Assembly (NCBI GenBank): GCA_036504735.1 | Contig: DASXUQ010000009.1 | Location: 103,204-167,203, forward strand | DNA length: 64,000 nucleotides | Source: a bacterium | GTDB lineage: Bacteria; Electryoneota; RPQS01 | Direction of reading: 5' to 3' | In this document: in pieces, positions 1 to 64,000 of the stretch | Layout of the letters: each line of letters starts with the position of its first letter | How positions within the stretch are numbered: position 1 is the stretch's first letter | Position numbers and translations under genes: made by a program | The notes under the pieces: generated by a model | Database searches by the model: none | What the model was told of the DNA's origin: nothing | What the model saw: the letters and a program-made list of their open reading frames with translations, nothing else

Positions 1-345
1 TCCGTCAGGCTGAGGCCGGATTCTGAGCAAATGAAGTCAAAACGGTAGATTGGCTCTAAGTCCATTGCAAGGACCGGAAGTGTCTTTGTCAAGCTGACAA
101 TTTCTTCCCTCACCTGTGCCCTATCCCCCAACGCCTGCTGTGTGAGCGATTTCTCTCTGCATGCCAGGCTGTAAGTCTGCCGGTTCTTTGATACACTGAC
201 TCGCACAACCTGCGAAGAGTGTTCATATCCATCTGCCTCAGATCTTCGCACTCACCGAGAGGAAGAACGCGGTCGACGTGAATATGATCGACACTGTGAG
301 ACATAAGACTCTGGTCTGCCCCCCATTTTGGTACCAGGTGCAATG

Positions 346-1146
346 TCACACTTTGGGGCTCTCCCTGCTTCCGGCGTAGCGGGGGAGCGGAGCCGGAAGC
401 AGGGTCAACACCGTTTTCGGCGCGGGCGGCCGGTAGCCCAGGCTGCTGTGGGGACGCTCGGTGTTGTAATGCACCCGCCACTGTTCGATCACGATCTGCG
501 CTTCTTTGACCGTATCGAAGATCTCGGTGGACAGAAAGAGCTTGAGCCTTGCGTTGTAGCTCTCGATGTAGCCGTTCTCCCAGGGACTGCCGGGGGTGAT
601 GAACAGCGTCTGCACGCCCAGCCCCGAAAGCCATTGGCAGACCAGCTTCGCCGTGAACTCCGGGCCGTTGTCGCTGCGGATGTACTCCGGAATGCCCCGC
701 TCCAGGAACAGTTCTGCCAAAAGCGCCAGGATATCGTCGGCGGTGATGCGGCACGCCACCAGGATCGCCAGGCTTTCCCGCGTGTACTCGTCCAGAATCG
801 ACAGTGCGCGGAAGGGACGGCCCCGCGCCGTCTGCCCCGTGACGAAATCGTAGCTCCACACATGGTTAACATGCTGCGGACGCAGCCGGATGCACGAGCC
901 GTCGTGTAACCATAACCGCCGCCTGCGCGGCTGCTTCCTCGGCACCTTCAGCCCCGCTTGGTGCCAGATCCGTTCTATGCGCTTGTGGTTCACTCGCCAG
1001 CCGGTCAGCCGGATCATGGCGGTGATGATGCGGTAGCCGTAGACCCCGTACTGGCCTGCCAGCGCGATCACCAGACTTTCCAGCGCATCCTCATCGTCCC
1101 GTCGCACCGGAGCATAGCGCTGCATCCGCCGCGACTGCCAAAGCAC
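346..1146 (-). CDS. IS3-family transposase OrfB (DDE/rve integrase core)
   Basis: 266 aa ORF. rve-type motifs (HSDNGPEF, SPWENGYIESYN) and a C-terminal basic tail. No own ATG context, consistent with an orfAB frameshift fusion. Confidence 0.85.
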   Translation of the reverse strand: MLWQSRRMQRYAPVRRDDEDALESLVIALAGQYGVYGYRIITAMIRLTGWRVNHKRIERIWHQAGLKVPRKQPRRRRLWLHDGSCIRLRPQHVNHVWSYDFVTGQTARGRPFRALSILDEYTRESLAILVACRITADDILALLAELFLERGIPEYIRSDNGPEFTAKLVCQWLSGLGVQTLFITPGSPWENGYIESYNARLKLFLSTEIFDTVKEAQIVIEQWRVHYNTERPHSSLGYRPPAPKTVLTLLPAPLPRYAGSRESPKV

Positions 1147-1212
1147 CCGACACCTTCTCCTCGCCCAGCGAACGGCGGACCGCCACCACGGTCTCCCGGC
1201 GCGCCGCTGGGC

Positions 1213-1497
1213 TCAGGATTTTCCCTTTAAGGCCTCGGACAGGATCTGCTTGTCCAAGGTCAACTCCGCCACCGCCCGCTTCAGGCGGCTGTTCTCCAGT
1301 TCCAGCTCTTTTAAGCGCTTGGCCTGGTCCAACTTCATCCCCCCGCACTCCCGCCGCCAGTGATAATACGTGTGCTCATGCACCCCCAGCTTGCGGCACA
1401 CCTCCCGCACCGACTTGCCTTGCCCGATCTCCACTTCCGCCTGCCGCAGCATCGGAATGATCTGCTCCGGTCGATACTCCGCCTTTGGCATAGCCAC
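1213..1497 (-). CDS. IS3-family transposase OrfA (HTH / leucine-zipper)
   Basis: 94 aa with HTH (VREVCRKLGVHEHTYYHWRR) and a C-terminal coiled-coil (LKELELENSRLKRAVAELT). Lies upstream of OrfB in the -1 frame. Confidence 0.8.
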   Translation of the reverse strand: MAMPKAEYRPEQIIPMLRQAEVEIGQGKSVREVCRKLGVHEHTYYHWRRECGGMKLDQAKRLKELELENSRLKRAVAELTLDKQILSEALKGKS

Positions 1498-1580
1498 CTC
1501 CTGCTCCCGTAATATACCACTTCTCTCTGACTTTCAAAGTGGTACCAATTCCGGGGGCTAGATCAATGCCGAGGCCTCGC

Positions 1581-1652
1581 ACTTTGGCACGTTTACGGCA
1601 CAGGAAACGCTGTCACAATCAGTCACAAGATGCAGGCTCCCCATCGCTGAGG
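1581..1652 (+). repeat. Intergenic repeat element C1 (TGGCACGTTTACGGCA core + tandem GTCACAA units + hairpin)
   Basis: About 70 nt, roughly 80% identical to 13296-13366. Contains a sigma54-like -24/-12 spacing (TGGCACG-N4-cgGCA at 1585-1600). Followed by GTCACAA-N3-GTCACAA and a GGCTCC...GGAGCC hairpin. Confidence 0.6.
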
Positions 1653-1736
1653 AGCCCGATCAGTTAGGACATTACTTTTTCAGCCGCTGACGCTTCAATA
1701 ACACCGCAGGCGGATGAGCGCGGACTGCGGCTGTAG

Positions 1737-4700
1737 TCACGGCTCCCTATTTGTTTGATGCGGTTCAACTCTCGTCGGTGGGGCTGACTGAGAACGGAGT
1801 GCCTGCTCTCTCTGCCGATTCGTCCGGACCGCACGGACTCTGAAGAAGGCCTTCGCGGGTAGGTTTGTTCGGCCCAATGCGTAATTGGAGGTGTCGGCTG
1901 ATCCAACAGTGCTCCAACCCACGAAGTCTGTGCTCATTTCAATCACATAGGAAATATCGCCGATAGGATTCCCGGAAGTATCCGTGAGCACCGGAGACCA
2001 GTCAAGTCTCACAGAATCAGGCTGCATTGTGACCACAACATCATTCACGGCACGCGGTGCAGCAACGAAAAGAACCGTCCATGTTGCCGCTGATGACATG
2101 ACTCCGCCGTGCCCATCCGTTGCGCTTACAAGGACATTGTGTATACCGGTGTCCGACAGCGCGGGGGTGAACTGGATCCACCCCGTTGAAGGTTCGACGT
2201 CAAACATGGCCGCATTGTCCGTGAACATCAGGGTATCCAAATCGATGTCATATGCTCCGACCGTCCACTCGAACATCTCGCCGACCAAGACGGTTGTGTC
2301 GGGAAGCGGATCAATTTCCGGCGAGGTGTTCGGAGTAATCGCGCTCACAGGCGCAGAATAAACCGAGCGCCCTGCCGAGTTCCAACTTCCTGCACGATAT
2401 TGGTAGGCGCGATGTCCTCGAACTGTTGAATCCATAAGGGAGACCGTGTTTGCAGGCACCGCGCCAATGTCCAAGAACGGTGCGGATTCTCCGTCCTGAC
2501 GTTGAATCACAAAACCCGATTCGTTCTGGGAGACGTCCGTCCAGTTGATTTGCACAACCGTGCTGGACTGAATCGCGGCCGTCACGCTTTGTGGAGCGCT
2601 CGGCGTGGTTTGGCTGGTTGTACTGAAATACCAGAGAGGACCTGAAGTTTGCGCCCCTTGGTTGTCTATAGCCGTCACTCTCCAGAAAATAAAGCGGCTA
2701 TTCTGCAGGCCCGACACGGCCTTAAACGTGTCAACGAGGGCGGTATCGATAACGGGAGGTACGGACGATGTCCCGAACTGCAAGCGATAATGTACCTGAT
2801 CTCCCGGGTCTTCATCGCCGCCGGAGTACCGGAGTGTCAAATCAAGTGGTTGATTGGTCGTCCCATTAAGAGGATGGGGCCGGGCCGGTACCCGTGGCGG
2901 TGTATTTCCCGTAACCACGACGACTTCATTGGAGCTTGGGGACAGATGCACGCCGTTGGATGCGTACACTCGATAAATGTGCCGTGTATTCGGGGGCAGA
3001 TTATCTAGCGTCAGCCCCGAAGAGTCCACCGACGTGACGCCGGCGATTACCCAAAGGGAATCTGAGCGGTCCTCGACCACAGTCATTACTGCCGAAGTTG
3101 GGTGGTTGCGCCAGGCTAGCCTGATTTGACTCGTGCCAAGCGGCCATCCCCTCAGGCTATCCGGTCCAGCGAGGACAGATGCCATAGTGAATTTCCAAAT
3201 AGGCCCCAGCACTGTATGATACGGATCATGGACTTCGATGCGCCAAAAATACGTTGTCCCTTCCGGAATCCCCTGTGACGCCCATGATGTGCTGTCTGTC
3301 GGGCCAGCCACATGCGTCAGGTTGATCGAGTCTGTGCCTGCCCAGACGTGGTACGACAAGTGATCAGCATCCGGATCTGTTCCCTGCCATGAAAGGATGG
3401 CCGGTGCCATCACATTAGAGGAGGCGTGCACGGGGACCGGCGCAAACGGCGGCAGGGGAGCCGCATTGGCTGGCATGATCGTCAGATAGGTCTGAGAGCT
3501 GTCTGTCACTTCGTTCCCTTGCCGGTCGCGTACTCGCACCACCACACGTGCGTTCGGGCTGGGCGCGCCCGTCGCGGTCCATAACAGGACAAAAGGAGTG
3601 TGTGCCCCCGCCGTCAGTATCTCGGGATCCGAAGAAGGAGTTCGCCGCAATAGTACATCGCATGACAGGGAATCTACCGGCGTGTAGTTGTCCGATGCTG
3701 TCCAACGGATGGTGTCGGCTTGTCCAATCACCCAATGCCCGCCTCCGTCTGGCGCCAGGAATTCTACCGTTGGCGCGCTGAGGTCGTGAATAGCAAACAC
3801 CGTTGGCGAAAGCGCCGTTCCGGTATTTCCGCCTGTATCGTGAACGATCAGCTTCATCAGGCAGGAATCGCTGCTTACGGCAGGCACAATCCAGCTTTGA
3901 GAACCTGTGTTGGCGGCCGAAGCCGCTAACAAAGTGAAGTTCCGACCCGAATTGGTCGAAAGGTAAATGTCCACTCCGGCGATGCCGATGTTGTCGGACG
4001 CTGTCCAACGCACTGTATCGGTGCATCCCATGGCTTTGATCTCGCCTCCAGTCGGGGCAAGCAATGACACCTGCGGTGGAGTGAAATCGCTGCTCAGATG
4101 GGCGGCCGAGAACTTCAGACAGTTCTCCACGGGATCGTTGTAGGCAAGATACGCAGAGTCGTCTGGCGTAATCACATACCCCAGCCTGGTACCCACGTTG
4201 CTGTTAGCCGTGAGTGATACGGCTGGACCCCACGTTACGTTATCACGGCGTCTCCATGTGAGGCGATCATTCTGTAAGAGGCTGGGCCACCCTCGGCTGT
4301 CCAGGGCAAGTGGCCCGTAGTAGATGGTGCCGGGCAGAGGTTCGATACTACCCCAGATTCCGCCCGTGCGTACACGGTATTGTGCCTGATCACCTCCCAG
4401 ACTCCGTGTACATACAAGATGTTCGGCACTATCCGCTGTGATGAGATAGTCAAAGAGATAGCCTCCGTCCACATAATAACCGGATGCCATACCGGGAATA
4501 AACGCAGCGCTTGTCCATAGCCCGCCGATGCGTGAGACCGTCGCCAACCCGTGGCCGGCAGTGGTAGAGTCCGGCGATTGATATGCAAAAAGTATCTTTG
4601 GTGATTGGCCGAGCATCTGGATCCTGACGCCGGCAACACTGGGGAATGCCCCTACTTGCTCAGTCGCCCCCCATGTTCCGCCTGACCACCGGGCTGCGCC

Positions 4701-7700
4701 TACTCGCCCCGTGGCATAGCCGGAGACGCCCCATGCGGCCCAAACATCTCCGGATGCCGTAGCTACGGCTTGTACATAATTCAGAGCAGGTTGACTGTCC
4801 AGTGAAACGGGGGCTTGCCAGCTGCTGCCGTCAAAATACCGAGCGCGGACATAGCGCATCGAATGATTGTAGTCGTTGTAGTCATAAACTACCATCGGAT
4901 GCCCGGGACTTGGTAGCACAAGAGTAGGAGAGTCACCAAGCGAATCCAGAGTGGTTTCAGAGCTCCAGTTCCCCGCCGGGCTTCGCTTCAAGTAGCGCAG
5001 CGTATAACCAGTGCCACGAGTGTATACCAGGTGCAGTGTGCCGTCGGTATCCCGCGCCATGGCTACTCGCGAGACACCACCCACCCCGCTTGCGAGGACA
5101 GCGCTCGGTGACCAGGGAGAAGGAAACTGAGTCGAGTTTGGAAGAATCCGGAACGTTCCATCGCTCCAGTCAGCCGCCTGCCCCCCGTGCCCGTCAATCG
5201 AGATATGGACTGCTATCGAGTCACCGGATGCGCTCCCCGGAACCGTCCATTGGTAACTGGTAGCCGGTGGCAGAACCAGTGAGGCAATGGTCATGTACTG
5301 TGGCGAGCCGACACCGGTATTGCTGTAATGGAGACTTGCCGATACCCAGTTCTGCGCCGTCCATTGAAGGGTATGGGTTTCTCCTACACGCCACACCTCA
5401 CCACCGTTCGGGGACAGGATCGTCACCGAGGGATTCGCAAAGTAAAGAACATGAACGCTATCGGATACCAGTGATGCGGAGTCTCCTGACACATCAATGA
5501 CAACCACCTTCAGACGTCCGGCGTCCGTCGTGTCTGCAACTGCTGGCGTCCAATCAAAGTGCAGCGACACGTCGTCATTGTAGGGTGGGGGTGTTTCTTC
5601 CCATGGACGGACAGTATGCCACGTTATTCCATTGTCCCGGCTGAAATCCCAGCGGAATCGTGCGATACCGGCCTGGTCAGACGCTTGCCCGCTCGGATGA
5701 TATGTCTGTCCGGCCTGAAACCACAGGGGCGAGTATCCCGGCATGTGTCCCCAGGACCAATAGGGATTCCCTTCAAACGTCACTAGCGGAAGATTTGTAT
5801 CCACCCAATTCACTTCATCAAGGGCGCGATTGTTCGTCAGCACCGGCTCTACCACCCCTTGAACATCGACAACGGCAATCAGGTAGCTGGTGCCAACGGT
5901 CACTTCTGGTAATCTGACCGTCTGGCTGACCACCACTGATTGTCCTATGGCCAGCGCAGGAAATACCGTCCAGCGCGGGTATAAGGCGGTACCGTTGGAT
6001 GCGGAATCCTGCGACCAGTACCAATAGACGGAACCGCCGGGCGCATCAAAATTACCGATGTTTCTGACCGTGACGGACATCGTGATACTGTCTCTGCGGC
6101 CGAACGTGCCGGTGTAGGAACAGTTGCTGGCTTGATAGTCTGGGAACTCATAGGCGGTGGTGAAACTCCACAGCGGGCTGGTCGCTATTGTTCCGGAGCC
6201 GTACGGATCCCAAGCCTTGACCTGCCAATAATATGTGCTGCCTCCCGAAAGACTATCCATGACGGCATGCGTGGTCGCGTCGCCGAACGGGCCCGTCGGG
6301 TAGAGTTCATTTGCAGACACGCCAAACCATGGCTGATACTGCAGCGCATCATTATCCGGATCAGATCCTGTCCAACTCAACACCACATGGGACCGCGAGA
6401 ACCCGGTCGCGGCATGCGCAGGTGAAGGCTGCGATGGTGACCAGGGCGGATGATTGACATGCCATCCAAAGTCAATGACATTGGACCATCCACTCTCGCC
6501 ATTGTTGTTAACCGCCTTTACGCGGAACCAGAAGTCGCCGTTGGGATGGTTGTAGAATGTGTATTCTGAGGCGCTCGTGGTCACCTGTGCCGGCGAAGAA
6601 AACGACGCGTTGTCATCCTCTTCCAGAACGTAATAGCTGACGTTGTTTGCGTTGCTCCAGTCAATAGTGTAATCAGGGTTCAGGCTGTAGAAACCGGGAT
6701 CGTTCAATTGGGGCACACCGGGACTTCCAGGAGTCCCGGTGATCATGATCTCCGTGGTGTAGGCGACATTCAGGTTGCCGGCGCCATCCTCTGCTACAAG
6801 CCGTATGGAAACCGCACCATTGAGCGTGTCTGGAACGGTCCAATCGTATGAGCCATTCACCTCTGTAGTCGCCACAAAGGGCGACAGATTGGCCATGGTC
6901 CTCCAGAACTGGGATGCCAGGCTCGACACTTGTAAAAACACACGGCGGAGCGTTCCGTTATCGCGGGCTGAAAACGGAACCGCAAGCATCTGATGAGGCT
7001 CAGCCTGGGCGTTCGCGCATACCATCGCAACCGGCGGGATATCGTCGCCATTGCAGGCTGGTGGAGCCTGAATCAATGCCTCTGTTATGACTTCGCCCTG
7101 TTCGTCAAAGCAACCCTGTCCCCATTCGATTTCCGATTGAGTGGCCTGAATCGCACTGGACCTCCGGTAGCCCATGGCGTCATAGACCGCGTCCGATTCG
7201 AACTGCCTCAACTTGCCGTGCTCCACGGCATACTTGTTGTGGGTCGGCGATTCCAGCAACGCTCCGTCCCTGAAGGAAATGCTGCCGCCCCATGGCAGAG
7301 ACGCGAGCGCGCAGCCCGGCTGCACGACTTGAGCAGAACCCCAATCATAGCCCCAGGAGCGTGCAATCGCCGGCGATGCCACGTTAAGCCGGCTCCCGTT
7401 CCTGGCCAGATAATGGTTGTTAAAGTTGTCTCCGGCGATGGTGAAGAAGGCGTCAAAAGCATCCAAGCTCACATCCGCACCGATTCCGCATCCCGATGCG
7501 CCACTTGTGTACGCCTCATACTCCGCCGTCGAAATGGTCACGATCTGGCAAGTTGCATAGCGATTGCCATTGAACACATCCATGTTGGGAATGTGGCGCA
7601 GGTGCGTACCTTCGATCACATAAATATCTGGCGAGGCCGCCTGCTTCACCAGTGTTCCGCTCGGATGCCAGGCAACTCGACCTTTCAGGTTATCCCATAA

Positions 7701-8546
7701 GTACTCATTCGTTGCCCGCGTATAGGGATCGGATCCACAACCTTGCCAGCCATATGGGTCGACAGGAATCCATCCATGGCCTGTCACGAACCGTCGTACC
7801 TCGAAATGAAGATGGGGCGCGCCAGGAGCTCCTGCATCGCCTGTGACGCCGATCTGTTGACCCTGGGTTACATGTCCTGGCTCGACCGTAATGTTTGTCA
7901 TGTGAAGATAGATTGATGCAAGCCCTGAGCCGTGATCAATCCATACTTCATGGTAGTTGCCATTGTAACCGCCGTTGGCCAGTGCATCGGTGTGCAGTGT
8001 GCCACTAGCCGCTGCATAGACTGGACTGCCGTAACCGCTCGGATGACCGTAAAGCGTGCTACGATAGTCAATCCCGGGATGCCCATTGTAACACAAGTGT
8101 TGTCTTGCAATCGTCGCGTCACCGCATTCCGCAGTCCCGCAGTAATGTCCGTTTGCAAGAAAAGCTTGCGCGTGTTCGCCTTCATAACAATCCTGGCATA
8201 CGGTTCCCCAAGTGGGGCGCGCTTCTTCACCCCACGCGTCAATAATCCGACTATCACTATCATAATCGTAGGTACACCTACCTTGAGTGCAGAGGACCGA
8301 GTGATCAAAGACGCTCACAATGGTCGCCTCGTCCGGACTCAAATTCGGGTCCAGCGGAAACCACAATCTCACCTGTCCCTGAGCCTCCACAGCTGCCAGC
8401 ATGACCAGAAGCAGGTATGCAATCCGAGTAGTGCTCTTCACGCGTGTTCTCCCATCTTCTCCCCGCAGCCATTCACGTGTATTTTGTTCAAGTGCCCGTT
8501 TTGTCTTCGAACATCGGTACCATCGCTCAACGTTCCCTTGAGGCAA
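1737..8546 (-). CDS. Giant secreted multidomain protein: N-terminal M23 peptidase domain followed by many Fn3/Ig-like and beta-propeller-like repeats
   Basis: 2269 aa ORF with an N-terminal hydrophobic segment. M23 signature (HPGIDYRS ... HLHFEVRR). Long Ser/Thr/Gly/Trp-rich repeats (WTASDN..., YxWxV Fn3-like). Confidence 0.6.
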   Translation of the reverse strand: MPQGNVERWYRCSKTKRALEQNTREWLRGEDGRTRVKSTTRIAYLLLVMLAAVEAQGQVRLWFPLDPNLSPDEATIVSVFDHSVLCTQGRCTYDYDSDSRIIDAWGEEARPTWGTVCQDCYEGEHAQAFLANGHYCGTAECGDATIARQHLCYNGHPGIDYRSTLYGHPSGYGSPVYAAASGTLHTDALANGGYNGNYHEVWIDHGSGLASIYLHMTNITVEPGHVTQGQQIGVTGDAGAPGAPHLHFEVRRFVTGHGWIPVDPYGWQGCGSDPYTRATNEYLWDNLKGRVAWHPSGTLVKQAASPDIYVIEGTHLRHIPNMDVFNGNRYATCQIVTISTAEYEAYTSGASGCGIGADVSLDAFDAFFTIAGDNFNNHYLARNGSRLNVASPAIARSWGYDWGSAQVVQPGCALASLPWGGSISFRDGALLESPTHNKYAVEHGKLRQFESDAVYDAMGYRRSSAIQATQSEIEWGQGCFDEQGEVITEALIQAPPACNGDDIPPVAMVCANAQAEPHQMLAVPFSARDNGTLRRVFLQVSSLASQFWRTMANLSPFVATTEVNGSYDWTVPDTLNGAVSIRLVAEDGAGNLNVAYTTEIMITGTPGSPGVPQLNDPGFYSLNPDYTIDWSNANNVSYYVLEEDDNASFSSPAQVTTSASEYTFYNHPNGDFWFRVKAVNNNGESGWSNVIDFGWHVNHPPWSPSQPSPAHAATGFSRSHVVLSWTGSDPDNDALQYQPWFGVSANELYPTGPFGDATTHAVMDSLSGGSTYYWQVKAWDPYGSGTIATSPLWSFTTAYEFPDYQASNCSYTGTFGRRDSITMSVTVRNIGNFDAPGGSVYWYWSQDSASNGTALYPRWTVFPALAIGQSVVVSQTVRLPEVTVGTSYLIAVVDVQGVVEPVLTNNRALDEVNWVDTNLPLVTFEGNPYWSWGHMPGYSPLWFQAGQTYHPSGQASDQAGIARFRWDFSRDNGITWHTVRPWEETPPPYNDDVSLHFDWTPAVADTTDAGRLKVVVIDVSGDSASLVSDSVHVLYFANPSVTILSPNGGEVWRVGETHTLQWTAQNWVSASLHYSNTGVGSPQYMTIASLVLPPATSYQWTVPGSASGDSIAVHISIDGHGGQAADWSDGTFRILPNSTQFPSPWSPSAVLASGVGGVSRVAMARDTDGTLHLVYTRGTGYTLRYLKRSPAGNWSSETTLDSLGDSPTLVLPSPGHPMVVYDYNDYNHSMRYVRARYFDGSSWQAPVSLDSQPALNYVQAVATASGDVWAAWGVSGYATGRVGAARWSGGTWGATEQVGAFPSVAGVRIQMLGQSPKILFAYQSPDSTTAGHGLATVSRIGGLWTSAAFIPGMASGYYVDGGYLFDYLITADSAEHLVCTRSLGGDQAQYRVRTGGIWGSIEPLPGTIYYGPLALDSRGWPSLLQNDRLTWRRRDNVTWGPAVSLTANSNVGTRLGYVITPDDSAYLAYNDPVENCLKFSAAHLSSDFTPPQVSLLAPTGGEIKAMGCTDTVRWTASDNIGIAGVDIYLSTNSGRNFTLLAASAANTGSQSWIVPAVSSDSCLMKLIVHDTGGNTGTALSPTVFAIHDLSAPTVEFLAPDGGGHWVIGQADTIRWTASDNYTPVDSLSCDVLLRRTPSSDPEILTAGAHTPFVLLWTATGAPSPNARVVVRVRDRQGNEVTDSSQTYLTIMPANAAPLPPFAPVPVHASSNVMAPAILSWQGTDPDADHLSYHVWAGTDSINLTHVAGPTDSTSWASQGIPEGTTYFWRIEVHDPYHTVLGPIWKFTMASVLAGPDSLRGWPLGTSQIRLAWRNHPTSAVMTVVEDRSDSLWVIAGVTSVDSSGLTLDNLPPNTRHIYRVYASNGVHLSPSSNEVVVVTGNTPPRVPARPHPLNGTTNQPLDLTLRYSGGDEDPGDQVHYRLQFGTSSVPPVIDTALVDTFKAVSGLQNSRFIFWRVTAIDNQGAQTSGPLWYFSTTSQTTPSAPQSVTAAIQSSTVVQINWTDVSQNESGFVIQRQDGESAPFLDIGAVPANTVSLMDSTVRGHRAYQYRAGSWNSAGRSVYSAPVSAITPNTSPEIDPLPDTTVLVGEMFEWTVGAYDIDLDTLMFTDNAAMFDVEPSTGWIQFTPALSDTGIHNVLVSATDGHGGVMSSAATWTVLFVAAPRAVNDVVVTMQPDSVRLDWSPVLTDTSGNPIGDISYVIEMSTDFVGWSTVGSADTSNYALGRTNLPAKAFFRVRAVRTNRQREQALRSQSAPPTRVEPHQTNREP

Positions 8547-8597
8547 TGATCGGTTCCGACTCGCACGCTTCGGCGCGACGATGTCCAGCAGATCATC

Positions 8598-11500
8598 TCA
8601 GTGCGAACCGGATACTACAGCCTTCACGCGGTAAAATCTCAGGTTCTCCGGCACCGCCTGCAAGCTCTCCGCAAATCCGGTTTGAGTTCCGGGCACCCTT
8701 CCAAGCAGCAGATAGGGACCGTCAATGCTGCTCGAGCCAAGAACCTCGTACTGCTGAATGACTTCCGGGCAATCGCCAATTGATCGCACCACGGGGTCCC
8801 AGTGGAGGGTCAAACCGTCACCCGCTATGGTTGCCGTGATCGGAGGCGATGCAGGAGTCCAATCCGAGCAGGGACTATCGGCGGCAATTTTCAGAACATA
8901 ATAGTCGTAGTAACCCGCGCCGTATGACTGTGTGTAGCCGGTTAACAGGAAGTCTCCATCTCGTGTTTGCAGAACGGCATTGAGTCCTTCATCGGATGGT
9001 CCACCATAAGTCCGCACCCAGAGAGTATCACCGTTCTGGTCGAGCTTGGCCAGTATCATGTCACCATTAAGGCCATTACCACCTACTAGAAAGCTGCCGT
9101 CGAAGAGCTGCTTTACACTGTTGCCGCGTCTGAACATTGGAGGCGGATACGATCTCATCCATAATGTGTCGCCGTCGGAGTTCGTCCGCACAACAAACAT
9201 CTTCCACATGTCGCCAAACGAGAACGTTTCGCCGACAATCACGTACCCGCCATCATGGGTCTCCGTGATTCCGTAGGCGCGGTCATAACTGGCTCCTCCA
9301 TATGTCCGCGTCCACAGAACATCACCCGCACCGCTGGTCTTTACGACGTACATGTCTTCAGCTCCGGCACCGAACGATCCCGTAGTTCCTGCGAAAACAT
9401 AGTCGCCACCGATTGTTTGCAGGACGGCATTGGCAACATCCATACCCCCGCCTCCATAGAAGCGGCTCCAGAGGGAATCGCCTGCCGCACTGACGCGCAC
9501 AAGTTCTGCATCGCCGCTTTGGCTCTGGCCCGCTCCAAGGTAGCCGCCGTCGTCCGTCTGAATACCCGCCCAAGCGACACCGCACGGGCCGCGCATCACT
9601 CGATTCCACATCATATCACCGGCAGCGTTAGTCTTTACGAAATACGGCCGTGATCCTCCCCAGTATCCGATCAGAATGAAGCCGCCGTCCGTGGTTTGCT
9701 GGACGGCAAACGCGGCTTCCGAATAGGGCGGGCCATTGTATCGCCGACTCCAGAGAGTGTCCCCCGCACTGTTCAACCGGATAAGCCACATGTCTTCGTC
9801 GCTGTTTCCGGGCAAGGTCGATCTTCCGGCGACCACATATCCATTGTCCGCTGTCTCATCCGCGCTCTGTGCCGCATCGTAGTTGGAAGATCCGAACGTT
9901 CGGGTCCACAGGACGCCCGGCGGCTGAATATCCGTGATCGTAAAGTCTCCGTCGGTCGTGTCCGTGAGCAGCGGATAGGAGGTCGTGGAAATCCTCACGC
10001 GAGCATGGTTGGAGACAGGTGGCGTCACCACCCAGGCGAAATTCCCGGTGTTGGGAGCAGCCGGAGTCAACACTTCCCAGGGGCCACCCGGATAACTCCG
10101 GTTCAACTCGATCATTACCGGGCAGTCCGCATACCAACTGGACCAGGTGACGCTGTGAACTTGGCCAGCATTCCACACCGTATTGGTCCAGGGTTGCTCT
10201 ATGGAAATGGCAGGTGTTGTGAAGTAGAAGTCGCTGTCGGATACCGTGTAAATTCCCGGGTAATACAGGCTGCGGATCTCGATGGACGCGCTCGCGGTAA
10301 GCGGTATTTCGTACCCCCAGGGAATCCGGATGATACAGGGTTCAGATCCATCGTTTGGAGTGCACTCCTGCAGGACTTGTGTGCCGCCGCCACCGAAATT
10401 ACTGAAGTAGTTCAGCGTGATTCGCACGTCTCCTGGAAGGTTATGGGTAGTCCAGGCGACATCGTAGGGAATCGCGGCCATCACGGTGTCGCCCGGCGCG
10501 GGACTGGTCAACTCCAACTCGGGTGCCAGAATAGTGAAGTCTGAATCCGACCAGTCGTTAATACACGATCCCTCGCCGCCGATGATCCGGATCCTTGCAT
10601 GGGAGGTGGCAGGGCCTGTAACGTACCACCAGGTTTCGCCATCATTCGGTGTTTGCAGCTCAATCGGTTCCCACTGGCCGTCCGGGTAACTTCGATTGAG
10701 TTCGATGCGGACCGGTGTCGAAGACTCCCACGCCGGATCCCAGGTAACGTGGTAAGTTCCGTTCCGTGCCACCAGCACTTCGCCGCCATTCGGTGAGATT
10801 ACTGCGGGAGCAATGATCGTGAGATCCGCATCCGAGACATCCCAAATTGTCGGATCGTAATTGCTGGTCACCTTGAACCGGGCGCGCTGAGTTGGGGGGC
10901 CAGTAACCAACCATGCGAAGAATCCGTTGTTTGGAGCATTATACGCCAGCGTCTCCCATTGACCTTCGGGGTAGCTCCGGTTCAACTCGATCCGCATCGA
11001 CTCCATGTATCCGGTGGTTGTCCACTGCACCGCCAGGCCACCGCAGGCGCCCACCTGGCTCATGGTCGGCCCCGTGACGTGAACTCCCGGCTGGTTCACC
11101 GCGATGAGGTGCTCCTTTTGCTCCTGGTCCCATCCGGCGACGTTGTGGGCGACTAGTGTTACGGTGTAATACCCTGCCACGGTATAGGTGTGGCTCGGAT
11201 TCTGGGCCATCGACGAACTCCCATCCCCGAAATACCACTCCCAAGATATCGGACTGCCTGTCGACAAATCCGTAAACTGGACATTCAAAGGTAGACTGCC
11301 CGACGTCGGATTCGCGCTGAAATCAGCCTGCGGCGCCGGAGCACCGACGTCGATCGTCATATCTCCCGTGACCGTGAACGTAGGAATAGTGACTTGCGCG
11401 CCGTTGATCACGGCATAGAATCCACTGTAGATTGAGCCGTTTACCAATTCGACCGGTGTGCCGAACCCGGTGACTGGGACTCCTGAACAATACACCCCGT

Positions 11501-12596
11501 CTTCATCACTGAGCAGGGAGGGGCCAACGAACGTGACGTTGTTCATCAGCAGGGGGATGCCGTTTTGGTACTCCACGTGTACGCTGCCGTTCACCCACCG
11601 GAAGATGCTGGTCAGACCATTCTGATAAAACATCTGTGCATGGTCCGGTGCATTCGGATCTTCATCCGTAACAGGAGCGCCGAAGTTTATCCAGCCATGA
11701 TGGTTGATCCAGTGATCCCAGAACCCCTCTTTCAAGAGGCAGACATTCCAATCCCCGACCTTGCGAATCAGTGCGGAGTACGGCAGGGTGAAATTGTTGT
11801 TGCAGCCTGAGAAGTCCTGCATGTACATGCCGTTCTGTTCATGCACGAAACGGCCCCCGGGACCATTATTCCAGGGAAAACCTAAATTATGGCTCGGATT
11901 GGCTGATTGCAATGCCTGATACTTGCTCAAAAAAGCCTGAGATATTCCATCGTTATGCCAGCCGTCCGAAAACTGCCCGACCGGGTTGGCCGCTTCGTAA
12001 TGCGTGTTCGCCGCCGGATGGTCTCGTATGAAATCCGAAGGGTCCCACCAATCGCTCAAGACACAATCGTTGGGGGAGTAACCCTCCCAAGCCCATCCAC
12101 CGTCACAGGGCATGTGATTAGCATGATCGTAGGAATCTCGATGGATACCGAAGTGAAAATGTGGATCATAGCCGCCGTTATGCTCTCGATCCGCAACATA
12201 GCCGATTACGTCTCCGCGACGGACTTGGTTAAATGGAGCGGTGGTTTTGACTTCCAAGGCAGGAGCACACAGGTGGGCATAGAGCGACACCACATGTTCC
12301 CCGGATGAAAGCAGGTGCTCGATCAAGACAATGCTGCCGTAACTATGTCCGGATTCCGCCATGCGAACGATGCCGTCAGCACACGCGTACACAGGACTTC
12401 TCACGGATAAAGCATAGTCTTCGGCCAAATGGTATTCACCGGGCGTGAGGCACTCCCCGAACCTGCCAAACTCGCACATCTGACGAGGATTACCCGTATA
12501 CGGGCTCTGAAATCCGTCTGCCACCGGAACCGTCTGTGACCAGGCACCGCTGCGGGCGGCAAGCAGGAGCATGAAAATCAGGAAGCATCGCGTCAT
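8598..12596 (-). CDS. Secreted M23 peptidase-PKD-beta-propeller repeat protein
   Basis: 1332 aa with a signal peptide (MTRCFLIFMLLLAARSGAWSQ). M23 motifs (HLAEDY..., HFHFGIH). A PKD domain (WEWYFGDGSSS...HTY). Multiple YGG..D..GY beta-propeller-type repeats. Confidence 0.6.
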   Translation of the reverse strand: MTRCFLIFMLLLAARSGAWSQTVPVADGFQSPYTGNPRQMCEFGRFGECLTPGEYHLAEDYALSVRSPVYACADGIVRMAESGHSYGSIVLIEHLLSSGEHVVSLYAHLCAPALEVKTTAPFNQVRRGDVIGYVADREHNGGYDPHFHFGIHRDSYDHANHMPCDGGWAWEGYSPNDCVLSDWWDPSDFIRDHPAANTHYEAANPVGQFSDGWHNDGISQAFLSKYQALQSANPSHNLGFPWNNGPGGRFVHEQNGMYMQDFSGCNNNFTLPYSALIRKVGDWNVCLLKEGFWDHWINHHGWINFGAPVTDEDPNAPDHAQMFYQNGLTSIFRWVNGSVHVEYQNGIPLLMNNVTFVGPSLLSDEDGVYCSGVPVTGFGTPVELVNGSIYSGFYAVINGAQVTIPTFTVTGDMTIDVGAPAPQADFSANPTSGSLPLNVQFTDLSTGSPISWEWYFGDGSSSMAQNPSHTYTVAGYYTVTLVAHNVAGWDQEQKEHLIAVNQPGVHVTGPTMSQVGACGGLAVQWTTTGYMESMRIELNRSYPEGQWETLAYNAPNNGFFAWLVTGPPTQRARFKVTSNYDPTIWDVSDADLTIIAPAVISPNGGEVLVARNGTYHVTWDPAWESSTPVRIELNRSYPDGQWEPIELQTPNDGETWWYVTGPATSHARIRIIGGEGSCINDWSDSDFTILAPELELTSPAPGDTVMAAIPYDVAWTTHNLPGDVRITLNYFSNFGGGGTQVLQECTPNDGSEPCIIRIPWGYEIPLTASASIEIRSLYYPGIYTVSDSDFYFTTPAISIEQPWTNTVWNAGQVHSVTWSSWYADCPVMIELNRSYPGGPWEVLTPAAPNTGNFAWVVTPPVSNHARVRISTTSYPLLTDTTDGDFTITDIQPPGVLWTRTFGSSNYDAAQSADETADNGYVVAGRSTLPGNSDEDMWLIRLNSAGDTLWSRRYNGPPYSEAAFAVQQTTDGGFILIGYWGGSRPYFVKTNAAGDMMWNRVMRGPCGVAWAGIQTDDGGYLGAGQSQSGDAELVRVSAAGDSLWSRFYGGGGMDVANAVLQTIGGDYVFAGTTGSFGAGAEDMYVVKTSGAGDVLWTRTYGGASYDRAYGITETHDGGYVIVGETFSFGDMWKMFVVRTNSDGDTLWMRSYPPPMFRRGNSVKQLFDGSFLVGGNGLNGDMILAKLDQNGDTLWVRTYGGPSDEGLNAVLQTRDGDFLLTGYTQSYGAGYYDYYVLKIAADSPCSDWTPASPPITATIAGDGLTLHWDPVVRSIGDCPEVIQQYEVLGSSSIDGPYLLLGRVPGTQTGFAESLQAVPENLRFYRVKAVVSGSH

Positions 12597-12995
12597 TGAA
12601 TTGGGCCTCTGTGTTACGCCAAATGCACATTATACGAGCGTACTGAGGGGAGCAGCATCAGACCGGAGTGCCAAAGCTCTTTACGTAGCCGTATTGCGGA
12701 CCACAACCAAAAGGACTGCGCGTTCGCAAACAAATAAGCGAGCCCTGCCACTGAATAGCGGAAGACTCGCTCGTCTGAAGGTGCTTGTCGGGATGAATCC
12801 TCGGTAAACCGGCATCTAATACATTCTAAGGTACTACTTCTTCAGCATGTTGTCAAGGTTTTCTATGGTCTGCAGCACTTCTGTTTGCATTCAGTATCTG
12901 CGGAAGCTTTTCTCTTCATAGGTTCTTGTCACTCGCAACTGCGCTTCCAAATCTCCTGTGCAGTAGACGACGAGTACTTTTCGCACGTCCGACTT

Positions 12996-13125
12996 GCCTT
13001 TCACAATCTCCGCAAGCAGTAAAAACAAGTACATAGAAAAGGCTCTCTCGAGATTGAGAAAGCCCCTGTGCCCACAACGTGCCACAACGCAGTCACAACG
13101 CGTCACACTTTTGTCGTGTAACATC
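12996..13125 (-). promoter_or_regulatory. Repeat element A: four phased GTTGTGRC units overlapping a sigma54-like -24/-12 core (rc TGGCACGTTGTGGGCA at 13069-13084) plus a conserved hairpin
   Basis: About 125 nt, roughly 80% identical to 16174-16295. On the minus strand it points into the 1332-aa gene (ATG at 12596, roughly 470 nt downstream). Confidence 0.45.
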
Positions 13126-13295
13126 TATATTATTGGCTGTTTGCAATCAATATTTCTTGTTCTACTCTGTAATCCAACAAATAATCTGTTTTTGTCTCTT
13201 TGACCTAAATCCAATACTTACAGATCCATGCGACATTCTCGCTACGGGTCAAGATGATTCTGTAAGTCTATATTTTGTGATGCCGAGTCCTCTCG

Positions 13296-13366
13296 ATTTG
13301 GCACATTCATGGCACAGGAAACGCTATCACATTCTGTCACAAAATACAGGCCCCCATCGCTGAACA
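13296..13366 (+). repeat. Intergenic repeat element C2 (copy of C1; TGGCACATTCATGGCA at 13299-13314)
   Basis: Alignable to 1581-1652: TTTGGCAC..GGCACAGGAAACGCT.TCACA...GTCACAA..CAGGC.CCCCATCGCTGA. Confidence 0.6.
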
Positions 13367-13517
13367 GCTTGTCCATAACCGCCCAACTTGTTATCACTTG
13401 CACATGGGGTTGGCTTCAATACCCTTGTGTCGCGGTCTGCTCGGGAACTGATTGGATGGCTTCAGACAAGAGAACTGTTACTCCTTCTTGCGAGCGCCAA
13501 AAGGATCCCAAATCGGA

Positions 13518-14081
13518 TTACCCATTCGATCCTCCTGATTCTTGCTGGGAATCCAACTTGTCACGGAAAAGGACTTCGCCGACAACGCGGAAGTATATTG
13601 TTCCGTTTTCTAAGTCACCACGTACTCCGACAGGGAACATTTCCGAGGCCCATAGCCGCACGTCTTCACCGAACGCTTTGTCTATGAATTTGCCACGGAA
13701 TGCTGCGTCATCGTCCTCGCACAGCCCTTCCATCATTTCAGAAAGCTTCAGCCCAACGACGACATCGAACTCATCACCATTCATGTATGGTGCGCGCTTT
13801 TCCGGTGAGTCCAAAGGCTGGGTGACAGGTCCGTGATAACTACGAAGCAAATCCTCCCGAAGGTGTTTGGTTTTGCTGGCAACGGACTGAGTGTTTTCCC
13901 GGATCTCATCAAATTCAACGAGTTCAGATTCAACATCGTTCATCAGTTTATGGGTTGCTTCAACGCCGGTTGTGCCAAGTAACACCAAATCTTTGGCATC
14001 TTCCAAGCTTTTCGCTTCGATGCCTTGATAAGTCGTTTCAACGCGGTAGGTTTCGATGGCTACAATGTCGTACTTGGGCAT
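13518..14081 (-). CDS. Hypothetical acidic protein, possible third gene of the AbiE-like module
   Basis: 187 aa ORF immediately downstream of the AbiEii-like gene, same strand. No recognisable motifs. Confidence 0.35.
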   Translation of the reverse strand: MPKYDIVAIETYRVETTYQGIEAKSLEDAKDLVLLGTTGVEATHKLMNDVESELVEFDEIRENTQSVASKTKHLREDLLRSYHGPVTQPLDSPEKRAPYMNGDEFDVVVGLKLSEMMEGLCEDDDAAFRGKFIDKAFGEDVRLWASEMFPVGVRGDLENGTIYFRVVGEVLFRDKLDSQQESGGSNG

Positions 14082-14177
14082 AGAGATTTTCCCGTTCGGT
14101 TCGTGTGTGCACTGATGATCGCAAGGGCTCTTTTCGTGCTAAGCATCGTGGATAATCGCTTAAACTTTCCTTGGCAT

Positions 14178-15035
14178 TTACCGCATGCCGGCCAGCAGCT
14201 CGCGAATTAATAGCAGGGCCTTCGCCAGACTATCCTCGCTGCCGAGTAGTAGTTGCTCACGGGCCATGTTCATAGCAAGCAGCATCGATCCGTCCGTGCG
14301 GGCTTCTTCAATCAGAATCCTCTCGAGTATTGTGCGAGTTGAGGTGCTCGCAAGGCTTGCAATATGTCTTCCCAGAAGCCGAGCACTGGCTTCTTCGAAT
14401 GGCCTCTCTTCGGACCAGATATCGGAGTCATCACCACGTGGATGGATTTCGGGAACATTCAAGTACTCACGCATGAGAAACAGCAAGTCCACCGCATCCT
14501 TTTCACCCCCACGCGTTTTCCGGTCCGCCCAACTGATCAGCTTCAGAATAGCCATTCCCACTGGTGAACAAACCTTGATGTCCAAGCTGGGATCGGATCG
14601 AACACGAAGGGTTACGGCGTTATCCATGGCTTCACGCATACCTACCGCCTGCATAACGAAGCCTCCATCCGGCGGCCAAGCAATGGCGCCTTTGGCGTCT
14701 TCAATGCCACCGAAAGGGATCAGGTCAACAACGGTTCCTGGGTGATGAAAGAAACGCTGGCGCTGCTTCGTGTCCTTCGTGAATTTCTTTCCGACAACCA
14801 AGGCTGACGCCATGGCCTCATAGTTCACCCAAGCCGCAACTTGCACTGAGAAGTCCACGTCTACCGTCTTCCGTCCGGTATGAATGTTGAACACGGACTG
14901 GAAGATTGCATCCCTCGCGGCGGCTCCTACCAGCATGTACTCGATGCTCAGAGGCCGAAGCACGGCGTCAAGATCCGCGATCAATCCTGCAGTTGCGGGG
15001 TCAATGGTCGCGGAGATGTCTTTCCAGATGCTCAT
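14178..15035 (-). CDS. abiEii: AbiEii/DUF1814-like nucleotidyltransferase (putative type IV TA toxin)
   Basis: 285 aa. Polbeta-type NTase motif (LVGAAARD...RKTVDVDFSV, i.e. G[GA]..R...D.DF). Overlaps the upstream HTH gene by about 35 nt, as in AbiE pairs. Confidence 0.5.
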   Translation of the reverse strand: MSIWKDISATIDPATAGLIADLDAVLRPLSIEYMLVGAAARDAIFQSVFNIHTGRKTVDVDFSVQVAAWVNYEAMASALVVGKKFTKDTKQRQRFFHHPGTVVDLIPFGGIEDAKGAIAWPPDGGFVMQAVGMREAMDNAVTLRVRSDPSLDIKVCSPVGMAILKLISWADRKTRGGEKDAVDLLFLMREYLNVPEIHPRGDDSDIWSEERPFEEASARLLGRHIASLASTSTRTILERILIEEARTDGSMLLAMNMAREQLLLGSEDSLAKALLLIRELLAGMR

Positions 15036-16095
15036 CGTAGATCAGCTTGGCGGTTTCGACATTGCGGGGATCTGGATGCGCCATCAAATCGGCGTAGATG
15101 AGCAGCGGCGGGACAATGCCGGGCACTGCGGTCTCATAGGGAAAGTCCCAGAAGAGTTCGCGTAGTTCAACATCCCCTTCAGGATGGGCCACCAGTTTGT
15201 ATTCGATCACCAGTTCTTTTACGGGACGGCGCAGATAAATGGTTGTGATGGCAGGCTTCAAGTAGCTGGTGAGTTTTGCTGCAGCGGTCTCGCCTCCCCA
15301 CAAAGCGTTGTGATGTGGCACATCGAGATTCGCCCAATCTATCGCTTTGCCGGCCCGGTATGTCCCTATCAGTTGTTTTGGCCGCAGCTGCTCCGCGTAG
15401 GCGATGATCCAGCGTTCGAAGAGCTGTGCCGTGTTGAGTAACCGGCGGCCTTGGGTCCCTGTATCTGCCAGGAAAGCTTGGCGCTGTAGTCCCTTCAACA
15501 CACGGCTGATCGTTTCCAAGCCGACATCCGCAGCCCGTGCGATCTCGCGATAGGCCGCATTCACAAGATCTGGGTTGCAGAGTAGGGTATAGATGACCTT
15601 GGTTCCTGCCGGAGTGAAAATTCCCTTCTGTGCTTTGCCAGCGTTTGCTCGCAGAGGCTTGTTCCCGTGAAGAAACAGGTAAGCTCCCGGTGCATTCAAG
15701 AAAGCATTGCCAGCGGTGTCGAGGAATTGAATGCCCAGATCACGCAGCTTCGTCGCCTGAGGTGGCGGCACATGCCGCGCAATCAACAGCGCCTGGTGCT
15801 GGACTCTACGGAATTGCTGCGTCACGCGGCCAATAACTACGTCGTTGACGTTAGGCTTCACTTCCACCCAGTAAGTCTGCAACTGGCCATTCCACTCCAG
15901 CCCCAGTTCCGCGTCGAAATCTTGATCTTTGTCTTTTCGCTCGTGGAGGGCATGCCTTATCCTTAGCCGCGCATGCACGCGCAGCGCCTCAACGGCTTCC
16001 TCGATCAAGTCCATATGCTGGGTTGCGCGATCCATGACCTGCCTGTTCGAACCTCGCGTGTTTGTAGTTATCGAACATACGAAATAATCGAACAA
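15001..16095 (-). CDS. abiEi: AbiEi-like transcriptional regulator/antitoxin (wHTH N-terminus + C-terminal domain)
   Basis: 364 aa. wHTH-like segment (AAYREIARAADVGLETISRVLKGL). Lies upstream of and overlaps the NTase gene. The assignment is based on architecture. Confidence 0.4.
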   Translation of the reverse strand: MFDYFVCSITTNTRGSNRQVMDRATQHMDLIEEAVEALRVHARLRIRHALHERKDKDQDFDAELGLEWNGQLQTYWVEVKPNVNDVVIGRVTQQFRRVQHQALLIARHVPPPQATKLRDLGIQFLDTAGNAFLNAPGAYLFLHGNKPLRANAGKAQKGIFTPAGTKVIYTLLCNPDLVNAAYREIARAADVGLETISRVLKGLQRQAFLADTGTQGRRLLNTAQLFERWIIAYAEQLRPKQLIGTYRAGKAIDWANLDVPHHNALWGGETAAAKLTSYLKPAITTIYLRRPVKELVIEYKLVAHPEGDVELRELFWDFPYETAVPGIVPPLLIYADLMAHPDPRNVETAKLIYDEHLERHLRDH

Positions 16096-16173
16096 GAGTC
16101 AAGCCTTGACCAATGTACAACCCGTAAGGCTCTTCTTGAGGTAGGACGCGGGCATTTTTGTTTCGTCCTACGC

Positions 16174-16295
16174 ACCTTTCACAAACTCCGCAAGCAGTAA
16201 AATCAAAGACATAAAGAAGGCTTTCCTGACATTGAGAAAGCACGTGTGCCCAAAACGTGCCACAACTCGGTCACAACATATCACACTTTACGCTT
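16174..16295 (-). promoter_or_regulatory. Repeat element B: copy of element A with sigma54-like core (rc TGGCACGTTTTGGGCA at 16247-16262), about 155 nt upstream of the abiEi-like start
   Basis: Four phased units (GTGCCCAAAAC GTGCCACAAC TCGGTCACAAC ATATCACAC) and a GCTTTC..GAAAGC hairpin. Preceded by the GTAGGACG...CGTCCTAC inverted repeat (16141-16171). Confidence 0.45.
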
Positions 16296-16665
16296 GTATA
16301 GTCTATAGACATAACAAATTACGAACGTCTGTCATCATTTTACTCTGGAATCGAACTTGAGTCCTTACCCTTTGTGAATCACTCTAACATCAATAGGAAC
16401 AATACCTGTAAGTATTACCCAGTTTACCCATTCTTCATAGCTAAGTTCAGTATTTTGCTCGCGGATTTTGGGGTGTTTAGGACAGAATTAGGCCACCTTT
16501 TTGGATGTCACATGGATCACAAAGTCGTTGTTTGCGGGGTTCTTGGAAGGAGATTCGGGCAGTACTTTCACAGGCAGTCGTGGCAGACTTGGCCCATATG
16601 TCGATGGCCAGCAAGGCTCGATTGATGGTCATGAAGTCGACGTTATCTTGACAGGTTCGAGCCGG

Positions 16666-17331
16666 TCATTCCTGACCCAGTCGGTCAAGCTCATTTGATG
16701 TGCCGATCAGAAAGATCTTCGCTTCGCTTTGCAAGGATGTGAGGAAGTGGTTACCACCTTTTAGGCGGGCTCGGTATTCATCCGCAGGGTACACAATCGG
16801 ATTGAGCTCACGGTTCAGCGAGTCTTGGACGCTGTTCAGTACACCCACCAAATCACGCATGCTAATGTCACCAATGATCAGCACGTCCACGTCACTCTTG
16901 ACGTTCTCACCGCCGCGAGCAAACGATCCGAAGATAAAGGCGACTTGAATCTGATCCCCAAAAGTCTTCAGCGCATCGCGCAGTGCGATGGACACGCCCA
17001 TTGTTTTAGCCACCAGAGATCTTAGCTCTGTGAAAATCGGGCAGTCTTTGTTCGCCCGATACACCGGCTGTAGATCCCGCAGTTCTCGCAGAATGATTCC
17101 AGCTTCAGTCAGTCGCTGAAGTTCTCTTTGAATGGTCCCTTGTCCGATCCCCACCTTGCGAACGATTCCCCGGAAATGATATGAAGTGTCGGGATTCGTG
17201 AACAACAAGCCGAGGACTGCCTGCTGTGTTTTCGTGAAAAGCGCATCCGAAAGCTGGCTATAAAAGATAGTTGAACCCATATAGGGTGCCAATATACCCA
17301 CTTTGGGTGCTAAGATCAAGCAATCGGGCAA
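16666..17331 (-). CDS. wHTH-fused minimal nucleotidyltransferase (MNT-like), no HEPN partner detected
   Basis: 221 aa. N-terminal wHTH. C-terminal Polbeta NTase motif (FGSFARGGENVKSDVDVLIIGD). No ORF of at least 60 aa downstream on the same strand. Confidence 0.6.
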   Translation of the reverse strand: MPDCLILAPKVGILAPYMGSTIFYSQLSDALFTKTQQAVLGLLFTNPDTSYHFRGIVRKVGIGQGTIQRELQRLTEAGIILRELRDLQPVYRANKDCPIFTELRSLVAKTMGVSIALRDALKTFGDQIQVAFIFGSFARGGENVKSDVDVLIIGDISMRDLVGVLNSVQDSLNRELNPIVYPADEYRARLKGGNHFLTSLQSEAKIFLIGTSNELDRLGQE

Positions 17332-17517
17332 ATATCAACGCACGCTCCTGACTTAACTTTATAATTCACATAATATTGTAGCATTTTGGGAGAGATGGTT
17401 GTGGTTACCGTTAACCGGATTGTCGGCTGACCTACGGATCAGGATTCCAACGCGACGCGCATTGAAATCAACTTCGAGGCACAACTTACGCTTGACTTTG
17501 CGGGTCTTGTTTCGTAA

Positions 17518-17542
17518 CTTATTAACCACTTTGGTTAATAAG
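17518..17542. promoter_or_regulatory. Perfect 11-bp inverted repeat CTTATTAACCA-ctt-TGGTTAATAAG, candidate HigA operator
   Basis: Palindrome about 10 nt upstream of the higB start. Typical position for TA autoregulation. Confidence 0.45.
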
Positions 17543-17552
17543 TGCATTCAAG

Positions 17553-17891
17553 TTGAATATTCAGTTTGCCGATAAGAAGATGCTGAAGAGTTGCTCCGAT
17601 CCCCTATTAGCCTCGAAGGCATGGGGTCAACGAGGAGCCAAGATTCGTCAGCGCCTGGACGAATTCCGTGCTGCGGTTTCGCTCAAAGACATCGCGATGC
17701 TGCCAGCGGCACGCTTACACCCCTTGAAGGGAAACCGGTCCGGGCAGTTCGCCGTTGACATCATACACCCCTTTCGACTGGTGTTCGAGCCGGTTGGAAG
17801 TCCGAATGATCTCAACGACGTGCGCGGCAACTTGGACCTGAAAAAGGTAAAGACGATTCGCATTCTGGAGGTAGTTGATTATCATGATTGA
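17553..17891 (+). CDS. higB: HigB-family toxin (plasmid maintenance system killer protein, RelE/ParE superfamily)
   Basis: 112 aa. IQFADKKMLK...LKGNRSGQFAVDI..FRLVFEP..VVDYHD resembles COG3549 HigB. TTG start in the track; an alternative ATG lies at 17580. Confidence 0.75.
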   Translation: MNIQFADKKMLKSCSDPLLASKAWGQRGAKIRQRLDEFRAAVSLKDIAMLPAARLHPLKGNRSGQFAVDIIHPFRLVFEPVGSPNDLNDVRGNLDLKKVKTIRILEVVDYHD

Positions 17892-19005
17892 TCATAGCCT
17901 GAACCAATACCATCCCATCGAAGTCACGTTGCCCGGCGCCACGCTCTTGGAGACTATCGAATCATTGGGAATTCCTCAAGTTGAAGTAGCGCGTCGAACG
18001 GGGTTCACGCCGAAGCATATTAATAGTATCATCAGCGGCAAAGCCAGTATCACTCCCGAGACAGCACTGCGCTTGGAACGTGTCCTTGGAGTTTCGAGCC
18101 ATTTCTGGCTGAACCTTGAGCAGAATTATCAAGCATCTGTTGAACGACAGCGTGAACGTGAAATGATCGAACAGCGTATAGTGACCTACACGAAATGGGT
18201 GGCGCAGTTCCCGATTGCCGCCATGATCCGGCTTGAATGGCTGCCCAAGACCTCTGATCAGATTGACCGAGTGCGTTCATTGCTGGACTTCTTCGGCATT
18301 GCATCCGAAGAGCAGTGGTCGTGGGACAGGGTTCTTGGTACCAATACGGCGTTTCGACAGTCGCAGGCATTGAAGGCAGACAAAGGATCTGTAGCTGCCT
18401 GGGCGTGGAAAGGTTACTCTGAGGCACAACGCCTGGTATGCAGTCAGTTTAGTGCGACCAAGTTCAAAGCTGCGTTGAACGAGGCGCGCAATTTGTCTCG
18501 CAACCCATTGTCCGAATCATGGCCTGTTTTAAGAGCTCTCTGCGCTGACGCCGGTGTTGCGCTGCTAACAGTTCCAAGTCTGCCTGGACTTCACATGTAT
18601 GGGGCTGCGCGCTGGGTGAATCCTCAACGAGCGATGATCCAGTTAAGCTTCCGTGGCAAGACCAATGACCAGTTCTGGTTCAGCTTCTATCATGAAGCAG
18701 GACACATTCTTCTTCACGGCAAGACAGAGACCTTTATTGATTCTGTAGGTGCACAGGAACATACCAAGGAAGAGAACGAAGCCAACGCGTTCGCTAGTGA
18801 TGCTTTGATACCACGGGATCAGTGGAAAAGCTTCTTGGCCAGCAACGCTTCTTTCACCGGCAAGTCTATCAACAGCTTCTCAGTGAAACTTGGCATCGCT
18901 CCCGGCATCGTTGTAGGTCGGCTGCAAAAGGAGAAATTACTTCGCTACGATCAATTCAATGGCTTGAAGCAGCACGTAGATCTCTTCGATCTTACAACAC
19001 ACTGA
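17884..19005 (+). CDS. higA: HigA-like XRE-family HTH antitoxin fused to ImmA/IrrE (COG2856) zinc metallopeptidase domain
   Basis: N-terminal HTH (VARRTGFTPKHINSIISGK). C-terminal HEAGHILLH HEXXH motif. The ATG at 17884 overlaps the higB stop (ATGATTGA). Confidence 0.7.
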   Translation: MIDHSLNQYHPIEVTLPGATLLETIESLGIPQVEVARRTGFTPKHINSIISGKASITPETALRLERVLGVSSHFWLNLEQNYQASVERQREREMIEQRIVTYTKWVAQFPIAAMIRLEWLPKTSDQIDRVRSLLDFFGIASEEQWSWDRVLGTNTAFRQSQALKADKGSVAAWAWKGYSEAQRLVCSQFSATKFKAALNEARNLSRNPLSESWPVLRALCADAGVALLTVPSLPGLHMYGAARWVNPQRAMIQLSFRGKTNDQFWFSFYHEAGHILLHGKTETFIDSVGAQEHTKEENEANAFASDALIPRDQWKSFLASNASFTGKSINSFSVKLGIAPGIVVGRLQKEKLLRYDQFNGLKQHVDLFDLTTH

Positions 19006-19030
19006 TTTCTACAATCCAATAAATGAGTAA

Positions 19031-19056
19031 AGCCGGTAGCGATACCGGCTTTTCCA
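19031..19056. terminator. Rho-independent terminator hairpin (AGCCGGTA-gcga-TACCGGCT + TTT), bidirectional between convergent genes
   Basis: 8-bp perfect stem with a GNRA loop followed by a T-run, immediately after the higA stop. Confidence 0.6.
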
Positions 19057-19331
19057 TTAACTCCACACAATGGACCATTCCCCTGGCGCTGGATAGACCG
19101 ACATTACGTACGCCCTCCAGCTATCCGGTAATGCAACTGGGTCAACTGTCCCGTGCTGACGACGAACAAGATGCCGAATCAAAGCTAGATCCAGTGTGTT
19201 CAAGAGTAGTACTTGCGCGAAGAGGAGAAGATTCTACATTTGCAAATCCACTTCTCCATCATAATCGCTACCATTGCTACCAGGTCATGTGTGTCACATT
19301 CGCAGTTAGACAACACTTTTTAGCAAGTTCG

Positions 19332-21443
19332 TCATAAGTATCTGCGCAGAATCGCCTGGCGTTCGTCGGACAAATTGTCCGAAGCAGTGTTTCTGAGAGC
19401 CGACCTCAAAGATTTCAGATACGCCTTGCCCGTTCGCTCATGGGAAATCACGTTTGCAGCGTGCTCCAGTGCGTTGAGACTACGTATAGTGGCAAAGAAT
19501 TCTGTGTCTGGAGACTGCGCCTGCAACAATCGAGTGCTGACGGCTGCCGTAATACGCTCGCACTTATCCCAATCCTTCCACCTATGGCGAACTGGGGCGT
19601 ATCTCTCAACCCACGCCCAAACCTCAAATTCATGAGCATCGTCCCATAACGCATCAAACACATCCTGAAAGAACCCGCTCAGTAGATTGCTGAATGTTGG
19701 TAATGCGAGACCGAGGGCCAAACCAAACGCTGCGATACGCGGATTGTGCGGTCGATTCTCGCCGACAGTAGCAAGGTACGTTTTCCAAACTGGAGAAGTT
19801 CTCTTGGCGGTCAGTTTATCACGAGGATCCAGCACACGCGCTGCGACCATCATTGCAGAGTCGTCAATCGAAGATTGCTTCTCGACCCATTCCAGAATCG
19901 GAACTTGTTGCCCTTGAAGCGCCTGCCTCCATATCCATGTACATTCCATCCGCTTTTCCCGAATTGCGTCGAGAATTAGTGGTACGGCGACCCCGCCCAA
20001 GTCAGAGCATAGGATATCTGCGACATCCTCGGCGGGTGAGGTAAGGATACTTGCTACTAATTGACGTGCATAATCCTTATCCTGCCTCATGTCTTCGACC
20101 AACTCGGACAGAAGTTCCCGTTTTCGAGGCCCGACCCCGCTCCAAAGCCACGGCGAGCAGGCAAGAAGGCGATTTGCTTTTACCAATGTGGCCGTAAGCT
20201 CGGGATGGGTATTGACAATCTGTAAGGCATCTTGGACATCAACGTGGGCCAGAATTCTCGTCACGATCTCCTCCCCGAGTGGTTCGAGATCAGCCTTCAA
20301 CAAATCAGTTAGCAAGTCCAGTACTTGGCTTTTGCCTGCATCGTACAAACGACTGATCTCTTCCTCGATCTCTGGAATACAGAAGCTGAATAGAGCCAAT
20401 TCGTCGATAGACGCCAGCGCTCTAAGAATAGGAGTAACTCCGTCGGAGTCCGTTTGTGATTGATAGCGGCTAAATACTTGGTCAAGGAGCTTTGACAACG
20501 ACTTTGATCGTATCGTTTCGGGCGATAGGCTGCGTGATATTGTGCGAAGTAAATGGATCGGATCCGTAGACGCAGTGTCTGTCCAGTCGCCGAAAATTGT
20601 AGCCACTGAAGGCATCAGGTTGCGTGAAGACTCACTCGTGATCCAGCTATCGACCCAATAGCGAAACGACATAGGCGAGTGATCCGTAAGGTCTCTTCGG
20701 AGAACTGCCACCCAATCGCTTCTTTCGTGGGAAGTTCCTATACGGCGCGGATCAATAACCGCCGCCCCACTTGACAATCTTCGCTGCAAGGAAAGCGAAG
20801 TTGTTCGGGGGACGACTTGCACGTCAATGGTCTTTTCTAGGACAGCGCGCGGGCTAAGTGCACCGCTGCAGAAGCCGAATCTCGATCTGAGGTTTGGCCA
20901 CTGCTGCAACCAAAGAGCGAATAGAAGACCTTCAAATTGTTCGGCATTGTCACCCAAAATTAGGACAGGGCTACTGCTCTCTGAGTAAATCGACTTGATA
21001 ATGCAGTCTACCGCACTTTCCTCATCCGTCAGAAAATCGTCATCGTTGGTGCCAGTCCAAGGCTTACAGCTTGTCAACGGCTCCAGGCTTGGACCAGACG
21101 CTACGCTCTCCATGGTAGGTCTGCTAAACAGTCGCGTGATGAATTGTCGGCTTGAGATACCACGAAGTGCCGAGTTATCGAGAAGGAGAGAGTGAGTCCA
21201 CACACAGCCTGGTCTGCGCATTTCGCTTGCATACCAAGTCTTAGCCAAAACATATTGCTTTCCGTTGGGTAGCGGATAAGCAGTAACGTATTGCTCGAAT
21301 CCTGGCTCCATAGAGGGACCCGACATGTCACTCATAACCAGAAGTATTCGGTTCACCTCTGAGTCGATGCTCGTCGACGCTTGGAGTAGACGATGTCCTT
21401 CACGATAGCCGTGGACGAATTGATGAATGACAAAATTCTCCAC
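19332..21443 (-). CDS. Large (703 aa) predominantly helical protein with conserved N-terminal region (IHQFVHGY...), last gene of the 5-gene operon
   Basis: Long ORF, 3-nt gap from the upstream gene. No P-loop or nuclease motif recognised. Confidence 0.5.
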   Translation of the reverse strand: MENFVIHQFVHGYREGHRLLQASTSIDSEVNRILLVMSDMSGPSMEPGFEQYVTAYPLPNGKQYVLAKTWYASEMRRPGCVWTHSLLLDNSALRGISSRQFITRLFSRPTMESVASGPSLEPLTSCKPWTGTNDDDFLTDEESAVDCIIKSIYSESSSPVLILGDNAEQFEGLLFALWLQQWPNLRSRFGFCSGALSPRAVLEKTIDVQVVPRTTSLSLQRRLSSGAAVIDPRRIGTSHERSDWVAVLRRDLTDHSPMSFRYWVDSWITSESSRNLMPSVATIFGDWTDTASTDPIHLLRTISRSLSPETIRSKSLSKLLDQVFSRYQSQTDSDGVTPILRALASIDELALFSFCIPEIEEEISRLYDAGKSQVLDLLTDLLKADLEPLGEEIVTRILAHVDVQDALQIVNTHPELTATLVKANRLLACSPWLWSGVGPRKRELLSELVEDMRQDKDYARQLVASILTSPAEDVADILCSDLGGVAVPLILDAIREKRMECTWIWRQALQGQQVPILEWVEKQSSIDDSAMMVAARVLDPRDKLTAKRTSPVWKTYLATVGENRPHNPRIAAFGLALGLALPTFSNLLSGFFQDVFDALWDDAHEFEVWAWVERYAPVRHRWKDWDKCERITAAVSTRLLQAQSPDTEFFATIRSLNALEHAANVISHERTGKAYLKSLRSALRNTASDNLSDERQAILRRYL

Positions 21444-21446
21444 GTA

Positions 21447-22316
21447 CTACCCTTGTTGATCTAATAGCCAAGATATTGGTGCAGTAATGTCATGCGGAGG
21501 ACAGTTAAGCCCTTCCACTTGTATCCGATCCGACGCAGACATTGTTTCCACCAACTTGGTGTGGTCTCGTTTCAAATCGCCACCTTGGGCGCTTACCCCA
21601 ACGACACTGTAGTTGATGATGTCGTTGTTCGATTCGAGAAATTGGTGCAATAAGGGTAAGTAGGTGCGCAGGACCTCATCCGGATTGCCTTGTGGGATTA
21701 GGTCCCACGCAGAAATGATGACGACTGTATTCAACCCTTTGTCAGAACCACGGCGTTCTAACAAGAACTGCAACAACTCCACGTAGCCAACTTGGGTCGG
21801 CATATCGTCATATGTCCATGGCTTTGGCTTGTCGTCATTGTTTCCTTCGGCTGACGATGTGTCGTTCGCTTCCTTAATGGTGATTGCCAGGATGTTGGCA
21901 ATATCTAATCTTGGACCTAAGTTCAACTTGCCAGGATGGACGAAAAGTAGAATCCCGTCTGCGGATTGAGCCATAGCCTCGTACTCAGGAGACCATCGTC
22001 TCTCGCTTAGTTGAAGTTGAAAGACCTCGCCGAAATGGTCAGGGATTATGACCTGAATGTGCCGACCGTTCTTATCATTCAAAGATAATTTCACGGTCTG
22101 CATGTCGTTCAAGTTGGTCCTTCCGATCTCACTACAGGAAAGCCAACTCTTGTGTATCCGGTTTAGATATGTCCGATCACCCTCGAGACCCGATAGTTCC
22201 AGCAACGACTCTGTACTATTGTCCTGCACTATGTGCCATAATCCAGCAAGAAATGTTGTCTTTCCGGTCTTAGGGAGTCCAATCAGGAGTGCATGTAGTT
22301 GTGGAACTTCGGTCAC
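21447..22316 (-). CDS. Ras-like P-loop GTPase-like protein (paralogue 2)
   Basis: G1 GLPKTGKTT, G3 DHFGE, G4-like SAWD, G5-like VSAQ. 289 aa. Confidence 0.55.
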   Translation of the reverse strand: MTEVPQLHALLIGLPKTGKTTFLAGLWHIVQDNSTESLLELSGLEGDRTYLNRIHKSWLSCSEIGRTNLNDMQTVKLSLNDKNGRHIQVIIPDHFGEVFQLQLSERRWSPEYEAMAQSADGILLFVHPGKLNLGPRLDIANILAITIKEANDTSSAEGNNDDKPKPWTYDDMPTQVGYVELLQFLLERRGSDKGLNTVVIISAWDLIPQGNPDEVLRTYLPLLHQFLESNNDIINYSVVGVSAQGGDLKRDHTKLVETMSASDRIQVEGLNCPPHDITAPISWLLDQQG

Positions 22317-22345
22317 TTGCGTTCTCCGTTGATGTTGTATTCAGA

Positions 22346-23302
22346 CTATCGGAATCGCGCAATCTCGCGCGCATTTTGTACCCTTGAAACCACGCTTTCG
22401 GATTCAGTTATGGTAATTGCAGACGGCACCGCAAGCCAGTCTATGAATGCCTCTTCAACCCCATACGCTAAAGGCAAGTCCTCGCCAACGGGCCGAGCAG
22501 CCACCTCACGAACCTTAAGCGTCGGCAGGAGCGAGGAGAATGCTACATTGAGTCTCTTCTTGGTCATATTAGCGAAATCTTCCGCATCTTGTCCCCCGCG
22601 CCGAATACAATCATACTTCGATATGAGGTACTCTACTCGGGTACTGGTCCCTATCATGTTAGCATCGAGAAAGCTACGCAACATTTGGATAGCAGAGTCA
22701 AGTTCATATGCACGCGTGTCAGCATTGGAGAGCTTCTCCCCGTTGATGAGAATCGCGAGTACATCGGCTCGTCTCAGAAACACAAGCGCTCTGCAATCAT
22801 CAGCGGAATCACATGCGAGTTCATACAACTCACCAGACGGTACAGCAAAGATAACCTGCTTCTGCAATTTATCGCATTGAGTACTATGCTGTTTCAGGGA
22901 TAAGTGGTAGTAGTAGGCTTCATCCGATCCTTTCGTGCGCTCTGTCTCTGCAGTAGACAGTCCAGAAGCGAATCTGTTCAAGTGGCATACCCGTTCGTAT
23001 CCAACGAGTGTCTTGGAGCCTGCGAAGGCGAATCCGCCGAACGGTCCTTGGAGAAACTCTTCGTAAATCGAGGTCAACAGAGTCGTCTTTCCGCTTGCTA
23101 CATTTCCAGCGAACACTACAACCGTCGTCCTATCGCGGTTAGTTATTGTGTCGCACTCGGAGGCAATAAGAGCGGTGCCTGGTAGCAACCCAACATAGCC
23201 GCTCGATGCAGTGGACTCGAGCACGCCCTCCTCCGGCTTCGACTTAACGTCGTCTGGAACACTGGCGCTTGGTGGTTGATCAGAATTTGGCACTGCGACC
23301 AT
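22346..23302 (-). CDS. P-loop GTPase-like protein (paralogue 1) with N-terminal unstructured extension
   Basis: Walker A GNVASGKTT and an NKxD-like SKYD. Same domain order as the adjacent paralogue, with degenerate G3. 318 aa. Confidence 0.5.
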   Translation of the reverse strand: MVAVPNSDQPPSASVPDDVKSKPEEGVLESTASSGYVGLLPGTALIASECDTITNRDRTTVVVFAGNVASGKTTLLTSIYEEFLQGPFGGFAFAGSKTLVGYERVCHLNRFASGLSTAETERTKGSDEAYYYHLSLKQHSTQCDKLQKQVIFAVPSGELYELACDSADDCRALVFLRRADVLAILINGEKLSNADTRAYELDSAIQMLRSFLDANMIGTSTRVEYLISKYDCIRRGGQDAEDFANMTKKRLNVAFSSLLPTLKVREVAARPVGEDLPLAYGVEEAFIDWLAVPSAITITESESVVSRVQNAREIARFR

Positions 23303-23305
23303 ATC

Positions 23306-24403
23306 CTACTTCTCCTCAGCAAGTGTTTTAAGCAATGTAGTTTCGTTATACATCTGAACCGAAAGCTGATCGGCTGGCATGGACATGTCGGTCGGCAGAC
23401 CAGTCGAGGACTTGACAAAGGCAGACCATGTCTCAGCATCGCGAGCAGATCTCCGTTTCATTATAGCATTCCAGATTGGCGTCAATTCAGAGGCATGCTT
23501 GGATACAGGCGTTGCGGTGTATGCGTCAATAGTCTCAATCGGGACAGAATTGATTGCATCCGCAATCGTCGCTGTCTCTGGCCGTACAGATGTGGCAACG
23601 TGTTTCAGTAGGGTAATAGCGTATTTGGGGCCAGGCAAGAAGTGAGTCAGATCAGCGAGTTCTTTGGCCGACACTAACGGGATGGCAGAAGGCACGACCT
23701 CAGTCCACTTCCGACTAAGATCACGGCTGTATTCTGACTGGAACCACCAGAGCATATTGCACTCTTCATCGCTTCGCAGTTGGTTATCGAGCAAAAGGGC
23801 ATAGGAGGACAAGAGAGCCTTCTGTTTTGCGTCCAGATCTTTGACGACGGCCAAGATGCTTGCGTGAAAGTCAGCTGGCTGCTCGGTCGGATTGACTTTC
23901 TCGAGTTGCGCAATCAAGGGTTGGAGTTTCTTGCTCGCATCTTTAAGTACGACGTTGGCGTTGTCGCGCTCTCGAATTGTTACGGATGCACTGTCAATGT
24001 ATTGTTGGGCAAGCGTGATGACTTCCGCATAGACCTCGCGCGGGGCATTGTGAGAGATCGGCTTGGTGGAAATAAGCGCGAGCGCCGACGCGAGTCGTAA
24101 CCAGGTATCGTCACCGCTCGAAAAACAATTTACAAGCGAACTCCCGGCCAATACTTGAATCTCAAAACGGTTTCGTTGCGAAAATGCAGAATCAAACTCT
24201 TTTATGCTGGTGGTGAACTGGATCGCGGTATCGGAGTTCTCTAAATCCGTGCCGATGAAAATGCGCAAAGTGTCAAAGAGTAGCTTGTGGCTGGCCCTAA
24301 TCTGAGAGCACCACTTCTCGACTCCTGTCCATCTGCGTTTCAGCAGGTCATCATTCGGGACGATAGATGCAATGCGGTACCACTCAGAAAAATCACGATG
24401 CAT
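23306..24403 (-). CDS. Helical protein of unknown function (365 aa) in the GTPase operon
   Basis: ORF overlapping the upstream metallophosphoesterase (MPE) gene by 11 nt. No motifs recognised. Confidence 0.45.
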   Translation of the reverse strand: MHRDFSEWYRIASIVPNDDLLKRRWTGVEKWCSQIRASHKLLFDTLRIFIGTDLENSDTAIQFTTSIKEFDSAFSQRNRFEIQVLAGSSLVNCFSSGDDTWLRLASALALISTKPISHNAPREVYAEVITLAQQYIDSASVTIRERDNANVVLKDASKKLQPLIAQLEKVNPTEQPADFHASILAVVKDLDAKQKALLSSYALLLDNQLRSDEECNMLWWFQSEYSRDLSRKWTEVVPSAIPLVSAKELADLTHFLPGPKYAITLLKHVATSVRPETATIADAINSVPIETIDAYTATPVSKHASELTPIWNAIMKRRSARDAETWSAFVKSSTGLPTDMSMPADQLSVQMYNETTLLKTLAEEK

Positions 24404-25760
24404 GATTAGCCTCGGTTCCTTCTTGGTTGGATGAGAAAGGATTATCTACGGCGTCAATCCCATGGCGTTTCGCAGTCTCTTCCCACAATCTAGCAAGCAT
24501 GCCCTTTGATTTCGCCCGCGAGAAAGCGAGCGCAAGTAGCTTGGCGTTTGCTAAGAGCTTATCTGATTCCTCCAGCAGGCCGAGCTCAAGCAGGATATCT
24601 ATTTGGTCAGGAAAAGGAAGCGACATAAAGAGATAAGTCAGACGGCGTTCGTTATCCACTATGTCTCCTTCACGGCTAACTTCGACAGGAGTCGGCGCGG
24701 GATTATCATTCGACGGTGTCTCATTAGATGGAGCAATAGTCACAATCACATCACTAGTTGCACGGAGAGTGTCAGCTCTCATGGGAGCCGCGTTTTCCCA
24801 AATGGCCTCAGAGAACAAGTCGCCACTTATTGGATCAGGATAGGGCTGAAACTTCAGGGTAGTCTTGTTCAACTGTCTCGCGTAGCTCCGAATCCTAAGC
24901 CGCTGTTCGTCCACACGTCCTATCTGCAAAAGATTGTACATGGGAAGCCACTCTGGCTCGCGCCTATCAGGATGAGTCGCTCCCGCTATCAACCGCAGGC
25001 CACCGTTAATGTGCGTGACTTCCGGCGCATGCTTATGACCGTACAATTGTAATCGAGCACGCGATTCGGTAGGTCTCACGATTCTATTTTTGTCACGAAA
25101 CCAGTCTAATGGATGATGGCACAAGAAAACAAACTCCGTGTGCGCGGCGTTTTCATATTGTGCCTGAAGGCTTCCCAGGATCAAGTTACTTTCTTGATCA
25201 TCCGAGTCCGAAATAAGGACAGATGTACCACCGCGAAGAACAATTCGTGTTCCGCAGGGTAACACCAATGGCTTTTCCCAAAATGGCTTGTCTGCAGTAA
25301 TATCGCAGGAATACTGCATTGCGAAGGTGTTGTAATTTGTCAACGGCGACATTAGCGCTTCAGCGAGTGGATGATCTTCCGCCGCGTCCCACAATTCTTG
25401 ATCAATTTCGCCCACTGCTAGCTTTCGAAAGCGCTCGTGTAAAATGCGGGTTGTCTTGCTGCTTTCTATCACGGTGCGATCTACGTCGTGATTTCCAGGA
25501 ACTGTCCACACATGCTCGTCAGAACATCCGAGCTCCGCATTAAGATGCTCAATCCATTGCTGCGCCTTTGTGTATTCCGCTTCCTTCCCAGAATAAGCGA
25601 TGTCTCCTGTAATCAGCAAGCCACTGACTTGGCCCAGGTCCGCCGCGTTCGACACTGCGTCGTGCAACAAATTGTCCCGCAGGACCTTGTCAAGGTCGTG
25701 AAGCGAGGTGTCAGAGCGCTTGGTGAAATGGATATCCGACAGGTGAACGAAAGTCAGCAT
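24393..25760 (-). CDS. Calcineurin-like metallophosphoesterase with C-terminal helical extension, first gene of the operon
   Basis: MPE motifs: LSDIHF (D-x-H), GDIAYSG (GDxxDRG-like), GNHD, and a downstream CHHP/GHKH. 455 aa. Confidence 0.7.
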   Translation of the reverse strand: MLTFVHLSDIHFTKRSDTSLHDLDKVLRDNLLHDAVSNAADLGQVSGLLITGDIAYSGKEAEYTKAQQWIEHLNAELGCSDEHVWTVPGNHDVDRTVIESSKTTRILHERFRKLAVGEIDQELWDAAEDHPLAEALMSPLTNYNTFAMQYSCDITADKPFWEKPLVLPCGTRIVLRGGTSVLISDSDDQESNLILGSLQAQYENAAHTEFVFLCHHPLDWFRDKNRIVRPTESRARLQLYGHKHAPEVTHINGGLRLIAGATHPDRREPEWLPMYNLLQIGRVDEQRLRIRSYARQLNKTTLKFQPYPDPISGDLFSEAIWENAAPMRADTLRATSDVIVTIAPSNETPSNDNPAPTPVEVSREGDIVDNERRLTYLFMSLPFPDQIDILLELGLLEESDKLLANAKLLALAFSRAKSKGMLARLWEETAKRHGIDAVDNPFSSNQEGTEANHAS

Positions 25761-26077
25761 TGTACATGTTCCAGTGAAGCCGAGCTTCGGTGATCACTAT
25801 ATCTTACTAATGTATTCGGTCGCAATTCGTGTACGTCATCGGGCCATAGGCACACTTGCGCATAGGCCTAACGAAGGCTCTAACAGCAGCGCCATGTCTT
25901 CTCCTGAATGTTCATATGAGTATACGATGTCGAAGCGGAGGCTTAGCTAACAGACCCGAATGGTTTGATACGGGACAAGCGAACCCTGCCACTTCATCAG
26001 CGGAAGATTCGCTCGCACATAAGTTGCCCGCCATGATGAATCTGTGGCCGCAAGTAATTGTGCTATAAGCTACTAAA

Positions 26078-26095
26078 TTGACAGGAACATGTCAA
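26078..26095. promoter_or_regulatory. Palindrome TTGACAggaacaTGTCAA in divergent intergenic region (candidate operator / overlapping -35 boxes)
   Basis: Lies between the minus-strand operon start (25760) and the plus-strand HTH gene (26372). Confidence 0.3.
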
Positions 26096-26371
26096 CACGC
26101 CGTATTGGCAACATAATATGATCAACCGTGTCTGATTGTAACCTATTTTCCGGGTAGTTAGCACTCGCCGTTCTGGCATAAGATAATAGAAATTATGGAT
26201 CCACGCGGCTCAACTTGTTCCTTGTCCCCGCCTACCATGACCCTATCGCTTCCCGTATCTTTGGGAGCCCTTCCGTTGACTCGGTTGCTGGCTGGTGAAA
26301 TTGGCCGCCAGCCAGCGGATGGAGCGCTCATGCATTTATCTCCGGTGCGAACATCAAACTAAAGGAAATCC

Positions 26372-26632
26372 ATGAAAACGTTGTTGACTGCTAAGCAGAC
26401 GGCAGTCTACCTGAATGTCAAGCTGAGCACGATCCGAAAGTGGACGCATCTCGAATTCATTCCTGTTGTAAAGATGAGAGGCGCTGTACGATATGACCAG
26501 GCGAAGCTTGACGTCTGGATCGAAAAGCGATCCGCTGAAGGACGGACCAGGCTAAGGAAATCCGTGCACGAGAATGGTGCCGGACTTCCTCGACGCGATC
26601 CCACGAAGCCTGTCTCTTTTGAATTGGATTAG
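26372..26632 (+). CDS. Excisionase/AlpA-like HTH DNA-binding protein
   Basis: 86 aa with a MerR/Xis-type HTH (KQTAVYLNVKLSTIRKWTH). Good RBS (AAAGGAAATCC-ATG). Preceded by the GCTGGCTGG...CCAGCCAGC inverted repeat. Confidence 0.6.
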   Translation: MKTLLTAKQTAVYLNVKLSTIRKWTHLEFIPVVKMRGAVRYDQAKLDVWIEKRSAEGRTRLRKSVHENGAGLPRRDPTKPVSFELD

Positions 26633-26821
26633 AAGAAAGCCCCGTGATCATCTGGTCACGGGGCATTATTTCATCGAGTTTGGGTCTTGAAATCGCAATC
26701 TGAACAGGTCAAATTCAATGACAAGACATACTTGTGAGATTCAAGTGCGATACACAATACTGCGAATAAAGTACTTGCGAAATCGCTTGTACTGGACTGG
26801 CTAAAAGGTCTATCGACTGTA

Positions 26822-28165
26822 TCACCGAGCTTTCTCCACACTGGATCTGGCCCAGCGCATCTGCCTTTGTGAGTATTGCTGTTCTTCAATGTGCCGAATT
26901 AAAGCATGTTGCCGAACATCGTTTACCATCAACGAGACCTTTCGTGATTCGGCCACATTTAGCTTCAGAGAGGCCGGATTTACAAGCACAGCACCGTTCT
27001 TCAGTGCAAGGCCGAAATCGGCGTTAACGACCGCTAAGGATGATCGAAAGTAGTCAACAAAAGTGCGCATATCGAACCGGTCGAGATGCGTTGCGACGTG
27101 GATGTTCAAGATATCTGTTTCGTCCGGTGATCGGGTGATATCGATTATCAGCCTACATACCCTCTCCCCTGTAATAGCAAAGTGATCATCACATATTGCC
27201 TGGATGTCGACTGGGAACACAATAGCACTCCCAGCAATGAAGACCGAATCTGTACGCCCCAATACACGGTACCTTGGCGCCATCCTTCCGCACACGCATC
27301 GGTCAGGTAGCACAACTCCCAAATCGCCAAGCTTATATCTGATTAAGGGCATGAGATCACGGAACGTAGTCACGATGATCTCCCCGAGTTCATAGTCCCT
27401 TGCAGGTTCCTCCGTGACCGGGTTAATCAATTCGATGAAAGTCCCACGCGAAACTGCATGGACCCCTTCACACTGTGGTGAGCCAAAGCCAAGCATCATT
27501 GTCTCTACGCTACCGTATAGCTCGGATATGTCGTTGGTCCTCCAAAGATGAGACAATAACCTTCGCGTTCCATTCGTGATAAGCTCGCCGCAGACAATTA
27601 GGGATTTGACATTGCTGAGTCCGGATTCGAAGTACTTTCGGCCCAATGGTAACAATGTTGTCGGCATGCCAAACAACGTACAAGTGTCTAACGATGGCAA
27701 CAGAGCCACGACTGAATCTGCCTCATGAACAGAAATGGGTAATGTTATCACCCCCAGTCTCTCGGCAGCATCAAGTAACTCCGCTGAACCACTATGGCTG
27801 TAGCTCAAGATTGGAATAAAGTACGTACTTTGATCGACCCGCGATAAAGCGAGACCTTCGCTCAGATTGAGAGTCCATTCTTCGACATCTTCTCGTGACA
27901 GGAGTAGTTTCTTGTGCGCCCCCGTAGTGCTGGATGAAAGAAAGACTCGCCGCGCATCCGAAAGATCGCCGCATACAAGTTGCCTAGATGCTTGCTGCAC
28001 TTGGCCTGGCGTAATGTAGGGCAACTGTCTAAACGATGCGTATTCGAAACTCGCAGAATCTTCGAGGTCCAAGCCATCATAGATTGAATGATAGAATTCA
28101 GATCGAGCGAAGGCTCGACGAACAAGCTGGAGTGACGGTTGTGCAGGAAAGTTATGCAATCGCAA
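26822..28165 (-). CDS. PaaK/CapK/F390-synthetase-like adenylate-forming enzyme
   Basis: 447 aa. SSSTTGAHKK (SSGTTG-like P-loop of ANL enzymes) and YGSVETMML (YGSTE). AT-rich codon usage unlike the surrounding genes. Confidence 0.6.
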   Translation of the reverse strand: MRLHNFPAQPSLQLVRRAFARSEFYHSIYDGLDLEDSASFEYASFRQLPYITPGQVQQASRQLVCGDLSDARRVFLSSSTTGAHKKLLLSREDVEEWTLNLSEGLALSRVDQSTYFIPILSYSHSGSAELLDAAERLGVITLPISVHEADSVVALLPSLDTCTLFGMPTTLLPLGRKYFESGLSNVKSLIVCGELITNGTRRLLSHLWRTNDISELYGSVETMMLGFGSPQCEGVHAVSRGTFIELINPVTEEPARDYELGEIIVTTFRDLMPLIRYKLGDLGVVLPDRCVCGRMAPRYRVLGRTDSVFIAGSAIVFPVDIQAICDDHFAITGERVCRLIIDITRSPDETDILNIHVATHLDRFDMRTFVDYFRSSLAVVNADFGLALKNGAVLVNPASLKLNVAESRKVSLMVNDVRQHALIRHIEEQQYSQRQMRWARSSVEKAR

Positions 28166-28172
28166 ATCCTTA

Positions 28173-28766
28173 CTATTGCGCCGTGAGCTTTTGGTAGAAT
28201 ACTGGATCGCAGAGTTGGTCCTTTTTCATTGCGGACCGCCTGCATTTGACAAAAGAACAAAATGCCGCTAGGAACACGACTATCGAGATCACCAATAAGA
28301 CCTGGAGGCTGTCGGATATTGAGTCTATGGTCGAATTGCTCACCACGACAAATGTCAGATTGCTAGCTGTAATCCAGAGGATGCTTAGTACGAAGACCAA
28401 CATGAGAAAGAGTTGACCTATGATTCGCAGTGTTCTCATCACGAGAATTTGGTACTTCCAATAACGCCAATCTGCAATTCCGTCTAGCACAATGAGGTTG
28501 GCACTGTGTCGCACTAGCTGTCCGACAAGAGAAGTATTTTTTAGGGTCGCTGCAGCTGCTTCGCCGGGGCTTGCATATTCAGTGGTTACCGGTGTTGGAA
28601 GCTCCTTGACCGAATTGATGATTCGTTCCCTAATGCGCTGCAGCATCTGCATGTGAACTTCAAAACTCTCCAAAGATGCCTTCAGCCTATCCACAAAGGC
28701 ATCGAGGGCCATGAACATTGCCAACGTGATTGTCATGACCGCCAATACGGATCTGATGTCAAGCAT
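28173..28766 (-). CDS. Integral membrane protein, unknown function
   Basis: 197 aa with several hydrophobic helices. Overlaps the symporter gene by 8 nt. Confidence 0.4.
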   Translation of the reverse strand: MLDIRSVLAVMTITLAMFMALDAFVDRLKASLESFEVHMQMLQRIRERIINSVKELPTPVTTEYASPGEAAAATLKNTSLVGQLVRHSANLIVLDGIADWRYWKYQILVMRTLRIIGQLFLMLVFVLSILWITASNLTFVVVSNSTIDSISDSLQVLLVISIVVFLAAFCSFVKCRRSAMKKDQLCDPVFYQKLTAQ

Positions 28767-30210
28767 TACTCAATACCTTGACTGACTTACCCTTACGTGT
28801 CCGCTTGCCGAAAATGAAATAGATTCCACCCGTCACCAATACCGCGATTATCGGTGAAATCGCCGCCCATCTACCATGATCCATTACTATCATTGGGAAC
28901 ATTATCGTTAAGCCGACCACAACAGCAGTGAGCGCCACTCTGGGGCTCTTGTAGTCATCCTTAACACTGCCAATTAGGAGTGGTACGAGAATCAGCTGTG
29001 CGCCTGCGAATAGAAATGCGCCTTCGATAACACCAGGAAGCACAAATGCAAGGGCAACCCCGAGAACGCCCATGACCGCAACAATTAGTCGGGACTGCAT
29101 CATGCTCACCTCGATCCCCGGCTTCATGCTGGGCAGAAAATCTTGGTAAACAACCTGCGCGGCGGTGATCAAACATGTGTCGGCAGTAGAAAGTGCAACC
29201 GCAAATATCAACACCAAAAAGCTGCCAATAATCCCTTGCGTTGCTGGCCCGGATCCATTTGTAAACTTGATAAGACTAGGAAGAACTCCTTCGAAGCCCT
29301 CAGCCTGAACTGGCAAAATGTTGTACGCCAACAAGCCGACACTCAGAATACCAAGAAAGAAGATACTACCCAACACGCTCCATATTAACCCTGATTTGGG
29401 CTCACTGAGGTTTCTGCTCGCATTAGCAGCTTGGGTACGAACCCACATGTCCATTGCGGTTATCTGGAAGGCCACCCCAATTACCACCAGTAGCACGATA
29501 ACTCCAATGCTCTCGCTGATCGGAATAGTGCGTGCAGCAAATAGGGTAGACACAGGAACCGGATGAGCGGCAAATACCGAATAGCTGAACCACACCACGG
29601 AAATTCCTAGTATGCCTGTCTGAATCCCATCGGTGAGAAACACACTCTTGTAGCCGCCGATAATCGTGTAGAAAACACATATGAGTCCGCCAAGCAAGAT
29701 CAGCCAGTATGCGTCATCTGCCCAGAATGGACCGAGTATCTTCGCAACCGCGAGAAGCTCTGCCGAAAAGGTTGCCCAATAGCTTACTATTATGGCGACA
29801 CTCACGACAGTAGTAAGTTTGCGTGTGTCTTTGTCCGCTTCATAATTGTTAGATATGAATGATATGATACTGTAATTTTCTGTTTCGGAGAAGAAAGCTC
29901 TGACTTTTAGCACCTTCGAAATGAATCGTCTATATACTATTAACCCAATTATGAAGGATCCCAAGATTCCGATTCCGATTGACCAGCCATATCTGTAAGC
30001 ATAAGCAATGGTCAGTACAAGCCCTCCAGAGACAGAAATATTAGTTCCAATCGTATTAAGCGCGAAATGATACCAAGTCATGTCGCGTGCAAATAGGTAG
30101 TCTTTTGCTGAGACCATACCTCTGCGACTTAGAAAACCGACAATGAGGCTTCCAAATAGCAATACGGCAAGTAAAATAATCGCGAAAAGAGCTTCAAAAG
30201 ACATTGCCAT
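28759..30210 (-). CDS. Sodium:solute symporter (SSS) family transporter
   Basis: 483 aa, about 13 TM segments. SSF-like pattern (GGLVLTIAY..., YKSVFLTDGIQ). Confidence 0.7.
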   Translation of the reverse strand: MAMSFEALFAIILLAVLLFGSLIVGFLSRRGMVSAKDYLFARDMTWYHFALNTIGTNISVSGGLVLTIAYAYRYGWSIGIGILGSFIIGLIVYRRFISKVLKVRAFFSETENYSIISFISNNYEADKDTRKLTTVVSVAIIVSYWATFSAELLAVAKILGPFWADDAYWLILLGGLICVFYTIIGGYKSVFLTDGIQTGILGISVVWFSYSVFAAHPVPVSTLFAARTIPISESIGVIVLLVVIGVAFQITAMDMWVRTQAANASRNLSEPKSGLIWSVLGSIFFLGILSVGLLAYNILPVQAEGFEGVLPSLIKFTNGSGPATQGIIGSFLVLIFAVALSTADTCLITAAQVVYQDFLPSMKPGIEVSMMQSRLIVAVMGVLGVALAFVLPGVIEGAFLFAGAQLILVPLLIGSVKDDYKSPRVALTAVVVGLTIMFPMIVMDHGRWAAISPIIAVLVTGGIYFIFGKRTRKGKSVKVLSNA

Positions 30211-30862
30211 AGTGTATCCTGCGATTCCTATCGGTCAAGTTTCGAACAGATAGCGTGAAGATCTGAAGGCCGTGCTTGTGCCAGATCCGTGATAGCACAC
30301 AATTGGGAAGGTGAATCACTCTGAGAATGATATCGGCCAATGAAGATGAAAGGAGATAATGTGATGTATTTCGTGACAAACACAAAAAGAGCGAACCATT
30401 CTGCCTATTGAAACAGGGGCTTCGCTCGTCTAAGGTGCGCGTCGGGAGAACCCCCGGCCATCGTGAAAGATGCTTTCAAGTTAGTAATTTATCAGTAAGG
30501 TGTCAATTTCCCCATTTCATGAATCACTAGGATTTGATTAACTTATGTTGTTGATTAATTATATCTTCCAAAGTTATTTCAACACATGTTCAGATGTTCA
30601 TGGTTTGAGGGGAGGAGTTGTTGCTGCAGGAAGCGTTGCACAAGAACCGTAGAGCGCATTGTGCTATCGAATTTTTCACTTAGAGATCTGTAGAAAGTAC
30701 TTCACCTTTTGACGAACATTCCTCAGTCGGTATGAACGACAGGCTCGGTATTATCACTCTACGAAGCCTGCGGCTCTCAAACCAAGCTAAAGCAAAGGCC
30801 CTCGGACTACTCACTTTGGGGCCCACGCTTCAGGTGTGCGGCGCATTGCTCGCAACAGATAA

Positions 30863-31972
30863 TCAGGTTTCTTCTCCAATCGGTATCTCCAGCCGTCGGG
30901 CTTGCGCCTGAAGTTGTCCCGGAAGCAGATTGGTGTATCGTTGCGTTTGGAGGATGGAAGCATGTCCGAGCCACTGTTGAACCACGCGAATGTCGATGCC
31001 GGATGCCAATGCGTTTGTCGCGTACGTGTGCCTGAATAAATGCATACCCGTCATATGATCGCCCTTCGCAATCCTCACTCCTTCCTTGCGCTCTATCCGC
31101 CTTAGGCAGCTTATCCAGGCGTTGCGATTGTTGCTTCGCGGTCCGCCCGAACGTCCCGGAAATACAAAAGGGCTTTCGCCCCTTCGTCTGTTCTTCAACC
31201 GATGAAACAACGCGATTGCCGCTGGACAGAGTGGCACCGCTCGGTCTCGTCGGTTCTTTGTAAGGTGAACCTCATTGCTGCGAATCTTGATATGCTCGCC
31301 GCCCGGTGTCAGCACAACGTCTTTCCACTGCAGGTGCCTGGCTTCCCCATCTCGCATTCCTGTGTACAACAGTGCCTTGTAGAAATCGGCAGATCCCTTA
31401 TTTGCATGCTTGAAGATGAGTGCCAACTCCATCGGGGTATAGACCTCAACGGAATGGATTGGTACACGTTGCCGGCCAATTTGGGTAGCTGGACTGTGGG
31501 TTAGATACTCCCGATCAACCGCAAATCTGAAGTAACGCTGGATTATGTTTAACTCGTCGTTCCAACTCTTCGGAGACAGCGTTTTGCTTCGCTCTTGCAG
31601 ATGAGCTTCAATATGGCTCGTTCCAATCCGCGCCAGGTTGTTGAACTTGTGACTCTGCAGGTAAAGCATGAACGGCTTGAGTTGCTGATGCATCCGCTTT
31701 GCCTGGCTTTTGGATTTCAGCAAGATCACCGCCCGCTTGAATTCTTCATATACTCGATAGTAGTCCACAAAGCTTTGCGGCAGTCCTGCCACCCCTCGTT
31801 CAAGATTGCTTTCTATCTCCGCCTTCATCTGCTCAGCGATCATCTGGCTTGTCACTTTCAGTGACCGCTGGACCTGCCTCCCATCCTGTATGTAGCTAAT
31901 CCACCAAACCTTCCCTCGTCGCTTTCCTCCAGTCTTAGAGTCAGGCAATAGTCGCTTGAAAAGTGATGCCAT
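30863..31972 (-). CDS. int: Tyrosine recombinase / phage-type integrase
   Basis: 369 aa. Catalytic box residues (R...HLFRHTYAT...LGHASILQTQRYT). Confidence 0.85.
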   Translation of the reverse strand: MASLFKRLLPDSKTGGKRRGKVWWISYIQDGRQVQRSLKVTSQMIAEQMKAEIESNLERGVAGLPQSFVDYYRVYEEFKRAVILLKSKSQAKRMHQQLKPFMLYLQSHKFNNLARIGTSHIEAHLQERSKTLSPKSWNDELNIIQRYFRFAVDREYLTHSPATQIGRQRVPIHSVEVYTPMELALIFKHANKGSADFYKALLYTGMRDGEARHLQWKDVVLTPGGEHIKIRSNEVHLTKNRRDRAVPLCPAAIALFHRLKNRRRGESPFVFPGRSGGPRSNNRNAWISCLRRIERKEGVRIAKGDHMTGMHLFRHTYATNALASGIDIRVVQQWLGHASILQTQRYTNLLPGQLQAQARRLEIPIGEET

Positions 31973-32198
31973 AGAATCTCCTGAGTTTCATGTACTCTCT
32001 TATTCCATGACACCATTATTCTGCCGCGCTACTAATCCGGAAATGGACTTCGTCCGGCTACGAAACTTTCAAGCTCAATGTTCAGCTTCCGAGAGGTTTC
32101 TGCGGCATCGCCTGGTATTATCTTCTGGCTTCTTCGCTCCTCGTATTCATTGTGCCCCCTCTGCCTTGGCTCTCTTGCAAAGGTGTCCTTGCAGGCAA

Positions 32199-32849
32199 TC
32201 AAGCGCGTTTTAGCCGCTTCTTAAGGTGGTAGACTGCGACCTCACAGTACTCTGGCAACTTCCCCATGGCGTCTCTTGACTGCCAATCCCGTAGCAAGTC
32301 TTCAAGCTCTGCTTTTGTACGAGTCGTCCCTTTAGGCCTATCCAAGTCTGCATAGAGGTTTCGGATAAGGAGCTCGCGATTGCGCTTCAGAATAGGGTGA
32401 TTCAAATTCAGAATATCATTCAATTCCTTGTCAAAATCCGCCCGGCTCGAACTGACTATTCCATCGCCCATGTACCTTATCAACTGATCAAAGTCTCGGG
32501 CGGGATCTGCAGGATTGTAGAGTAAGTCATCGTCGCCTTTGCGGTAATCGCAATGCTGTAACTTGTATGGTTGTTTTTGGCCGCCTGGACAGGCTGCCAA
32601 AAGGTTTCTATAATCGAGGCTCTCACCATCGTATTTGGTTTGGCAGTGCCAATGCTCGATCCTGCATGTCTGCTCATCAACTCGGGACATGCAGTAGCAG
32701 CACAAGTAGCCCTGCTCTGCCAAGAGGCTGGCTCTGAGTTCTTCTTTGGCCGCAGGATTGCTATTGAGATCTCTTTTGTAATTTGTTCCAGGTTTGTTTC
32801 TAATTTCTTGTAGGCTTCTGGGTTCCTTTTGTTTGCTGATATTTCTCAT
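32199..32849 (-). CDS. ptuB: Septu PtuB-like HNH endonuclease (TIGR02646-type)
   Basis: 216 aa. HNH core (CCYCMSRVDEQTCRIEHWHC). Overlaps the upstream ATPase gene by 4 nt (ATGA). Confidence 0.7.
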   Translation of the reverse strand: MRNISKQKEPRSLQEIRNKPGTNYKRDLNSNPAAKEELRASLLAEQGYLCCYCMSRVDEQTCRIEHWHCQTKYDGESLDYRNLLAACPGGQKQPYKLQHCDYRKGDDDLLYNPADPARDFDQLIRYMGDGIVSSSRADFDKELNDILNLNHPILKRNRELLIRNLYADLDRPKGTTRTKAELEDLLRDWQSRDAMGKLPEYCEVAVYHLKKRLKRA

Positions 32850-34135
32850 TTGTCAGTCCGTGGGCCCTCAAGCGAGAAGATCATGGACATGGCTTGTCGA
32901 GTCTCTGGAATCTGGTAACCAATTTCCTTCTCGATTTGTACTACCAATTCCTTCGCTTCCTCCAACTTGTCCTCATCAATTAGAGAGAACACCTGTTTCA
33001 ATTTCGCAGATACTTCAGGATCCCTGTCCTCTGTCCGCATTAACAGTGTCAGCAGCAAGTTGGAATCCAGCCCTTTCGCGTACTCTGGGAAAAAGCATTC
33101 TATCTCGTGTGATTGTGGGTTCCGGTTCAAGATTCTAACTTCAGTGTTATGCAACTCGCCAAGAATCTGCGGTGAATGTGTTGATAGCACGAATTGGCAA
33201 TTAGGAAAGGTACTGCGTAGCCGAGGGATCACGGTCCACTGCCACGCCGGATGCAAATGCAAATCGATCTCGTCGATTAGTACGATGGCCTCGCTACGAA
33301 GCGGATTCTTTATATTCGGATTGGCAGTAGCAAGCCTTCGTGCTATGTCGCCAACCATGGCCAACAAGCATTTTTCGCCATCCGATAGTTGATCAACGCG
33401 CAGGGTTTCCGCGGCTTTCTCAATCGTCATTTGATTCGGTGAACGGCGAACGCGAAGACCCTTGTAACCTGGCATCATCTTCTCGACCGCTGATCTCACA
33501 GCATCAAGTTGGCGGTCAGAATAGCTTCTGCCACCCGAGGGACCGTGACGTACTCCTTGCTGATCGCGAAGCATTTCATTTTCCAAATCCTCCCTTGTTC
33601 GGAACCACTGGAAGAAACTGCGAAAGTTGTTTTGCCCATACAAAGCCCCATCGTAGGCTGCCAATTGGTTCTTCAGTTGGCTCTTCAACGGTGCCAGTGG
33701 AACGTCGATCACGTTCCTATTTACTGAATAGTGAACAATAAGAGGGAAACTGGCGTTCGGATCGGCTTGGAATCCATCCAAAACTACACCAGCGAGATCT
33801 TTTGCTTCCTGGGTATTAGAATACACAGACGGTTTCTTTCCAGGACGAGGCTTCGCAAGAATCCAACGATAGCGTTTATCGTAATGCGAGACCTGGAGGG
33901 ATAGTACCGCTTCGCTGGAATCGTTATTTATATCGTAGCTAGATATATGCTTCCCAGAACTCCGTTGTGTTGTTATCCAACCCTGAAGCCGTGAAGCCAT
34001 CTTCGATATTGCATCCAGCACACTTGACTTGCCTACACCGTTCACGCCAACAAGTACAGTCACCCGCTCCGGGAACTCCAATACTAATTCCCTGACGCCG
34101 CGGAAGCCACGAATCTCTAATTGGTCTATCTTCAT
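32846..34135 (-). CDS. ptuA: Septu PtuA-like ABC-type ATPase (AAA_21/AAA_15)
   Basis: 429 aa. Walker A GVNGVGKSS, ABC signature LSDGEK, Walker B/H-loop IVLIDEIDLHLHP, STHSP. Confidence 0.7.
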   Translation of the reverse strand: MKIDQLEIRGFRGVRELVLEFPERVTVLVGVNGVGKSSVLDAISKMASRLQGWITTQRSSGKHISSYDINNDSSEAVLSLQVSHYDKRYRWILAKPRPGKKPSVYSNTQEAKDLAGVVLDGFQADPNASFPLIVHYSVNRNVIDVPLAPLKSQLKNQLAAYDGALYGQNNFRSFFQWFRTREDLENEMLRDQQGVRHGPSGGRSYSDRQLDAVRSAVEKMMPGYKGLRVRRSPNQMTIEKAAETLRVDQLSDGEKCLLAMVGDIARRLATANPNIKNPLRSEAIVLIDEIDLHLHPAWQWTVIPRLRSTFPNCQFVLSTHSPQILGELHNTEVRILNRNPQSHEIECFFPEYAKGLDSNLLLTLLMRTEDRDPEVSAKLKQVFSLIDEDKLEEAKELVVQIEKEIGYQIPETRQAMSMIFSLEGPRTDK

Positions 34136-34281
34136 TGAAGTATGCCTCTGGCCATATGTGAAATCTAGATTGGAGTGAAGCGAAACTCAGGTGTCGATAC
34201 AAGTTACCTATGAGCACACATCGTTGCTAGTGGTGACTTGAGTAGGTTTGCCGTCAACGGAAAGTCCGAGGAATGTGGCTT

Positions 34282-35226
34282 TCAAAGGTGACTGTTTCGC
34301 CACGGAGGAAGAATCCCGAGCCTTTCAAGGATATCTTCTGCCTCTTGGCGCTCACGGCTGACTTTGGCGTTCGCTCCTGCGGCTGCAATCCAGCCCTGCG
34401 CAACAGCGATCTCCATTGCATTGTCAATTCTGCCCTGTACGGTCGCACGGATGAGCTCTATCATCGGGGAAGCCAATATCATAGCATTAAGACGATAGTC
34501 TAGGAATGCTTCCCATGTAAGCGGACACCATCTTGATACTATTTCATTCCCGATAATGTCCGCGTATTGCCGGATTTCTATTTGAGCGTGTGAGTCCATC
34601 CGCAGGTGGAGAAAGTGAAGCAGGTTATGAAGATCAATCTTCCAGTAGGCCTCGGTGTAGGTTGACAACGGCAGATCTTTCCGCGCCTGCTCACGTGTCA
34701 CCCCAGCCTGTATCCGTGCATCATATATCTGACGACAATGCTGGTGCAGTAGCACTTCATCATTTGTAAGAGTTTGGCCGATAGTATCAGTCAATTTTCC
34801 TTTGCTCCCTTGCCGATTGTCGGATGTCTGGAGCCGCCATTGATCCGGTTTGGTCTGATGAGCTGAGTCGATGGCTATCGAATATCTGGTTGAGTACTCG
34901 TTCACATTGGCAGTCCGATGCCGTATCCACTGGCGCCATGTATCCATCGGAACGCGGATATGCAGCTTGATTTCGCACATCTCAAAAGGCGTCGTGTGCC
35001 GGTGCCGCATCAAGTACCGGATCAGGCCTCGGTCTTCATGAATTTGTTTCGTTCCTTGGCCGTAGGACACACGAGCAGCCTGAACGATGGCATGATCGGA
35101 TCCCATGTAATCGATAACACGGATGAACCCATCATCAAGGACCTTAAGCGGCACACCCAGCAGGCCGTTTAGTGATGTACAATCTGCCCGGCTAGTATTC
35201 TCGATTTCGACCATGTTGGGAGTCAT
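34282..35226 (-). CDS. thyX: Flavin-dependent thymidylate synthase ThyX
   Basis: 314 aa. ThyX signature (IRHRTANVNEYSTRYS = RHRxxxxxxxS.RY). Confidence 0.75.
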   Translation of the reverse strand: MTPNMVEIENTSRADCTSLNGLLGVPLKVLDDGFIRVIDYMGSDHAIVQAARVSYGQGTKQIHEDRGLIRYLMRHRHTTPFEMCEIKLHIRVPMDTWRQWIRHRTANVNEYSTRYSIAIDSAHQTKPDQWRLQTSDNRQGSKGKLTDTIGQTLTNDEVLLHQHCRQIYDARIQAGVTREQARKDLPLSTYTEAYWKIDLHNLLHFLHLRMDSHAQIEIRQYADIIGNEIVSRWCPLTWEAFLDYRLNAMILASPMIELIRATVQGRIDNAMEIAVAQGWIAAAGANAKVSRERQEAEDILERLGILPPWRNSHL

Positions 35227-35281
35227 GGGGCGATCTCTCCTCTGCTTGCATCAAACGATGAAAGATTGAAACAAAAGCTCT

Positions 35282-36271
35282 TCACGCAAACAAACTGCGC
35301 AAATCGAGCAGATACGCATTCGTGCCAGGCTGTGAGTACTCTGCATAGTTGTACAACCACGCCTGTGCATAGCACAGCTGTACAGATTCGTCTGCCAAGT
35401 TGACCAGAGCACTACCCAACGTAGACATCTTCGTATTCATGGGGGCTATCGCATGGTTATGCTTTGGGGTCTGCCGCACTTGCAGCATGATGGCATCGCG
35501 TGCATCCACCGGATCGCAACAGGAAAATGCGAACTCGCGAACATCCGGATGCGTAGCGTATGCTTGCTTCACCAGTTCGTGAAACCGCCGATTGGTTGTT
35601 TCACCATCGCCTGATGACGTGTGGGTGCCAGGTGTTCCGTACCCCAGCGACAATACCTCCGGTTCGTAGGCTTGAATGAGTGACATAGCACGATCATCCT
35701 CGTATCCAACAAGTACAATCAAATGAGTCTTATTTGTTGGCATCATCTTGCCAGGGTATCCAAGGACAGATCGAACCTGTCGCACCCCGCGGCTAAGCCA
35801 TCCACTGCACGGGTCTGTCTCTGGGCTATACGTGGCCCCAGTATATACTAGATCAATATGTACGTTCTCCGCAAAATGCCTCAGCAACACCTGCAACAGA
35901 ATCAGCAATCCTTCGTGAGTGAACGTGGTCATGTCCACGACTACGTGACGCTCGCAGGTAGCCTCCCATTGCACCTGTCGCGAAGTTAGCATTCTTCCAA
36001 ATGCGTCTGCGGTGATGATTGGGTCCACTGTCGAAGTCTCAACAATGCTTGGATTTGGAAGTAGGGCGCTCAGTGCTTCCGCGCTTGCACGTACATGCTC
36101 CAGAAGATTTGAATTCATTACCACGAAGGCGGACTTTACTTTGGCGAGATCGAGATTCTGAGCGACTGCAAGCGATCTGCTTTCGTAGCTAGAACAACAA
36201 ATAAACAAGTCTATCGGGTACTTGAGTGTTTCTGATAGGCGACTCAATGACAGTTTCGTCACCATTCTCAA
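35282..36271 (-). CDS. Hypothetical protein (329 aa), third gene of HD-NTPase-unknown operon
   Basis: Overlaps the upstream NTPase gene by 4 nt. Acidic patches (VGYEDDRA, VVVDMTT) could be a nuclease/Toprim-like site but are unverified. Confidence 0.4.
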   Translation of the reverse strand: MRMVTKLSLSRLSETLKYPIDLFICCSSYESRSLAVAQNLDLAKVKSAFVVMNSNLLEHVRASAEALSALLPNPSIVETSTVDPIITADAFGRMLTSRQVQWEATCERHVVVDMTTFTHEGLLILLQVLLRHFAENVHIDLVYTGATYSPETDPCSGWLSRGVRQVRSVLGYPGKMMPTNKTHLIVLVGYEDDRAMSLIQAYEPEVLSLGYGTPGTHTSSGDGETTNRRFHELVKQAYATHPDVREFAFSCCDPVDARDAIMLQVRQTPKHNHAIAPMNTKMSTLGSALVNLADESVQLCYAQAWLYNYAEYSQPGTNAYLLDLRSLFA

Positions 36272-38058
36272 TCCTCTCCTTCGAACAGCGCCAACTGCTG
36301 AGTATCTAACAGTATGTCAGGGTTCTCTTTTGCCTTTCGTAGAACAGCATTCGGATTGCTCATTGCTTCCTCCATCCGCTCGTTCGTCACAAATAGGTAA
36401 CCTGCAAAGCTTGTGGGATCCAATCTAAAATGTGGTGCCAGCTGGCGCGTTAGGACATAGAGCCTTGTTCTGCCGGTGCCCATCTTGTTTCCTATAGAGG
36501 ATACATGGAAATACCCTAGGTCTCTTCCCAATCGGAGTATTTTCTCCACATCCCGGCTTGCGTCGTTGCTAAAGGCAATGGAAAACACTCGACGCTCGGC
36601 TTTGTCCGATACCAGTATCTGGTGGAAGACTCCTCCAAGCACCCGAATCATATTGTGGAGTCGGCGTAGATCCTCTGGATCGAGTCTGAAGCGGCTCTGA
36701 TCCTGGCTTTCCTTTTCAAGCTCCCAAAATGCAAGCTTGTCGGAAAGCTTGCGGATTTCTCGGTCTTGAATGCCTGCCGGAATCGCCGATATTGGTTGCG
36801 GTAAGCCTGCCACCGTCGCTTCGCTATACATCATTGCTGCAGCGTCGAGAAAGATACGGATCACGCCTGAGGAAATATGAGTCAGTTGTTCGAAACCGGC
36901 ATATGAATAAGTTGATCCCGACTTGCTTATCCCTTCGAGTCTCTTGATGAAGTCAGGTCTAGCATAGCGCTTTGCGTCGTCAATTCCCTTATAATCTCTC
37001 TGATCGCTGGTCGCCCGTTCTTTGTAGCTTTCAGCAATTGCCGTGATCTGGCGCTCCTGGTCGAGATCGGGAGGGAAGAAATCATCCGGTTCAACATCTA
37101 TGTCCAGCAACTGAAGTCGTCGCCGGACGATTTCGCGAAGACGTTTCTTGTAGCGGCCATGGGATGTTGTATAGATCTCGGAAATATCAATTTCTGAGAA
37201 ATCGTGTGGAACGTCAATTCTTCTTCCTGAACCGGTCCTGAATGTTTTGTAGTCGTATTGAGTGGACACCTTTATACTTACGTCCGAACTCGTACGTGAG
37301 CTAACCCACGAGTTCAGCACCATTGTTTGAGAGAGGTTAAAGTGCCCTGCATCGTCAATTAGCAGGTATACCGGCTTCGCTCCAATATACGGAAGCTTCT
37401 TGAGGTCCATTAGTGTCGGAAGCAGGAAATCTCCGTACCCAAGCAAAGGTCCGTCATATGGGTGCGGCCCCGGATTAAATAGTCGTTTCACGTACTGCAG
37501 AAACTCTGCATAGATAGTGCTTAGGATGTCGATGAGTATCCTAAAAGACATAGTGTGGTCATTGCTTTCAATCACACCATCGTCGCCCTTCCACCCGCTG
37601 AGTCGTAGTCGATTGAGCACGCCCTTCACGAAGGCCGCATTAGCTTCCTTGCCTTCCTGCGTACCAGAGTCGGGTATGTTCAGCGCAGAAAGTGCTTCGA
37701 ACGCCTTTGAGGCAATGTACAGAATCATGAAATGTTCGTTCAGCACTAGGCTGCTGTGCTCATCCTTAAGACGATCCAGCTCGGACAAGCAGAGTTCGGT
37801 GTTCTTCACCTGCACCCAAATGCTCAGGAAATCGAGATTCGTGATAGTTGTGTTATTAGAAAGACATTGACAGTCCGGCTCCAAGAAACGGAAGATCATA
37901 CTCTTGCCAGATCCTCGGGGCCCATGAATGAAACAATGCCCTTGTTGTGCCACTTTCGGAAAATCACTGAATACATCCACGAACAGCCTTACAGCATCGT
38001 CAGCCGGCAACTTTTCAGGAGAACGAATGGTGAATGGATTCACGTTAGTGTGTGGCAT
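36268..38058 (-). CDS. P-loop NTPase (Walker A GPRGSGKS, Walker B LLIDDAGH), ABC/OLD- or AAA-like, defence-associated
   Basis: 596 aa. The N-terminal ATPase motifs resemble the AAA_21 pattern (G.NG.GKS, IDE..LH). Confidence 0.55.
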   Translation of the reverse strand: MPHTNVNPFTIRSPEKLPADDAVRLFVDVFSDFPKVAQQGHCFIHGPRGSGKSMIFRFLEPDCQCLSNNTTITNLDFLSIWVQVKNTELCLSELDRLKDEHSSLVLNEHFMILYIASKAFEALSALNIPDSGTQEGKEANAAFVKGVLNRLRLSGWKGDDGVIESNDHTMSFRILIDILSTIYAEFLQYVKRLFNPGPHPYDGPLLGYGDFLLPTLMDLKKLPYIGAKPVYLLIDDAGHFNLSQTMVLNSWVSSRTSSDVSIKVSTQYDYKTFRTGSGRRIDVPHDFSEIDISEIYTTSHGRYKKRLREIVRRRLQLLDIDVEPDDFFPPDLDQERQITAIAESYKERATSDQRDYKGIDDAKRYARPDFIKRLEGISKSGSTYSYAGFEQLTHISSGVIRIFLDAAAMMYSEATVAGLPQPISAIPAGIQDREIRKLSDKLAFWELEKESQDQSRFRLDPEDLRRLHNMIRVLGGVFHQILVSDKAERRVFSIAFSNDASRDVEKILRLGRDLGYFHVSSIGNKMGTGRTRLYVLTRQLAPHFRLDPTSFAGYLFVTNERMEEAMSNPNAVLRKAKENPDILLDTQQLALFEGED

Positions 38059-39160
38059 TCGGAGCCTCTTGTTGGGTCTCGGGCCAGAGTTTAGATTTCA
38101 GCGCTTCCCCGGACGGCAAATCGTGATTGGGAAGTAGTTCTTGAATCGTCTTACCGGAGTAATCCGGATAAGCGGTCGGTTCTTCAAGCGTATAGCCAAT
38201 TTGTTCCCTGGGCACAAGAAACGTATTGCTGTCATAATTATCAAACACATCAATCTTGACACGCACACGGTCTACCGTAATAAGCGGCCTTAAGAACCGC
38301 ATGCAATACACCGTTTCCTGTTGCACCTTCAGTGTTCGCTTATATATTTCTTCCAAAAGATAGACTGAGCCCTGCTCCTTCGCCAATGTTCGATCTGCAT
38401 ACTTTTTCAGCAACTCGAAGTCCAAATATATGTCCGGAGGTTCTACGATTGCACTCTGAAGGGCAAACGAGTAAGCATGATAGATTTCGCTTCCCGCAAG
38501 CAATTTCTCATTGTGCTCAAGTATAAATCTGTTGGCTCGCTCGCGCTCATCGGCAAGTTCATCAGACAGACGGAGCAAGGCCGCGAGAACTTGCACGCGC
38601 ACATGCTCGCCCAGAATGCGCGTTCGAAAATCCAAATTCCTTATCGTGTCCTTCTCCCCTGTAGGCGTCAGTCCGCCATGCGATTGTGCAATACGCACAA
38701 TGATAAGCTTCTCAATCACGTCGTCGCCGGCCCGTGACCCTAAGGTCGCAAGAACTTCGTGACATTTGAGCTCGTGCTCCTTTCTGCCATACACGATGCC
38801 GACATCATGTAAATATGTCGCCGCCAGGAGTACATAGGTTTCATATGGCGTGAGAAGAAGATGAGAATGATTCAAGAGATCAGTCATTCGTCTCAACACA
38901 CACAGGATATGACCTTCGCCGTGGTCATTCAAAAAGAGCGGTGACTTGTCCACAGTCTGGGATGTCGCCAACGCAGCCGTAACTGTTCCCGGCCAAACAT
39001 CTCGCCGAAGATAGTCCGATATGCTCTTCAGTCTCGAAACGTAATCGGCGTTGCTTGGGAATCTGCACTCGGGCGCTCGACTATAGAACCACTCGTCTAA
39101 ACGTTTTTCTTGATAGTATGATCGAGCGTTCTCGGTGGGTGGAGGATTCATAACGAACAT
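38045..39160 (-). CDS. HD-domain phosphohydrolase family protein
   Basis: 371 aa. H...HD motif (GHILCVLRR...AATYLHDVG). First gene of the three-gene overlapping operon. Confidence 0.55.
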   Translation of the reverse strand: MFVMNPPPTENARSYYQEKRLDEWFYSRAPECRFPSNADYVSRLKSISDYLRRDVWPGTVTAALATSQTVDKSPLFLNDHGEGHILCVLRRMTDLLNHSHLLLTPYETYVLLAATYLHDVGIVYGRKEHELKCHEVLATLGSRAGDDVIEKLIIVRIAQSHGGLTPTGEKDTIRNLDFRTRILGEHVRVQVLAALLRLSDELADERERANRFILEHNEKLLAGSEIYHAYSFALQSAIVEPPDIYLDFELLKKYADRTLAKEQGSVYLLEEIYKRTLKVQQETVYCMRFLRPLITVDRVRVKIDVFDNYDSNTFLVPREQIGYTLEEPTAYPDYSGKTIQELLPNHDLPSGEALKSKLWPETQQEAPNATH

Positions 39161-39253
39161 CCGGCGCGGTTGTTAGCTTGATTTACGAGCGTGTTGTGAC
39201 CCTTGGAATAGTGCACTTGGAATAAAAGCGAACCTAGCCACATCAGGACCAGT

Positions 39254-39475
39254 CTACTGAAGCTCTTGGCGTTTTGCATCGACCAAATGCTCAATTTCAT
39301 CGAACGTCCGCTGGGTTAATGACGCAATTAGTGACATGCAGTTGTCCCTTACTGCATCGGCCATGATGTTGCCATTGTCTGACCACTGCAGGGTCAGGGC
39401 GGACAGCAACGCGTCTATCAGTAGCGTCTTCTCATCGTCCATTTCTTCTGTCTCCTTGGGCTGGATTCCACTCAT
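39254..39475 (-). CDS. Small hypothetical protein (73 aa)
   Basis: ORF between the AIPR and HD genes, same strand. Acidic. Confidence 0.3.
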   Translation of the reverse strand: MSGIQPKETEEMDDEKTLLIDALLSALTLQWSDNGNIMADAVRDNCMSLIASLTQRTFDEIEHLVDAKRQELQ

Positions 39476-39482
39476 TCCTTCC

Positions 39483-41606
39483 CTACGCGCTGGGTTTGAG
39501 CATGTCGGATGCTTCTTCGACTTTCCGAAGTATTTTCATTCCCGATTTTGCCTGCGCAGGTGACGGTTTCTTATTCCATCCCTGTAGCGCGTATAGGCTT
39601 AACGACTCTGCGATGCTACATTGTCTTGGATAGAGATTGCTGGTTTCCCTTCCCCACTTTGCGATGCGAGACCACATCTCGGCACCGACTTCCATAACAC
39701 GAGCCGTGTTCTCCCTATCCTCGAATGAAAGCGGGATGTGTTCGCTGTTTGCTGGCTCACCGTCACCGTTGTGTTCCAGAGGGGTGCTTTCAATTTGACG
39801 CTTCAGGGAATCGGGCAGATTCAGATCCAGTGATCTAATCGCCTGCCAGCAGTCTTCGCGCTTGCACCATTGGGTAACGTTCCGGCCAGCCGCAGACCCG
39901 ACAATAGCATTGTATATTTCTTCGGCCCATAGATTGAGTGCATCCAGCACGCCAGATCCGATGTCCTGTTGCTGCCATACATTCACGAAATCGATCAGTC
40001 CTGAGGTCCGATGCGATAGGTAGGCAACCAAGTACGTAACAATGTTAGCACGATATGCTGGAAAGTCCTTTTCTCGCACTAGTTTCTTTGCCGACCGATA
40101 TAAGATGGCTTTCCCTATCATTTGCTTGAAATACACGTCGTCCGGCAACCAACCCGTTTCGAGTTTCACTCTTAGCGCTTCCATGAACGCGACAAAGTTA
40201 GCCTGTTCTCCACGGCTTACGAGTTGCGGCAATTTGTCCCAGCTGTTAAGGAACTTGGCAAGATCGGTCTTGGTGAACTTCTGAGACGGTGGACATGCCT
40301 CTTCGAATTTCCGTAACTGCGCTGGCGTAGCGCCCTGCCTTTGCTTCGCGACTTGATACTGACCTCTTGCTCGTTCGTAGAACCAGCGGCTGCGCTCTCC
40401 CGGATTCCATAGTCGCTCGGAGAGATGCTGGATTCGGACGTGGAAGGGGTTATTTGCAGAGAAGTCAGATTCGCTTATCTTGTTCTGGCTGTTAGCATAC
40501 AATGATATGTGTCTTACGACCTCTTCCCTGTCGTTGTCACCGATGAGGCAGATCTTTGCTGGTACAAATACCTCCCGCAAGTCCACCTTATCCACAAAGT
40601 GGGCGCGATGGATAGACGCCATGGTTTGTCCACCGTTCACCACTTGAAATCCTTGCATCCGAACAACCGCTCCTCCGGATTGATTATCGGTGACGTCTAG
40701 CATGTCTACTACGGCAGTAATGCCGTTGTTGTACGCGAGAAATCGTTCTGGACTCGTGCGGAGTGTCTCTCGAATCTTGGCGTTGACCTTTCCTTTAACC
40801 TGTAAGAAAGAGCGAACGTTCAAATCCAAGAGCCGTGTGCCGTGTTCCTCATATAGATCGGCAAGTAGTCGTCCCGGTAGGACTGCCAGGTACGCTTTGT
40901 AGTCTACGCTCGCTGTAGGAGCAACCAGACACGGAATAGCTGTTGCACCATCATTAGAAAGGTCGACAACAATTTGCGAGTGCGGATCTCCCACGCTTCT
41001 GAATAGTCGTCTCAGATCCCAGACGATAGTCCTCACAGAGTAGGGAAGTTCGCCATCGACTTGTATGTCGGATGTGGTCGCGATGCCATCTACGAGAAGA
41101 AAGACTCGTGCCTGTGAGAGGTTTGAGCTGCAATCGCTGATTTGCTGAAACATGCTGTATTGGTCAGACGCTGGCTCCAACAGATGGTACTCTCCTCGCG
41201 AAGCGAACTTCAGAAGCCGGACCGCCCGCTTGGCAGCCTTGATGAGTTCCTCGCGCCCGACCAAGTCGGAAGATCTCGTTGCATCACACAGCGAGATGAA
41301 GATGTCGATGCGGCAACCGTCTTCATCCAAGAAGTACGCGTTCGATTTCAGCTGACCGCGTGTTGTGTCCTTGAAACAATAGCAGATTTCGGCATCGTCA
41401 ATTTCGCCGATCTCAGTCAAGTACTCGGTAAATAACTGGGTAAAAGCGTTTTCTTTGAAATCCGAGTCGGACCCATCACTTGTCGCGTCTGCGACTCCCC
41501 TGGCGCGTTCCATGACTTCCGCTCGGAAATTCAGAACGTACTCTTCAAGCTGTCTATCGGTTGGCATGGCCGGCCCTATGGATTTCCCTTTGCGCGTCCT
41601 CATCAC
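39483..41606 (-). CDS. AIPR (abortive infection phage resistance) family protein
   Basis: 707 aa. AYNNGITAVVD...VVNGGQT motif region typical of AIPR/DGQHR-like proteins. Partner of the upstream PD-(D/E)XK gene in a conserved cassette. Confidence 0.55.
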   Translation of the reverse strand: MMRTRKGKSIGPAMPTDRQLEEYVLNFRAEVMERARGVADATSDGSDSDFKENAFTQLFTEYLTEIGEIDDAEICYCFKDTTRGQLKSNAYFLDEDGCRIDIFISLCDATRSSDLVGREELIKAAKRAVRLLKFASRGEYHLLEPASDQYSMFQQISDCSSNLSQARVFLLVDGIATTSDIQVDGELPYSVRTIVWDLRRLFRSVGDPHSQIVVDLSNDGATAIPCLVAPTASVDYKAYLAVLPGRLLADLYEEHGTRLLDLNVRSFLQVKGKVNAKIRETLRTSPERFLAYNNGITAVVDMLDVTDNQSGGAVVRMQGFQVVNGGQTMASIHRAHFVDKVDLREVFVPAKICLIGDNDREEVVRHISLYANSQNKISESDFSANNPFHVRIQHLSERLWNPGERSRWFYERARGQYQVAKQRQGATPAQLRKFEEACPPSQKFTKTDLAKFLNSWDKLPQLVSRGEQANFVAFMEALRVKLETGWLPDDVYFKQMIGKAILYRSAKKLVREKDFPAYRANIVTYLVAYLSHRTSGLIDFVNVWQQQDIGSGVLDALNLWAEEIYNAIVGSAAGRNVTQWCKREDCWQAIRSLDLNLPDSLKRQIESTPLEHNGDGEPANSEHIPLSFEDRENTARVMEVGAEMWSRIAKWGRETSNLYPRQCSIAESLSLYALQGWNKKPSPAQAKSGMKILRKVEEASDMLKPSA

Positions 41607-42570
41607 TCATTATGTAATCGTGCCCTGCTTTCAAGTCAAGTGTATATGCGACGTCTTCTATTCCAAAAGGCAAGTGGTTCTCGACTAACCGCGGAAAACC
41701 ATCGGTGACCATAAAGAAGGTATGATTGCGGACATGATACCCCCTACCGGCATATCTCTCGGATTGAGAGTCTAAGTACCCTGCCGCCAGTAAGCCCTCG
41801 TCAAATAGCTGGCCAGCCGATGGGTCATTTTCAGCCAGTGTTGTGCGAATAGCGTCTATGACCTGATTCAGCGTCTCGCCACTGCCACTCCGCAACTCTG
41901 TTGAGATGTGGATCAAAATCAGGGATGCTAACCCTGCGCCGTCGAGTTGTCTTATATTGCTAATGTGAACCGTTGCGAGCGTGACCGTAGTAGTCTTGAC
42001 CTCTAAGGCGCATGCACCTATTTGAAAGTCCTGATTTGATCCATAAGGGGCAGTCCATGCTCGAATGGCATCAAGGGGCAGCATTGACGGAAGTAGATGC
42101 TTGGATAGGAACCACAACTCGCCAAACAGACCAATTTGTTGGTTCTCAGAGAGCCCCTTGGGCTGAAATGACTGTAGAAGCAACTGCCATCTCTTTAGGC
42201 GCGAAATCAATTGCTGTACAGCAGACTTCGCGTCAAAAGTCTCGGCCACCACCTTCACAAGATCCTCTCCCAGAACACCGAATATATCTGAGTAGCTATT
42301 GTCCACCAACTCGATTGTAATCTGTACTGTGGCCTTAGCCATGACGTACGAAGGAAAGATACTCAACCCCTTGGCAACGGGATACCTGATAGCTGCTGGT
42401 ACAGCTGATGACGGCGCCTCTATAATCAATGCCCGAGCGTCCCCTGGCATATGCACCGCTGCATAGATGGCTACAGGTGCGTCGGGCATAACACGCTGGC
42501 AATGCCATCCGGTTCTACGTTCTGCTTGTTTGGAGAGACTATCCCATGTCGATTCGAGACTGATCTCCAT
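41554..42570 (-). CDS. PD-(D/E)XK nuclease-motif protein of the Dcm-linked cassette
   Basis: 338 aa. ...DFQIGACALEVK (D...E.K). Overlaps the AIPR gene by 53 nt. Confidence 0.5.
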   Translation of the reverse strand: MEISLESTWDSLSKQAERRTGWHCQRVMPDAPVAIYAAVHMPGDARALIIEAPSSAVPAAIRYPVAKGLSIFPSYVMAKATVQITIELVDNSYSDIFGVLGEDLVKVVAETFDAKSAVQQLISRLKRWQLLLQSFQPKGLSENQQIGLFGELWFLSKHLLPSMLPLDAIRAWTAPYGSNQDFQIGACALEVKTTTVTLATVHISNIRQLDGAGLASLILIHISTELRSGSGETLNQVIDAIRTTLAENDPSAGQLFDEGLLAAGYLDSQSERYAGRGYHVRNHTFFMVTDGFPRLVENHLPFGIEDVAYTLDLKAGHDYIMSDEDAQREIHRAGHANR

Positions 42571-42573
42571 GAT

Positions 42574-45354
42574 TCACAGCTCTTGAGTCTGTTCGAATAC
42601 ATTGTTCACGACATAACGTAGAGGTTGACTCTCCGTGTCGTTCGGAAAACTGAGGGCAAATCCGACAACTGGATTCTCTGATTCCGGTGCGATTATCGTC
42701 GGGTCAAGAGGATATATTATTAGCAACCCACGCGATGTCGAACGTTGCATTCGCACCTCCTCGCCGGTCAGAATCCCAGCTCTCCGATACTCGTCATCTG
42801 TTAAGTCAATACGTTCGTCACGCGGTGTCAGCGTAGACCGCGTCCAGAAATAGCCGAGGTCAGCCTTTTGCTCGTCTGACAAGCCGCTTCGCCAGTCACG
42901 CTTCACTGTGTGCAATCGCGCAGGAGCGCACACATGTTCCGTAGTTCCGTCTCCCGATCTTATTAGTACATCCCAGCTAGCAAGCTTCTCGGCACTGATC
43001 TCGTTGGTAATGTATTGCGTTAGCAGGGTCGTTCGAATGTGGAAATCCTCGGGGTGCGACCTGTATGATCTCAAGAACTCAATTACTCTCATTGGGCTCA
43101 CGTTGCTAAGCCGTATGCTGTTGCGCCATTCCTCGCGCCGTCCGTCCGGCCACTGACGTACGGGACTTACCACCTGAATTGCCCCATCCTGACGAGCGCC
43201 ATTCAATAGCTCCTGCATCGCACTGTAGTTCAGCGCGTTCTCTGGCCCGATTCTATGATATCGAAGTGTCTGAATGAGTCGTCCATGGCAAGTGTATTCA
43301 AGTTCGGTTCCGTGCCTCATCTTGACACGTGACGTGACAAGCAGCGAAGGGTGCGACCTGACACGCAAGCCATATTCGAGTGGAGTAGCCCCGACCGCCG
43401 CCATGTGGTCAAATTCCTCACGGAGCTCTTCCTCAGCCTCAGCAATGTGCTGAAACCAGTTGGCCAACTCTTCGGTTGTAAATAGGCGGCAAATATCAAT
43501 GTACCCGTGTCTATATCCAAACCAACGCCCCATCTGCATCAGCGTGTCGTACATCCGTGACGCGCGAAGGAAGTAACTTACACTCAGACCTTCAAGAGTC
43601 AGTCCGCGCGACAGTTTATCTCCTCCTATCGCGATGATCGTTCGAGCATCGGGCAGTGTGTAGTCGAGAACATCCCGGCTCGTACCGTTTATTTGTCTTA
43701 CCTCGACTGCTAGCAGCACCTCCATTACGTGTTGGACCACCTCCTGCCAAGTAATTGGGGCACAGTAAGCATCTTCAATCGCCTCGATTGTGGGAACAAA
43801 ATCGCGTATCCACATGTCCTCAAGCTCTTCTCTCAGCGTACCAACTGACTCGGTTGTCTCGCGCTGAAAGCGAGTGCGATAAGTCTGAAGAGTCTCGACA
43901 ACCTGATCATACACTCTTCGTTGAACATCGACGAAGCGTGTGACATGAATGAGCATCGACTTGTGTCGGTGCATCTGACCGCGCGCATTTCTCGCTGCAC
44001 AAGATAGGATGAACGACAGAAGTGCACGGCGCAAGGAAGGCGGCAATTCAGGGCGACCATCGATAGTCGGAACATGTCCAGCGCTGTGCCGGGGCGGCAT
44101 CCAGCCGTCGATTTCGTCCACGTCATCGGTCCAAGCGTCGGCTATTTCCCTGATAACCGGTAGTGGTTGGAACTCTTCCTGGCCGACTGACCCTAGTCCA
44201 AAAAGCTCGCGCGGTCCTGTGTAATTAGATGGTGCCGGTAGATTCATAATGAAGCTGCGCGGGAAGAGATCATCGCCTTCTTCACGCGTCGCGGCTCTTT
44301 CATGGATGAATATGTTGGCAAACGGTGTCGCTGTATACCCTACATAGGCACTCTTTTCAAACGCATAAAGTAATCTACGTATTCTCTGGTTGATTACAGT
44401 TGGGTCATGGTCTAGATCCGGCTGACCGTTCGACTCAAATCTCAGCTCTGAGGTGTCTATCGATCCGTAGTCGGCCTCGTCATCGATCAAGAGCAACGGG
44501 ATACCTCGCACTATAGCGCGTTGCCCCGCGTCGCCGCCGTGTGCAGACCATTCTACCCAGTTCAGAAGATTTCGCAGAACACTTCCGTTCTTCTTCACGA
44601 CAAAAAGCAACGGATTCAAGCCAGGCGAAATATGAAAGTTCTGCGCTACATCAGTCTTGAAATCTCCATTATCGGCTCTGGTCGTGATAGTATCTGGGCT
44701 TGGAATGAATTGAGCAATGCGGCCTACGCCGACAGTATGCCGACCGTGAGTTCCGAGCTGGTCAATGCTGTCATACCCCAGGAATCCTTCATCAAGTCGA
44801 ATTTGTGTTTGGCTCCTAAGACTATTGTGAACGCCAGCAAGTACGACTATCAACTTATAGCCGGCGTCTACCGCTTTATTGATCAAGCCGATGTAGTTGG
44901 CGGTTTTGCCAGATTGAATTCTGCCCACTACCATTCCTCTACGGTCCCAGGCATTTTCGCGTTGCGGATCCTCCAGTAACCCGAGAATGTCCGTGCACAT
45001 ACTGTCCAACTTGTCAATGGTGGCGTCGGCCCATCCCCGCTCCTGAAGAAAACTTCGGTATCGTGACCAGAAGCGCCAATTGATTTCCTGAGCACGTCGA
45101 TCAAGCCACCGCACGTGATCGCGGTTATCCTGGAGTGTCGTAGCGTCGCCGATCCAAAAACGGAACACGGTTTCAAGTTCTGCTATTAGTCTGGCGCGAT
45201 CCAATTCTGTCCACTCGGGTCGCATTCCCAAGACTCCGCTGACCTCTCTCTCAATTACATCACGCGTAATAGCCTCACCATTCTGGTCGCGAACATACCG
45301 AATTAGATTTCCAGCGACGGCAAACGCCGTTTCAAATGCGGAGTCTTGAGACAT
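42574..45354 (-). CDS. Z1-domain protein (P-loop NTPase)
   Basis: 926 aa. Walker A GRIQSGKTANYIGL. Size and position typical of Z1 proteins in Dcm/Vsr cassettes. Confidence 0.6.
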   Translation of the reverse strand: MSQDSAFETAFAVAGNLIRYVRDQNGEAITRDVIEREVSGVLGMRPEWTELDRARLIAELETVFRFWIGDATTLQDNRDHVRWLDRRAQEINWRFWSRYRSFLQERGWADATIDKLDSMCTDILGLLEDPQRENAWDRRGMVVGRIQSGKTANYIGLINKAVDAGYKLIVVLAGVHNSLRSQTQIRLDEGFLGYDSIDQLGTHGRHTVGVGRIAQFIPSPDTITTRADNGDFKTDVAQNFHISPGLNPLLFVVKKNGSVLRNLLNWVEWSAHGGDAGQRAIVRGIPLLLIDDEADYGSIDTSELRFESNGQPDLDHDPTVINQRIRRLLYAFEKSAYVGYTATPFANIFIHERAATREEGDDLFPRSFIMNLPAPSNYTGPRELFGLGSVGQEEFQPLPVIREIADAWTDDVDEIDGWMPPRHSAGHVPTIDGRPELPPSLRRALLSFILSCAARNARGQMHRHKSMLIHVTRFVDVQRRVYDQVVETLQTYRTRFQRETTESVGTLREELEDMWIRDFVPTIEAIEDAYCAPITWQEVVQHVMEVLLAVEVRQINGTSRDVLDYTLPDARTIIAIGGDKLSRGLTLEGLSVSYFLRASRMYDTLMQMGRWFGYRHGYIDICRLFTTEELANWFQHIAEAEEELREEFDHMAAVGATPLEYGLRVRSHPSLLVTSRVKMRHGTELEYTCHGRLIQTLRYHRIGPENALNYSAMQELLNGARQDGAIQVVSPVRQWPDGRREEWRNSIRLSNVSPMRVIEFLRSYRSHPEDFHIRTTLLTQYITNEISAEKLASWDVLIRSGDGTTEHVCAPARLHTVKRDWRSGLSDEQKADLGYFWTRSTLTPRDERIDLTDDEYRRAGILTGEEVRMQRSTSRGLLIIYPLDPTIIAPESENPVVGFALSFPNDTESQPLRYVVNNVFEQTQEL

Positions 45355-45358
45355 GGGC

Positions 45359-46891
45359 TCAGTTCTCTTTAGCGGTTAGTCTTTCAGCCAGCGATGCATA
45401 TGGTCGGAAGGCGTCCATGTGCGAGACTGTCTCGCGCGCTTGAGTTTCGGTCAATGTGCCGCTGGACAGGAGACGATTGAACACTTGCTGCATAATATCT
45501 TGAATCTCAGGTTTGTCATAGCCTTCAAATGGTTGCGCAGGTGCTTTGCTTCCATCTGCAACATCCAGCCAAATTCGCTCTACAGGCACAGTCTCTTCAA
45601 GAATACGCACCAACAACTCTACCTCACGCCGTTTCCCAAAAGTGCCGATAGCGGCCTTCACAATTGGATGGCCACGATCAATCCGGTACTTGAATCTGTT
45701 TCGAGCTGGATCCAGTTGCGGAATCCACAGTCGGGTGAGTGATTCATCTCGAGGCCTGGGTCCATATGCGCCGCGATGAACGAACACCTCCCTCGCGCGT
45801 CGTCGAATTTCACTTGCCAGCTGTATTAAGCGTGGACGCATCGAGCTGGGGGGCCGCGCAGTGGATTTCTTGACATCTATTTGCCATTCAAAGTCGGCTG
45901 ACGTGGGTATGTCAAGTCTTATTCGAGCAAGCTTATAATGCTCCTCTTTCACCCACGTTCGGCCAATCCCTAATCCGAGCCAGTGTCCCGGCACCAAAAG
46001 CCTCTCGTTCCGATAGACGTAAAAACCCTGCTGGGCAAACCATCCGTACGGTCCTCCGAAAAGCTCATAGGCTGCGTCATCCAACTTGTCTCGGTGCGGC
46101 AGAACAGAGCCCTGAAGGGTTACTGTGCCGCACGATCCAGATATATGTTCAACGGGTGATGGATCCGTTGCTGGATGATTAATCGCAAAGGGATCCCATG
46201 CGCTAATTTCCTTTGACTCTTCGGAATGATTACTGTTGACGTAGATCTTCAGCCGCGGACTTACGCCAGCCAAAAAGCGGTGGAATACCATACCCAGATG
46301 CCGCTCTACCTCGTCTGTCAACGCCCAGAATCGGTCCCTCGAAATCGATGTCAGACCGTTATCTTGTCCAAGAATACGATCTAGTATTTGCCATACGACC
46401 GCCGTACCATGCGCCAGATTCGACAGGCGATCAACTACACCCTCGACTCCTGGTCGCAGATTCTTGAGAAGATTCCACGTATTGGTTTGACTCACAAAGT
46501 CAAGGTCCCATCGCCGAATGCATATGTCCGTTGAATTCTTCTTGCTTGCTACAGTACAGCTTCTGCACTGAGAGAACGAAGCCGTCTTAAGCCCGAGACC
46601 GAACCTGCCAAGATCTGTTGGTTCCCGCTTATCACTACGACTCTGTGTTCCTGGTCGCATGGCTTCCACTAGTTCAGCTTGATCCATACCAATGCCATCG
46701 TCCAAAATGGCGATGTAAGATTCTCCTTCACGCCAGACAAATTCGAGCCAGACACGTGTCGCACGTGCAGAAATGCTATTGTCAATGATGTCAGCAATAG
46801 CGGTTTGTAACGAATAGCCGTACGCGCGAAGTGATTCAACCATTGAGGCTGCTTTCGGCGGAACAGGCTCGGCAATCTCGGGGTTACCCAT
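45359..46891 (-). CDS. GHKL/HATPase_c-family ATP-binding protein
   Basis: 510 aa. Bergerat-fold boxes: DIIDNSISA (N box), DDGIGM (G1), GRFGLGLK (G2). Confidence 0.65.
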   Translation of the reverse strand: MGNPEIAEPVPPKAASMVESLRAYGYSLQTAIADIIDNSISARATRVWLEFVWREGESYIAILDDGIGMDQAELVEAMRPGTQSRSDKREPTDLGRFGLGLKTASFSQCRSCTVASKKNSTDICIRRWDLDFVSQTNTWNLLKNLRPGVEGVVDRLSNLAHGTAVVWQILDRILGQDNGLTSISRDRFWALTDEVERHLGMVFHRFLAGVSPRLKIYVNSNHSEESKEISAWDPFAINHPATDPSPVEHISGSCGTVTLQGSVLPHRDKLDDAAYELFGGPYGWFAQQGFYVYRNERLLVPGHWLGLGIGRTWVKEEHYKLARIRLDIPTSADFEWQIDVKKSTARPPSSMRPRLIQLASEIRRRAREVFVHRGAYGPRPRDESLTRLWIPQLDPARNRFKYRIDRGHPIVKAAIGTFGKRREVELLVRILEETVPVERIWLDVADGSKAPAQPFEGYDKPEIQDIMQQVFNRLLSSGTLTETQARETVSHMDAFRPYASLAERLTAKEN

Positions 46892-46930
46892 GGTCCTCGG
46901 CTTGGAAAGAAATGCGCCCGCACATATAAG

Positions 46931-47344
46931 TTAGCACGCTCGCTTAGTAAGGATACTTTCAATGCGCATAATGCATTTGTCAAAGTTGTTCTTTAACTGG
47001 TGCTCCCAGAATCGGATGACTGTCCAACCGGATCTTCGTAGCGACCGGTTCACTTCTTTGTCGCGTTGTTTGTTGTGTGCGAGTTTCGGAATCCAGTAAC
47101 GCCGATTTGCTTTTGGCACGTTTGAGTGACGCGGACACTGATGCCAGAAGCAAGAATCGAGAAATACCGCGACCTTACGGGAGACAAACACTATATCAGG
47201 CTTGCCGATTAGCCGGGAGTAATTCTTCCGATATCGAAAGCCTCGGCGGTGGAGTTCGGAGCGGAATCGAGTCTCCATCTTTGTGTCGGTGCCCCGAATA
47301 TGTTGCATTGCTCTTCGGCGCTGCGATGGTGTCAGATTGTCCAC
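46931..47344 (-). CDS. vsr: Very-short-patch repair endonuclease Vsr
   Basis: 137 aa. PDIVFVSRKVAVFLDSCFWHQCP motif. Confidence 0.8.
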   Translation of the reverse strand: MDNLTPSQRRRAMQHIRGTDTKMETRFRSELHRRGFRYRKNYSRLIGKPDIVFVSRKVAVFLDSCFWHQCPRHSNVPKANRRYWIPKLAHNKQRDKEVNRSLRRSGWTVIRFWEHQLKNNFDKCIMRIESILTKRAC

Positions 47345-47415
47345 AATATGAATCTCTGTCCAGGCGCTCGATTAATCGTGGTGGCGAAATCCTTCTGCGC
47401 CTTGCGAAGTCTTTC

Positions 47416-48645
47416 CTATCTCTTTTGCGGCTGTGGCGTAATATGTGGCAAATTCGTCTCGACAGATCGATACGGCACGCCTGCAATCGTGTTCAATATG
47501 GCCCTGAAGATCACTTTGGCAGCACGGGGCGGCACAGCCATTCCGACTTGTCTTCTGACACTGTCCTTCTTGCCTTCAAATACAAACTTGTCAGTAAAAG
47601 TCTGTAATCGCGCTTTCTCGCGATTGGTGAGGGCCCTATTCTCTTTCCAGTGGTACACATGGGTTCCGCCGCCACCACTTCCGGTAACCGTATATGAGGG
47701 GAGTCTAGAGTCTAACCTTCGGTAGATCTGGCTGATCCACGCGCCCTTAACATGAAGTTTCAGGTGACGAGGCAAATTCGCGTTCCATGCATTCTCCCCT
47801 GGCTTGATGTGACTAAGCCGATCAATCACAGTCTGTGATTGAATTGTACGTTCGTGGTTCGGCGTGTCCGGTTTGATTGGGTATTTTTCAAGGGCGTGCT
47901 TGCACGAAACATGTTTGTGATGAGTCGGGGCCGGAATTTTGAATGTATGCTTTAGATCAGATCTCACACCGACAATAATGATACGATGACGCGCCTGTGG
48001 CACGCCGTAGTCTTCAAAATGGTACAGGTGGGGGACAAGTTTGTAGCCTGCAGCAGCAAACTCTTTGAACACCGCCGATAAACCGTCGCCGTTGGACAGT
48101 AGCTTGAGGCCATGCACATTTTCAGCGACAAAGAACATGGGACGAAAGTACTTGAGTGCGCGAGCAGCATGCTTATAGAGAGAGCCGTAATTGCCTTTCA
48201 GGCCGCGTTGCTCACCCAGAGTGCTGAAGTCATTGCAGGGAAAGCCAAACGCAAGGATGTCCACGCTGCGTAGCTGAGTGAACTTCAGTTTCCGAACATC
48301 GCTGTGATACACGCTATCAGGGTCTTCGGGGCAAATATTCCTGCGATAAGTCTTGCAGGCATCGAGATCAATATCGCTCGCCCATGTATGTTCTATTCTA
48401 TACGTCCTACCGTGGGCGCTATGTGCCTTGACTTGGGTCGCCCCGCAGGCCATGCCACCCGGGCCGCAGAATAGTTCGCCGTACGTCAGGACTCGATCAG
48501 TCTTGGTTGTCATCATGCTAATGAGGTGATTACTGCGTTGGTAAGTGATCAATGCTCTTCGAACTATGTAGTCCACAAAACCCGTTAATTTCGGCCCGGG
48601 GTTTCCGTTCCAGTGATCTGACGGAACGCTGTATAAGAGGGGCAT
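47416..48645 (-). CDS. dcm: DNA (cytosine-5)-methyltransferase
   Basis: 409 aa. Motif I FCGPGG, motif IV GFPCNDFS, motif VI ENV, motif VIII QARHRIIIVG. Confidence 0.85.
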   Translation of the reverse strand: MPLLYSVPSDHWNGNPGPKLTGFVDYIVRRALITYQRSNHLISMMTTKTDRVLTYGELFCGPGGMACGATQVKAHSAHGRTYRIEHTWASDIDLDACKTYRRNICPEDPDSVYHSDVRKLKFTQLRSVDILAFGFPCNDFSTLGEQRGLKGNYGSLYKHAARALKYFRPMFFVAENVHGLKLLSNGDGLSAVFKEFAAAGYKLVPHLYHFEDYGVPQARHRIIIVGVRSDLKHTFKIPAPTHHKHVSCKHALEKYPIKPDTPNHERTIQSQTVIDRLSHIKPGENAWNANLPRHLKLHVKGAWISQIYRRLDSRLPSYTVTGSGGGGTHVYHWKENRALTNREKARLQTFTDKFVFEGKKDSVRRQVGMAVPPRAAKVIFRAILNTIAGVPYRSVETNLPHITPQPQKR

Positions 48646-48945
48646 AGATCGTCCCGATTAATTAACGAATTAATAGTGACATAGTCAAGTGTAGATCACC
48701 GCGATTCGTGTTTGAAATATTGATGAAACAATCTCTTACAGATTAACCTCGCAATCTGGTACAGCTTCACCAGAGGTAGCTAAGTGATTCCCAATCGAAC
48801 CCGTCATCAAATTCTCTTCAAATTGTCACTCTTGACCAGCCGCGATACTTCCGCATAACGTATAACCGATGACGCATCAGAATGTCATTTCGATGCGCCG
48901 GTACGGGCGATCCCCAGCGGAAATGGCCTATAGTGCCGCAATAGG

Positions 48946-49650
48946 ATGGCCCGATCCGCAATCTATGTGGTTGATTATACACTGCTTATGACGCAAATTG
49001 GTTCGGTTGGCGCGCCCGGCTTCCGGAAATTCTGCCATATCAATGGCTTAGAGGGAGGCATTCTGGGGCATTTAGGGTGGACTTACGCCTTCGTCCCAGC
49101 GATCCCCGCTTACAGCCCAGAAAATGAGACATTCGTCCTACGTTGCGGCCAAATAAGAGAGACATTCTGGCATAAGAGGCAGAAAGCAATCTCAATCCTC
49201 TGGCCAAAGGAAAACCCCATGGAAGACGAACAGAACGAAGTCAGCGACGTGAACTATGAGATCGTGAAGGATGCCAACATCGAGCGGTTCTTCAACTACG
49301 AGTTACAGCAGGACGAAGACGGGTTCTGGTACGACGATAATGAGAACCTGATGGGTGCGGTCGTTCATTTCGAGTCGTACCCGACCCACGACACGCTGAC
49401 CGCCACTTTCGACGACCTCCTCGTGAAGGCCGTCATGCAGACCTGCGATGTTGAGGAAGATGAGGCCCACGAGATGATCGATGACTGTGACGACGAGGAT
49501 GATTTCCCGGACGAGTTCGACATCTCGAACACGTTCAGTCTCCTGTTCACGGTCGAAGGACATCGTGGGCTCTATCGAACCCTCCTCGACTCGAACGACT
49601 ATTGGACCGGCCATAGTACAGGTCGGCGCGATGATCGCTGGGATATCTAA
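48946..49650 (+). CDS. Hypothetical highly acidic protein (possible internal start at the MEDEQNEV methionine)
   Basis: 234 aa ORF with a C-terminal polyacidic region (EEDEAHEMIDDCDDEDDFPDEFD). Followed by a terminator. Confidence 0.4.
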   Translation: MARSAIYVVDYTLLMTQIGSVGAPGFRKFCHINGLEGGILGHLGWTYAFVPAIPAYSPENETFVLRCGQIRETFWHKRQKAISILWPKENPMEDEQNEVSDVNYEIVKDANIERFFNYELQQDEDGFWYDDNENLMGAVVHFESYPTHDTLTATFDDLLVKAVMQTCDVEEDEAHEMIDDCDDEDDFPDEFDISNTFSLLFTVEGHRGLYRTLLDSNDYWTGHSTGRRDDRWDI

Positions 49651-49677
49651 TCACAGATGATTTCGACGTCAATGCAA

Positions 49678-49706
49678 ATCGGGGTAGGCGGCACCCCGAT
49701 TTCTTT
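49678..49706 (+). terminator. Rho-independent terminator (ATCGGGGT-aggcggc-ACCCCGAT + TTCTTT)
   Basis: 8-bp perfect stem and a T-rich tail 28 nt after the stop. Confidence 0.6.
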
Positions 49707-49807
49707 AGCTGGTACAAGCCCACGACCATCGAAATGAAATCCTGATATGGCCCGGAGATCAGATTCCGAATCATACCCATCCGCGAAAATATTTTTCATT
49801 TACCCCC

Positions 49808-49836
49808 TTGACATTTTCTGCAAAAGTGTGTATATT
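49808..49836 (+). promoter_or_regulatory. Near-consensus sigma70 promoter TTGACA-17 nt-TATATT
   Basis: TTGACA at 49808-49813, 17-nt spacer, TATATT at 49831-49836. Followed by direct repeats ATGAAATAGAaTTCCC (49873, 49929) and palindromes. Confidence 0.5.
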
Positions 49837-50177
49837 TGTATATCGGGGAATGATTCTATCGTTACTTCCGATCCCATATATGAAATAGAATTCCCTTTCG
49901 GAATTCACCAATTACGACCGACGCAAAGATGAAATAGATTCCCTACGGGCGAATGCCCGTTTGGGAACGTATCTTCTTTTGTCGGTTTTTTGTTGCCGAC
50001 AAAATTCACCGTAATAGTTTCGCGGGAACGGTGCCCGCTGCCAAGATATAGAATGAAAATGGCCCCAGTTTCGGGGAAGAAAATACGATGTAGAAAGCTA
50101 TTTCGCTATCGAATTTTGTCCCCAAGCCAGGTCGCCGACTTGGCTTTTTGTTAATCAAAAATAGGAAAGGATCGACA

Positions 50178-50627
50178 ATGAGGAAGTACTTGAAGCGAGA
50201 AGCCCTAACCAATGCCCAGGTTATTCTCGTGAAGCAACGCGCAGCAGACATTTGGTCAGAAATTGCAGGTAAGGGTGACACGTGCTATAGCTATGGCGGC
50301 GACTACCATTTCTGGTGGGACGGGCTTCCCCATGGCCATCCGCTGATGAACACTGTTCGCGGTGGCTTAGTGAATCTGGATGACGACGAGGATGCTTGGT
50401 TATCTCTAAGCTACTTCGGGTATCTGAAAGCAGACGAACGAACATATTGGAAAGTCATCGCTAAAGAATTCCAGGATATCGCGCAATCACATTGCTACCC
50501 AATACCAAACGATCCGCGCTTGGATATAGGGCTGCTGCACTGTCGGAGCAAGCATATGAAACACATTACTGCGATGAACTACACATGGGAATGGTTACAC
50601 GACACTCACACGACAATGACAATCTGA
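50178..50627 (+). CDS. Hypothetical protein (149 aa)
   Basis: ORF with a strong RBS (AGGAAAGGAtcgacaATG). Confidence 0.45.
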   Translation: MRKYLKREALTNAQVILVKQRAADIWSEIAGKGDTCYSYGGDYHFWWDGLPHGHPLMNTVRGGLVNLDDDEDAWLSLSYFGYLKADERTYWKVIAKEFQDIAQSHCYPIPNDPRLDIGLLHCRSKHMKHITAMNYTWEWLHDTHTTMTI

Positions 50628-50639
50628 AAGGAAACTAAG

Positions 50640-50936
50640 ATGACGACTACAAAGACGAAAGACTTCGGACTGGCTGCTATGCTGGTCGCGAAGAACACAA
50701 AGATGACCGGCTATACAACCGATGAATTAGGAAATCTGTGGTTTGAGTTTGCCACAGATGAGAACGTTGCGGCACTGGAAGAAGGCTTTTACCGCAACAC
50801 CGTGGATGTTCGCATCCAAGATTTTCTGGCAGCACAAAAGATGCTGAAAGCCTTGATCTTTGAAACTAAGAGAAATATGTATGAAAATAGAATCAGAAGA
50901 TTTAACCCAACCAACACTAACACAATTGCCGTCTAA
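50640..50936 (+). CDS. Hypothetical protein (98 aa)
   Basis: ORF starting 13 nt after the previous stop, with RBS GGAAACTAAGATG. Confidence 0.4.
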   Translation: MTTTKTKDFGLAAMLVAKNTKMTGYTTDELGNLWFEFATDENVAALEEGFYRNTVDVRIQDFLAAQKMLKALIFETKRNMYENRIRRFNPTNTNTIAV

Positions 50937-53466
50937 GAACGGCACTCGTCCAGAAAGCTCAGTCCGCGAAAACGGATTCACCATTTCGCTGTCAATTTCG
51001 AAGGACAAGATTCGCACGAAGGCACAGGGAGAAACAGTCACCGAGTACATCGAGTGCGATCTGTTATCAAGCGACAAGGAAGACATTCAGGAACTCTTCA
51101 CAACAAGAAACTACTCTACCAACGTTTGGGATGGCCCAAGGCATGGCGTAAACTACGTAGGCATGACCGGCGTATCGCTGGATTTTGACAGCGGCATGAC
51201 TATTGAAGAAGCAAAAGCAGCATTTGCTGACTACAACTACGTTCTTCATACCAGTACTTCCCATCAAGTGGACAAAGATGGATTTGTCGCGGACAGATTT
51301 CGCGTGATTTTGCCTTTCATGCCTAACGGTCTGCGCTTCACGACGCAGGCTGACTGCAAGAGAGTCTATCAGAAGCTGCTTACAAAGTATCCGCAAATGG
51401 ATGCCGCGTGCACCGACGCGGGAAGACAGTTCTTTCCTTTCTGTGATGACAAGGGCGCCAAGTTCGAGCTTTACACAAATGACACCGGTTGTTACTTCGA
51501 TGTGGACATCAGCGATATGCCGGATGTCTTCGTACCAGAAGCTTTTGAAGAACGGGAATGGGACGGACATCTTCGGCCACGAAACGAGCTTGAACGCATT
51601 CTGAAGTTCTGCCCTTTCGTGAAGTGGATGGACCACCATATTGGCAATCCAAAGACAGAGATGCATGAACCACTAAGATTTGCGTTGATTTCGAATCTAT
51701 GCTGGTATGAAGGCGGGCGCGAGGAGATTCATCGCATCCTCAGCCGTGATTGTAGGCCGGGGAAGTACTATCCAGGTTTGGTGGATGAGAAGATCGACCG
51801 AATTCTCGAAGCCTACAATCCCCAGACTTACGAATTGATTGTAAGGTTGGGATGGCCGGGACCGGCGCTATGCAAACCACTATCGCCTTCCGGATGGGGG
51901 CGGGTAGGCACGAAGGCCGCACGGGAATTCGTGCAGATTGACTGGGATGACAACGTGATAGTGGACTTGAACGGTGCGTGGGTCGTTGTTGGTCTGGAAG
52001 ATCTGAAGGCAGACCTACTACCTGTGAACAAGAAGATGGCGGCGATCTGCCCCGTCTGTGGGGCCGAAGCTGTAGTGAAGCTCGACACGTTCCACTTTGC
52101 GAACATATGGTGCGAACAATGCCAGAAGGCATTCTATGAAGCCGCGCTTTCGCCTGGGATGTTCACTTACAAGAACAAACTCCTACGAGTAGAACGACGC
52201 GCCGGTCAGTTCATCAGCATGGAAGTCCTGGAGGAAGAATCTTTCCGTACAGGAGATGAATTCAAGTTCGCTAAGAAGAAGCTTCTGACGGATCCAAACA
52301 GAAGATTTCTGGATGATGGCTTTCAGATCCGAAGAATCGGAAGCGCGGACTTCGGGAAGCTGGTGTATGAATTCCGCATGCAGGAAAACGCATTACTGTT
52401 CAAATACCCAGCCATTCCGGTCAGAATCAAAGACAACGCCTTCATCAACAACTTTCTTGACCCGATGTTCGGCCAGTATGTAGACTTCATCAAGGACTGG
52501 ATGGCGGTGTTCTGCTACACAAACTATCAGACCCTTCCGGTGATCGTACTTACCAGCGAACGCAGTTGCGGAAAGGGCACTTTTGCTAACATGCTATCGG
52601 CGATCTTTCCGACATTGGTCGGACAGTGGGACGGTGTGAAAGAGTCATTCAACGATCAGTACAAGAACAAGCTGCTGTTCGTGGACGAAAACCCGAACGC
52701 CGAGAAACCTATGCAGTACACGGAAATCAAGAAGATCACGGGCAACCGCCTGCTGCGTATAAACGAGAAGTATACACCGGCCTATTATGCCCCCAATAAC
52801 ATCAATATTATTATTGCAACTAATGATCCACGGCCCATGTTCTTGAAGGCCAGGGAAGAACCGAAATCTGAAAACACTAACAACTTCTTTATTCACCGCG
52901 TGCCGGATGTTAATCCGGACAGGATTGACAAGACCCTGGGCAACAAATTGGAGGACCGAATCGGCTACTATGTCCGAACCGAACTGAAGGAGCGTTACCA
53001 GAGGCTCCTGGCGGAAGGCAATACGAATAACCGTTACACTCTGGCAGCACCAATCACTCCGCTTGCACGTGATCTGTTCGCTTCAAGCAAATCAACGGTT
53101 GAAATCGAAGCAGATGAACTTGCGCGCTATCTTGTGTGCGGCGTGGAAATGCCAGATCCCTATGGAGACGGTTATTCTTCGAAGATCAAGTTCACGGCAA
53201 CCGAGTACAACGGCGCCAAGTACGTGCAGCTTGCAGAGATCAGACTGCTGATCTCCCGGCTACGCTTCAAGGGAAGCTCGAATCCGAAGGCATACATCAG
53301 TGTTCTGCAGGATTTGGGCGTGCTATCATTTGACGCATCGGCACGCAGCAACGTACGACATCTTGGCTACAAGATTCTGCGTGATCAAAAGTACTATGAT
53401 CCACAGCAGCCTTCAATCACCGGCACGCCAGGCGTCAGCAGCAATGGAAATGTGGTTTTCGGGTGA
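50860..53466 (+). CDS. Bifunctional primase-polymerase / P4-type (SF3, D5-like) replicative helicase; N-terminal start uncertain
   Basis: 868 aa. C-terminal P4-family NTPase motifs (Walker A SERSCGKGTF, Walker B LLFVDEN). N-terminal prim-pol-like region. Confidence 0.7.
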   Translation: MKLREICMKIESEDLTQPTLTQLPSKNGTRPESSVRENGFTISLSISKDKIRTKAQGETVTEYIECDLLSSDKEDIQELFTTRNYSTNVWDGPRHGVNYVGMTGVSLDFDSGMTIEEAKAAFADYNYVLHTSTSHQVDKDGFVADRFRVILPFMPNGLRFTTQADCKRVYQKLLTKYPQMDAACTDAGRQFFPFCDDKGAKFELYTNDTGCYFDVDISDMPDVFVPEAFEEREWDGHLRPRNELERILKFCPFVKWMDHHIGNPKTEMHEPLRFALISNLCWYEGGREEIHRILSRDCRPGKYYPGLVDEKIDRILEAYNPQTYELIVRLGWPGPALCKPLSPSGWGRVGTKAAREFVQIDWDDNVIVDLNGAWVVVGLEDLKADLLPVNKKMAAICPVCGAEAVVKLDTFHFANIWCEQCQKAFYEAALSPGMFTYKNKLLRVERRAGQFISMEVLEEESFRTGDEFKFAKKKLLTDPNRRFLDDGFQIRRIGSADFGKLVYEFRMQENALLFKYPAIPVRIKDNAFINNFLDPMFGQYVDFIKDWMAVFCYTNYQTLPVIVLTSERSCGKGTFANMLSAIFPTLVGQWDGVKESFNDQYKNKLLFVDENPNAEKPMQYTEIKKITGNRLLRINEKYTPAYYAPNNINIIIATNDPRPMFLKAREEPKSENTNNFFIHRVPDVNPDRIDKTLGNKLEDRIGYYVRTELKERYQRLLAEGNTNNRYTLAAPITPLARDLFASSKSTVEIEADELARYLVCGVEMPDPYGDGYSSKIKFTATEYNGAKYVQLAEIRLLISRLRFKGSSNPKAYISVLQDLGVLSFDASARSNVRHLGYKILRDQKYYDPQQPSITGTPGVSSNGNVVFG

Positions 53467-53920
53467 GAGAAGTGATAGAAGTAGTAATAGTAGTAGTGGA
53501 AACATCACCCCTTCGGGGTGAGCAATAACAACAACTTAGAAAACCAAAGTGATGAAAGTGATGGAAGTGATACTGATTTTCGAAAGAGTTTTCCAGGATT
53601 TTGCTTAGCACGACCAGCGGGTTACCATAGAAAGACTTTTCGAAATCCTTCTCACTTTCATCACTACTATCACCAGTACTTCAAAGACAATATTCTTAAG
53701 GGGCCGAAAGGCCCTTTATCTTTGAGACCCGAAAATCACTTCTTGCTTCGGTGATAACTGTGGACAAGAAGAAAAAGTAGTATTAGTGGTGTTATTGGCC
53801 CTTCGGGCCGAATTCATCCGGAAAAACGAACCGATCCTGAATTTCGATTCCCGCTTTTCGATTCCCGAAAACGGGCCGTCGCTACTTCTACTACTATTAC
53901 TACTACTTCTTTTCTTGATA
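53467..53920. other. Highly structured iteron-rich non-coding region immediately downstream of the primase-helicase gene (candidate origin of replication and/or structured ncRNA)
   Basis: About 20-nt inverted repeat arms at 53488-53508 and 53885-53906. A nested inverted repeat at about 53550-53590 and 53636-53680. Tandem GTGAT(G/A)GAA and AGTAGTA units. Three tetraloop hairpins (CCCC-ttcg-GGGG, GGGCC-gaaa-GGCCC, GGCCC-ttcg-GGGCC). Duplicated TTTCGATTCCCG. Confidence 0.5.
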
Positions 53921-54416
53921 GGAATTCTGGACTAAGACGCTTTCAAGTCCAGATCGAAGCTGGGGGGGGCAGCACGATGCGTACGGGTGAGCTGATTGCT
54001 CCGCATAGTATCAAATGTTATGCGTTGACAGACCCCGCAACAACGATTCAACATTCGATCTACGGAGATCGCTTCACTTCCCGATGCTCTTTGAGTCGAG
54101 AATCTGAGCGGAGGTTCGACATACCCCCCACCACTCAACAAAGCATGCTTACCACAAAGTACTGTAGTGGAGATAATTGTGTTCGCATCTCCTAACAACG
54201 GGCGGCTCGCGATTCTGCGACGCCCACCAAGAGGAAACGGCAATTGACCTGGGAAAAGCCCCCGTCCAAAATTTTTTTGGGATTTTTTGAAAGTTGACCA
54301 TTAGGGCTCGCATTCACTCCCTGATCGGGATCTGCTGGGCTGTTGCATATGGTAAAGAAGAAGCCGATGATTGTTCACCGGCTTCATTCTACTATGCGTG
54401 TCGCGAGTTGATGCTG

Positions 54417-56696
54417 CTATTCACGCTGTCCTGCTGAGCCGTGCTGTTGCAGCGCAGATCCCGCTTCGACATCCGCTGTCACCTGATAGAAATACGCTGG
54501 CTGAGTATTCAGGATGAAGGCGTGCACGTACGAGTTGGTTGTAGCGTATCCGAAGGGCACAAACGGACCGGAGGCCGTCATCGAGCCATAAATCACGTAG
54601 ATTACGTTTTCGACCGGCTGTCCGCTGATCGAGTGGGTAACAGGCGCCCAATCCAGTCTAATTCCGTTCGTAGGGCCTTTCTGAACAACCAGGCTGTCGA
54701 CTGAAGGCAAAATCACCTGGGCCTCGCCAAACAGCGGAATGCGAATGATGCTATCTATTTGCTGAGTGGCCATTATCACAATCGTATCTGGGAAACTGCC
54801 TGCACGCGTTGGAGTAAACGTCACGGGCAACTGATGCCCTGAATACGGCGCGACTACACCGTCGAAACCGTTGGTGCCAACAGTAAAGGCAGTCGAGGCG
54901 CAGCTCACTCCGGTGACTGGGATTGCCTGTGCTGTCGGATTGAACATCGTCAGTTGCATGGTTGAGTCAACGCCCAGGTCAATAAGCCCGAAATTGAGCG
55001 CGACGGGACTGACCATCAATGTGGTATGGATGAAGGGAACAGCCCCCATATCAGCCCGAGTTGAATCCGGACCACGTGGAGAATTCGGATCTCCGGTATC
55101 AATGCAAGGAGAGGCTGACTGCAAGTGGAAGTTGCCGTTTACTGGATCAATCAGCAACGGATCAGCATCGATGTTCCCAAGGCCTTGGTAGTTTCCGGCG
55201 ACATCCGACCATGACACGGTTACCGCCGAATTCCAGAGGTGGATTTCTGGGGAAGTACTGGCTTGGTTATTCCACAGAATGCAGTTACGAAGCTCAGCAC
55301 TGCTGTTGCCAGTCAGGCAAAGCGCGCCTCCTTCCGCGCTCGTGAGGTTCTCGCTGAAGGTACAGTTGACAAACAGCCCACCACAGCCCTCTTCAAACTG
55401 TGCTCCCGCTCCACACCAAACCGAGCTATTACCGGCTATCACGCAGTGATCAAACGTTGGAACTGCGTACAGATAATCGTGCACGCCGCCGCCATATCCA
55501 TAAGTTGCTGCGTTGTTCAGAATCCGGCAGCGCTGAAAGAGCGGCATCGAATACAAACGACAAATAATTCCGCCGCCGAAAGCCGCCGAATTACCGAAGA
55601 TATCGCAGTCACGAATGGTCGGAGAGGAGTGATCGATGCACACAATTCCACCGCCATCACTGTCGGCCACGTTGTTCCGGATGCTCGAGTACTCGATTAA
55701 TGGAGAACACTGCGATAAGAGGATGCCTCCGGCGCTGTTGTCATTATCTCCTCCGCTTGCATGACCATTCTCGACCACGCAGTAGGCCAGATGCCCATCA
55801 GCGCTCGTACCCTGAAAGCGAATTCCCCACCACTTCAATTCTTCAGCCGGATAAGCTCGCGTGAACACAATCGAGTCCTGCTCCGTTCCAGTCGCCTGGA
55901 GGTTGCCGTACACATTGAATTTGTAGTGCCCGGTAAACAACACACGTACGCCGGGTCTGATTTCAAGAGTCTGACCCAAGGGCACGGTTATCTCACACGT
56001 AACATAGTATGGCGATCCTGTCGAGTCCCAGACGCCGGAAACATCACCGCATACATTGGTGCCTTGAAGGGGATCAACGCGAAAGTAGTCGAAGTCTGCG
56101 GGAATATTCGGGCCATCTGGTGGCCAATTGTAAGCATCGAAGCCATACTTTATCGGTGCCTCTGAGCCTGAAGTTCTATGCCATGTGGCCATATAGGTCC
56201 ACGCGAGAGAGTCGGGAGATGCAAACGCTGAATAGGCGGTGCCCCGTTTTTCGATTCGAAGGAAACAAGGATTCCACGATTGCCCTATTGCAGCGGTTTC
56301 GAGTTGCCCGTCAGTCCAGAAGTGAGTTCGAATTCCTCCATCCGGTTGACGCACAACATTGATATTGTCCGTGCCATTGAACCACACATAGAGACCGGCT
56401 CCACCGTATGCCCCAGTCTCTATCTCAAGTTTCGTCTCAATTCTGAAGCAACTATCCGTGATCACCCGTTGCAAATAATTCTCACCGCCGACATTGCTGG
56501 TCCACATCCTTAGCCACCATGGCCTTTCTGTCAGACTCCACCCGCTCGTGTCTTCATTGATCCAAGTCCAACAGGAATCCAGCGACGGGGAATCAAAATT
56601 CTCGGCAAACGGAAGCGAAGCAGGTGAGCAGATCTGGGCAAAGCAGATTACGGTCGCCGTCAGTAACGCTGAAGAAAGTACTATCAGGCTTCTCAT
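54417..56696 (-). CDS. Secreted right-handed beta-helix (pectin-lyase-fold) repeat protein
   Basis: 759 aa with a signal peptide. Repeated GG..NS/GN.A.. beta-helix turns (NSAAFGGGIIC, NAATYGYGGGV, NSSVWCGAGA). Confidence 0.6.
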   Translation of the reverse strand: MRSLIVLSSALLTATVICFAQICSPASLPFAENFDSPSLDSCWTWINEDTSGWSLTERPWWLRMWTSNVGGENYLQRVITDSCFRIETKLEIETGAYGGAGLYVWFNGTDNINVVRQPDGGIRTHFWTDGQLETAAIGQSWNPCFLRIEKRGTAYSAFASPDSLAWTYMATWHRTSGSEAPIKYGFDAYNWPPDGPNIPADFDYFRVDPLQGTNVCGDVSGVWDSTGSPYYVTCEITVPLGQTLEIRPGVRVLFTGHYKFNVYGNLQATGTEQDSIVFTRAYPAEELKWWGIRFQGTSADGHLAYCVVENGHASGGDNDNSAGGILLSQCSPLIEYSSIRNNVADSDGGGIVCIDHSSPTIRDCDIFGNSAAFGGGIICRLYSMPLFQRCRILNNAATYGYGGGVHDYLYAVPTFDHCVIAGNSSVWCGAGAQFEEGCGGLFVNCTFSENLTSAEGGALCLTGNSSAELRNCILWNNQASTSPEIHLWNSAVTVSWSDVAGNYQGLGNIDADPLLIDPVNGNFHLQSASPCIDTGDPNSPRGPDSTRADMGAVPFIHTTLMVSPVALNFGLIDLGVDSTMQLTMFNPTAQAIPVTGVSCASTAFTVGTNGFDGVVAPYSGHQLPVTFTPTRAGSFPDTIVIMATQQIDSIIRIPLFGEAQVILPSVDSLVVQKGPTNGIRLDWAPVTHSISGQPVENVIYVIYGSMTASGPFVPFGYATTNSYVHAFILNTQPAYFYQVTADVEAGSALQQHGSAGQRE

Positions 56697-57347
56697 CTCA
56701 TAATTCTCCCAAGAATTGTTCGTCTACCCTCTTATGCCAGACACATAGACAAAAAAGACCCCTGGCGTTCGTTTGGCTGACCTGTCTGTTCCTACGCAGA
56801 CGAAGCTCGCACAACACAAAGCACCAGAGGCCTGAATCCCAACATGGGAAACAGGCCAGCCACGAAAAATATGTGTGTTGCGAGCGATAATGCCCGTCTG
56901 CGTAGGTACCCCCAAGATACGGAGAAAATGATGCGAAAGCAAGTATTATTGGTGGGTTAGAATAATTTCTTGATGACGTTCAGTTCTTGTCCATATTTTG
57001 TCCCCAGATCGGTCCAGATTGGCACTTCACTGGAGCTAAATATCTATTATATTTAAGAATAGGACCGCGACACAGCTTCCTTGACCCAGTGAAAAAGAAC
57101 ATTCAGGATCCCCGCCCAAAGACCCTTTCACGAGCCGATTTCACCCCGTTGAAATACCGCCGAATCATCGAGCGTCAAGAGCCAATAATGCCGCTCAAGA
57201 CGAGTCTGACAGAGAACTTACAGCCCCACTAAGCTAAAAGAGCAGACGTTGCCGCCTACTCTCCTATGTCCAGGGTGATGTCAGAACCACCTCTTCAATA
57301 TGCGCCTTGCGAACCTGTAGATCAGCGGACCGAGCTGCAGGACGCAA

Positions 57348-57653
57348 TCAGTAGGAATTCTCATGTATCACCTCCTTCCCGATTCGCTTCTTATGACGTT
57401 GGCGAAGGAGTCTGTTTAGCCTCCGTTCGCTTTCGATAACCTTAACCTCGCCGGCATCTTCAATGGTCACGCGGATAATGCGGTGCACTTCGAGTTTTGG
57501 AGATCTTTCGCGAAGGCTTCGCTCGTCATATTCGACATCGCCCGCAAGTATCCGTTGGAGGCTATCTTCGATAGTGAGAGCCTCAACACGATACTGAACC
57601 TCGTACTCCCACCGCTCTACGGTTTCGACTTCGAATGTAGGCATAGGCATCAC
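57348..57653 (-). CDS. Hypothetical protein (101 aa) co-transcribed downstream of the E1 gene
   Basis: Overlaps the E1 stop by 4 nt. Confidence 0.35.
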   Translation of the reverse strand: MMPMPTFEVETVERWEYEVQYRVEALTIEDSLQRILAGDVEYDERSLRERSPKLEVHRIIRVTIEDAGEVKVIESERRLNRLLRQRHKKRIGKEVIHENSY

Positions 57654-58306
57654 CCCATCATTGTGTATGTCGCCAAGTCAACAACGACTCGACCAGGAAC
57701 CGCTTCGTCATTGACATAGCGCTTAACCATGTTGCAGATCACCGCAACGGCCATAAGTGGCGTGTAGCACACAGAACGCGCTGTACAAGGTTCGGAGAGT
57801 GAATCGCCATCGGTGTGCAGCGAATCCCAATAGCGGCTTCTTTCTTCGCGAACCTGCGGGTGAAGAGTGTAGACGATGAGAGTGTCGAGTCCCATGCGTG
57901 CATCCAAGTACAGTTTGACCGTCGGCTGACCGCGAACGGCACGAAAGATCGTATTTCGTGAAACCATCGAATCCACTGCCGAGATGACTACCTCGGTTAG
58001 TGGCTGATCGTCGTACCTAGCGGCAATTGCATTTGGCGTATGCCCACCGAACTGCTGCATTACCTCGGACAAGGCCGTGCACTTCAGCTTGCCAATGTCT
58101 TCGTCACGGTACATCTGATTCGACCAGTTGTGATCTTCCACTGAGTCTGGGTCATAGATCGTCAGGCCACAGGAGCCCATCTTCCCGAGATACACAGCGG
58201 AAGCACTTCCTATTGCACCGGCACCGATTAGGGTGATGCCGAGGCTGGTGAGACGGCTCATGTTGACCGCGTCTTGCTGGCGGAGGAACCGAAGATCGTT
58301 GTTCAT
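57650..58306 (-). CDS. ThiF/MoeB-type E1-like ubiquitin-activating enzyme (BilD-like)
   Basis: 218 aa. Rossmann GxGxxG (IGAGAIGSASAVYLGKMG) and ThiF-like core. Confidence 0.7.
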   Translation of the reverse strand: MNNDLRFLRQQDAVNMSRLTSLGITLIGAGAIGSASAVYLGKMGSCGLTIYDPDSVEDHNWSNQMYRDEDIGKLKCTALSEVMQQFGGHTPNAIAARYDDQPLTEVVISAVDSMVSRNTIFRAVRGQPTVKLYLDARMGLDTLIVYTLHPQVREERSRYWDSLHTDGDSLSEPCTARSVCYTPLMAVAVICNMVKRYVNDEAVPGRVVVDLATYTMMG

Positions 58307-59031
58307 TAGAAGGGCCTTTCTTCACGGTCAAGATCCTCCGGATAGTACCAATCGAGTTCTTCCTGCAGCTCTTCCATTGTCAGCGCTCCACGATCATGAG
58401 CAGCCCGTAGATCTTGAACATGATCCTGAGTATCACGAGCCAATTGCCGATGCCCGTTCACCCCGTGAGTATCTTCCAATACCTTGGCCTTGAACTCCGT
58501 CAGACATTGCTCGGCAAGCCCATCAATCAACGGGTAGTGAACATCCCAGACAATGTCCGTCAGATACAGATGACAGGGGTGGTATTGATCGAGTCGCATC
58601 ATCGTATCGCGCTTGCGATTCACGACCAACGACAACAAATAGTCGCCATTTGCCAGTCCCGAAATACAGTCATCATCGGTCCCGCTCCAGAAGACCGACA
58701 TGGATCCGTGACTATGCACCCAACATCTCAACTTGCGACTGTCAATACCCTTGTTCTCCAGATCGAGCATGAGTTGGGAGACCGCGACGACATCCATCGT
58801 CGTCTCGTCCGCGGAGCATTGCTGCTTCACCAAGAATAGATCCGTCACGAGAAGAGCGCTGACAGCACCCGAATCGGCATCTCTGATCTCCTCGACGGTA
58901 CCGAGACAGGAGACTTCACCCTTGGCGATGTCAACCCAGTTCCAAAACTTCGCCATTGCGACAGCTTCCACCTGAACACGAATGCCCAATTGCACCGGCT
59001 CACGCCGCGACTTGTTCTGCCACTGATTCAT
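58306..59031 (-). CDS. JAB/MPN (JAMM) metalloprotease / deubiquitinase-like (BilC-like)
   Basis: 241 aa. Exact JAMM motif HSHGSMSVFWSGTDD (H-x-H-x7-S-x2-D). Confidence 0.7.
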   Translation of the reverse strand: MNQWQNKSRREPVQLGIRVQVEAVAMAKFWNWVDIAKGEVSCLGTVEEIRDADSGAVSALLVTDLFLVKQQCSADETTMDVVAVSQLMLDLENKGIDSRKLRCWVHSHGSMSVFWSGTDDDCISGLANGDYLLSLVVNRKRDTMMRLDQYHPCHLYLTDIVWDVHYPLIDGLAEQCLTEFKAKVLEDTHGVNGHRQLARDTQDHVQDLRAAHDRGALTMEELQEELDWYYPEDLDREERPF

Positions 59032-60139
59032 GGCTTACCTCCTCAGTTTCTTCTTTGGGTCTGTTGGGGCAGTCTTCCTCATCGTGATCAACATACTCGT
59101 TACAATGATCGCACCACCAACATGAGTCGCACTCGCTTATCGTGTGACCATAGTCGTCACAATACGAGCAGTACGGTTCATCATCATCCTCGGGCTCTTC
59201 GTAATCAGGGTCCCAACGTTCGATCTTCTGATAGGGGTCACTGGAATTGTAGGAGCTCAGGAACTGATGCACTAACTGAAACAGACCGAAGAGATCGAGC
59301 TCACCTGCAAGACGACTCACGAGATGGCCGCAATTACCCCAACACACATTGCTTCGTTCATCAGTCACATGCGGGTGGACATACCCATTGATATTCGTTC
59401 CACCACCAATGAGTACTTTTCCCTGTCGAAGGTTAACCTCGACTTCGTAAGGGTCGAAGCGATAATCGTAGCCATCGTAGTTGATGATGATCTCATGCGT
59501 AATGCCAACCACGGATTCATCCTCGATCCTGAAACTCGCATACGTGCTCGGCACCAGCTTCATGAGATCGACGAATGAGTGGTTAGCACGATTACGAATC
59601 CATTCCGGCGACTTCTGAAACATCTCCAGCAGATGCCGATCCGTTTCCAACTTTCGGGAGAGTTGCATGACCTGCAAGGACAAGCGTTCAAGCTCGTAGC
59701 TATCTTCTCGGATGGATGCTTGGAGTTCACGCTTGCGATCAGACACACACCCAGCGATGCTCTCGATAAGGGCATCCTTCTGTTGATGACGGTACTGTCG
59801 GCAGATCTTCGGCAGATGCTGATCAATCAGCTTTCGAACAAATGACAGCGCAGACGGGTTCTTTGGCCAGATCAGCAGAACTAGCCATGCCTTACCGACC
59901 CGTGCCACGGGTACGTCGTCACAGGTAATCAGATCGCCCAGCAGGAACTTGGCAAAACCCGGCTCGTGAAGCACCTGCATGTCCGCAATCGTCTTCGAAG
60001 TTGAGCCGTTGCCAGGAAAGGCGACAGCTAGACCTTCACGACCCCAGGATTCTGCTTGCCAAGAATCGGTCAGGTCGGTAATGGGCACATGGTAATTCTG
60101 CGCATAGAAGCGCAATAGATCCTGAATCTGTTGAATCAT
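59000..60139 (-). CDS. E2/UBC-like conjugating enzyme with C-terminal Cys-rich zinc ribbon (BilB-like)
   Basis: 379 aa. HPHVTDERSNVCWG resembles the UBC HPN...C active site. C-terminal C..C..C..H..C cluster. Confidence 0.5.
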   Translation of the reverse strand: MIQQIQDLLRFYAQNYHVPITDLTDSWQAESWGREGLAVAFPGNGSTSKTIADMQVLHEPGFAKFLLGDLITCDDVPVARVGKAWLVLLIWPKNPSALSFVRKLIDQHLPKICRQYRHQQKDALIESIAGCVSDRKRELQASIREDSYELERLSLQVMQLSRKLETDRHLLEMFQKSPEWIRNRANHSFVDLMKLVPSTYASFRIEDESVVGITHEIIINYDGYDYRFDPYEVEVNLRQGKVLIGGGTNINGYVHPHVTDERSNVCWGNCGHLVSRLAGELDLFGLFQLVHQFLSSYNSSDPYQKIERWDPDYEEPEDDDEPYCSYCDDYGHTISECDSCWWCDHCNEYVDHDEEDCPNRPKEETEEVSHESVAEQVAA

Positions 60140-60239
60140 AGATTGTTCCTCCGGAGGAAGAAGAGCCCCGGCAGATCACTCTACCGAGGCTCTCCTCATA
60201 TCTGATAGCGGTGTAGGAAGGACCGCCAGCAGATCCTCC

Positions 60240-60452
60240 TTAGATGCCACCCTTCACCTGGGGCACTAGGGTGAGAACCGCCCCTTCCTGCAGCACATCA
60301 CTGTCGAACGCCGGGCTGCCGTTCACATGCCGAGTATACGAACTGTCCTTGGGGAACCCGGCCTGGGAGATCGCCTGCTCTACCGTGGTGCCGTCCGAGA
60401 TGTCTATCTCTTTGGCCGAACGTCCTAAACACAAAACCTTGCACTTCATGAG
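60240..60452 (-). CDS. Ubiquitin-like beta-grasp protein ending in Gly-Gly (ThiS/MoaD/BilA-like); start taken at the ATG encoding MKCKV
   Basis: About 70 aa (MKCKVLCLG...LTLVPQVKGGI) with a C-terminal GG plus one residue. First gene of the operon. The track ORF extends to a TTG at 60515. Confidence 0.55.
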   Translation of the reverse strand, partial: LMKCKVLCLGRSAKEIDISDGTTVEQAISQAGFPKDSSYTRHVNGSPAFDSDVLQEGAVLTLVPQVKGGI

Positions 60453-60699
60453 TCGCTCCTTGCGAGGGTTGATCAACTTTGCCGCCCAATTTCTATGGGG
60501 CGAACCTTGGTTCAACCTCTTATGCCAGAAAGCGAAATCCCTGTTCTAAGCCGGGCCAATCACAGGCAAGAACTGTAAATTGGAGCCCATGCGTCTAATT
60601 ACATGACTTTGTCTCAAGGGCGATGTAAGTATTGAAAATCATCTGTGGAATTATTACATTTACATTAACAGATCATCACACTCATCAAGAGTACCTACC

Positions 60700-62496
60700 A
60701 TGCGATTTCGGCAGGTCGAGACCGTAAAACGGACCACAAATGATTCTCTTCTGCCCGTCAAGGTTACTTACGAAGACACGACGCCAGTAGTCGAAGAAGA
60801 CGAAGAAGAGGAAGTAGAATACTCTTCGGGAATCGTTGACCGGGCCAGGCAGGTGAAAGATGCCATCGCCGAGAGACTGTTTGGGTCATCCTACGATGAC
60901 GAGGAAGAGGAGGACGATGAAGACGAGGGGGAAGAAGAATCGTGCTTCGATGTGCGCTTCTATGACAGAGCGTCTCCTGAACCAAAAAGTCGTAAGAAGA
61001 GTGATGATGAGGTCTTCTGCTTCGACGGATATGTGTTGACGCCGGGTCTGGCGCGGGCAATCAAGGCTGTGGCACCGCATGCCATCTTTAACGAGCCGAT
61101 ATTGATTGAAGGAGCGGAGGGAACCGGGAAAGATACGCTCGCTCATTCAATTCATCAATGTTCGGGTTTGTCCGGTCCCTTCATAACCGTAGATTGCGGA
61201 AGTTATCGTCCAGACATGTTTGAGGATGAATTGCACGGGACGCGAACTCGAGTCGGACTTATTGATCAGGCAGAGGGCGGAGTGCTCTACCTCAAAGACA
61301 TCGATAAACTGACCGTGCCGATGCAGGAGATCCTGCTCGCGGAACTTGAATCCCTGTTGGTTTCCGATGACGAGGAAGAGGAAGTGGACGACGAGGACGA
61401 AGAATCTGAAGAAGAAGCTCAGGATGAGAGCGAGGAAGAACCAACGACTCAACTGATTGCTTGTTGCAGTCCGAGGATCAAAACACTATTGTCCAGAAGA
61501 AGATTCAGCCAAGAACTGTATACGAGTCTCAAGGTTGGCTATGCCGCGCTTCCTTCACTCCTGGACCACCCCAACGCAATCTTACCTCTGTTGAAGCTCT
61601 TTGTTAATGCCGCAGAATCGAAACGATCTGGGACGACGAAGACGAGGAAGGCGCCCACTGCCATAGACCAATACTCTTATGCGAAGGACGTCAGGGCGAC
61701 CTTGACTCGCTTGAAGTGGCCGGGCAATTACGATGACTTGATCCGATGCGCCGAACGAGTAAGACAGGAGGTTACCGAGAAGCCGGGCCCGATCACCGGA
61801 GCCATGATAAAGCGGTGCCTCACCGGGCCGACAAAGTCACAAGCGAAGAAGGGAACTCGGGCCGTCGAAAGGTCCACCGCGAGCCCTACGCCTTCTTCAA
61901 CTGCAAAGCCCGGCCTCGTTGGCCACTCTGAAGCTCAAGTCTCGGAATCGCCCACAAGCATTGGTAAGAAACCGCCTATAAACCAGCTCATTAAGACCTC
62001 TCATCCGATGATTGTAATCGTGCCGGACAAGCAGCTTGGCCCTGTGAGCGGCGTCAGCATGTCTCGCGCCTGGACACAGCAGCACGAGACTGAGTATCAA
62101 CAACTGAGGTTAGACGACCGAGAGTGGGAAAATACCGTTCGGGCTGTCGAGCAGGCAGCGCGGGCTCTGTGCAACTCCATGTTTAGCGGAAAGTCTGGGG
62201 TCTTGAAGCGGGCACTCAAAGACAATTGGAAAGGTGAGTTCAAACGCGTTTTGATTGCACGATGGGTCATCTTAGCCATGGAGAAGCATGAGTGTGACCA
62301 GGCGACGAGGCTGCACAGGTTAGGATGGCTTGAAGAACCTAAACCGGGAAAAGACTACCAGAAGAAGTGTGAAAGCTACCGGCAGTATTGCTACCAGCTC
62401 GGATTCGTTCAACCGAAACAAGGAAACGTGCTCGAGAGAAGCTTCGTATGGCCAGAAGAACAGGCCTGGCTGGACGACTATATACCACCGCGCTAA
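60700..62496 (+). CDS. bEBP-like AAA+ ATPase (sigma54-interaction-domain homolog) lacking the GAFTGA motif, with long poly-acidic tracts
   Basis: 598 aa. Walker A EGAEGTGKD and Walker B GGVLYLKDID resemble sigma54 activators. Where GAFTGA is expected it reads GTRTRVG. Glu/Asp runs at residues about 30-45, 65-80 and 215-245. No clear C-terminal HTH. Confidence 0.5.
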   Translation: MRFRQVETVKRTTNDSLLPVKVTYEDTTPVVEEDEEEEVEYSSGIVDRARQVKDAIAERLFGSSYDDEEEEDDEDEGEEESCFDVRFYDRASPEPKSRKKSDDEVFCFDGYVLTPGLARAIKAVAPHAIFNEPILIEGAEGTGKDTLAHSIHQCSGLSGPFITVDCGSYRPDMFEDELHGTRTRVGLIDQAEGGVLYLKDIDKLTVPMQEILLAELESLLVSDDEEEEVDDEDEESEEEAQDESEEEPTTQLIACCSPRIKTLLSRRRFSQELYTSLKVGYAALPSLLDHPNAILPLLKLFVNAAESKRSGTTKTRKAPTAIDQYSYAKDVRATLTRLKWPGNYDDLIRCAERVRQEVTEKPGPITGAMIKRCLTGPTKSQAKKGTRAVERSTASPTPSSTAKPGLVGHSEAQVSESPTSIGKKPPINQLIKTSHPMIVIVPDKQLGPVSGVSMSRAWTQQHETEYQQLRLDDREWENTVRAVEQAARALCNSMFSGKSGVLKRALKDNWKGEFKRVLIARWVILAMEKHECDQATRLHRLGWLEEPKPGKDYQKKCESYRQYCYQLGFVQPKQGNVLERSFVWPEEQAWLDDYIPPR

Positions 62497-62526
62497 CCAC
62501 TAATTTCACCATCGAATGCCTATGTG

Positions 62527-62553
62527 CTCGGGTAACCCCCGGGCATTTTTTTT
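62527..62553 (+). terminator. Rho-independent terminator (6-bp GC stem, 5-nt loop, T8)
   Basis: CTCGGG-taacc-CCCGGG (one G-T wobble pair) followed by cattttttttg, 30 nt after the stop at 62496. Confidence 0.55.
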
Positions 62554-62793
62554 GTTCGGTTTCTAACCGGTTATCTAACGAATAAGGCCGTTAGCTAACA
62601 AGTAATTTCGTGACAAAATTGAATTTAACACGTATCATAGGGTGAACGTTCGACAGGAATACGGCGTTGGCCACGCATCAAGAATACGGCCACCGGTAAC
62701 AACTAGCTAATCACGAATTCGACCTGGCCAGGTCGTGTCAGCCAACCGCTCGATGCGGAGGGATGAGCACGGCCTATTCGTGTTTGTGCCCTT

Positions 62794-63327
62794 TTGCATC
62801 CGCAGAAAGGTCACAGACTCATGGCCAGCGCGAACACGCAGGTAGGATTACTCAAGGAGTGTACTGCCCGTCCGAAGCATGCCAAGAAGGTGAAGTACCC
62901 ACGGGTCGGTCGCCGAACCTTGAATCACGTCAGGATGGGATTCAGCATCGCGGGGCTGGACAGAGAAGTCACCCGCTCGGATATCGATGACCAAATCGAA
63001 TTATCAGACACTCCGGTATCGAATCCACACCGGAACGAGGATGTTCTGATTTCCCTGCTGGACGGGGAGCAACCGGAAGACGATAAGTACTTCGATTTGC
63101 TGGAGCGCCGTCTGGAGTTCCTGCGATGGGCCATCAGCGAGCTCACAGAGCGGCAGGCCATAGCCCTCGGATACATGTTGCAGGGTGCATCCGAGTATGA
63201 GGGGGCGGAAGCGATGAATGTCAAGCAACCTACGTTCCACGAGACACTTTACGGCAAGGATGGCAAGGGGGGCGTAATCAAGAAGTTGCGAAAGCTGGTG
63301 GCGAAATACCCTATCACTCTTTCTTGA
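62794..63327 (+). CDS. Sigma-70 region-4 / LuxR-type HTH regulator (start possibly at 62821)
   Basis: C-terminal LTERQAIALGYMLQGASEYEGAEAMNVKQPTFHE resembles the sigma-70 r4 HTH. Confidence 0.45.
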   Translation: MHPQKGHRLMASANTQVGLLKECTARPKHAKKVKYPRVGRRTLNHVRMGFSIAGLDREVTRSDIDDQIELSDTPVSNPHRNEDVLISLLDGEQPEDDKYFDLLERRLEFLRWAISELTERQAIALGYMLQGASEYEGAEAMNVKQPTFHETLYGKDGKGGVIKKLRKLVAKYPITLS

Positions 63328-63480
63328 TGTGATGGGGTTGCAGAACGCTCTTTGAAATATCCAAATATCCGACCGGGACGGATTCCCGGATCTGCTTCTG
63401 GAAGTGTGAACGTCTCACCATCAGCCCATCGATGGTGTACCGGAAGGTCAACCGATTTGACTATCAGAAAGAAGGTTGAT

Positions 63481-63939
63481 ATGGATACCAACCAGATCAT
63501 CCCTTTGCGCAGGGCGCTCGAGGAGTTCGGCATCCGCGACTTCGAGACCATGCGGAAAGCCGCCAAGAAGTTTGGTGCGCTCATCACCGTGGCCGGCATC
63601 GAGTACATCGATAAGGCACGGTTCGAGAGTGGACTCCAGACCGAACTTCAGGCGAAGGTCGATCAAGCGGCTCGCCGTGGTAGCGTCAAGGCTACCAGCG
63701 GTCGTCAACTGGGCTTGCTCAAGGCCCGGATCGAACTCGCCCCGTCGCGGATTGCGGCCAAGGAAGGTGCAATTGTCGCGGCACGTAAAAAGGTTGAAGA
63801 AGCTCAGAACAAGTACGAGAAGACTCGTGCGAAGAAAGCCCTGACGGAGTTGGAAGCAGGCTTGAAACGTCTGCAGGACAACCTCGCCAAAGACCAGGCT
63901 GAGCTGGATCGCCTGCTGAACGAAGGATCTGCGGAGTAA
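63481..63939 (+). CDS. Hypothetical coiled-coil protein (start taken at the ATG encoding MDTNQIIPL)
   Basis: C-terminal heptad-rich lysine/glutamate region. RBS AAGGTTGATATG. Confidence 0.4.
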   Translation: MDTNQIIPLRRALEEFGIRDFETMRKAAKKFGALITVAGIEYIDKARFESGLQTELQAKVDQAARRGSVKATSGRQLGLLKARIELAPSRIAAKEGAIVAARKKVEEAQNKYEKTRAKKALTELEAGLKRLQDNLAKDQAELDRLLNEGSAE

Positions 63940-64000
63940 TCCTCGGATCAAGTGGGACCCAGACGCCGTGTGGGTGGCTTTGTTATATTCACCATCGCCG

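Follow-up and report, generated by a model that had tools for sequence, protein, structure and literature searches.

In SaPI elements, the origin of replication is located immediately downstream of rep and contains 6-12 iterons, with at least two in opposed orientation on each side of an AT-rich centre; the C-terminal winged helix of Rep binds these iterons and the helicase loads itself (PMC9371898). In the Sulfolobus plasmid pRN1, the origin corresponds to a stem-loop of ca. 100 bp that lies 3' of the gene encoding an AEP-SF3-winged-helix protein (ORF904) and for which the integrity of the stem matters. Within this class of replicons, which has also been proposed for the Bordetella phage BIP-1, conservation concerns the structure and not the sequence, and comparable stem-loops are found 3' of such genes in phages (PMC4234260). 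Short trinucleotide motifs have been described in the basal unwinding system of DnaA, in which the DnaA-trio has the consensus 3'-GAT-5' (that is 5'-TAG-3') and which is recognised by at least three NAN trios located within 16 bp of a DnaA box and in the right order (PMC8287927). Finally, the record of P4 shows the crr (4291-4590), with its type-1 repeats in direct and inverted orientation, just downstream of the alpha gene (4636-6969) and places the annotated origin ca. 4.5 kb away. The region analysed here directly follows a gene labelled in the initial annotation as a P4-type primase-helicase, and had been proposed to be either an origin of replication or a large structured RNA.

General features of the island and of its primase-helicase

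The whole stretch of DNA that was analysed (64 kb, hereafter the window) has a lower G+C content at ca. 13-54 kb than in its flanks. The island, whose host is an uncultured KSB1-type bacterium, carries an integrase (30863-31972) together with many defence or conflict systems, namely AbiEi/AbiEii, GAP1/double-GTPase, ORC-CDC6-like plus HD-CE, Vsr and Dcm. A replication module composed of small ORFs, a DUF5659-like ORF and the primase-helicase gene occupies one end of the island. No packaging or morphogenesis family was detected among the large ORFs scanned in the island, the tRNA/tmRNA scan returned none, and the small ORFs in and around the region had no Pfam match. In the phage collection, the DNA of the region had no match and the protein search gave just a 48-residue match in Vibrio phages. 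In IMG/VR, a single-protein search was negative and a profile search retrieved two relatives only, with 29% identity, L033 having a downstream ORF and not an origin-like region. Two further candidates were discarded: the conserved T-rich motif at 54270-54288 as an att site, since none of the 13-mers of 53900-54450 has another copy in the window, and GATTCCC as an operator common to 49.9 kb and 53.85 kb, the enrichment of which was not convincing.

The primase-helicase ORF is intact, with 868 codons, and an identical protein is annotated in a metagenome-assembled contig of 435 kb. Its sole Pfam match is DUF5906, a SF3 helicase family (8.7e-13); no Pfam primase domain was found above threshold, so that the prim-pol assignment is based on the fold and on PHROG evidence. 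PHROG DNA primase families match residues 92-194, and three motifs, LDFD, HTSxSH and DRFRVILPF, are invariant. When the PDB was searched with a profile, the C-terminal helicase region of the NrS-1 phage primase was matched, with no sequence-level match to SaPI Reps. Using the AlphaFold model (pLDDT 81.5), Foldseek aligned the full length of the protein to MPXV E5, including its primase domain, and to ASFV PrimPol (E 2.5e-11 to 1e-8), and gave a TM of ca. 0.5 to NrS-1 CTR and to 7ola; structural neighbours include SaPI5 PriRep (7ola), PriRep1-dsDNA (7pds) and SaPIbov Rep, and 8tch was matched as well. The protein thus models as an N-terminal AEP of the D5/E5-like type followed by a SF3 helicase and a C-terminal winged helix. 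With P4 alpha, it shares only a weak helicase segment of 96 residues (25% identity, pairwise E 0.001). The "P4-type" label therefore holds loosely, in the sense of a SF3 primase-helicase, but not for the primase part, which is D5/E5-like.

Organisation of the region downstream of the primase-helicase gene

The stop codon of the primase-helicase is followed by a gene-free stretch (53467-54416), the next ORF starting at 54417 on the - strand. No gene was called in this stretch in two independent assemblies, both of which match the window exactly along the 10.6 kb that were compared, and the iteron region is also devoid of gene calls in three related loci (L001, L002 and L005). The small ORF noticed earlier at 53518-53754 is present (78 aa, GTG start). 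The features identified in the region are listed in Table 1, together with the offsets of the iteron groups in related loci.

Table 1. Features of the candidate origin region (positions in the window) and layout of the iteron groups in related loci (offsets from the stop codon of the primase-helicase gene)
Feature	Position	Strand	Basis or remark
Primase-helicase gene, putative initiator	50860..53466	+	AEP-type primase, Zn-finger, SF3 helicase (DUF5906), C-terminal winged helix (modelled)
First iteron pair, GTGAGAGAA GTGATAGAA	53463..53481	+	sequence, repeat search
Trinucleotide array A1, (TAG/AAG/TAA)x7, left long-range arm	53470..53497	+	repeat search
Inverted iteron (ATCAC, +38) inside GC palindrome CACCCC-TTC-GGGGTG	53503..53520	.	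sequence, fold
Left iteron array, 3 x 9 bp, GTGATGAAA GTGATGGAA GTGATACTG	53549..53575	+	repeat search
Core spacer: T-rich TTTTCGAAAGAGTTTTCC, GC-richer centre, mirrored A-rich GAAAGACTTTTCGAAA	53576..53646	.	sequence, alignment
Right iteron array, 3 x 9 bp inverted, reading GTGATAGTA GTGATGAAA GTGAGAAGG on the - strand	53647..53674	-	repeat search
GC hairpin GGGCC-GAAA-GGCCC, then TTTATCTTT	53701..53724	+	sequence, fold; terminator-like by eye
Distal iteron pair ATCAC...GTGAT, +269/+285	53735..53755	.	GTGAT/ATCAC word count
Second module: array A2 (AAG AAG AAA AAG TAG TAT TAG), TGGTGTTATTGG, GC palindrome GGCCC-TTC-GGGCC	53767..53809	+	repeat search
Tandem TTTCGATTCCCG x2 (14-bp period), then hairpin CCCG-AAAA-CGGG	53842..53875	+	repeat search
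Array B, right long-range arm, (CTA/CTT/TTA)n on +, i.e. 11 NAG/NAA units on -	53882..53911	-	repeat search
Relatives: two direct iterons, stop codon often included	-3/+6		relatives' layout
Relatives: one inverted iteron	ca. +38		relatives' layout
Relatives: three direct iterons	+82/+91/+100		relatives' layout
Relatives: three inverted iterons	+189/+198/+207		relatives' layout
Relatives: further iteron copies	ca. +250 to +270		relatives' layout

In the window, the TGA stop codon of the primase-helicase gene (53464-53466) is itself the TGA core of the first iteron. The core spacer between the two opposed arrays is 50-67% AT with a GC-richer centre, so that a classic AT-rich unwinding element is not obvious at this position. 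The hairpin located after the right array resembles a terminator by eye and was left unflagged by a simple terminator scan. Further downstream, the second module represents a 41-nt direct repeat of 53477-53517 (71% identity); for the tandem TTTCGATTCCCG element, an equivalent was not recognised in the relatives. A conserved downstream element is still present in the window at 54138-54310.

The repeats reported in the initial annotation were recovered, with some corrections. Long-range complementary arms do exist, but the left one, GAAGTAGTAATAGTAGTAG, occurs at 53478-53496 and not at 53488-53508, and the right one had been quoted as CTACTACTATTACTACTTC, a string that is absent from the sequence, the actual arm at 53888-53909 being CTACTACTATTACTACTACTTC, which is longer by one ACT unit. 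In the repeat search, complementarity between the arms was 95% for 53477-53496 with 53888-53907 and 88% for 53477-53501 with 53886-53910. The nested inverted repeat was found again, with 53549-53591 pairing with 53631-53673 at 72% over 43 nt and with a core (53548-53561 and 53652-53665) that is 100% complementary; so were the tandem units, both as 9-nt GTGATnGAA and as 3-nt AGT/CTA runs, the duplicated TTTCGATTCCCG with copies at 53842 and 53856, and the G8 homopolymer at 53962-53969. Of the three hairpins said to be capped by tetraloops, GGGCC-GAAA-GGCCC (53701-53714) is clean, but the two described as "UUCG" are not of this kind: CACCCC-TTC-GGGGTG (53505-53519) and GGCCC-TTC-GGGCC (53797-53809) are odd-length perfect palindromes that have a 3-nt TTC loop in their longest stem and that the fold draws likewise.

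These repeats are real and non-random. The best inverted-repeat score of the region is 17, compared with 8.5 +/- 0.9 and a maximum of 11 in 200 dinucleotide shuffles, and the RNA fold has a z-score of -9.3 (+ strand) or -7.5 (- strand). The motif AGTAGTANTAGT, with at most one mismatch, has 10 matches in the 64-kb window where 0.27 is expected, 9 of the 10 being in the region, and GTGAT/ATCAC words occur 8 times in 300 bp for 0.84 expected. Within the window, clustering of the iteron and trinucleotide motifs is confined to this region: neither double-iteron matches nor the density of GTGAT revealed a second iteron cluster, and a search for a second iteron bank found no arrays upstream of the replication operon.

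Conservation of the layout in related loci

The comparison covered ca. 25 loci found in metagenome assemblies of KSB1, Calditrichota and Ignavibacteria type. Identity of their primase-helicases to that of the window ranges from 36 to 100%, and is 36-64% for the relatives encoded by distinct loci. In every locus for which enough downstream sequence is available, the gene is followed by a gene-poor stretch having a common layout (Table 1), so that the check proposed at the outset, namely looking at the region beside related primase genes, shows the arrangement to be kept. Exceptions are the 29%-identity relatives from IMG/VR and L021, in which no iterons were found in the sequence after the gene. 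Iterons at -3 and +6 from the stop codon also occur in L005, L015, L016, L018, L020 and L076, the inverted iteron is located at +37 to +43 in most loci, and the left array of the window, at +83/+92/+101, matches the position of its counterpart in the relatives. In an alignment of 20 loci, no column is invariant except those of the TGA core in the left iterons and of the TCA core in the right ones. The core spacer of the relatives contains a partly conserved CCAGAAAAGTTTT..GAAAA motif and is strongly AT-rich in L005, L019 and L031.

The iteron word itself varies between loci, yet it is identical in all four groups of a given locus. TGATG is found in the window and in L005, L009, L022, L027 and L035, TGACA/G in L004, L014-L020, L028, L031 and L037, TGAAGG in L002, L025 and L036, and TGGTAA or TGATAA in L001. 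Direct and inverted copies change in concert, and the distal copies lack a complementary partner. Because an RNA helix requires neither of these, they point to binding sites for one co-evolving protein, and the use of one word per locus likewise fits protein-binding sites better than a RNA helix. A simple residue-to-iteron code was not evident in the alignment of the C-terminal domains.

The primase-helicase gene and the iteron region stay linked despite differing cargo, which varies by locus and includes BREX, a SNF2 helicase, Thoeris, Cas (Cas3/Cas6) and PadR; in L009 and L017, the 3' end of the gene has been duplicated in tandem together with the iteron region. A small ORF follows the origin in five loci (L001, L002, L004, L025 and L036). 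A tblastn search of the window found no counterpart of this ORF, of which only a degenerate trace of the leader is visible.

Trinucleotide arrays flanking the iterons

In addition to the iterons, the window contains three (TAG/AAG/TAA)n arrays, with 7 units each at 53470-53497 and 53767-53787 and 11 at 53882-53911 (- strand). Complementarity between the long-range arms arises because each repeats a single trinucleotide unit and the two run in opposite directions. They fall within the least stable 1% of 30-bp duplex windows of the whole 64 kb (for A1, 53470-53499), array B (53882-53911) being the least stable duplex of the region. On its own strand, each array is followed by a short box, often GGTGTT-like, and then by a GC palindrome. 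Such arrays are limited to a small subclade comprising the window, L001, L002, L025 and L036, in which their sequence is unchanged although the iteron word differs. The second module also occurs in L001, L002 (3 copies), L025 and L036, and in the same four loci the equivalent of array B lies directly upstream of the small ORF. In L002, L025 and L036, one array lies within the core spacer, in the place of the AT-rich tract of other loci. A pattern scan of IMG/VR for the AGT module (AAGTAGTA-N3-6-TGGTGTTAT) gave 34 matches, all due to chance or coding sequence and none followed by a GC palindrome. We tentatively regard the arrays, which are proper to this subclade, as accessory origin modules that may serve as easily melted flanks or as single-strand loading or priming sites.

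The arrays could also be the mobile-element counterpart of the chromosomal DnaA-trio unwinding module, a reading that we consider unlikely. As in the DnaA basal unwinding system, 7-11 trinucleotides with a central A, mostly 5'-TAG-3', are arranged in arrays, and after each of these come, still on the same strand, a short spacer and then a GC-rich cluster. Unlike in that system, there is no conserved DnaA box and the initiator is a SF3 protein. One exact TTGTCCACA was considered as a DnaA box at 53759-53767, but it is located 5' of the array and not 3', and in the relatives no exact box was found, with 3 near-matches in 18.9 kb for ca. 6.6 expected. The arrays lie as mirror images on the two strands about the iteron core, and the short box after an array is GGTGTT-like or an iteron. 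If the analogy held, a protein anchored on the duplex would spread onto a single strand of trinucleotide periodicity and so open the origin. The spreading protein could be either the SF3 winged-helix initiator or the host DnaA, recruited without a canonical box. Unwinding of the trio type would then also be used by an initiator other than DnaA and by replicons of the plasmid or satellite type.

A predicted replication origin and alternative readings

Taken from the sequence comparisons, positions 53463-53755 probably correspond to the cis-acting replication origin of an integrated mobile island carrying defence genes and, at minimum, to a putative initiator-binding region required in cis for replication. 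The proposal made in the initial annotation of an origin adjoining its primase-helicase gene is thus backed by the comparative evidence from the relatives. From the architecture of the protein, we infer that the winged helix recognises the iterons. The protein encoded upstream would contact the 9-bp iterons, which here read GTGATnGAA, through its C-terminal winged helix, and the two opposed arrays of three iterons would set two helicase assemblies face to face, separated by a spacer of ca. 70 bp; the DNA would then melt, the helicase would load itself, and synthesis would be started in both directions by the primase of the protein itself.

The same region might instead act as RNA, either as a large structured ncRNA or as a structured 3' UTR of the primase-helicase mRNA on the + strand, with a role in, for instance, regulation, stabilisation or RNase III processing. 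The very low fold z-score of the + strand (-9.3) would fit such a role, and the scan flagged no terminator on this strand from the stop codon to 54300, making read-through transcription plausible. In addition, the GC hairpins next to the arrays stay palindromic while their sequence changes between loci (CACCCC/GGGGTG, GGCCC/GGGCC, GGGTCC/GGACCC, GTCCC/GGGAC and GGTACC/GGTACC), and in the relatives the right-hand ACT array is found just upstream of the small ORF, the GGAG of which lies in a hairpin loop. However, the - strand folds almost as well (z -7.5), and over 12 loci stability and G.U content do not consistently favour one strand. Mismatches in the arms of five loci amount to 3 G.T, 6 A.C and 13 others, with no wobble signature on either strand, and the complementarity of the arms comes from the opposite trinucleotide arrays and not from pair-by-pair compensation. 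The window has no Rfam match at the gathering score, and a search of 52800-54600 at E <= 10 returned snoR35 at chance level (E 8.2). The co-change of direct iteron copies and the existence of unpaired distal ones also speak against RNA, and the density of tetraloops, which had been put forward in its favour, is a weak argument since two of the three are triloop palindromes. The inverted iteron arrays and the several GC palindromes explain why either strand folds well, so that the structure belongs to the design of the DNA and not to that of a RNA. With neither a Rfam match, nor a strand asymmetry, nor an excess of G.U, we hold the RNA alternative to be very unlikely.

Alternatively, the region might bind the initiator while the start site is elsewhere, and would then represent an iteron bank for copy control (handcuffing) or autoregulation, a crr-like enhancer, or a partition or centromere-like site. 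In iteron plasmids, copy number is known to be controlled by banks of iterons that lie outside the origin. The initial annotation had cited P4 as a precedent for an origin just downstream of the primase gene, which is half right, as repeats are present there but the P4 record shows that it is crr, and not the annotated origin (ori1), that adjoins alpha downstream; by analogy with crr, the region could serve as an enhancer needed for replication and not as the start site itself. The core spacer of the window, which is not strongly AT-rich, agrees with such a role, but this spacer is strongly AT-rich in the three relatives cited above, neither a second iteron cluster in the window nor arrays upstream of the operon were detected, and opposed arrays around a spacer reproduce the layout of SaPI origins (PMC9371898). 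A site of this kind, distinct from the origin, therefore seems improbable. It is less plausible still that the island has become fixed in the chromosome and that the region is a non-functional remnant. The small ORF kept in five relatives is missing here except for the degenerate leader trace, so that the window copy could be decaying, but the 868-codon ORF is intact, all four iteron groups are at their canonical offsets with intact TGA cores, and the downstream element at 54138-54310 has been kept; decay of the region is accordingly the most doubtful of these readings.

As a predicted origin, the region is of a known kind, satellite- or plasmid-like, found in a new lineage. A full-text literature search did not find a description of the origin of this family, which is weak evidence of absence. 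A predicted cis-acting replication module is now defined for a seemingly undescribed family of integrative defence islands from little-studied lineages of the FCB group (KSB1, Calditrichota and Ignavibacteria-type), and the initiator gene together with ca. 300 bp of origin could underlie replicating vectors for organisms that lack genetic tools. The loci also offer a natural series of initiators and iterons (TGATG, TGACA, TGAAGG and TGGTAA) on one fixed scaffold, which suits the study of changes in winged-helix specificity and of the assembly of self-loading SF3 helicases. For annotation, an extreme predicted RNA structure beside a replication gene should be read first as the symmetry of an origin.

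Comparison with known replication systems

As in the SaPI/PICI systems (Rep and PriRep), the predicted origin adjoins the initiator-helicase gene downstream and contains opposed sets of iterons, here 3 + 3. The likeness extends to SaPI5, in which pri and rep are fused (PMC9371898), and to the structural matches with 7ola, 7pds and 8tch. Several differences were found. SaPI iterons are penta- or hexanucleotides, whereas those of the window are 9-bp units in a strict 9-bp tandem; the first iteron overlaps the stop codon and four groups are placed at fixed offsets; the centre is not clearly AT-rich in this copy, where the trinucleotide arrays on either side hold the least stable DNA; and the island carries defence systems as its cargo, no phage-satellite packaging genes being recognised among the large ORFs scanned in the island.

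With P4, the locus has in common a SF3 helicase-primase initiator and short direct and inverted repeats just downstream of its gene. P4 requires two regions, ori1 and crr, which are ca. 4.5 kb apart, whereas a single cluster is present here in 64 kb. The primase of P4 alpha is a Toprim/DnaG-like domain, while the fold neighbours of the present protein indicate that its primase part resembles archaeo-eukaryotic primases of the D5/E5 type.

With pRN1 ORF904, finally, the locus shares a large palindromic region placed directly 3' of its own gene, of which the structure is kept and the sequence is not, as well as the succession of an N-terminal prim-pol, a SF3 helicase and a C-terminal winged helix, which is modelled here. 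pRN1 is an archaeal plasmid having a single stem-loop of ca. 100 bp with no defined iterons, whereas four groups of 9-bp iterons and trinucleotide arrays are found here in a bacterial integrated island. By analogy, the pRN1 class is the best functional precedent for the predicted origin, and the origins of SaPI Rep/PriRep and of pRN1 ORF904 are, on the same grounds, better precedents than P4.

Sequences preceding and following the primase-helicase gene

Ahead of the replication operon, a strong sigma-70-like promoter was recognized by eye, and two direct repeats, AAATAGA(A)TTCCC, together with small hairpins lie downstream of it; this region (49800-49960) may serve as an operator or leader. 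The coordinates of this and other features are listed in the table below. The primase-helicase gene terminates in TGA, after which the same frame continues with TGA, TAG, TAG, TAA, TAG, TAG and TAG (53464-53500), so that the trinucleotide array found there also constitutes a battery of in-frame stops. With a one-in-three probability for any given frame, the placement of the array in the stop frame may be coincidental.

Additional features of the window and of related loci encoding homologous primase-helicases (L numbers)
Feature	Locus	Position	Remark
Imperfect direct repeat, ~80 nt	window	12730-12805; 30382-30458	core CTCGCTCGTCTAAGGTGCGCGTCGGGAGAACCCCCGG
Promoter TTGACA-17-TATATT	window	~49809-49837	ahead of replication operon
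AAATAGA(A)TTCCC repeats	window	49883; 49932	downstream of promoter
Conserved non-coding element, ~170 nt	window	54138-54310	downstream of origin
TTACCA-17-GATAAT	window	54149-54177	promoter scan
MKATTQYIKxLL-type small ORF	L001	8071-8283
	L002	8431-8625
	L004	4267-4491
	L025	from 4824
	L036	from 6460
Tandem duplication	L009	3160-4110	includes entire iteron region
	L017	1917-2600	includes entire iteron region

Small ORFs and a conserved element beyond the predicted origin

In close relatives, the predicted iteron-rich origin is followed on its 3' side by a conserved small ORF of 61-74 aa (MKATTQYIKxLL...MPDWAKAIRxHNNN), with a GGAG located in a hairpin loop immediately 5' of its ATG. The window has lost this ORF: it is missing from positions 53920-54140, where a degenerate trace of the leader is the sole remainder. 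In L015, L018 and L027, its position is occupied by a different small ORF family (MKT...MWLDHW...).

Further downstream, the conserved non-coding element displays an invariant AAAGCATGC followed by GGAGATAATTGTG and then by CTGCGACxCCCAC, as well as a hairpin of the GACCAGGG-AAAA-CCCTGGTC type that precedes AAAATTTTTTTGGGATTTTTTGAA and TTAGGGCTC. Counterparts occur at the equivalent relative position in L002, L025, L036, L027 and L028, and the promoter scan returned TTACCA-17-GATAAT inside the element. Possible identities for this stretch are a small RNA gene plus terminator, a terminator acting in both directions, or the end of the element.

Possible tandem islands and multiple predicted origins

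The two copies of the imperfect direct repeat, the second of which has an integrase gene ca. 400 bp away, may be att-like and mark two tandem islands. Two related loci, L009 and L017, carry a tandem duplication that covers the 3'-terminal part of the primase-helicase gene and the entire iteron region, resulting in two successive copies of the origin. Finally, a second island of the window's family (L075) was found on another contig (514-kb) of the same metagenome; it adjoins Thoeris genes, and its primase-helicase is 51% identical to that of the window. The iterons of this second island are ATGACA-type, and the occurrence of both islands in one sample indicates that two origin specificities coexist in that community.

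What the first reader, a model, noticed from the sequence alone, without database searches (positions are those of the whole stretch)
57348..60515. Bil-like ubiquitin-like conjugation operon (Ubl-E2-JAB-E1) plus an extra 101-aa gene
The minus-strand operon encodes four components. A roughly 70-aa beta-grasp protein ends ...KGG plus one residue (Ubl with a diglycine that a JAB could expose). An E2-like protein (HPHVTDERSNVCWG) carries a C-terminal Cys-rich zinc ribbon. A JAMM protease has a perfect H-x-H-x7-S-x2-D motif. A ThiF-type E1 follows. This matches the bacterial ISG15-like/Bil antiphage systems (the E1-E2-JAB-Ubl '6E' operons of earlier comparative genomics) in both composition and gene order. 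The unusual parts are the zinc-ribbon extension on the E2 and the co-transcribed 101-aa protein (57348-57653, overlapping by 4 nt), which could be an accessory or target-recognition factor.
Basis: partly seen in the sequence, partly recalled or inferred. Interest (0 to 1): 0.55.

Follow-up and report, generated by a model that had tools for sequence, protein, structure and literature searches.

The report
Unclassified bacterial ubiquitin-like conjugation operon
The window carries a real four-gene ubiquitin-like tagging cassette (tag, E2, trimming protease, miniature E1) that resembles the antiviral Bil systems in layout but belongs to a separate lineage with no family model, known only from uncultured bacteria and usually sitting next to mobile-element genes.

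Summary
On the minus strand lie a 69-aa Ubl ending VKGG-I, a 379-aa E2-like protein, a JAMM peptidase, a 218-aa ThiF-type E1 and a small fifth gene.

- **Ubl:** its profile matches archaeal SAMP2, with the GG aligned to SAMP2's C-terminus.

It is not a Bil member. The E1 is a single adenylation domain without IAD or CYS domains. The E2 has an upstream HPH, a 175-aa N-terminal domain plus long helix, and tandem CCHC zinc knuckles rather than a zinc ribbon. "6E" is Bub, not Bil.

The same gene order recurs in every fetched locus that reaches far enough. The E2 family spans about 1,900 50%-identity clusters and has no Pfam, NCBIfam, PADLOC or PHROG model. Distant members keep the operon.

Neighbours are integrases or serine recombinases, excisionase-like HTH_17 genes, primases, an NtrC-type AAA+ protein and defence genes. 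The source MAG holds four copies. The 101-aa gene occurs in only 4 loci, so it is a lineage-specific accessory.

Best reading: a new variant of bacterial ubiquitination-like pathways, with defence or mobile-element function unresolved.

The parts
60240..60449 (-). Ubl precursor, 69 aa, SAMP2/ThiS-type beta-grasp ending VPQVKGG-I
   Evidence: There is an ATG with an AAGGAG ribosome-binding site. Pfam ThiS E 2e-4 and NCBIfam ThiS 3.6e-6. The family profile hits P. furiosus SAMP2 (5lda_B) at E 1.2e-7, with GG aligned to SAMP2's C-terminus. VPQVKGG is invariant and the last residue varies among I, A, N and C.
59000..60139 (-). E2-like protein, 379 aa. N-terminal alpha/beta domain (1-92), roughly 80-residue helix (95-174), UBC-fold domain (about 178-310) with HPH255-257 and Cys266, then two CCHC zinc knuckles (324-357) and an acidic tail.
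58306..59031 (-). JAMM/MPN+ metallopeptidase, 241 aa, with a helical C-terminal extension and an acidic tail ending in PF
57650..58306 (-). Miniature E1, 218 aa, a single ThiF/MoeB-type adenylation domain with invariant Cys174 (PCTAR)
   Evidence: Pfam ThiF 53 bits. The profile hits UBA5, PaaA, ThiF, UBA1, MccB and Cap2. R9-Q10, GxGxxG, D52, D54, N60, Q64, K75, D112, R117 and C174 are invariant. The nearest annotated relative is PRTRC ThiF (hhalign probability 98%).
57348..57653 (-). Small accessory gene, 101 aa from GTG and probably 98 aa from the ATG at 57644. Lineage-restricted, no recognisable domain.
   Evidence: Only 5 database homologues. Homologues occur in L001, L020 and L023, always just after the E1. 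No family hit.
60518..60528 (-). Conserved upstream motif CTGGCATAAGA, a candidate extended -10 promoter or half-operator
   Evidence: It lies 67-82 nt upstream of the Ubl start in 20 of 21 distinct loci.
60482..60503 (-). Conserved leader hairpin between the motif and the ribosome-binding site
   Evidence: RNAalifold predicts 9 pairs, and 7 of them have compensatory changes across 14 loci.
60700..62496 (+). Divergently transcribed NtrC-family AAA+ protein, 598 aa, with no GAFTGA loop and acidic inserts. Candidate regulator.
   Evidence: Pfam Sigma54_activat 5.2e-19. A Sigma54_activat-type AAA+ gene occupies the same divergent position in L009, L013, L024 and L025. L016 matches only the C-terminal part.
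54417..56696 (-). Secreted beta-helix protein, 759 aa, immediately downstream on the same strand. A recurrent but variable neighbour.
   Evidence: Pfam Beta_helix and GH43_C2. Large beta-helix, FG-GAP or BNR proteins, many with the T9SS Por_Secre_tail domain, follow the operon in most loci.

Best explanation
This is a complete, self-contained ubiquitin-like protein-conjugation cassette. Its lineage is distinct from Bil, Bub, CBASS-Cap2, 6A-MBL and PRTRC.

**Proposed mechanism.** Only the folds, motifs and their conservation are shown here. Every reaction step below is inferred.
1. The 69-aa pro-Ubl (ending VKGG-I) is trimmed by the JAMM peptidase to expose Gly68. This is inferred by analogy with BilC and BilA.
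2. The 218-aa E1 probably acts as a ThiF/UBA5-like homodimer. It adenylates Gly68 and passes the Ubl to Cys174 in its short crossover region.
3. The Ubl is then transferred to Cys266 of the E2 domain, which carries an HPN-like HPH.
4. The E2's own appendages stand in for a separate E3, since no E3 gene is present. These are the N-terminal domain, the long and probably dimerising helix, and the two zinc knuckles. They would select the targets, whose lysines receive the Ubl.
5. The JAMM enzyme can also reverse the conjugation.

**Regulation.** Expression is probably driven from the conserved TGGCATAAGA element and modulated by the leader hairpin. The divergent AAA+ protein may also take part.

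**Biological role.** The cassette sits in integrase- and primase-flanked islands together with defence systems. Its role is most likely in conflict between the host or mobile element and invading phages. I favour Bil-like anti-phage defence only slightly over an element-serving function.
For: **Components**
- Ubl: SAMP2 hit at E 1.2e-7 with GG aligned to the mature C-terminus. GG is invariant and the last residue varies. More distant Ubls end GG plus 1 or 8 residues.
- E1: Pfam ThiF. The adenylation residues and Cys174 are invariant, also in distant systems. The best PDB hit is UBA5, a minimal E1 that carries its Cys in the crossover loop.

**Synteny**
- The four-gene order recurs in all fetched loci that extend far enough.
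- It is retained in two relatives whose E2s share only about 18-23% identity with other distant family members in the alignment (L026 and L030).
- The genes overlap or abut.
- The Ubl is the most conserved component, at 69-91% identity.

**Context**
- CBASS, TIR and SIR2-HerA genes are neighbours.
- The window has a defence island of about 35 kb.
- Integrases, serine recombinases, HTH_17 genes and primases lie nearby.
Against: - No biochemical data exist for any member.
- The Arg of the E1 motif SNLxRQ is replaced by Asn in the close family (Asn or Gly in the crAss-like phage E1), so adenylation chemistry could be altered.
- The position of Cys174 in a crossover loop is inferred from spacing, not from a model.
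- The target and any phenotype are unknown. The defence assignment rests on neighbourhood only.
- Four diverged copies in one MAG and constant adjacency to recombinase and replication genes fit an element backbone function at least as well as defence cargo.
Confidence: 0.68

Rival explanations
1. The cassette is a backbone function of an integrative mobile element or phage rather than host defence. It would tag host or element proteins to promote the element's replication, excision or establishment, or to neutralise host defences. Candidate targets are replication and repair factors reached through the SSB-tip-like tail of the JAB.
For: - A tyrosine integrase (often with an HTH_17 excisionase-like gene) or a large serine recombinase lies within a few kb upstream in most loci. 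Primase or MCM-like genes are nearby.
- Two unrelated recombinase types accompany the same operon.
- There are four diverged copies in the source MAG and four in another MAG.
- A distant member sits in a phage-like contig.
- crAss-like phages carry adjacent JAB and E1 relatives inside their replication module.
- Foldseek finds uncharacterised viral proteins of similar size.
- The JAB tail resembles the SSB C-terminal tip.
Against: - Loci were selected for having the operon, so I did not test whether the same element backbones exist without it.
- Defence systems also cluster next to integrases.
- L018 and L019 show housekeeping genes directly upstream with no recombinase.
- No E2-like match exists in 50,697 GenBank phages or 72,556 plasmids.
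- The SSB-tip resemblance is a motif-level impression only.
Confidence: 0.3
2. It is a divergent member of the Bil (bacterial ISG15-like) family, effectively a "type III Bil". It would work exactly like BilABCD by tagging phage structural proteins.
For: - The gene order Ubl-E2-JAB-E1 is the same.
- The Ubl has a conserved Gly followed by a one-residue tail, as in E. aridi BilA.
- The operon lies in a defence island.
Against: - The E1 lacks the IAD (PF14459), the CYS insertion and the zinc site that define BilD.
- The E2 uses an upstream HPH instead of the Cys plus downstream His of BilB, and it carries unrelated N- and C-terminal modules.
- The Ubl and JAB are closest to archaeal SAMP2 and JAMM1, not to BilA and BilC.
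- No PDB Bil chain appears among the sequence hits.
Confidence: 0.07
3. It is a sulfur-carrier or peptide-modification module. The small protein would be thiocarboxylated or adenylated by the ThiF-like enzyme for cofactor, thionucleoside or peptide-antibiotic synthesis (ThiS/MoaD/TtuB type, or MccB/PaaA type), not conjugated to proteins.
For: - The Ubl hits ThiS models.
- The E1 hits ThiF, MoeB, MccB and PaaA.
- The E1 is as small as ThiF.
Against: - No rhodanese, ThiG/H/C, MoaE/A, TtuA or biosynthetic partner occurs in any of the locus tables.
- An E2-fold protein with an invariant HPH..Cys and a JAMM peptidase are strictly co-inherited.
- The Ubl carries a removable residue after GG.
Confidence: 0.04

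Closest known systems
Type I/II BilABCD (bacterial ISG15-like; type II = "6C/CEHH" operons)
   Same: - Four separate genes in the order Ubl-E2-JAB-E1.
- The Ubl Gly is followed by a short tail that a JAB must remove.
- Thioester-type Cys in the E2.
- Defence-island context.
   Different: - BilD is a pseudo-dimeric E1 with IAD, AAD and a mobile CYS domain. Here the E1 is a 218-aa single adenylation domain.
- BilB has Cys plus a downstream His. Here there is an upstream HPH, a 175-aa N-terminal extension and zinc knuckles.
- Type I BilA has two beta-grasp domains. Here there is one, of SAMP2 type.
PRTRC cassette (ParB-related, ThiF-related; operon type "6d" of Iyer et al. 2006)
   Same: - A small ThiF-type E1, which is the nearest annotated relative (hhalign probability 98%).
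- A small Ubl, an E2-like protein and a JAB.
- Carried on mobile elements. ParB is adjacent in L005 and L006.
   Different: - All NCBIfam PRTRC scores are far below their cut-offs.
- The E2-like protein and the JAB show no similarity to PRTRC protein B.
- By the description in Iyer et al. 2006 (operon type 6d, my assignment to PRTRC), the E2 there lacks the upstream His; here the upstream His is invariant.
- PRTRC ThiF lacks the PCTAR Cys.
- PRTRC proteins D, E and F are absent.
Archaeal sampylation (SAMP2, UbaA, JAMM1)
   Same: The Ubl and the JAB are each most similar to the P. furiosus SAMP2/JAMM1 pair. The E1 is a small MoeB/ThiF-type enzyme.
   Different: - Sampylation is E2-independent. 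Here a dedicated E2 is always present.
- SAMPs end in a free GG. Here the Ubl is a precursor.
- The setting is a bacterial mobile element.
Bub ("6E"/DUF6527) operons
   Same: They encode Ubl, E2, E1 and peptidase activities in a bacterial conflict context.
   Different: - Bub uses fused proteins (Ubl-E2, JAB-E1 or E2-E1).
- Bub has a DUF6527 serine protease and works through oxyester intermediates.
- None of these features is present here.
Non-canonical eukaryotic E1 UBA5 (and ATG7)
   Same: A minimal adenylation-domain E1 whose candidate catalytic Cys lies in the crossover region rather than in a separate CYS domain. UBA5 is the best PDB sequence hit for the E1 profile.
   Different: There is no UIS or UFD-type E2-binding tail. 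The match covers only the Rossmann half. The Arg of SNLxRQ is replaced by Asn.

Membership tests
Bil (BilABCD, types I and II) | Four separate genes in the order Ubl-E2-JAB(DUB)-E1 | tested here: met
   The Bil gene order is taken from PMC10557695.
Bil (BilABCD, types I and II) | [quoted passage not shown] | tested here: not met
   The E1 is 218 aa. Only PF00899 matches, at residues 13-90, and PF14459 does not. The alignment shows a single domain. The feature is defined.
Bil (BilABCD, types I and II) | E2 (BilB) with a catalytic Cys and a conserved downstream His (CEHH in type II) | tested here: not met
   The invariant His residues lie 9-11 residues upstream of Cys266 (HPH255-257). No invariant His occurs within about 20 residues downstream; His291 is only nearly invariant.
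Bil (BilABCD, types I and II) | Ubl with a conserved C-terminal Gly followed by a non-conserved tail that the DUB removes | tested here: met
   The sequence pattern is met. Cleavage itself is not testable here.
Bil (BilABCD, types I and II) | Protects against phage by conjugating the Ubl to phage proteins | not testable with these tools
   Needs phage challenge experiments and conjugate mass spectrometry.
Bub (6E / DUF6527) | DUF6527 serine protease (BubE) plus fused Ubl-E2, JAB-E1 or E2-E1 proteins | tested here: not met
   No such domain and no such fusion occurs in the operon or its neighbours.
PRTRC (6d) | Proteins reach the NCBIfam cut-offs for PRTRC_ThiF, PRTRC_A, B, C and the rest | tested here: not met
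   ThiF scores 39.5 bits against 144.75. PRTRC_A scores 17.1 against 101.8. The Ubl and the E2 have no hits. hhalign against PRTRC protein B gives probability below 2%.
Type II CBASS Cap2/Cap3 | An E2-E1 fusion acting on a CD-NTase, with a Cap3 JAB | tested here: not met
   E1 and E2 are separate genes, a dedicated Ubl is present and there is no CD-NTase in the operon. The E1 hits Cap2 models only over the Rossmann part.
UBC/E2 superfamily | UBC fold with a catalytic Cys about 8-10 residues after an HPN-type motif | tested here: met
   [not shown]
JAMM/MPN+ metallopeptidases | E...H-x-H-x7-S-x2-D zinc site on an MPN fold | tested here: met
   [not shown]
E1-like (ThiF/MoeB/UBA) superfamily | Rossmann-type adenylation domain with GxGxxG, DxD, Lys and Asp | tested here: met
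   Pfam ThiF 53 bits against a cut-off of 28.1. The conserved residues are listed. One departure: the Arg of SNLxRQ is Asn.
ThiS/MoaD sulfur-carrier modules | Genomic linkage to thiazole, molybdopterin or thiouridine synthesis genes or to a rhodanese | tested here: not met
   None occurs in any locus gene table.
Archaeal SAMP system | SAMP-type Ubl, UbaA E1 and JAMM, with no E2 | tested here: not met
   The Ubl resembles SAMP2 and the JAB resembles JAMM1. However, an E2 is always present, and NCBIfam UbaA scores 25.6 bits against 450.

The most novel reading that the evidence does not exclude
A widespread, so far unnamed ubiquitination machine borne by mobile elements and phages. It would have a miniature E1 and an E2 that carries its own target-recognition modules, acting as a built-in E3 (coiled coil plus zinc knuckles). 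The element would use it offensively to tag host replication, repair or defence proteins. The JAB would dock through a mimic of the SSB C-terminal tip. This would be the first case of mobile elements, rather than hosts, wielding Ubl conjugation in bacteria.
Probability: 0.2. Interest if true: 0.85.

Novelty: new variant of a known kind. Interest (0 to 1): 0.62.

Why it matters
Bacterial ubiquitination-like pathways (CBASS-Cap2, Bil I/II, Bub) have only recently been shown to conjugate proteins, and they inform ideas on where eukaryotic ubiquitination came from. This cassette would add a further lineage with an unusual mix of features:
- an archaeal-type SAMP2/JAMM1 pair;
- the smallest kind of E1;
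- an E2 that already has the eukaryote-like HPN-type motif and carries its own putative substrate-binding modules.

The E2 family is large, at about 1,900 clusters at 50% identity. No Pfam, NCBIfam, PADLOC or PHROG model matches it, so current defence-system and annotation pipelines would miss it. Its constant association with integrases and primases raises a testable question: is Ubl conjugation used by mobile elements rather than only against them?

Tried and rejected
- **Sigma-54 promoter:** I looked for one upstream of the Ubl gene, because the divergent neighbour has a Sigma54_activat domain. None was found in 24 loci, and the protein lacks GAFTGA by my reading of its sequence.
- **Rfam:** the operon region gave only sub-threshold chance hits.
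- **Promoter and terminator scan:** counts were no better than shuffled sequence.
- **PRTRC protein B:** comparing it with the E2-like and JAB families showed no similarity.
- **tblastn searches:** the E2-like protein found nothing in GenBank phages or plasmids, and a distant member found nothing in GenBank phages. The JAB against plasmids gave only a spurious hit.
- **IMG/VR scans:** two distant E2-like proteins found nothing.
- **Pattern-based locus searches:** alignments A11 and A12 of distant members were too divergent to use.
- Foldseek against afdb50 was not available.
- **crAss-like phage locus:** it has JAB-like and E1 relatives but no HPH-type E2 and no obvious Ubl.


Full report
**What is there**

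The minus strand between 57348 and 60515 carries five tightly packed ORFs.

- **Ubl.** The first ORF is listed as 91 aa from a TTG. An ATG at 60449 preceded by AAGGAG gives a 69-aa protein, which is the length called on other contigs. It ends VPQVKGG-I.
- **E2-like protein.** After a 100-nt gap comes a 379-aa protein (59000-60139).
- **JAB.** A 241-aa protein (58306-59031) overlaps the E2-like gene by 32 nt.
- **E1.** A 218-aa protein (57650-58306) overlaps the JAB gene by 1 nt.
- **Fifth gene.** A 101-aa ORF (57348-57653) overlaps the E1 stop by 4 nt. Its homologues begin at MPTFE, so the real start is probably the ATG at 57644.

**Identity of the four core proteins**

*E1.* This is the only protein that a family library recognises above threshold, with Pfam ThiF at 53 bits.

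*Ubl.* It sits just below the ThiS threshold. A profile of five orthologues matches P. furiosus SAMP2 over its full length at E 1.2e-7, and the GG aligns with SAMP2's mature C-terminus. VPQVKGG is invariant while the last residue varies among I, A, N and C. More distant orthologues end GG plus 1 or GG plus 8 residues.

*E2-like protein.* The 379-aa protein matches no Pfam, NCBIfam, PADLOC or PHROG model.
- An AlphaFold2 model built on 66 homologues is confident, with pLDDT 85.7.
- It shows an N-terminal alpha/beta domain (1-92), a helix of about 80 residues (95-174), a helix plus beta-meander plus helices module (178-295), and a Cys-rich tail.
- The family profile aligns to a Plasmodium E2 with HPH255-257 on HPN and Cys266 on the catalytic Cys.

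- The E2 tail reads C324-x2-C327-x4-H332-x4-C337, then C340-x2-C343-x2-C346-x5-H352-x4-C357, and all of these residues are (nearly) invariant. The first unit has the exact retroviral-type CCHC knuckle spacing. The second is Cx2Cx5Hx4C with one spare Cys. This is not a four-Cys ribbon. The model confidence there is only 63-77, so the fold remains open.
- The E1 keeps the RxxRQ N-terminus, GxGxxG, DxD, Asn60, Gln64, Lys75, Asp112 and Arg117. It has Asn in place of the Arg of SNLxRQ, and an invariant Cys174 in PCTAR.
- That Cys is also present in distant systems and in a crAss-like phage E1, but not in PRTRC ThiF.
- The best PDB matches of the E1 profile are UBA5, PaaA, ThiF, UBA1, MccB and Cap2. 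The protein is therefore a generic, minimal E1 with no specific affiliation.

**Distribution and synteny**

- The E2-like protein has 85 close homologues and the JAB has 148. All come from metagenomes or MAGs labelled Calditrichaeota, KSB1 or simply "bacterium".
- A scan of 185,579 species representatives found only 14 loci, all in MAGs.
- In every fetched locus that extends far enough, Ubl, E2, JAB and E1 occur in the same order.
- The Ubl is the most conserved component, at 69-91% identity. The E2 is the least conserved, at 42-81%.
- A full HMM search of 1.84 billion cluster representatives found 1,928 E2-like clusters at E ≤ 1e-3 and 388 at E ≤ 1e-10.
- Forty-four distant members keep HPH…C-x-G invariant, have long Cys-rich acidic tails, and have no Pfam family.
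- Four of these were looked up. L026 and L030 have ThiS-like, E2-like, JAB and ThiF genes in the same order. In L028 the E2-like gene is followed by a JAB cut at the contig end. L029 is too short to judge.
- The cassette is therefore a widespread unit that none of the four libraries searched recognises, not a local curiosity.
- No E2-like match exists in 50,697 GenBank phages or 72,556 plasmids.

**Genomic context**

- A DUF5906 primase-helicase lies at 50860-53466.
- Around the operon in other loci, the upstream side carries a tyrosine integrase in at least 11 loci, with an HTH_17 excisionase-like gene beside it in the three loci that have Pfam-annotated gene calls. In 4 loci it carries a large serine recombinase instead.
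- A divergently transcribed NtrC-family AAA+ protein recurs directly upstream: window 60700-62496, L009, L013, L024 and L025.
- Primases (DUF5906, AEP-TOTE) or an MCM-like gene are nearby.
- CBASS, TIR, SIR2-HerA and ParB genes are occasional neighbours.
- Downstream on the same strand, most loci have large secreted beta-helix, FG-GAP or BNR proteins, many with T9SS sorting domains. These belong to different families in different loci. The window's 759-aa beta-helix protein is one of them.
- The MAG that the window comes from carries four diverged copies of the cassette: VGL38_08155, _09550, _01200 and _05980. Another MAG also has four.

**The 101-aa gene**

It has five database homologues. 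Among the fetched loci it occurs only in L001, L020 and L023, always just after the E1. Three of the four occurrences are in one MAG. Other loci have unrelated small ORFs at that position. It is a lineage-restricted accessory and not part of the conserved machine. No domain was recognised, and I could not model it.

**Comparison with known systems**

Iyer et al. (2006) defined operon types 6a-6e. Later work renamed them:
- 6c is Type II Bil.
- 6e is Bub/DUF6527.
- By my reading, 6b corresponds to type II CBASS and 6d to the PRTRC cassettes.

*Bil.* BilD is an E1 of more than 500 aa with IAD (PF14459), AAD and CYS domains, and BilB has a Cys plus a downstream His. Both features were tested here and are not met. 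Gene order and the Gly-plus-tail Ubl are shared with Bil.

*Bub.* Bub uses fusion proteins, a DUF6527 protease and oxyester chemistry. None of these is present here.

*PRTRC.* Its ThiF is the nearest annotated E1. However, NCBIfam scores are far below the cut-offs, and the other components are unrelated.

*Archaeal sampylation.* The Ubl and JAB pair is closest to SAMP2 and JAMM1, but sampylation has no E2.

The cassette thus works like Bil but is not a member of Bil, Bub, CBASS, PRTRC or the SAMP system. I rate it a new variant of a known kind.

Full-text searches of the held literature found no description of it. That does not exclude one in journals outside the library.

**Mechanism and role**

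The proposed steps are as follows.
1. The JAMM peptidase trims pro-Ubl.
2. The minimal E1, probably a homodimer, adenylates Gly68.
3. The Ubl forms a thioester on Cys174.
4. It is transferred to E2 Cys266.
5. It is conjugated to targets chosen by the E2's own N-terminal domain, coiled coil and zinc knuckles, because no E3 gene is present.
6. The JAMM peptidase can reverse the conjugation.

Only the folds, motifs and their conservation are shown here. Every reaction step is inferred from the named families.

For the biological role, the neighbourhood supports a conflict function. It does not separate host defence from an element-serving function. The constant adjacency to recombinase and replication genes under two recombinase types points towards the element-serving reading. 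So do the multiple diverged copies per genome, a distant member in a phage-like contig, and the JAB plus E1 relatives in the replication module of crAss-like phages. The co-resident defence systems and the Bil precedent point towards defence.

**Side observations**

- An 11-nt motif, CTGGCATAAGA, lies 67-82 nt upstream of the Ubl start in 20 of 21 loci. In about nine loci an inverted half-site sits just upstream of it. It reads as an extended -10 element or an operator.
- The motif is followed by a 9-bp leader hairpin with compensatory changes in 7 pairs, often followed by a U-run.
- In 98 of 104 full-length homologues the JAB ends in an acidic run plus an aromatic residue, and 85 of them end in PF. 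This resembles the SSB C-terminal tip.

Noticed in passing
window 60518-60528 (-), and 67-82 nt upstream of the Ubl start in L001-L025: The motif CTGGCATAAGA is conserved in 20 of 21 distinct loci. In about nine loci an inverted half-site, TCTTATGCC, lies 7-8 nt upstream and makes a palindrome. It could be an extended -10 promoter, an operator, or both. No sigma-54 -24/-12 promoter was found, even though the divergent neighbour is an NtrC-type AAA+ protein.
   Followed up: partly
window 60482-60503 (-): The 5' leader of the Ubl gene has a 9-bp hairpin, and 7 of the 9 pairs show compensatory changes across 14 loci. In many loci a U-rich run follows it, so it looks like a leader terminator or attenuator. 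No Rfam family matches.
   Followed up: partly
window 58306-58335 (-), the C-terminus of the JAB: The JAB ends in an acidic run plus PF (…DLDREERPF). 98 of 104 full-length homologues end in an acidic run plus an aromatic residue, and 85 of them end in PF. The motif resembles the SSB C-terminal tip (DFDDDIPF) that docks replication and repair proteins.
   Followed up: partly
window 54417-56696 (-); L001 13482-15074; L003 12889-18537; L023 12377-20085; L024 11735-17745; L025 11687-19503: Large secreted beta-helix, FG-GAP or BNR proteins follow the operon on the same strand in most loci. Many carry the T9SS Por_Secre_tail domain. They belong to different families in different loci. Whether this is a functional link, variable cargo or an insertion-site preference is unexplained.
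   Followed up: partly
window 60700-62496 (+), 62794-63327 (+), 63352-63939 (+): Three genes run divergently from the operon and recur between it and an integrase in several related loci. They are an NtrC-family AAA+ protein with long acidic inserts and no GAFTGA, a 177-aa protein with a faint sigma-factor region-4 hit, and a 195-aa coiled-coil protein. The window ends before any integrase on this side.
   Followed up: partly
[not shown]
   Followed up: partly
L021 (Bacteroides phage PhiCrAssBcn22) 2259-4600: crAss-like phages (Kehishuvirus) encode a 367-aa ThiF-like protein annotated as a thiamine biosynthesis protein. It matches this E1 family at E 7e-28. The gene just upstream matches the JAB family at E 2.8e-5. 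Both sit in the replication module, and no HPH-type E2 or obvious Ubl lies nearby.
   Followed up: partly
L028 (ENA contig k141_4352997) 1-11203: A distant E2-like member (586 aa), followed by a JAB, sits at the end of a long same-strand array of small unannotated genes with a DNA-ligase-like gene. The contig looks like a phage genome fragment. The 75-aa gene before the E2 does not look like the Ubl.
   Followed up: no
window 57650-58306 (-), residue 63 of the E1: The Arg of the E1 motif SNLxRQ is Asn in every member of the close family, and Asn or Gly in distant relatives and the crAss-like phage E1. PRTRC ThiF keeps the Arg. The consequence for ATP binding is unknown.
   Followed up: no
window 1737-12596 (-): Two very large ORFs (2269 aa and 1332 aa) occupy the higher-GC left end of the window. 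The second carries M23 peptidase and PKD domains. GC content drops from about 0.57 to about 0.50 near 13 kb, which may mark the edge of the island region.
   Followed up: no
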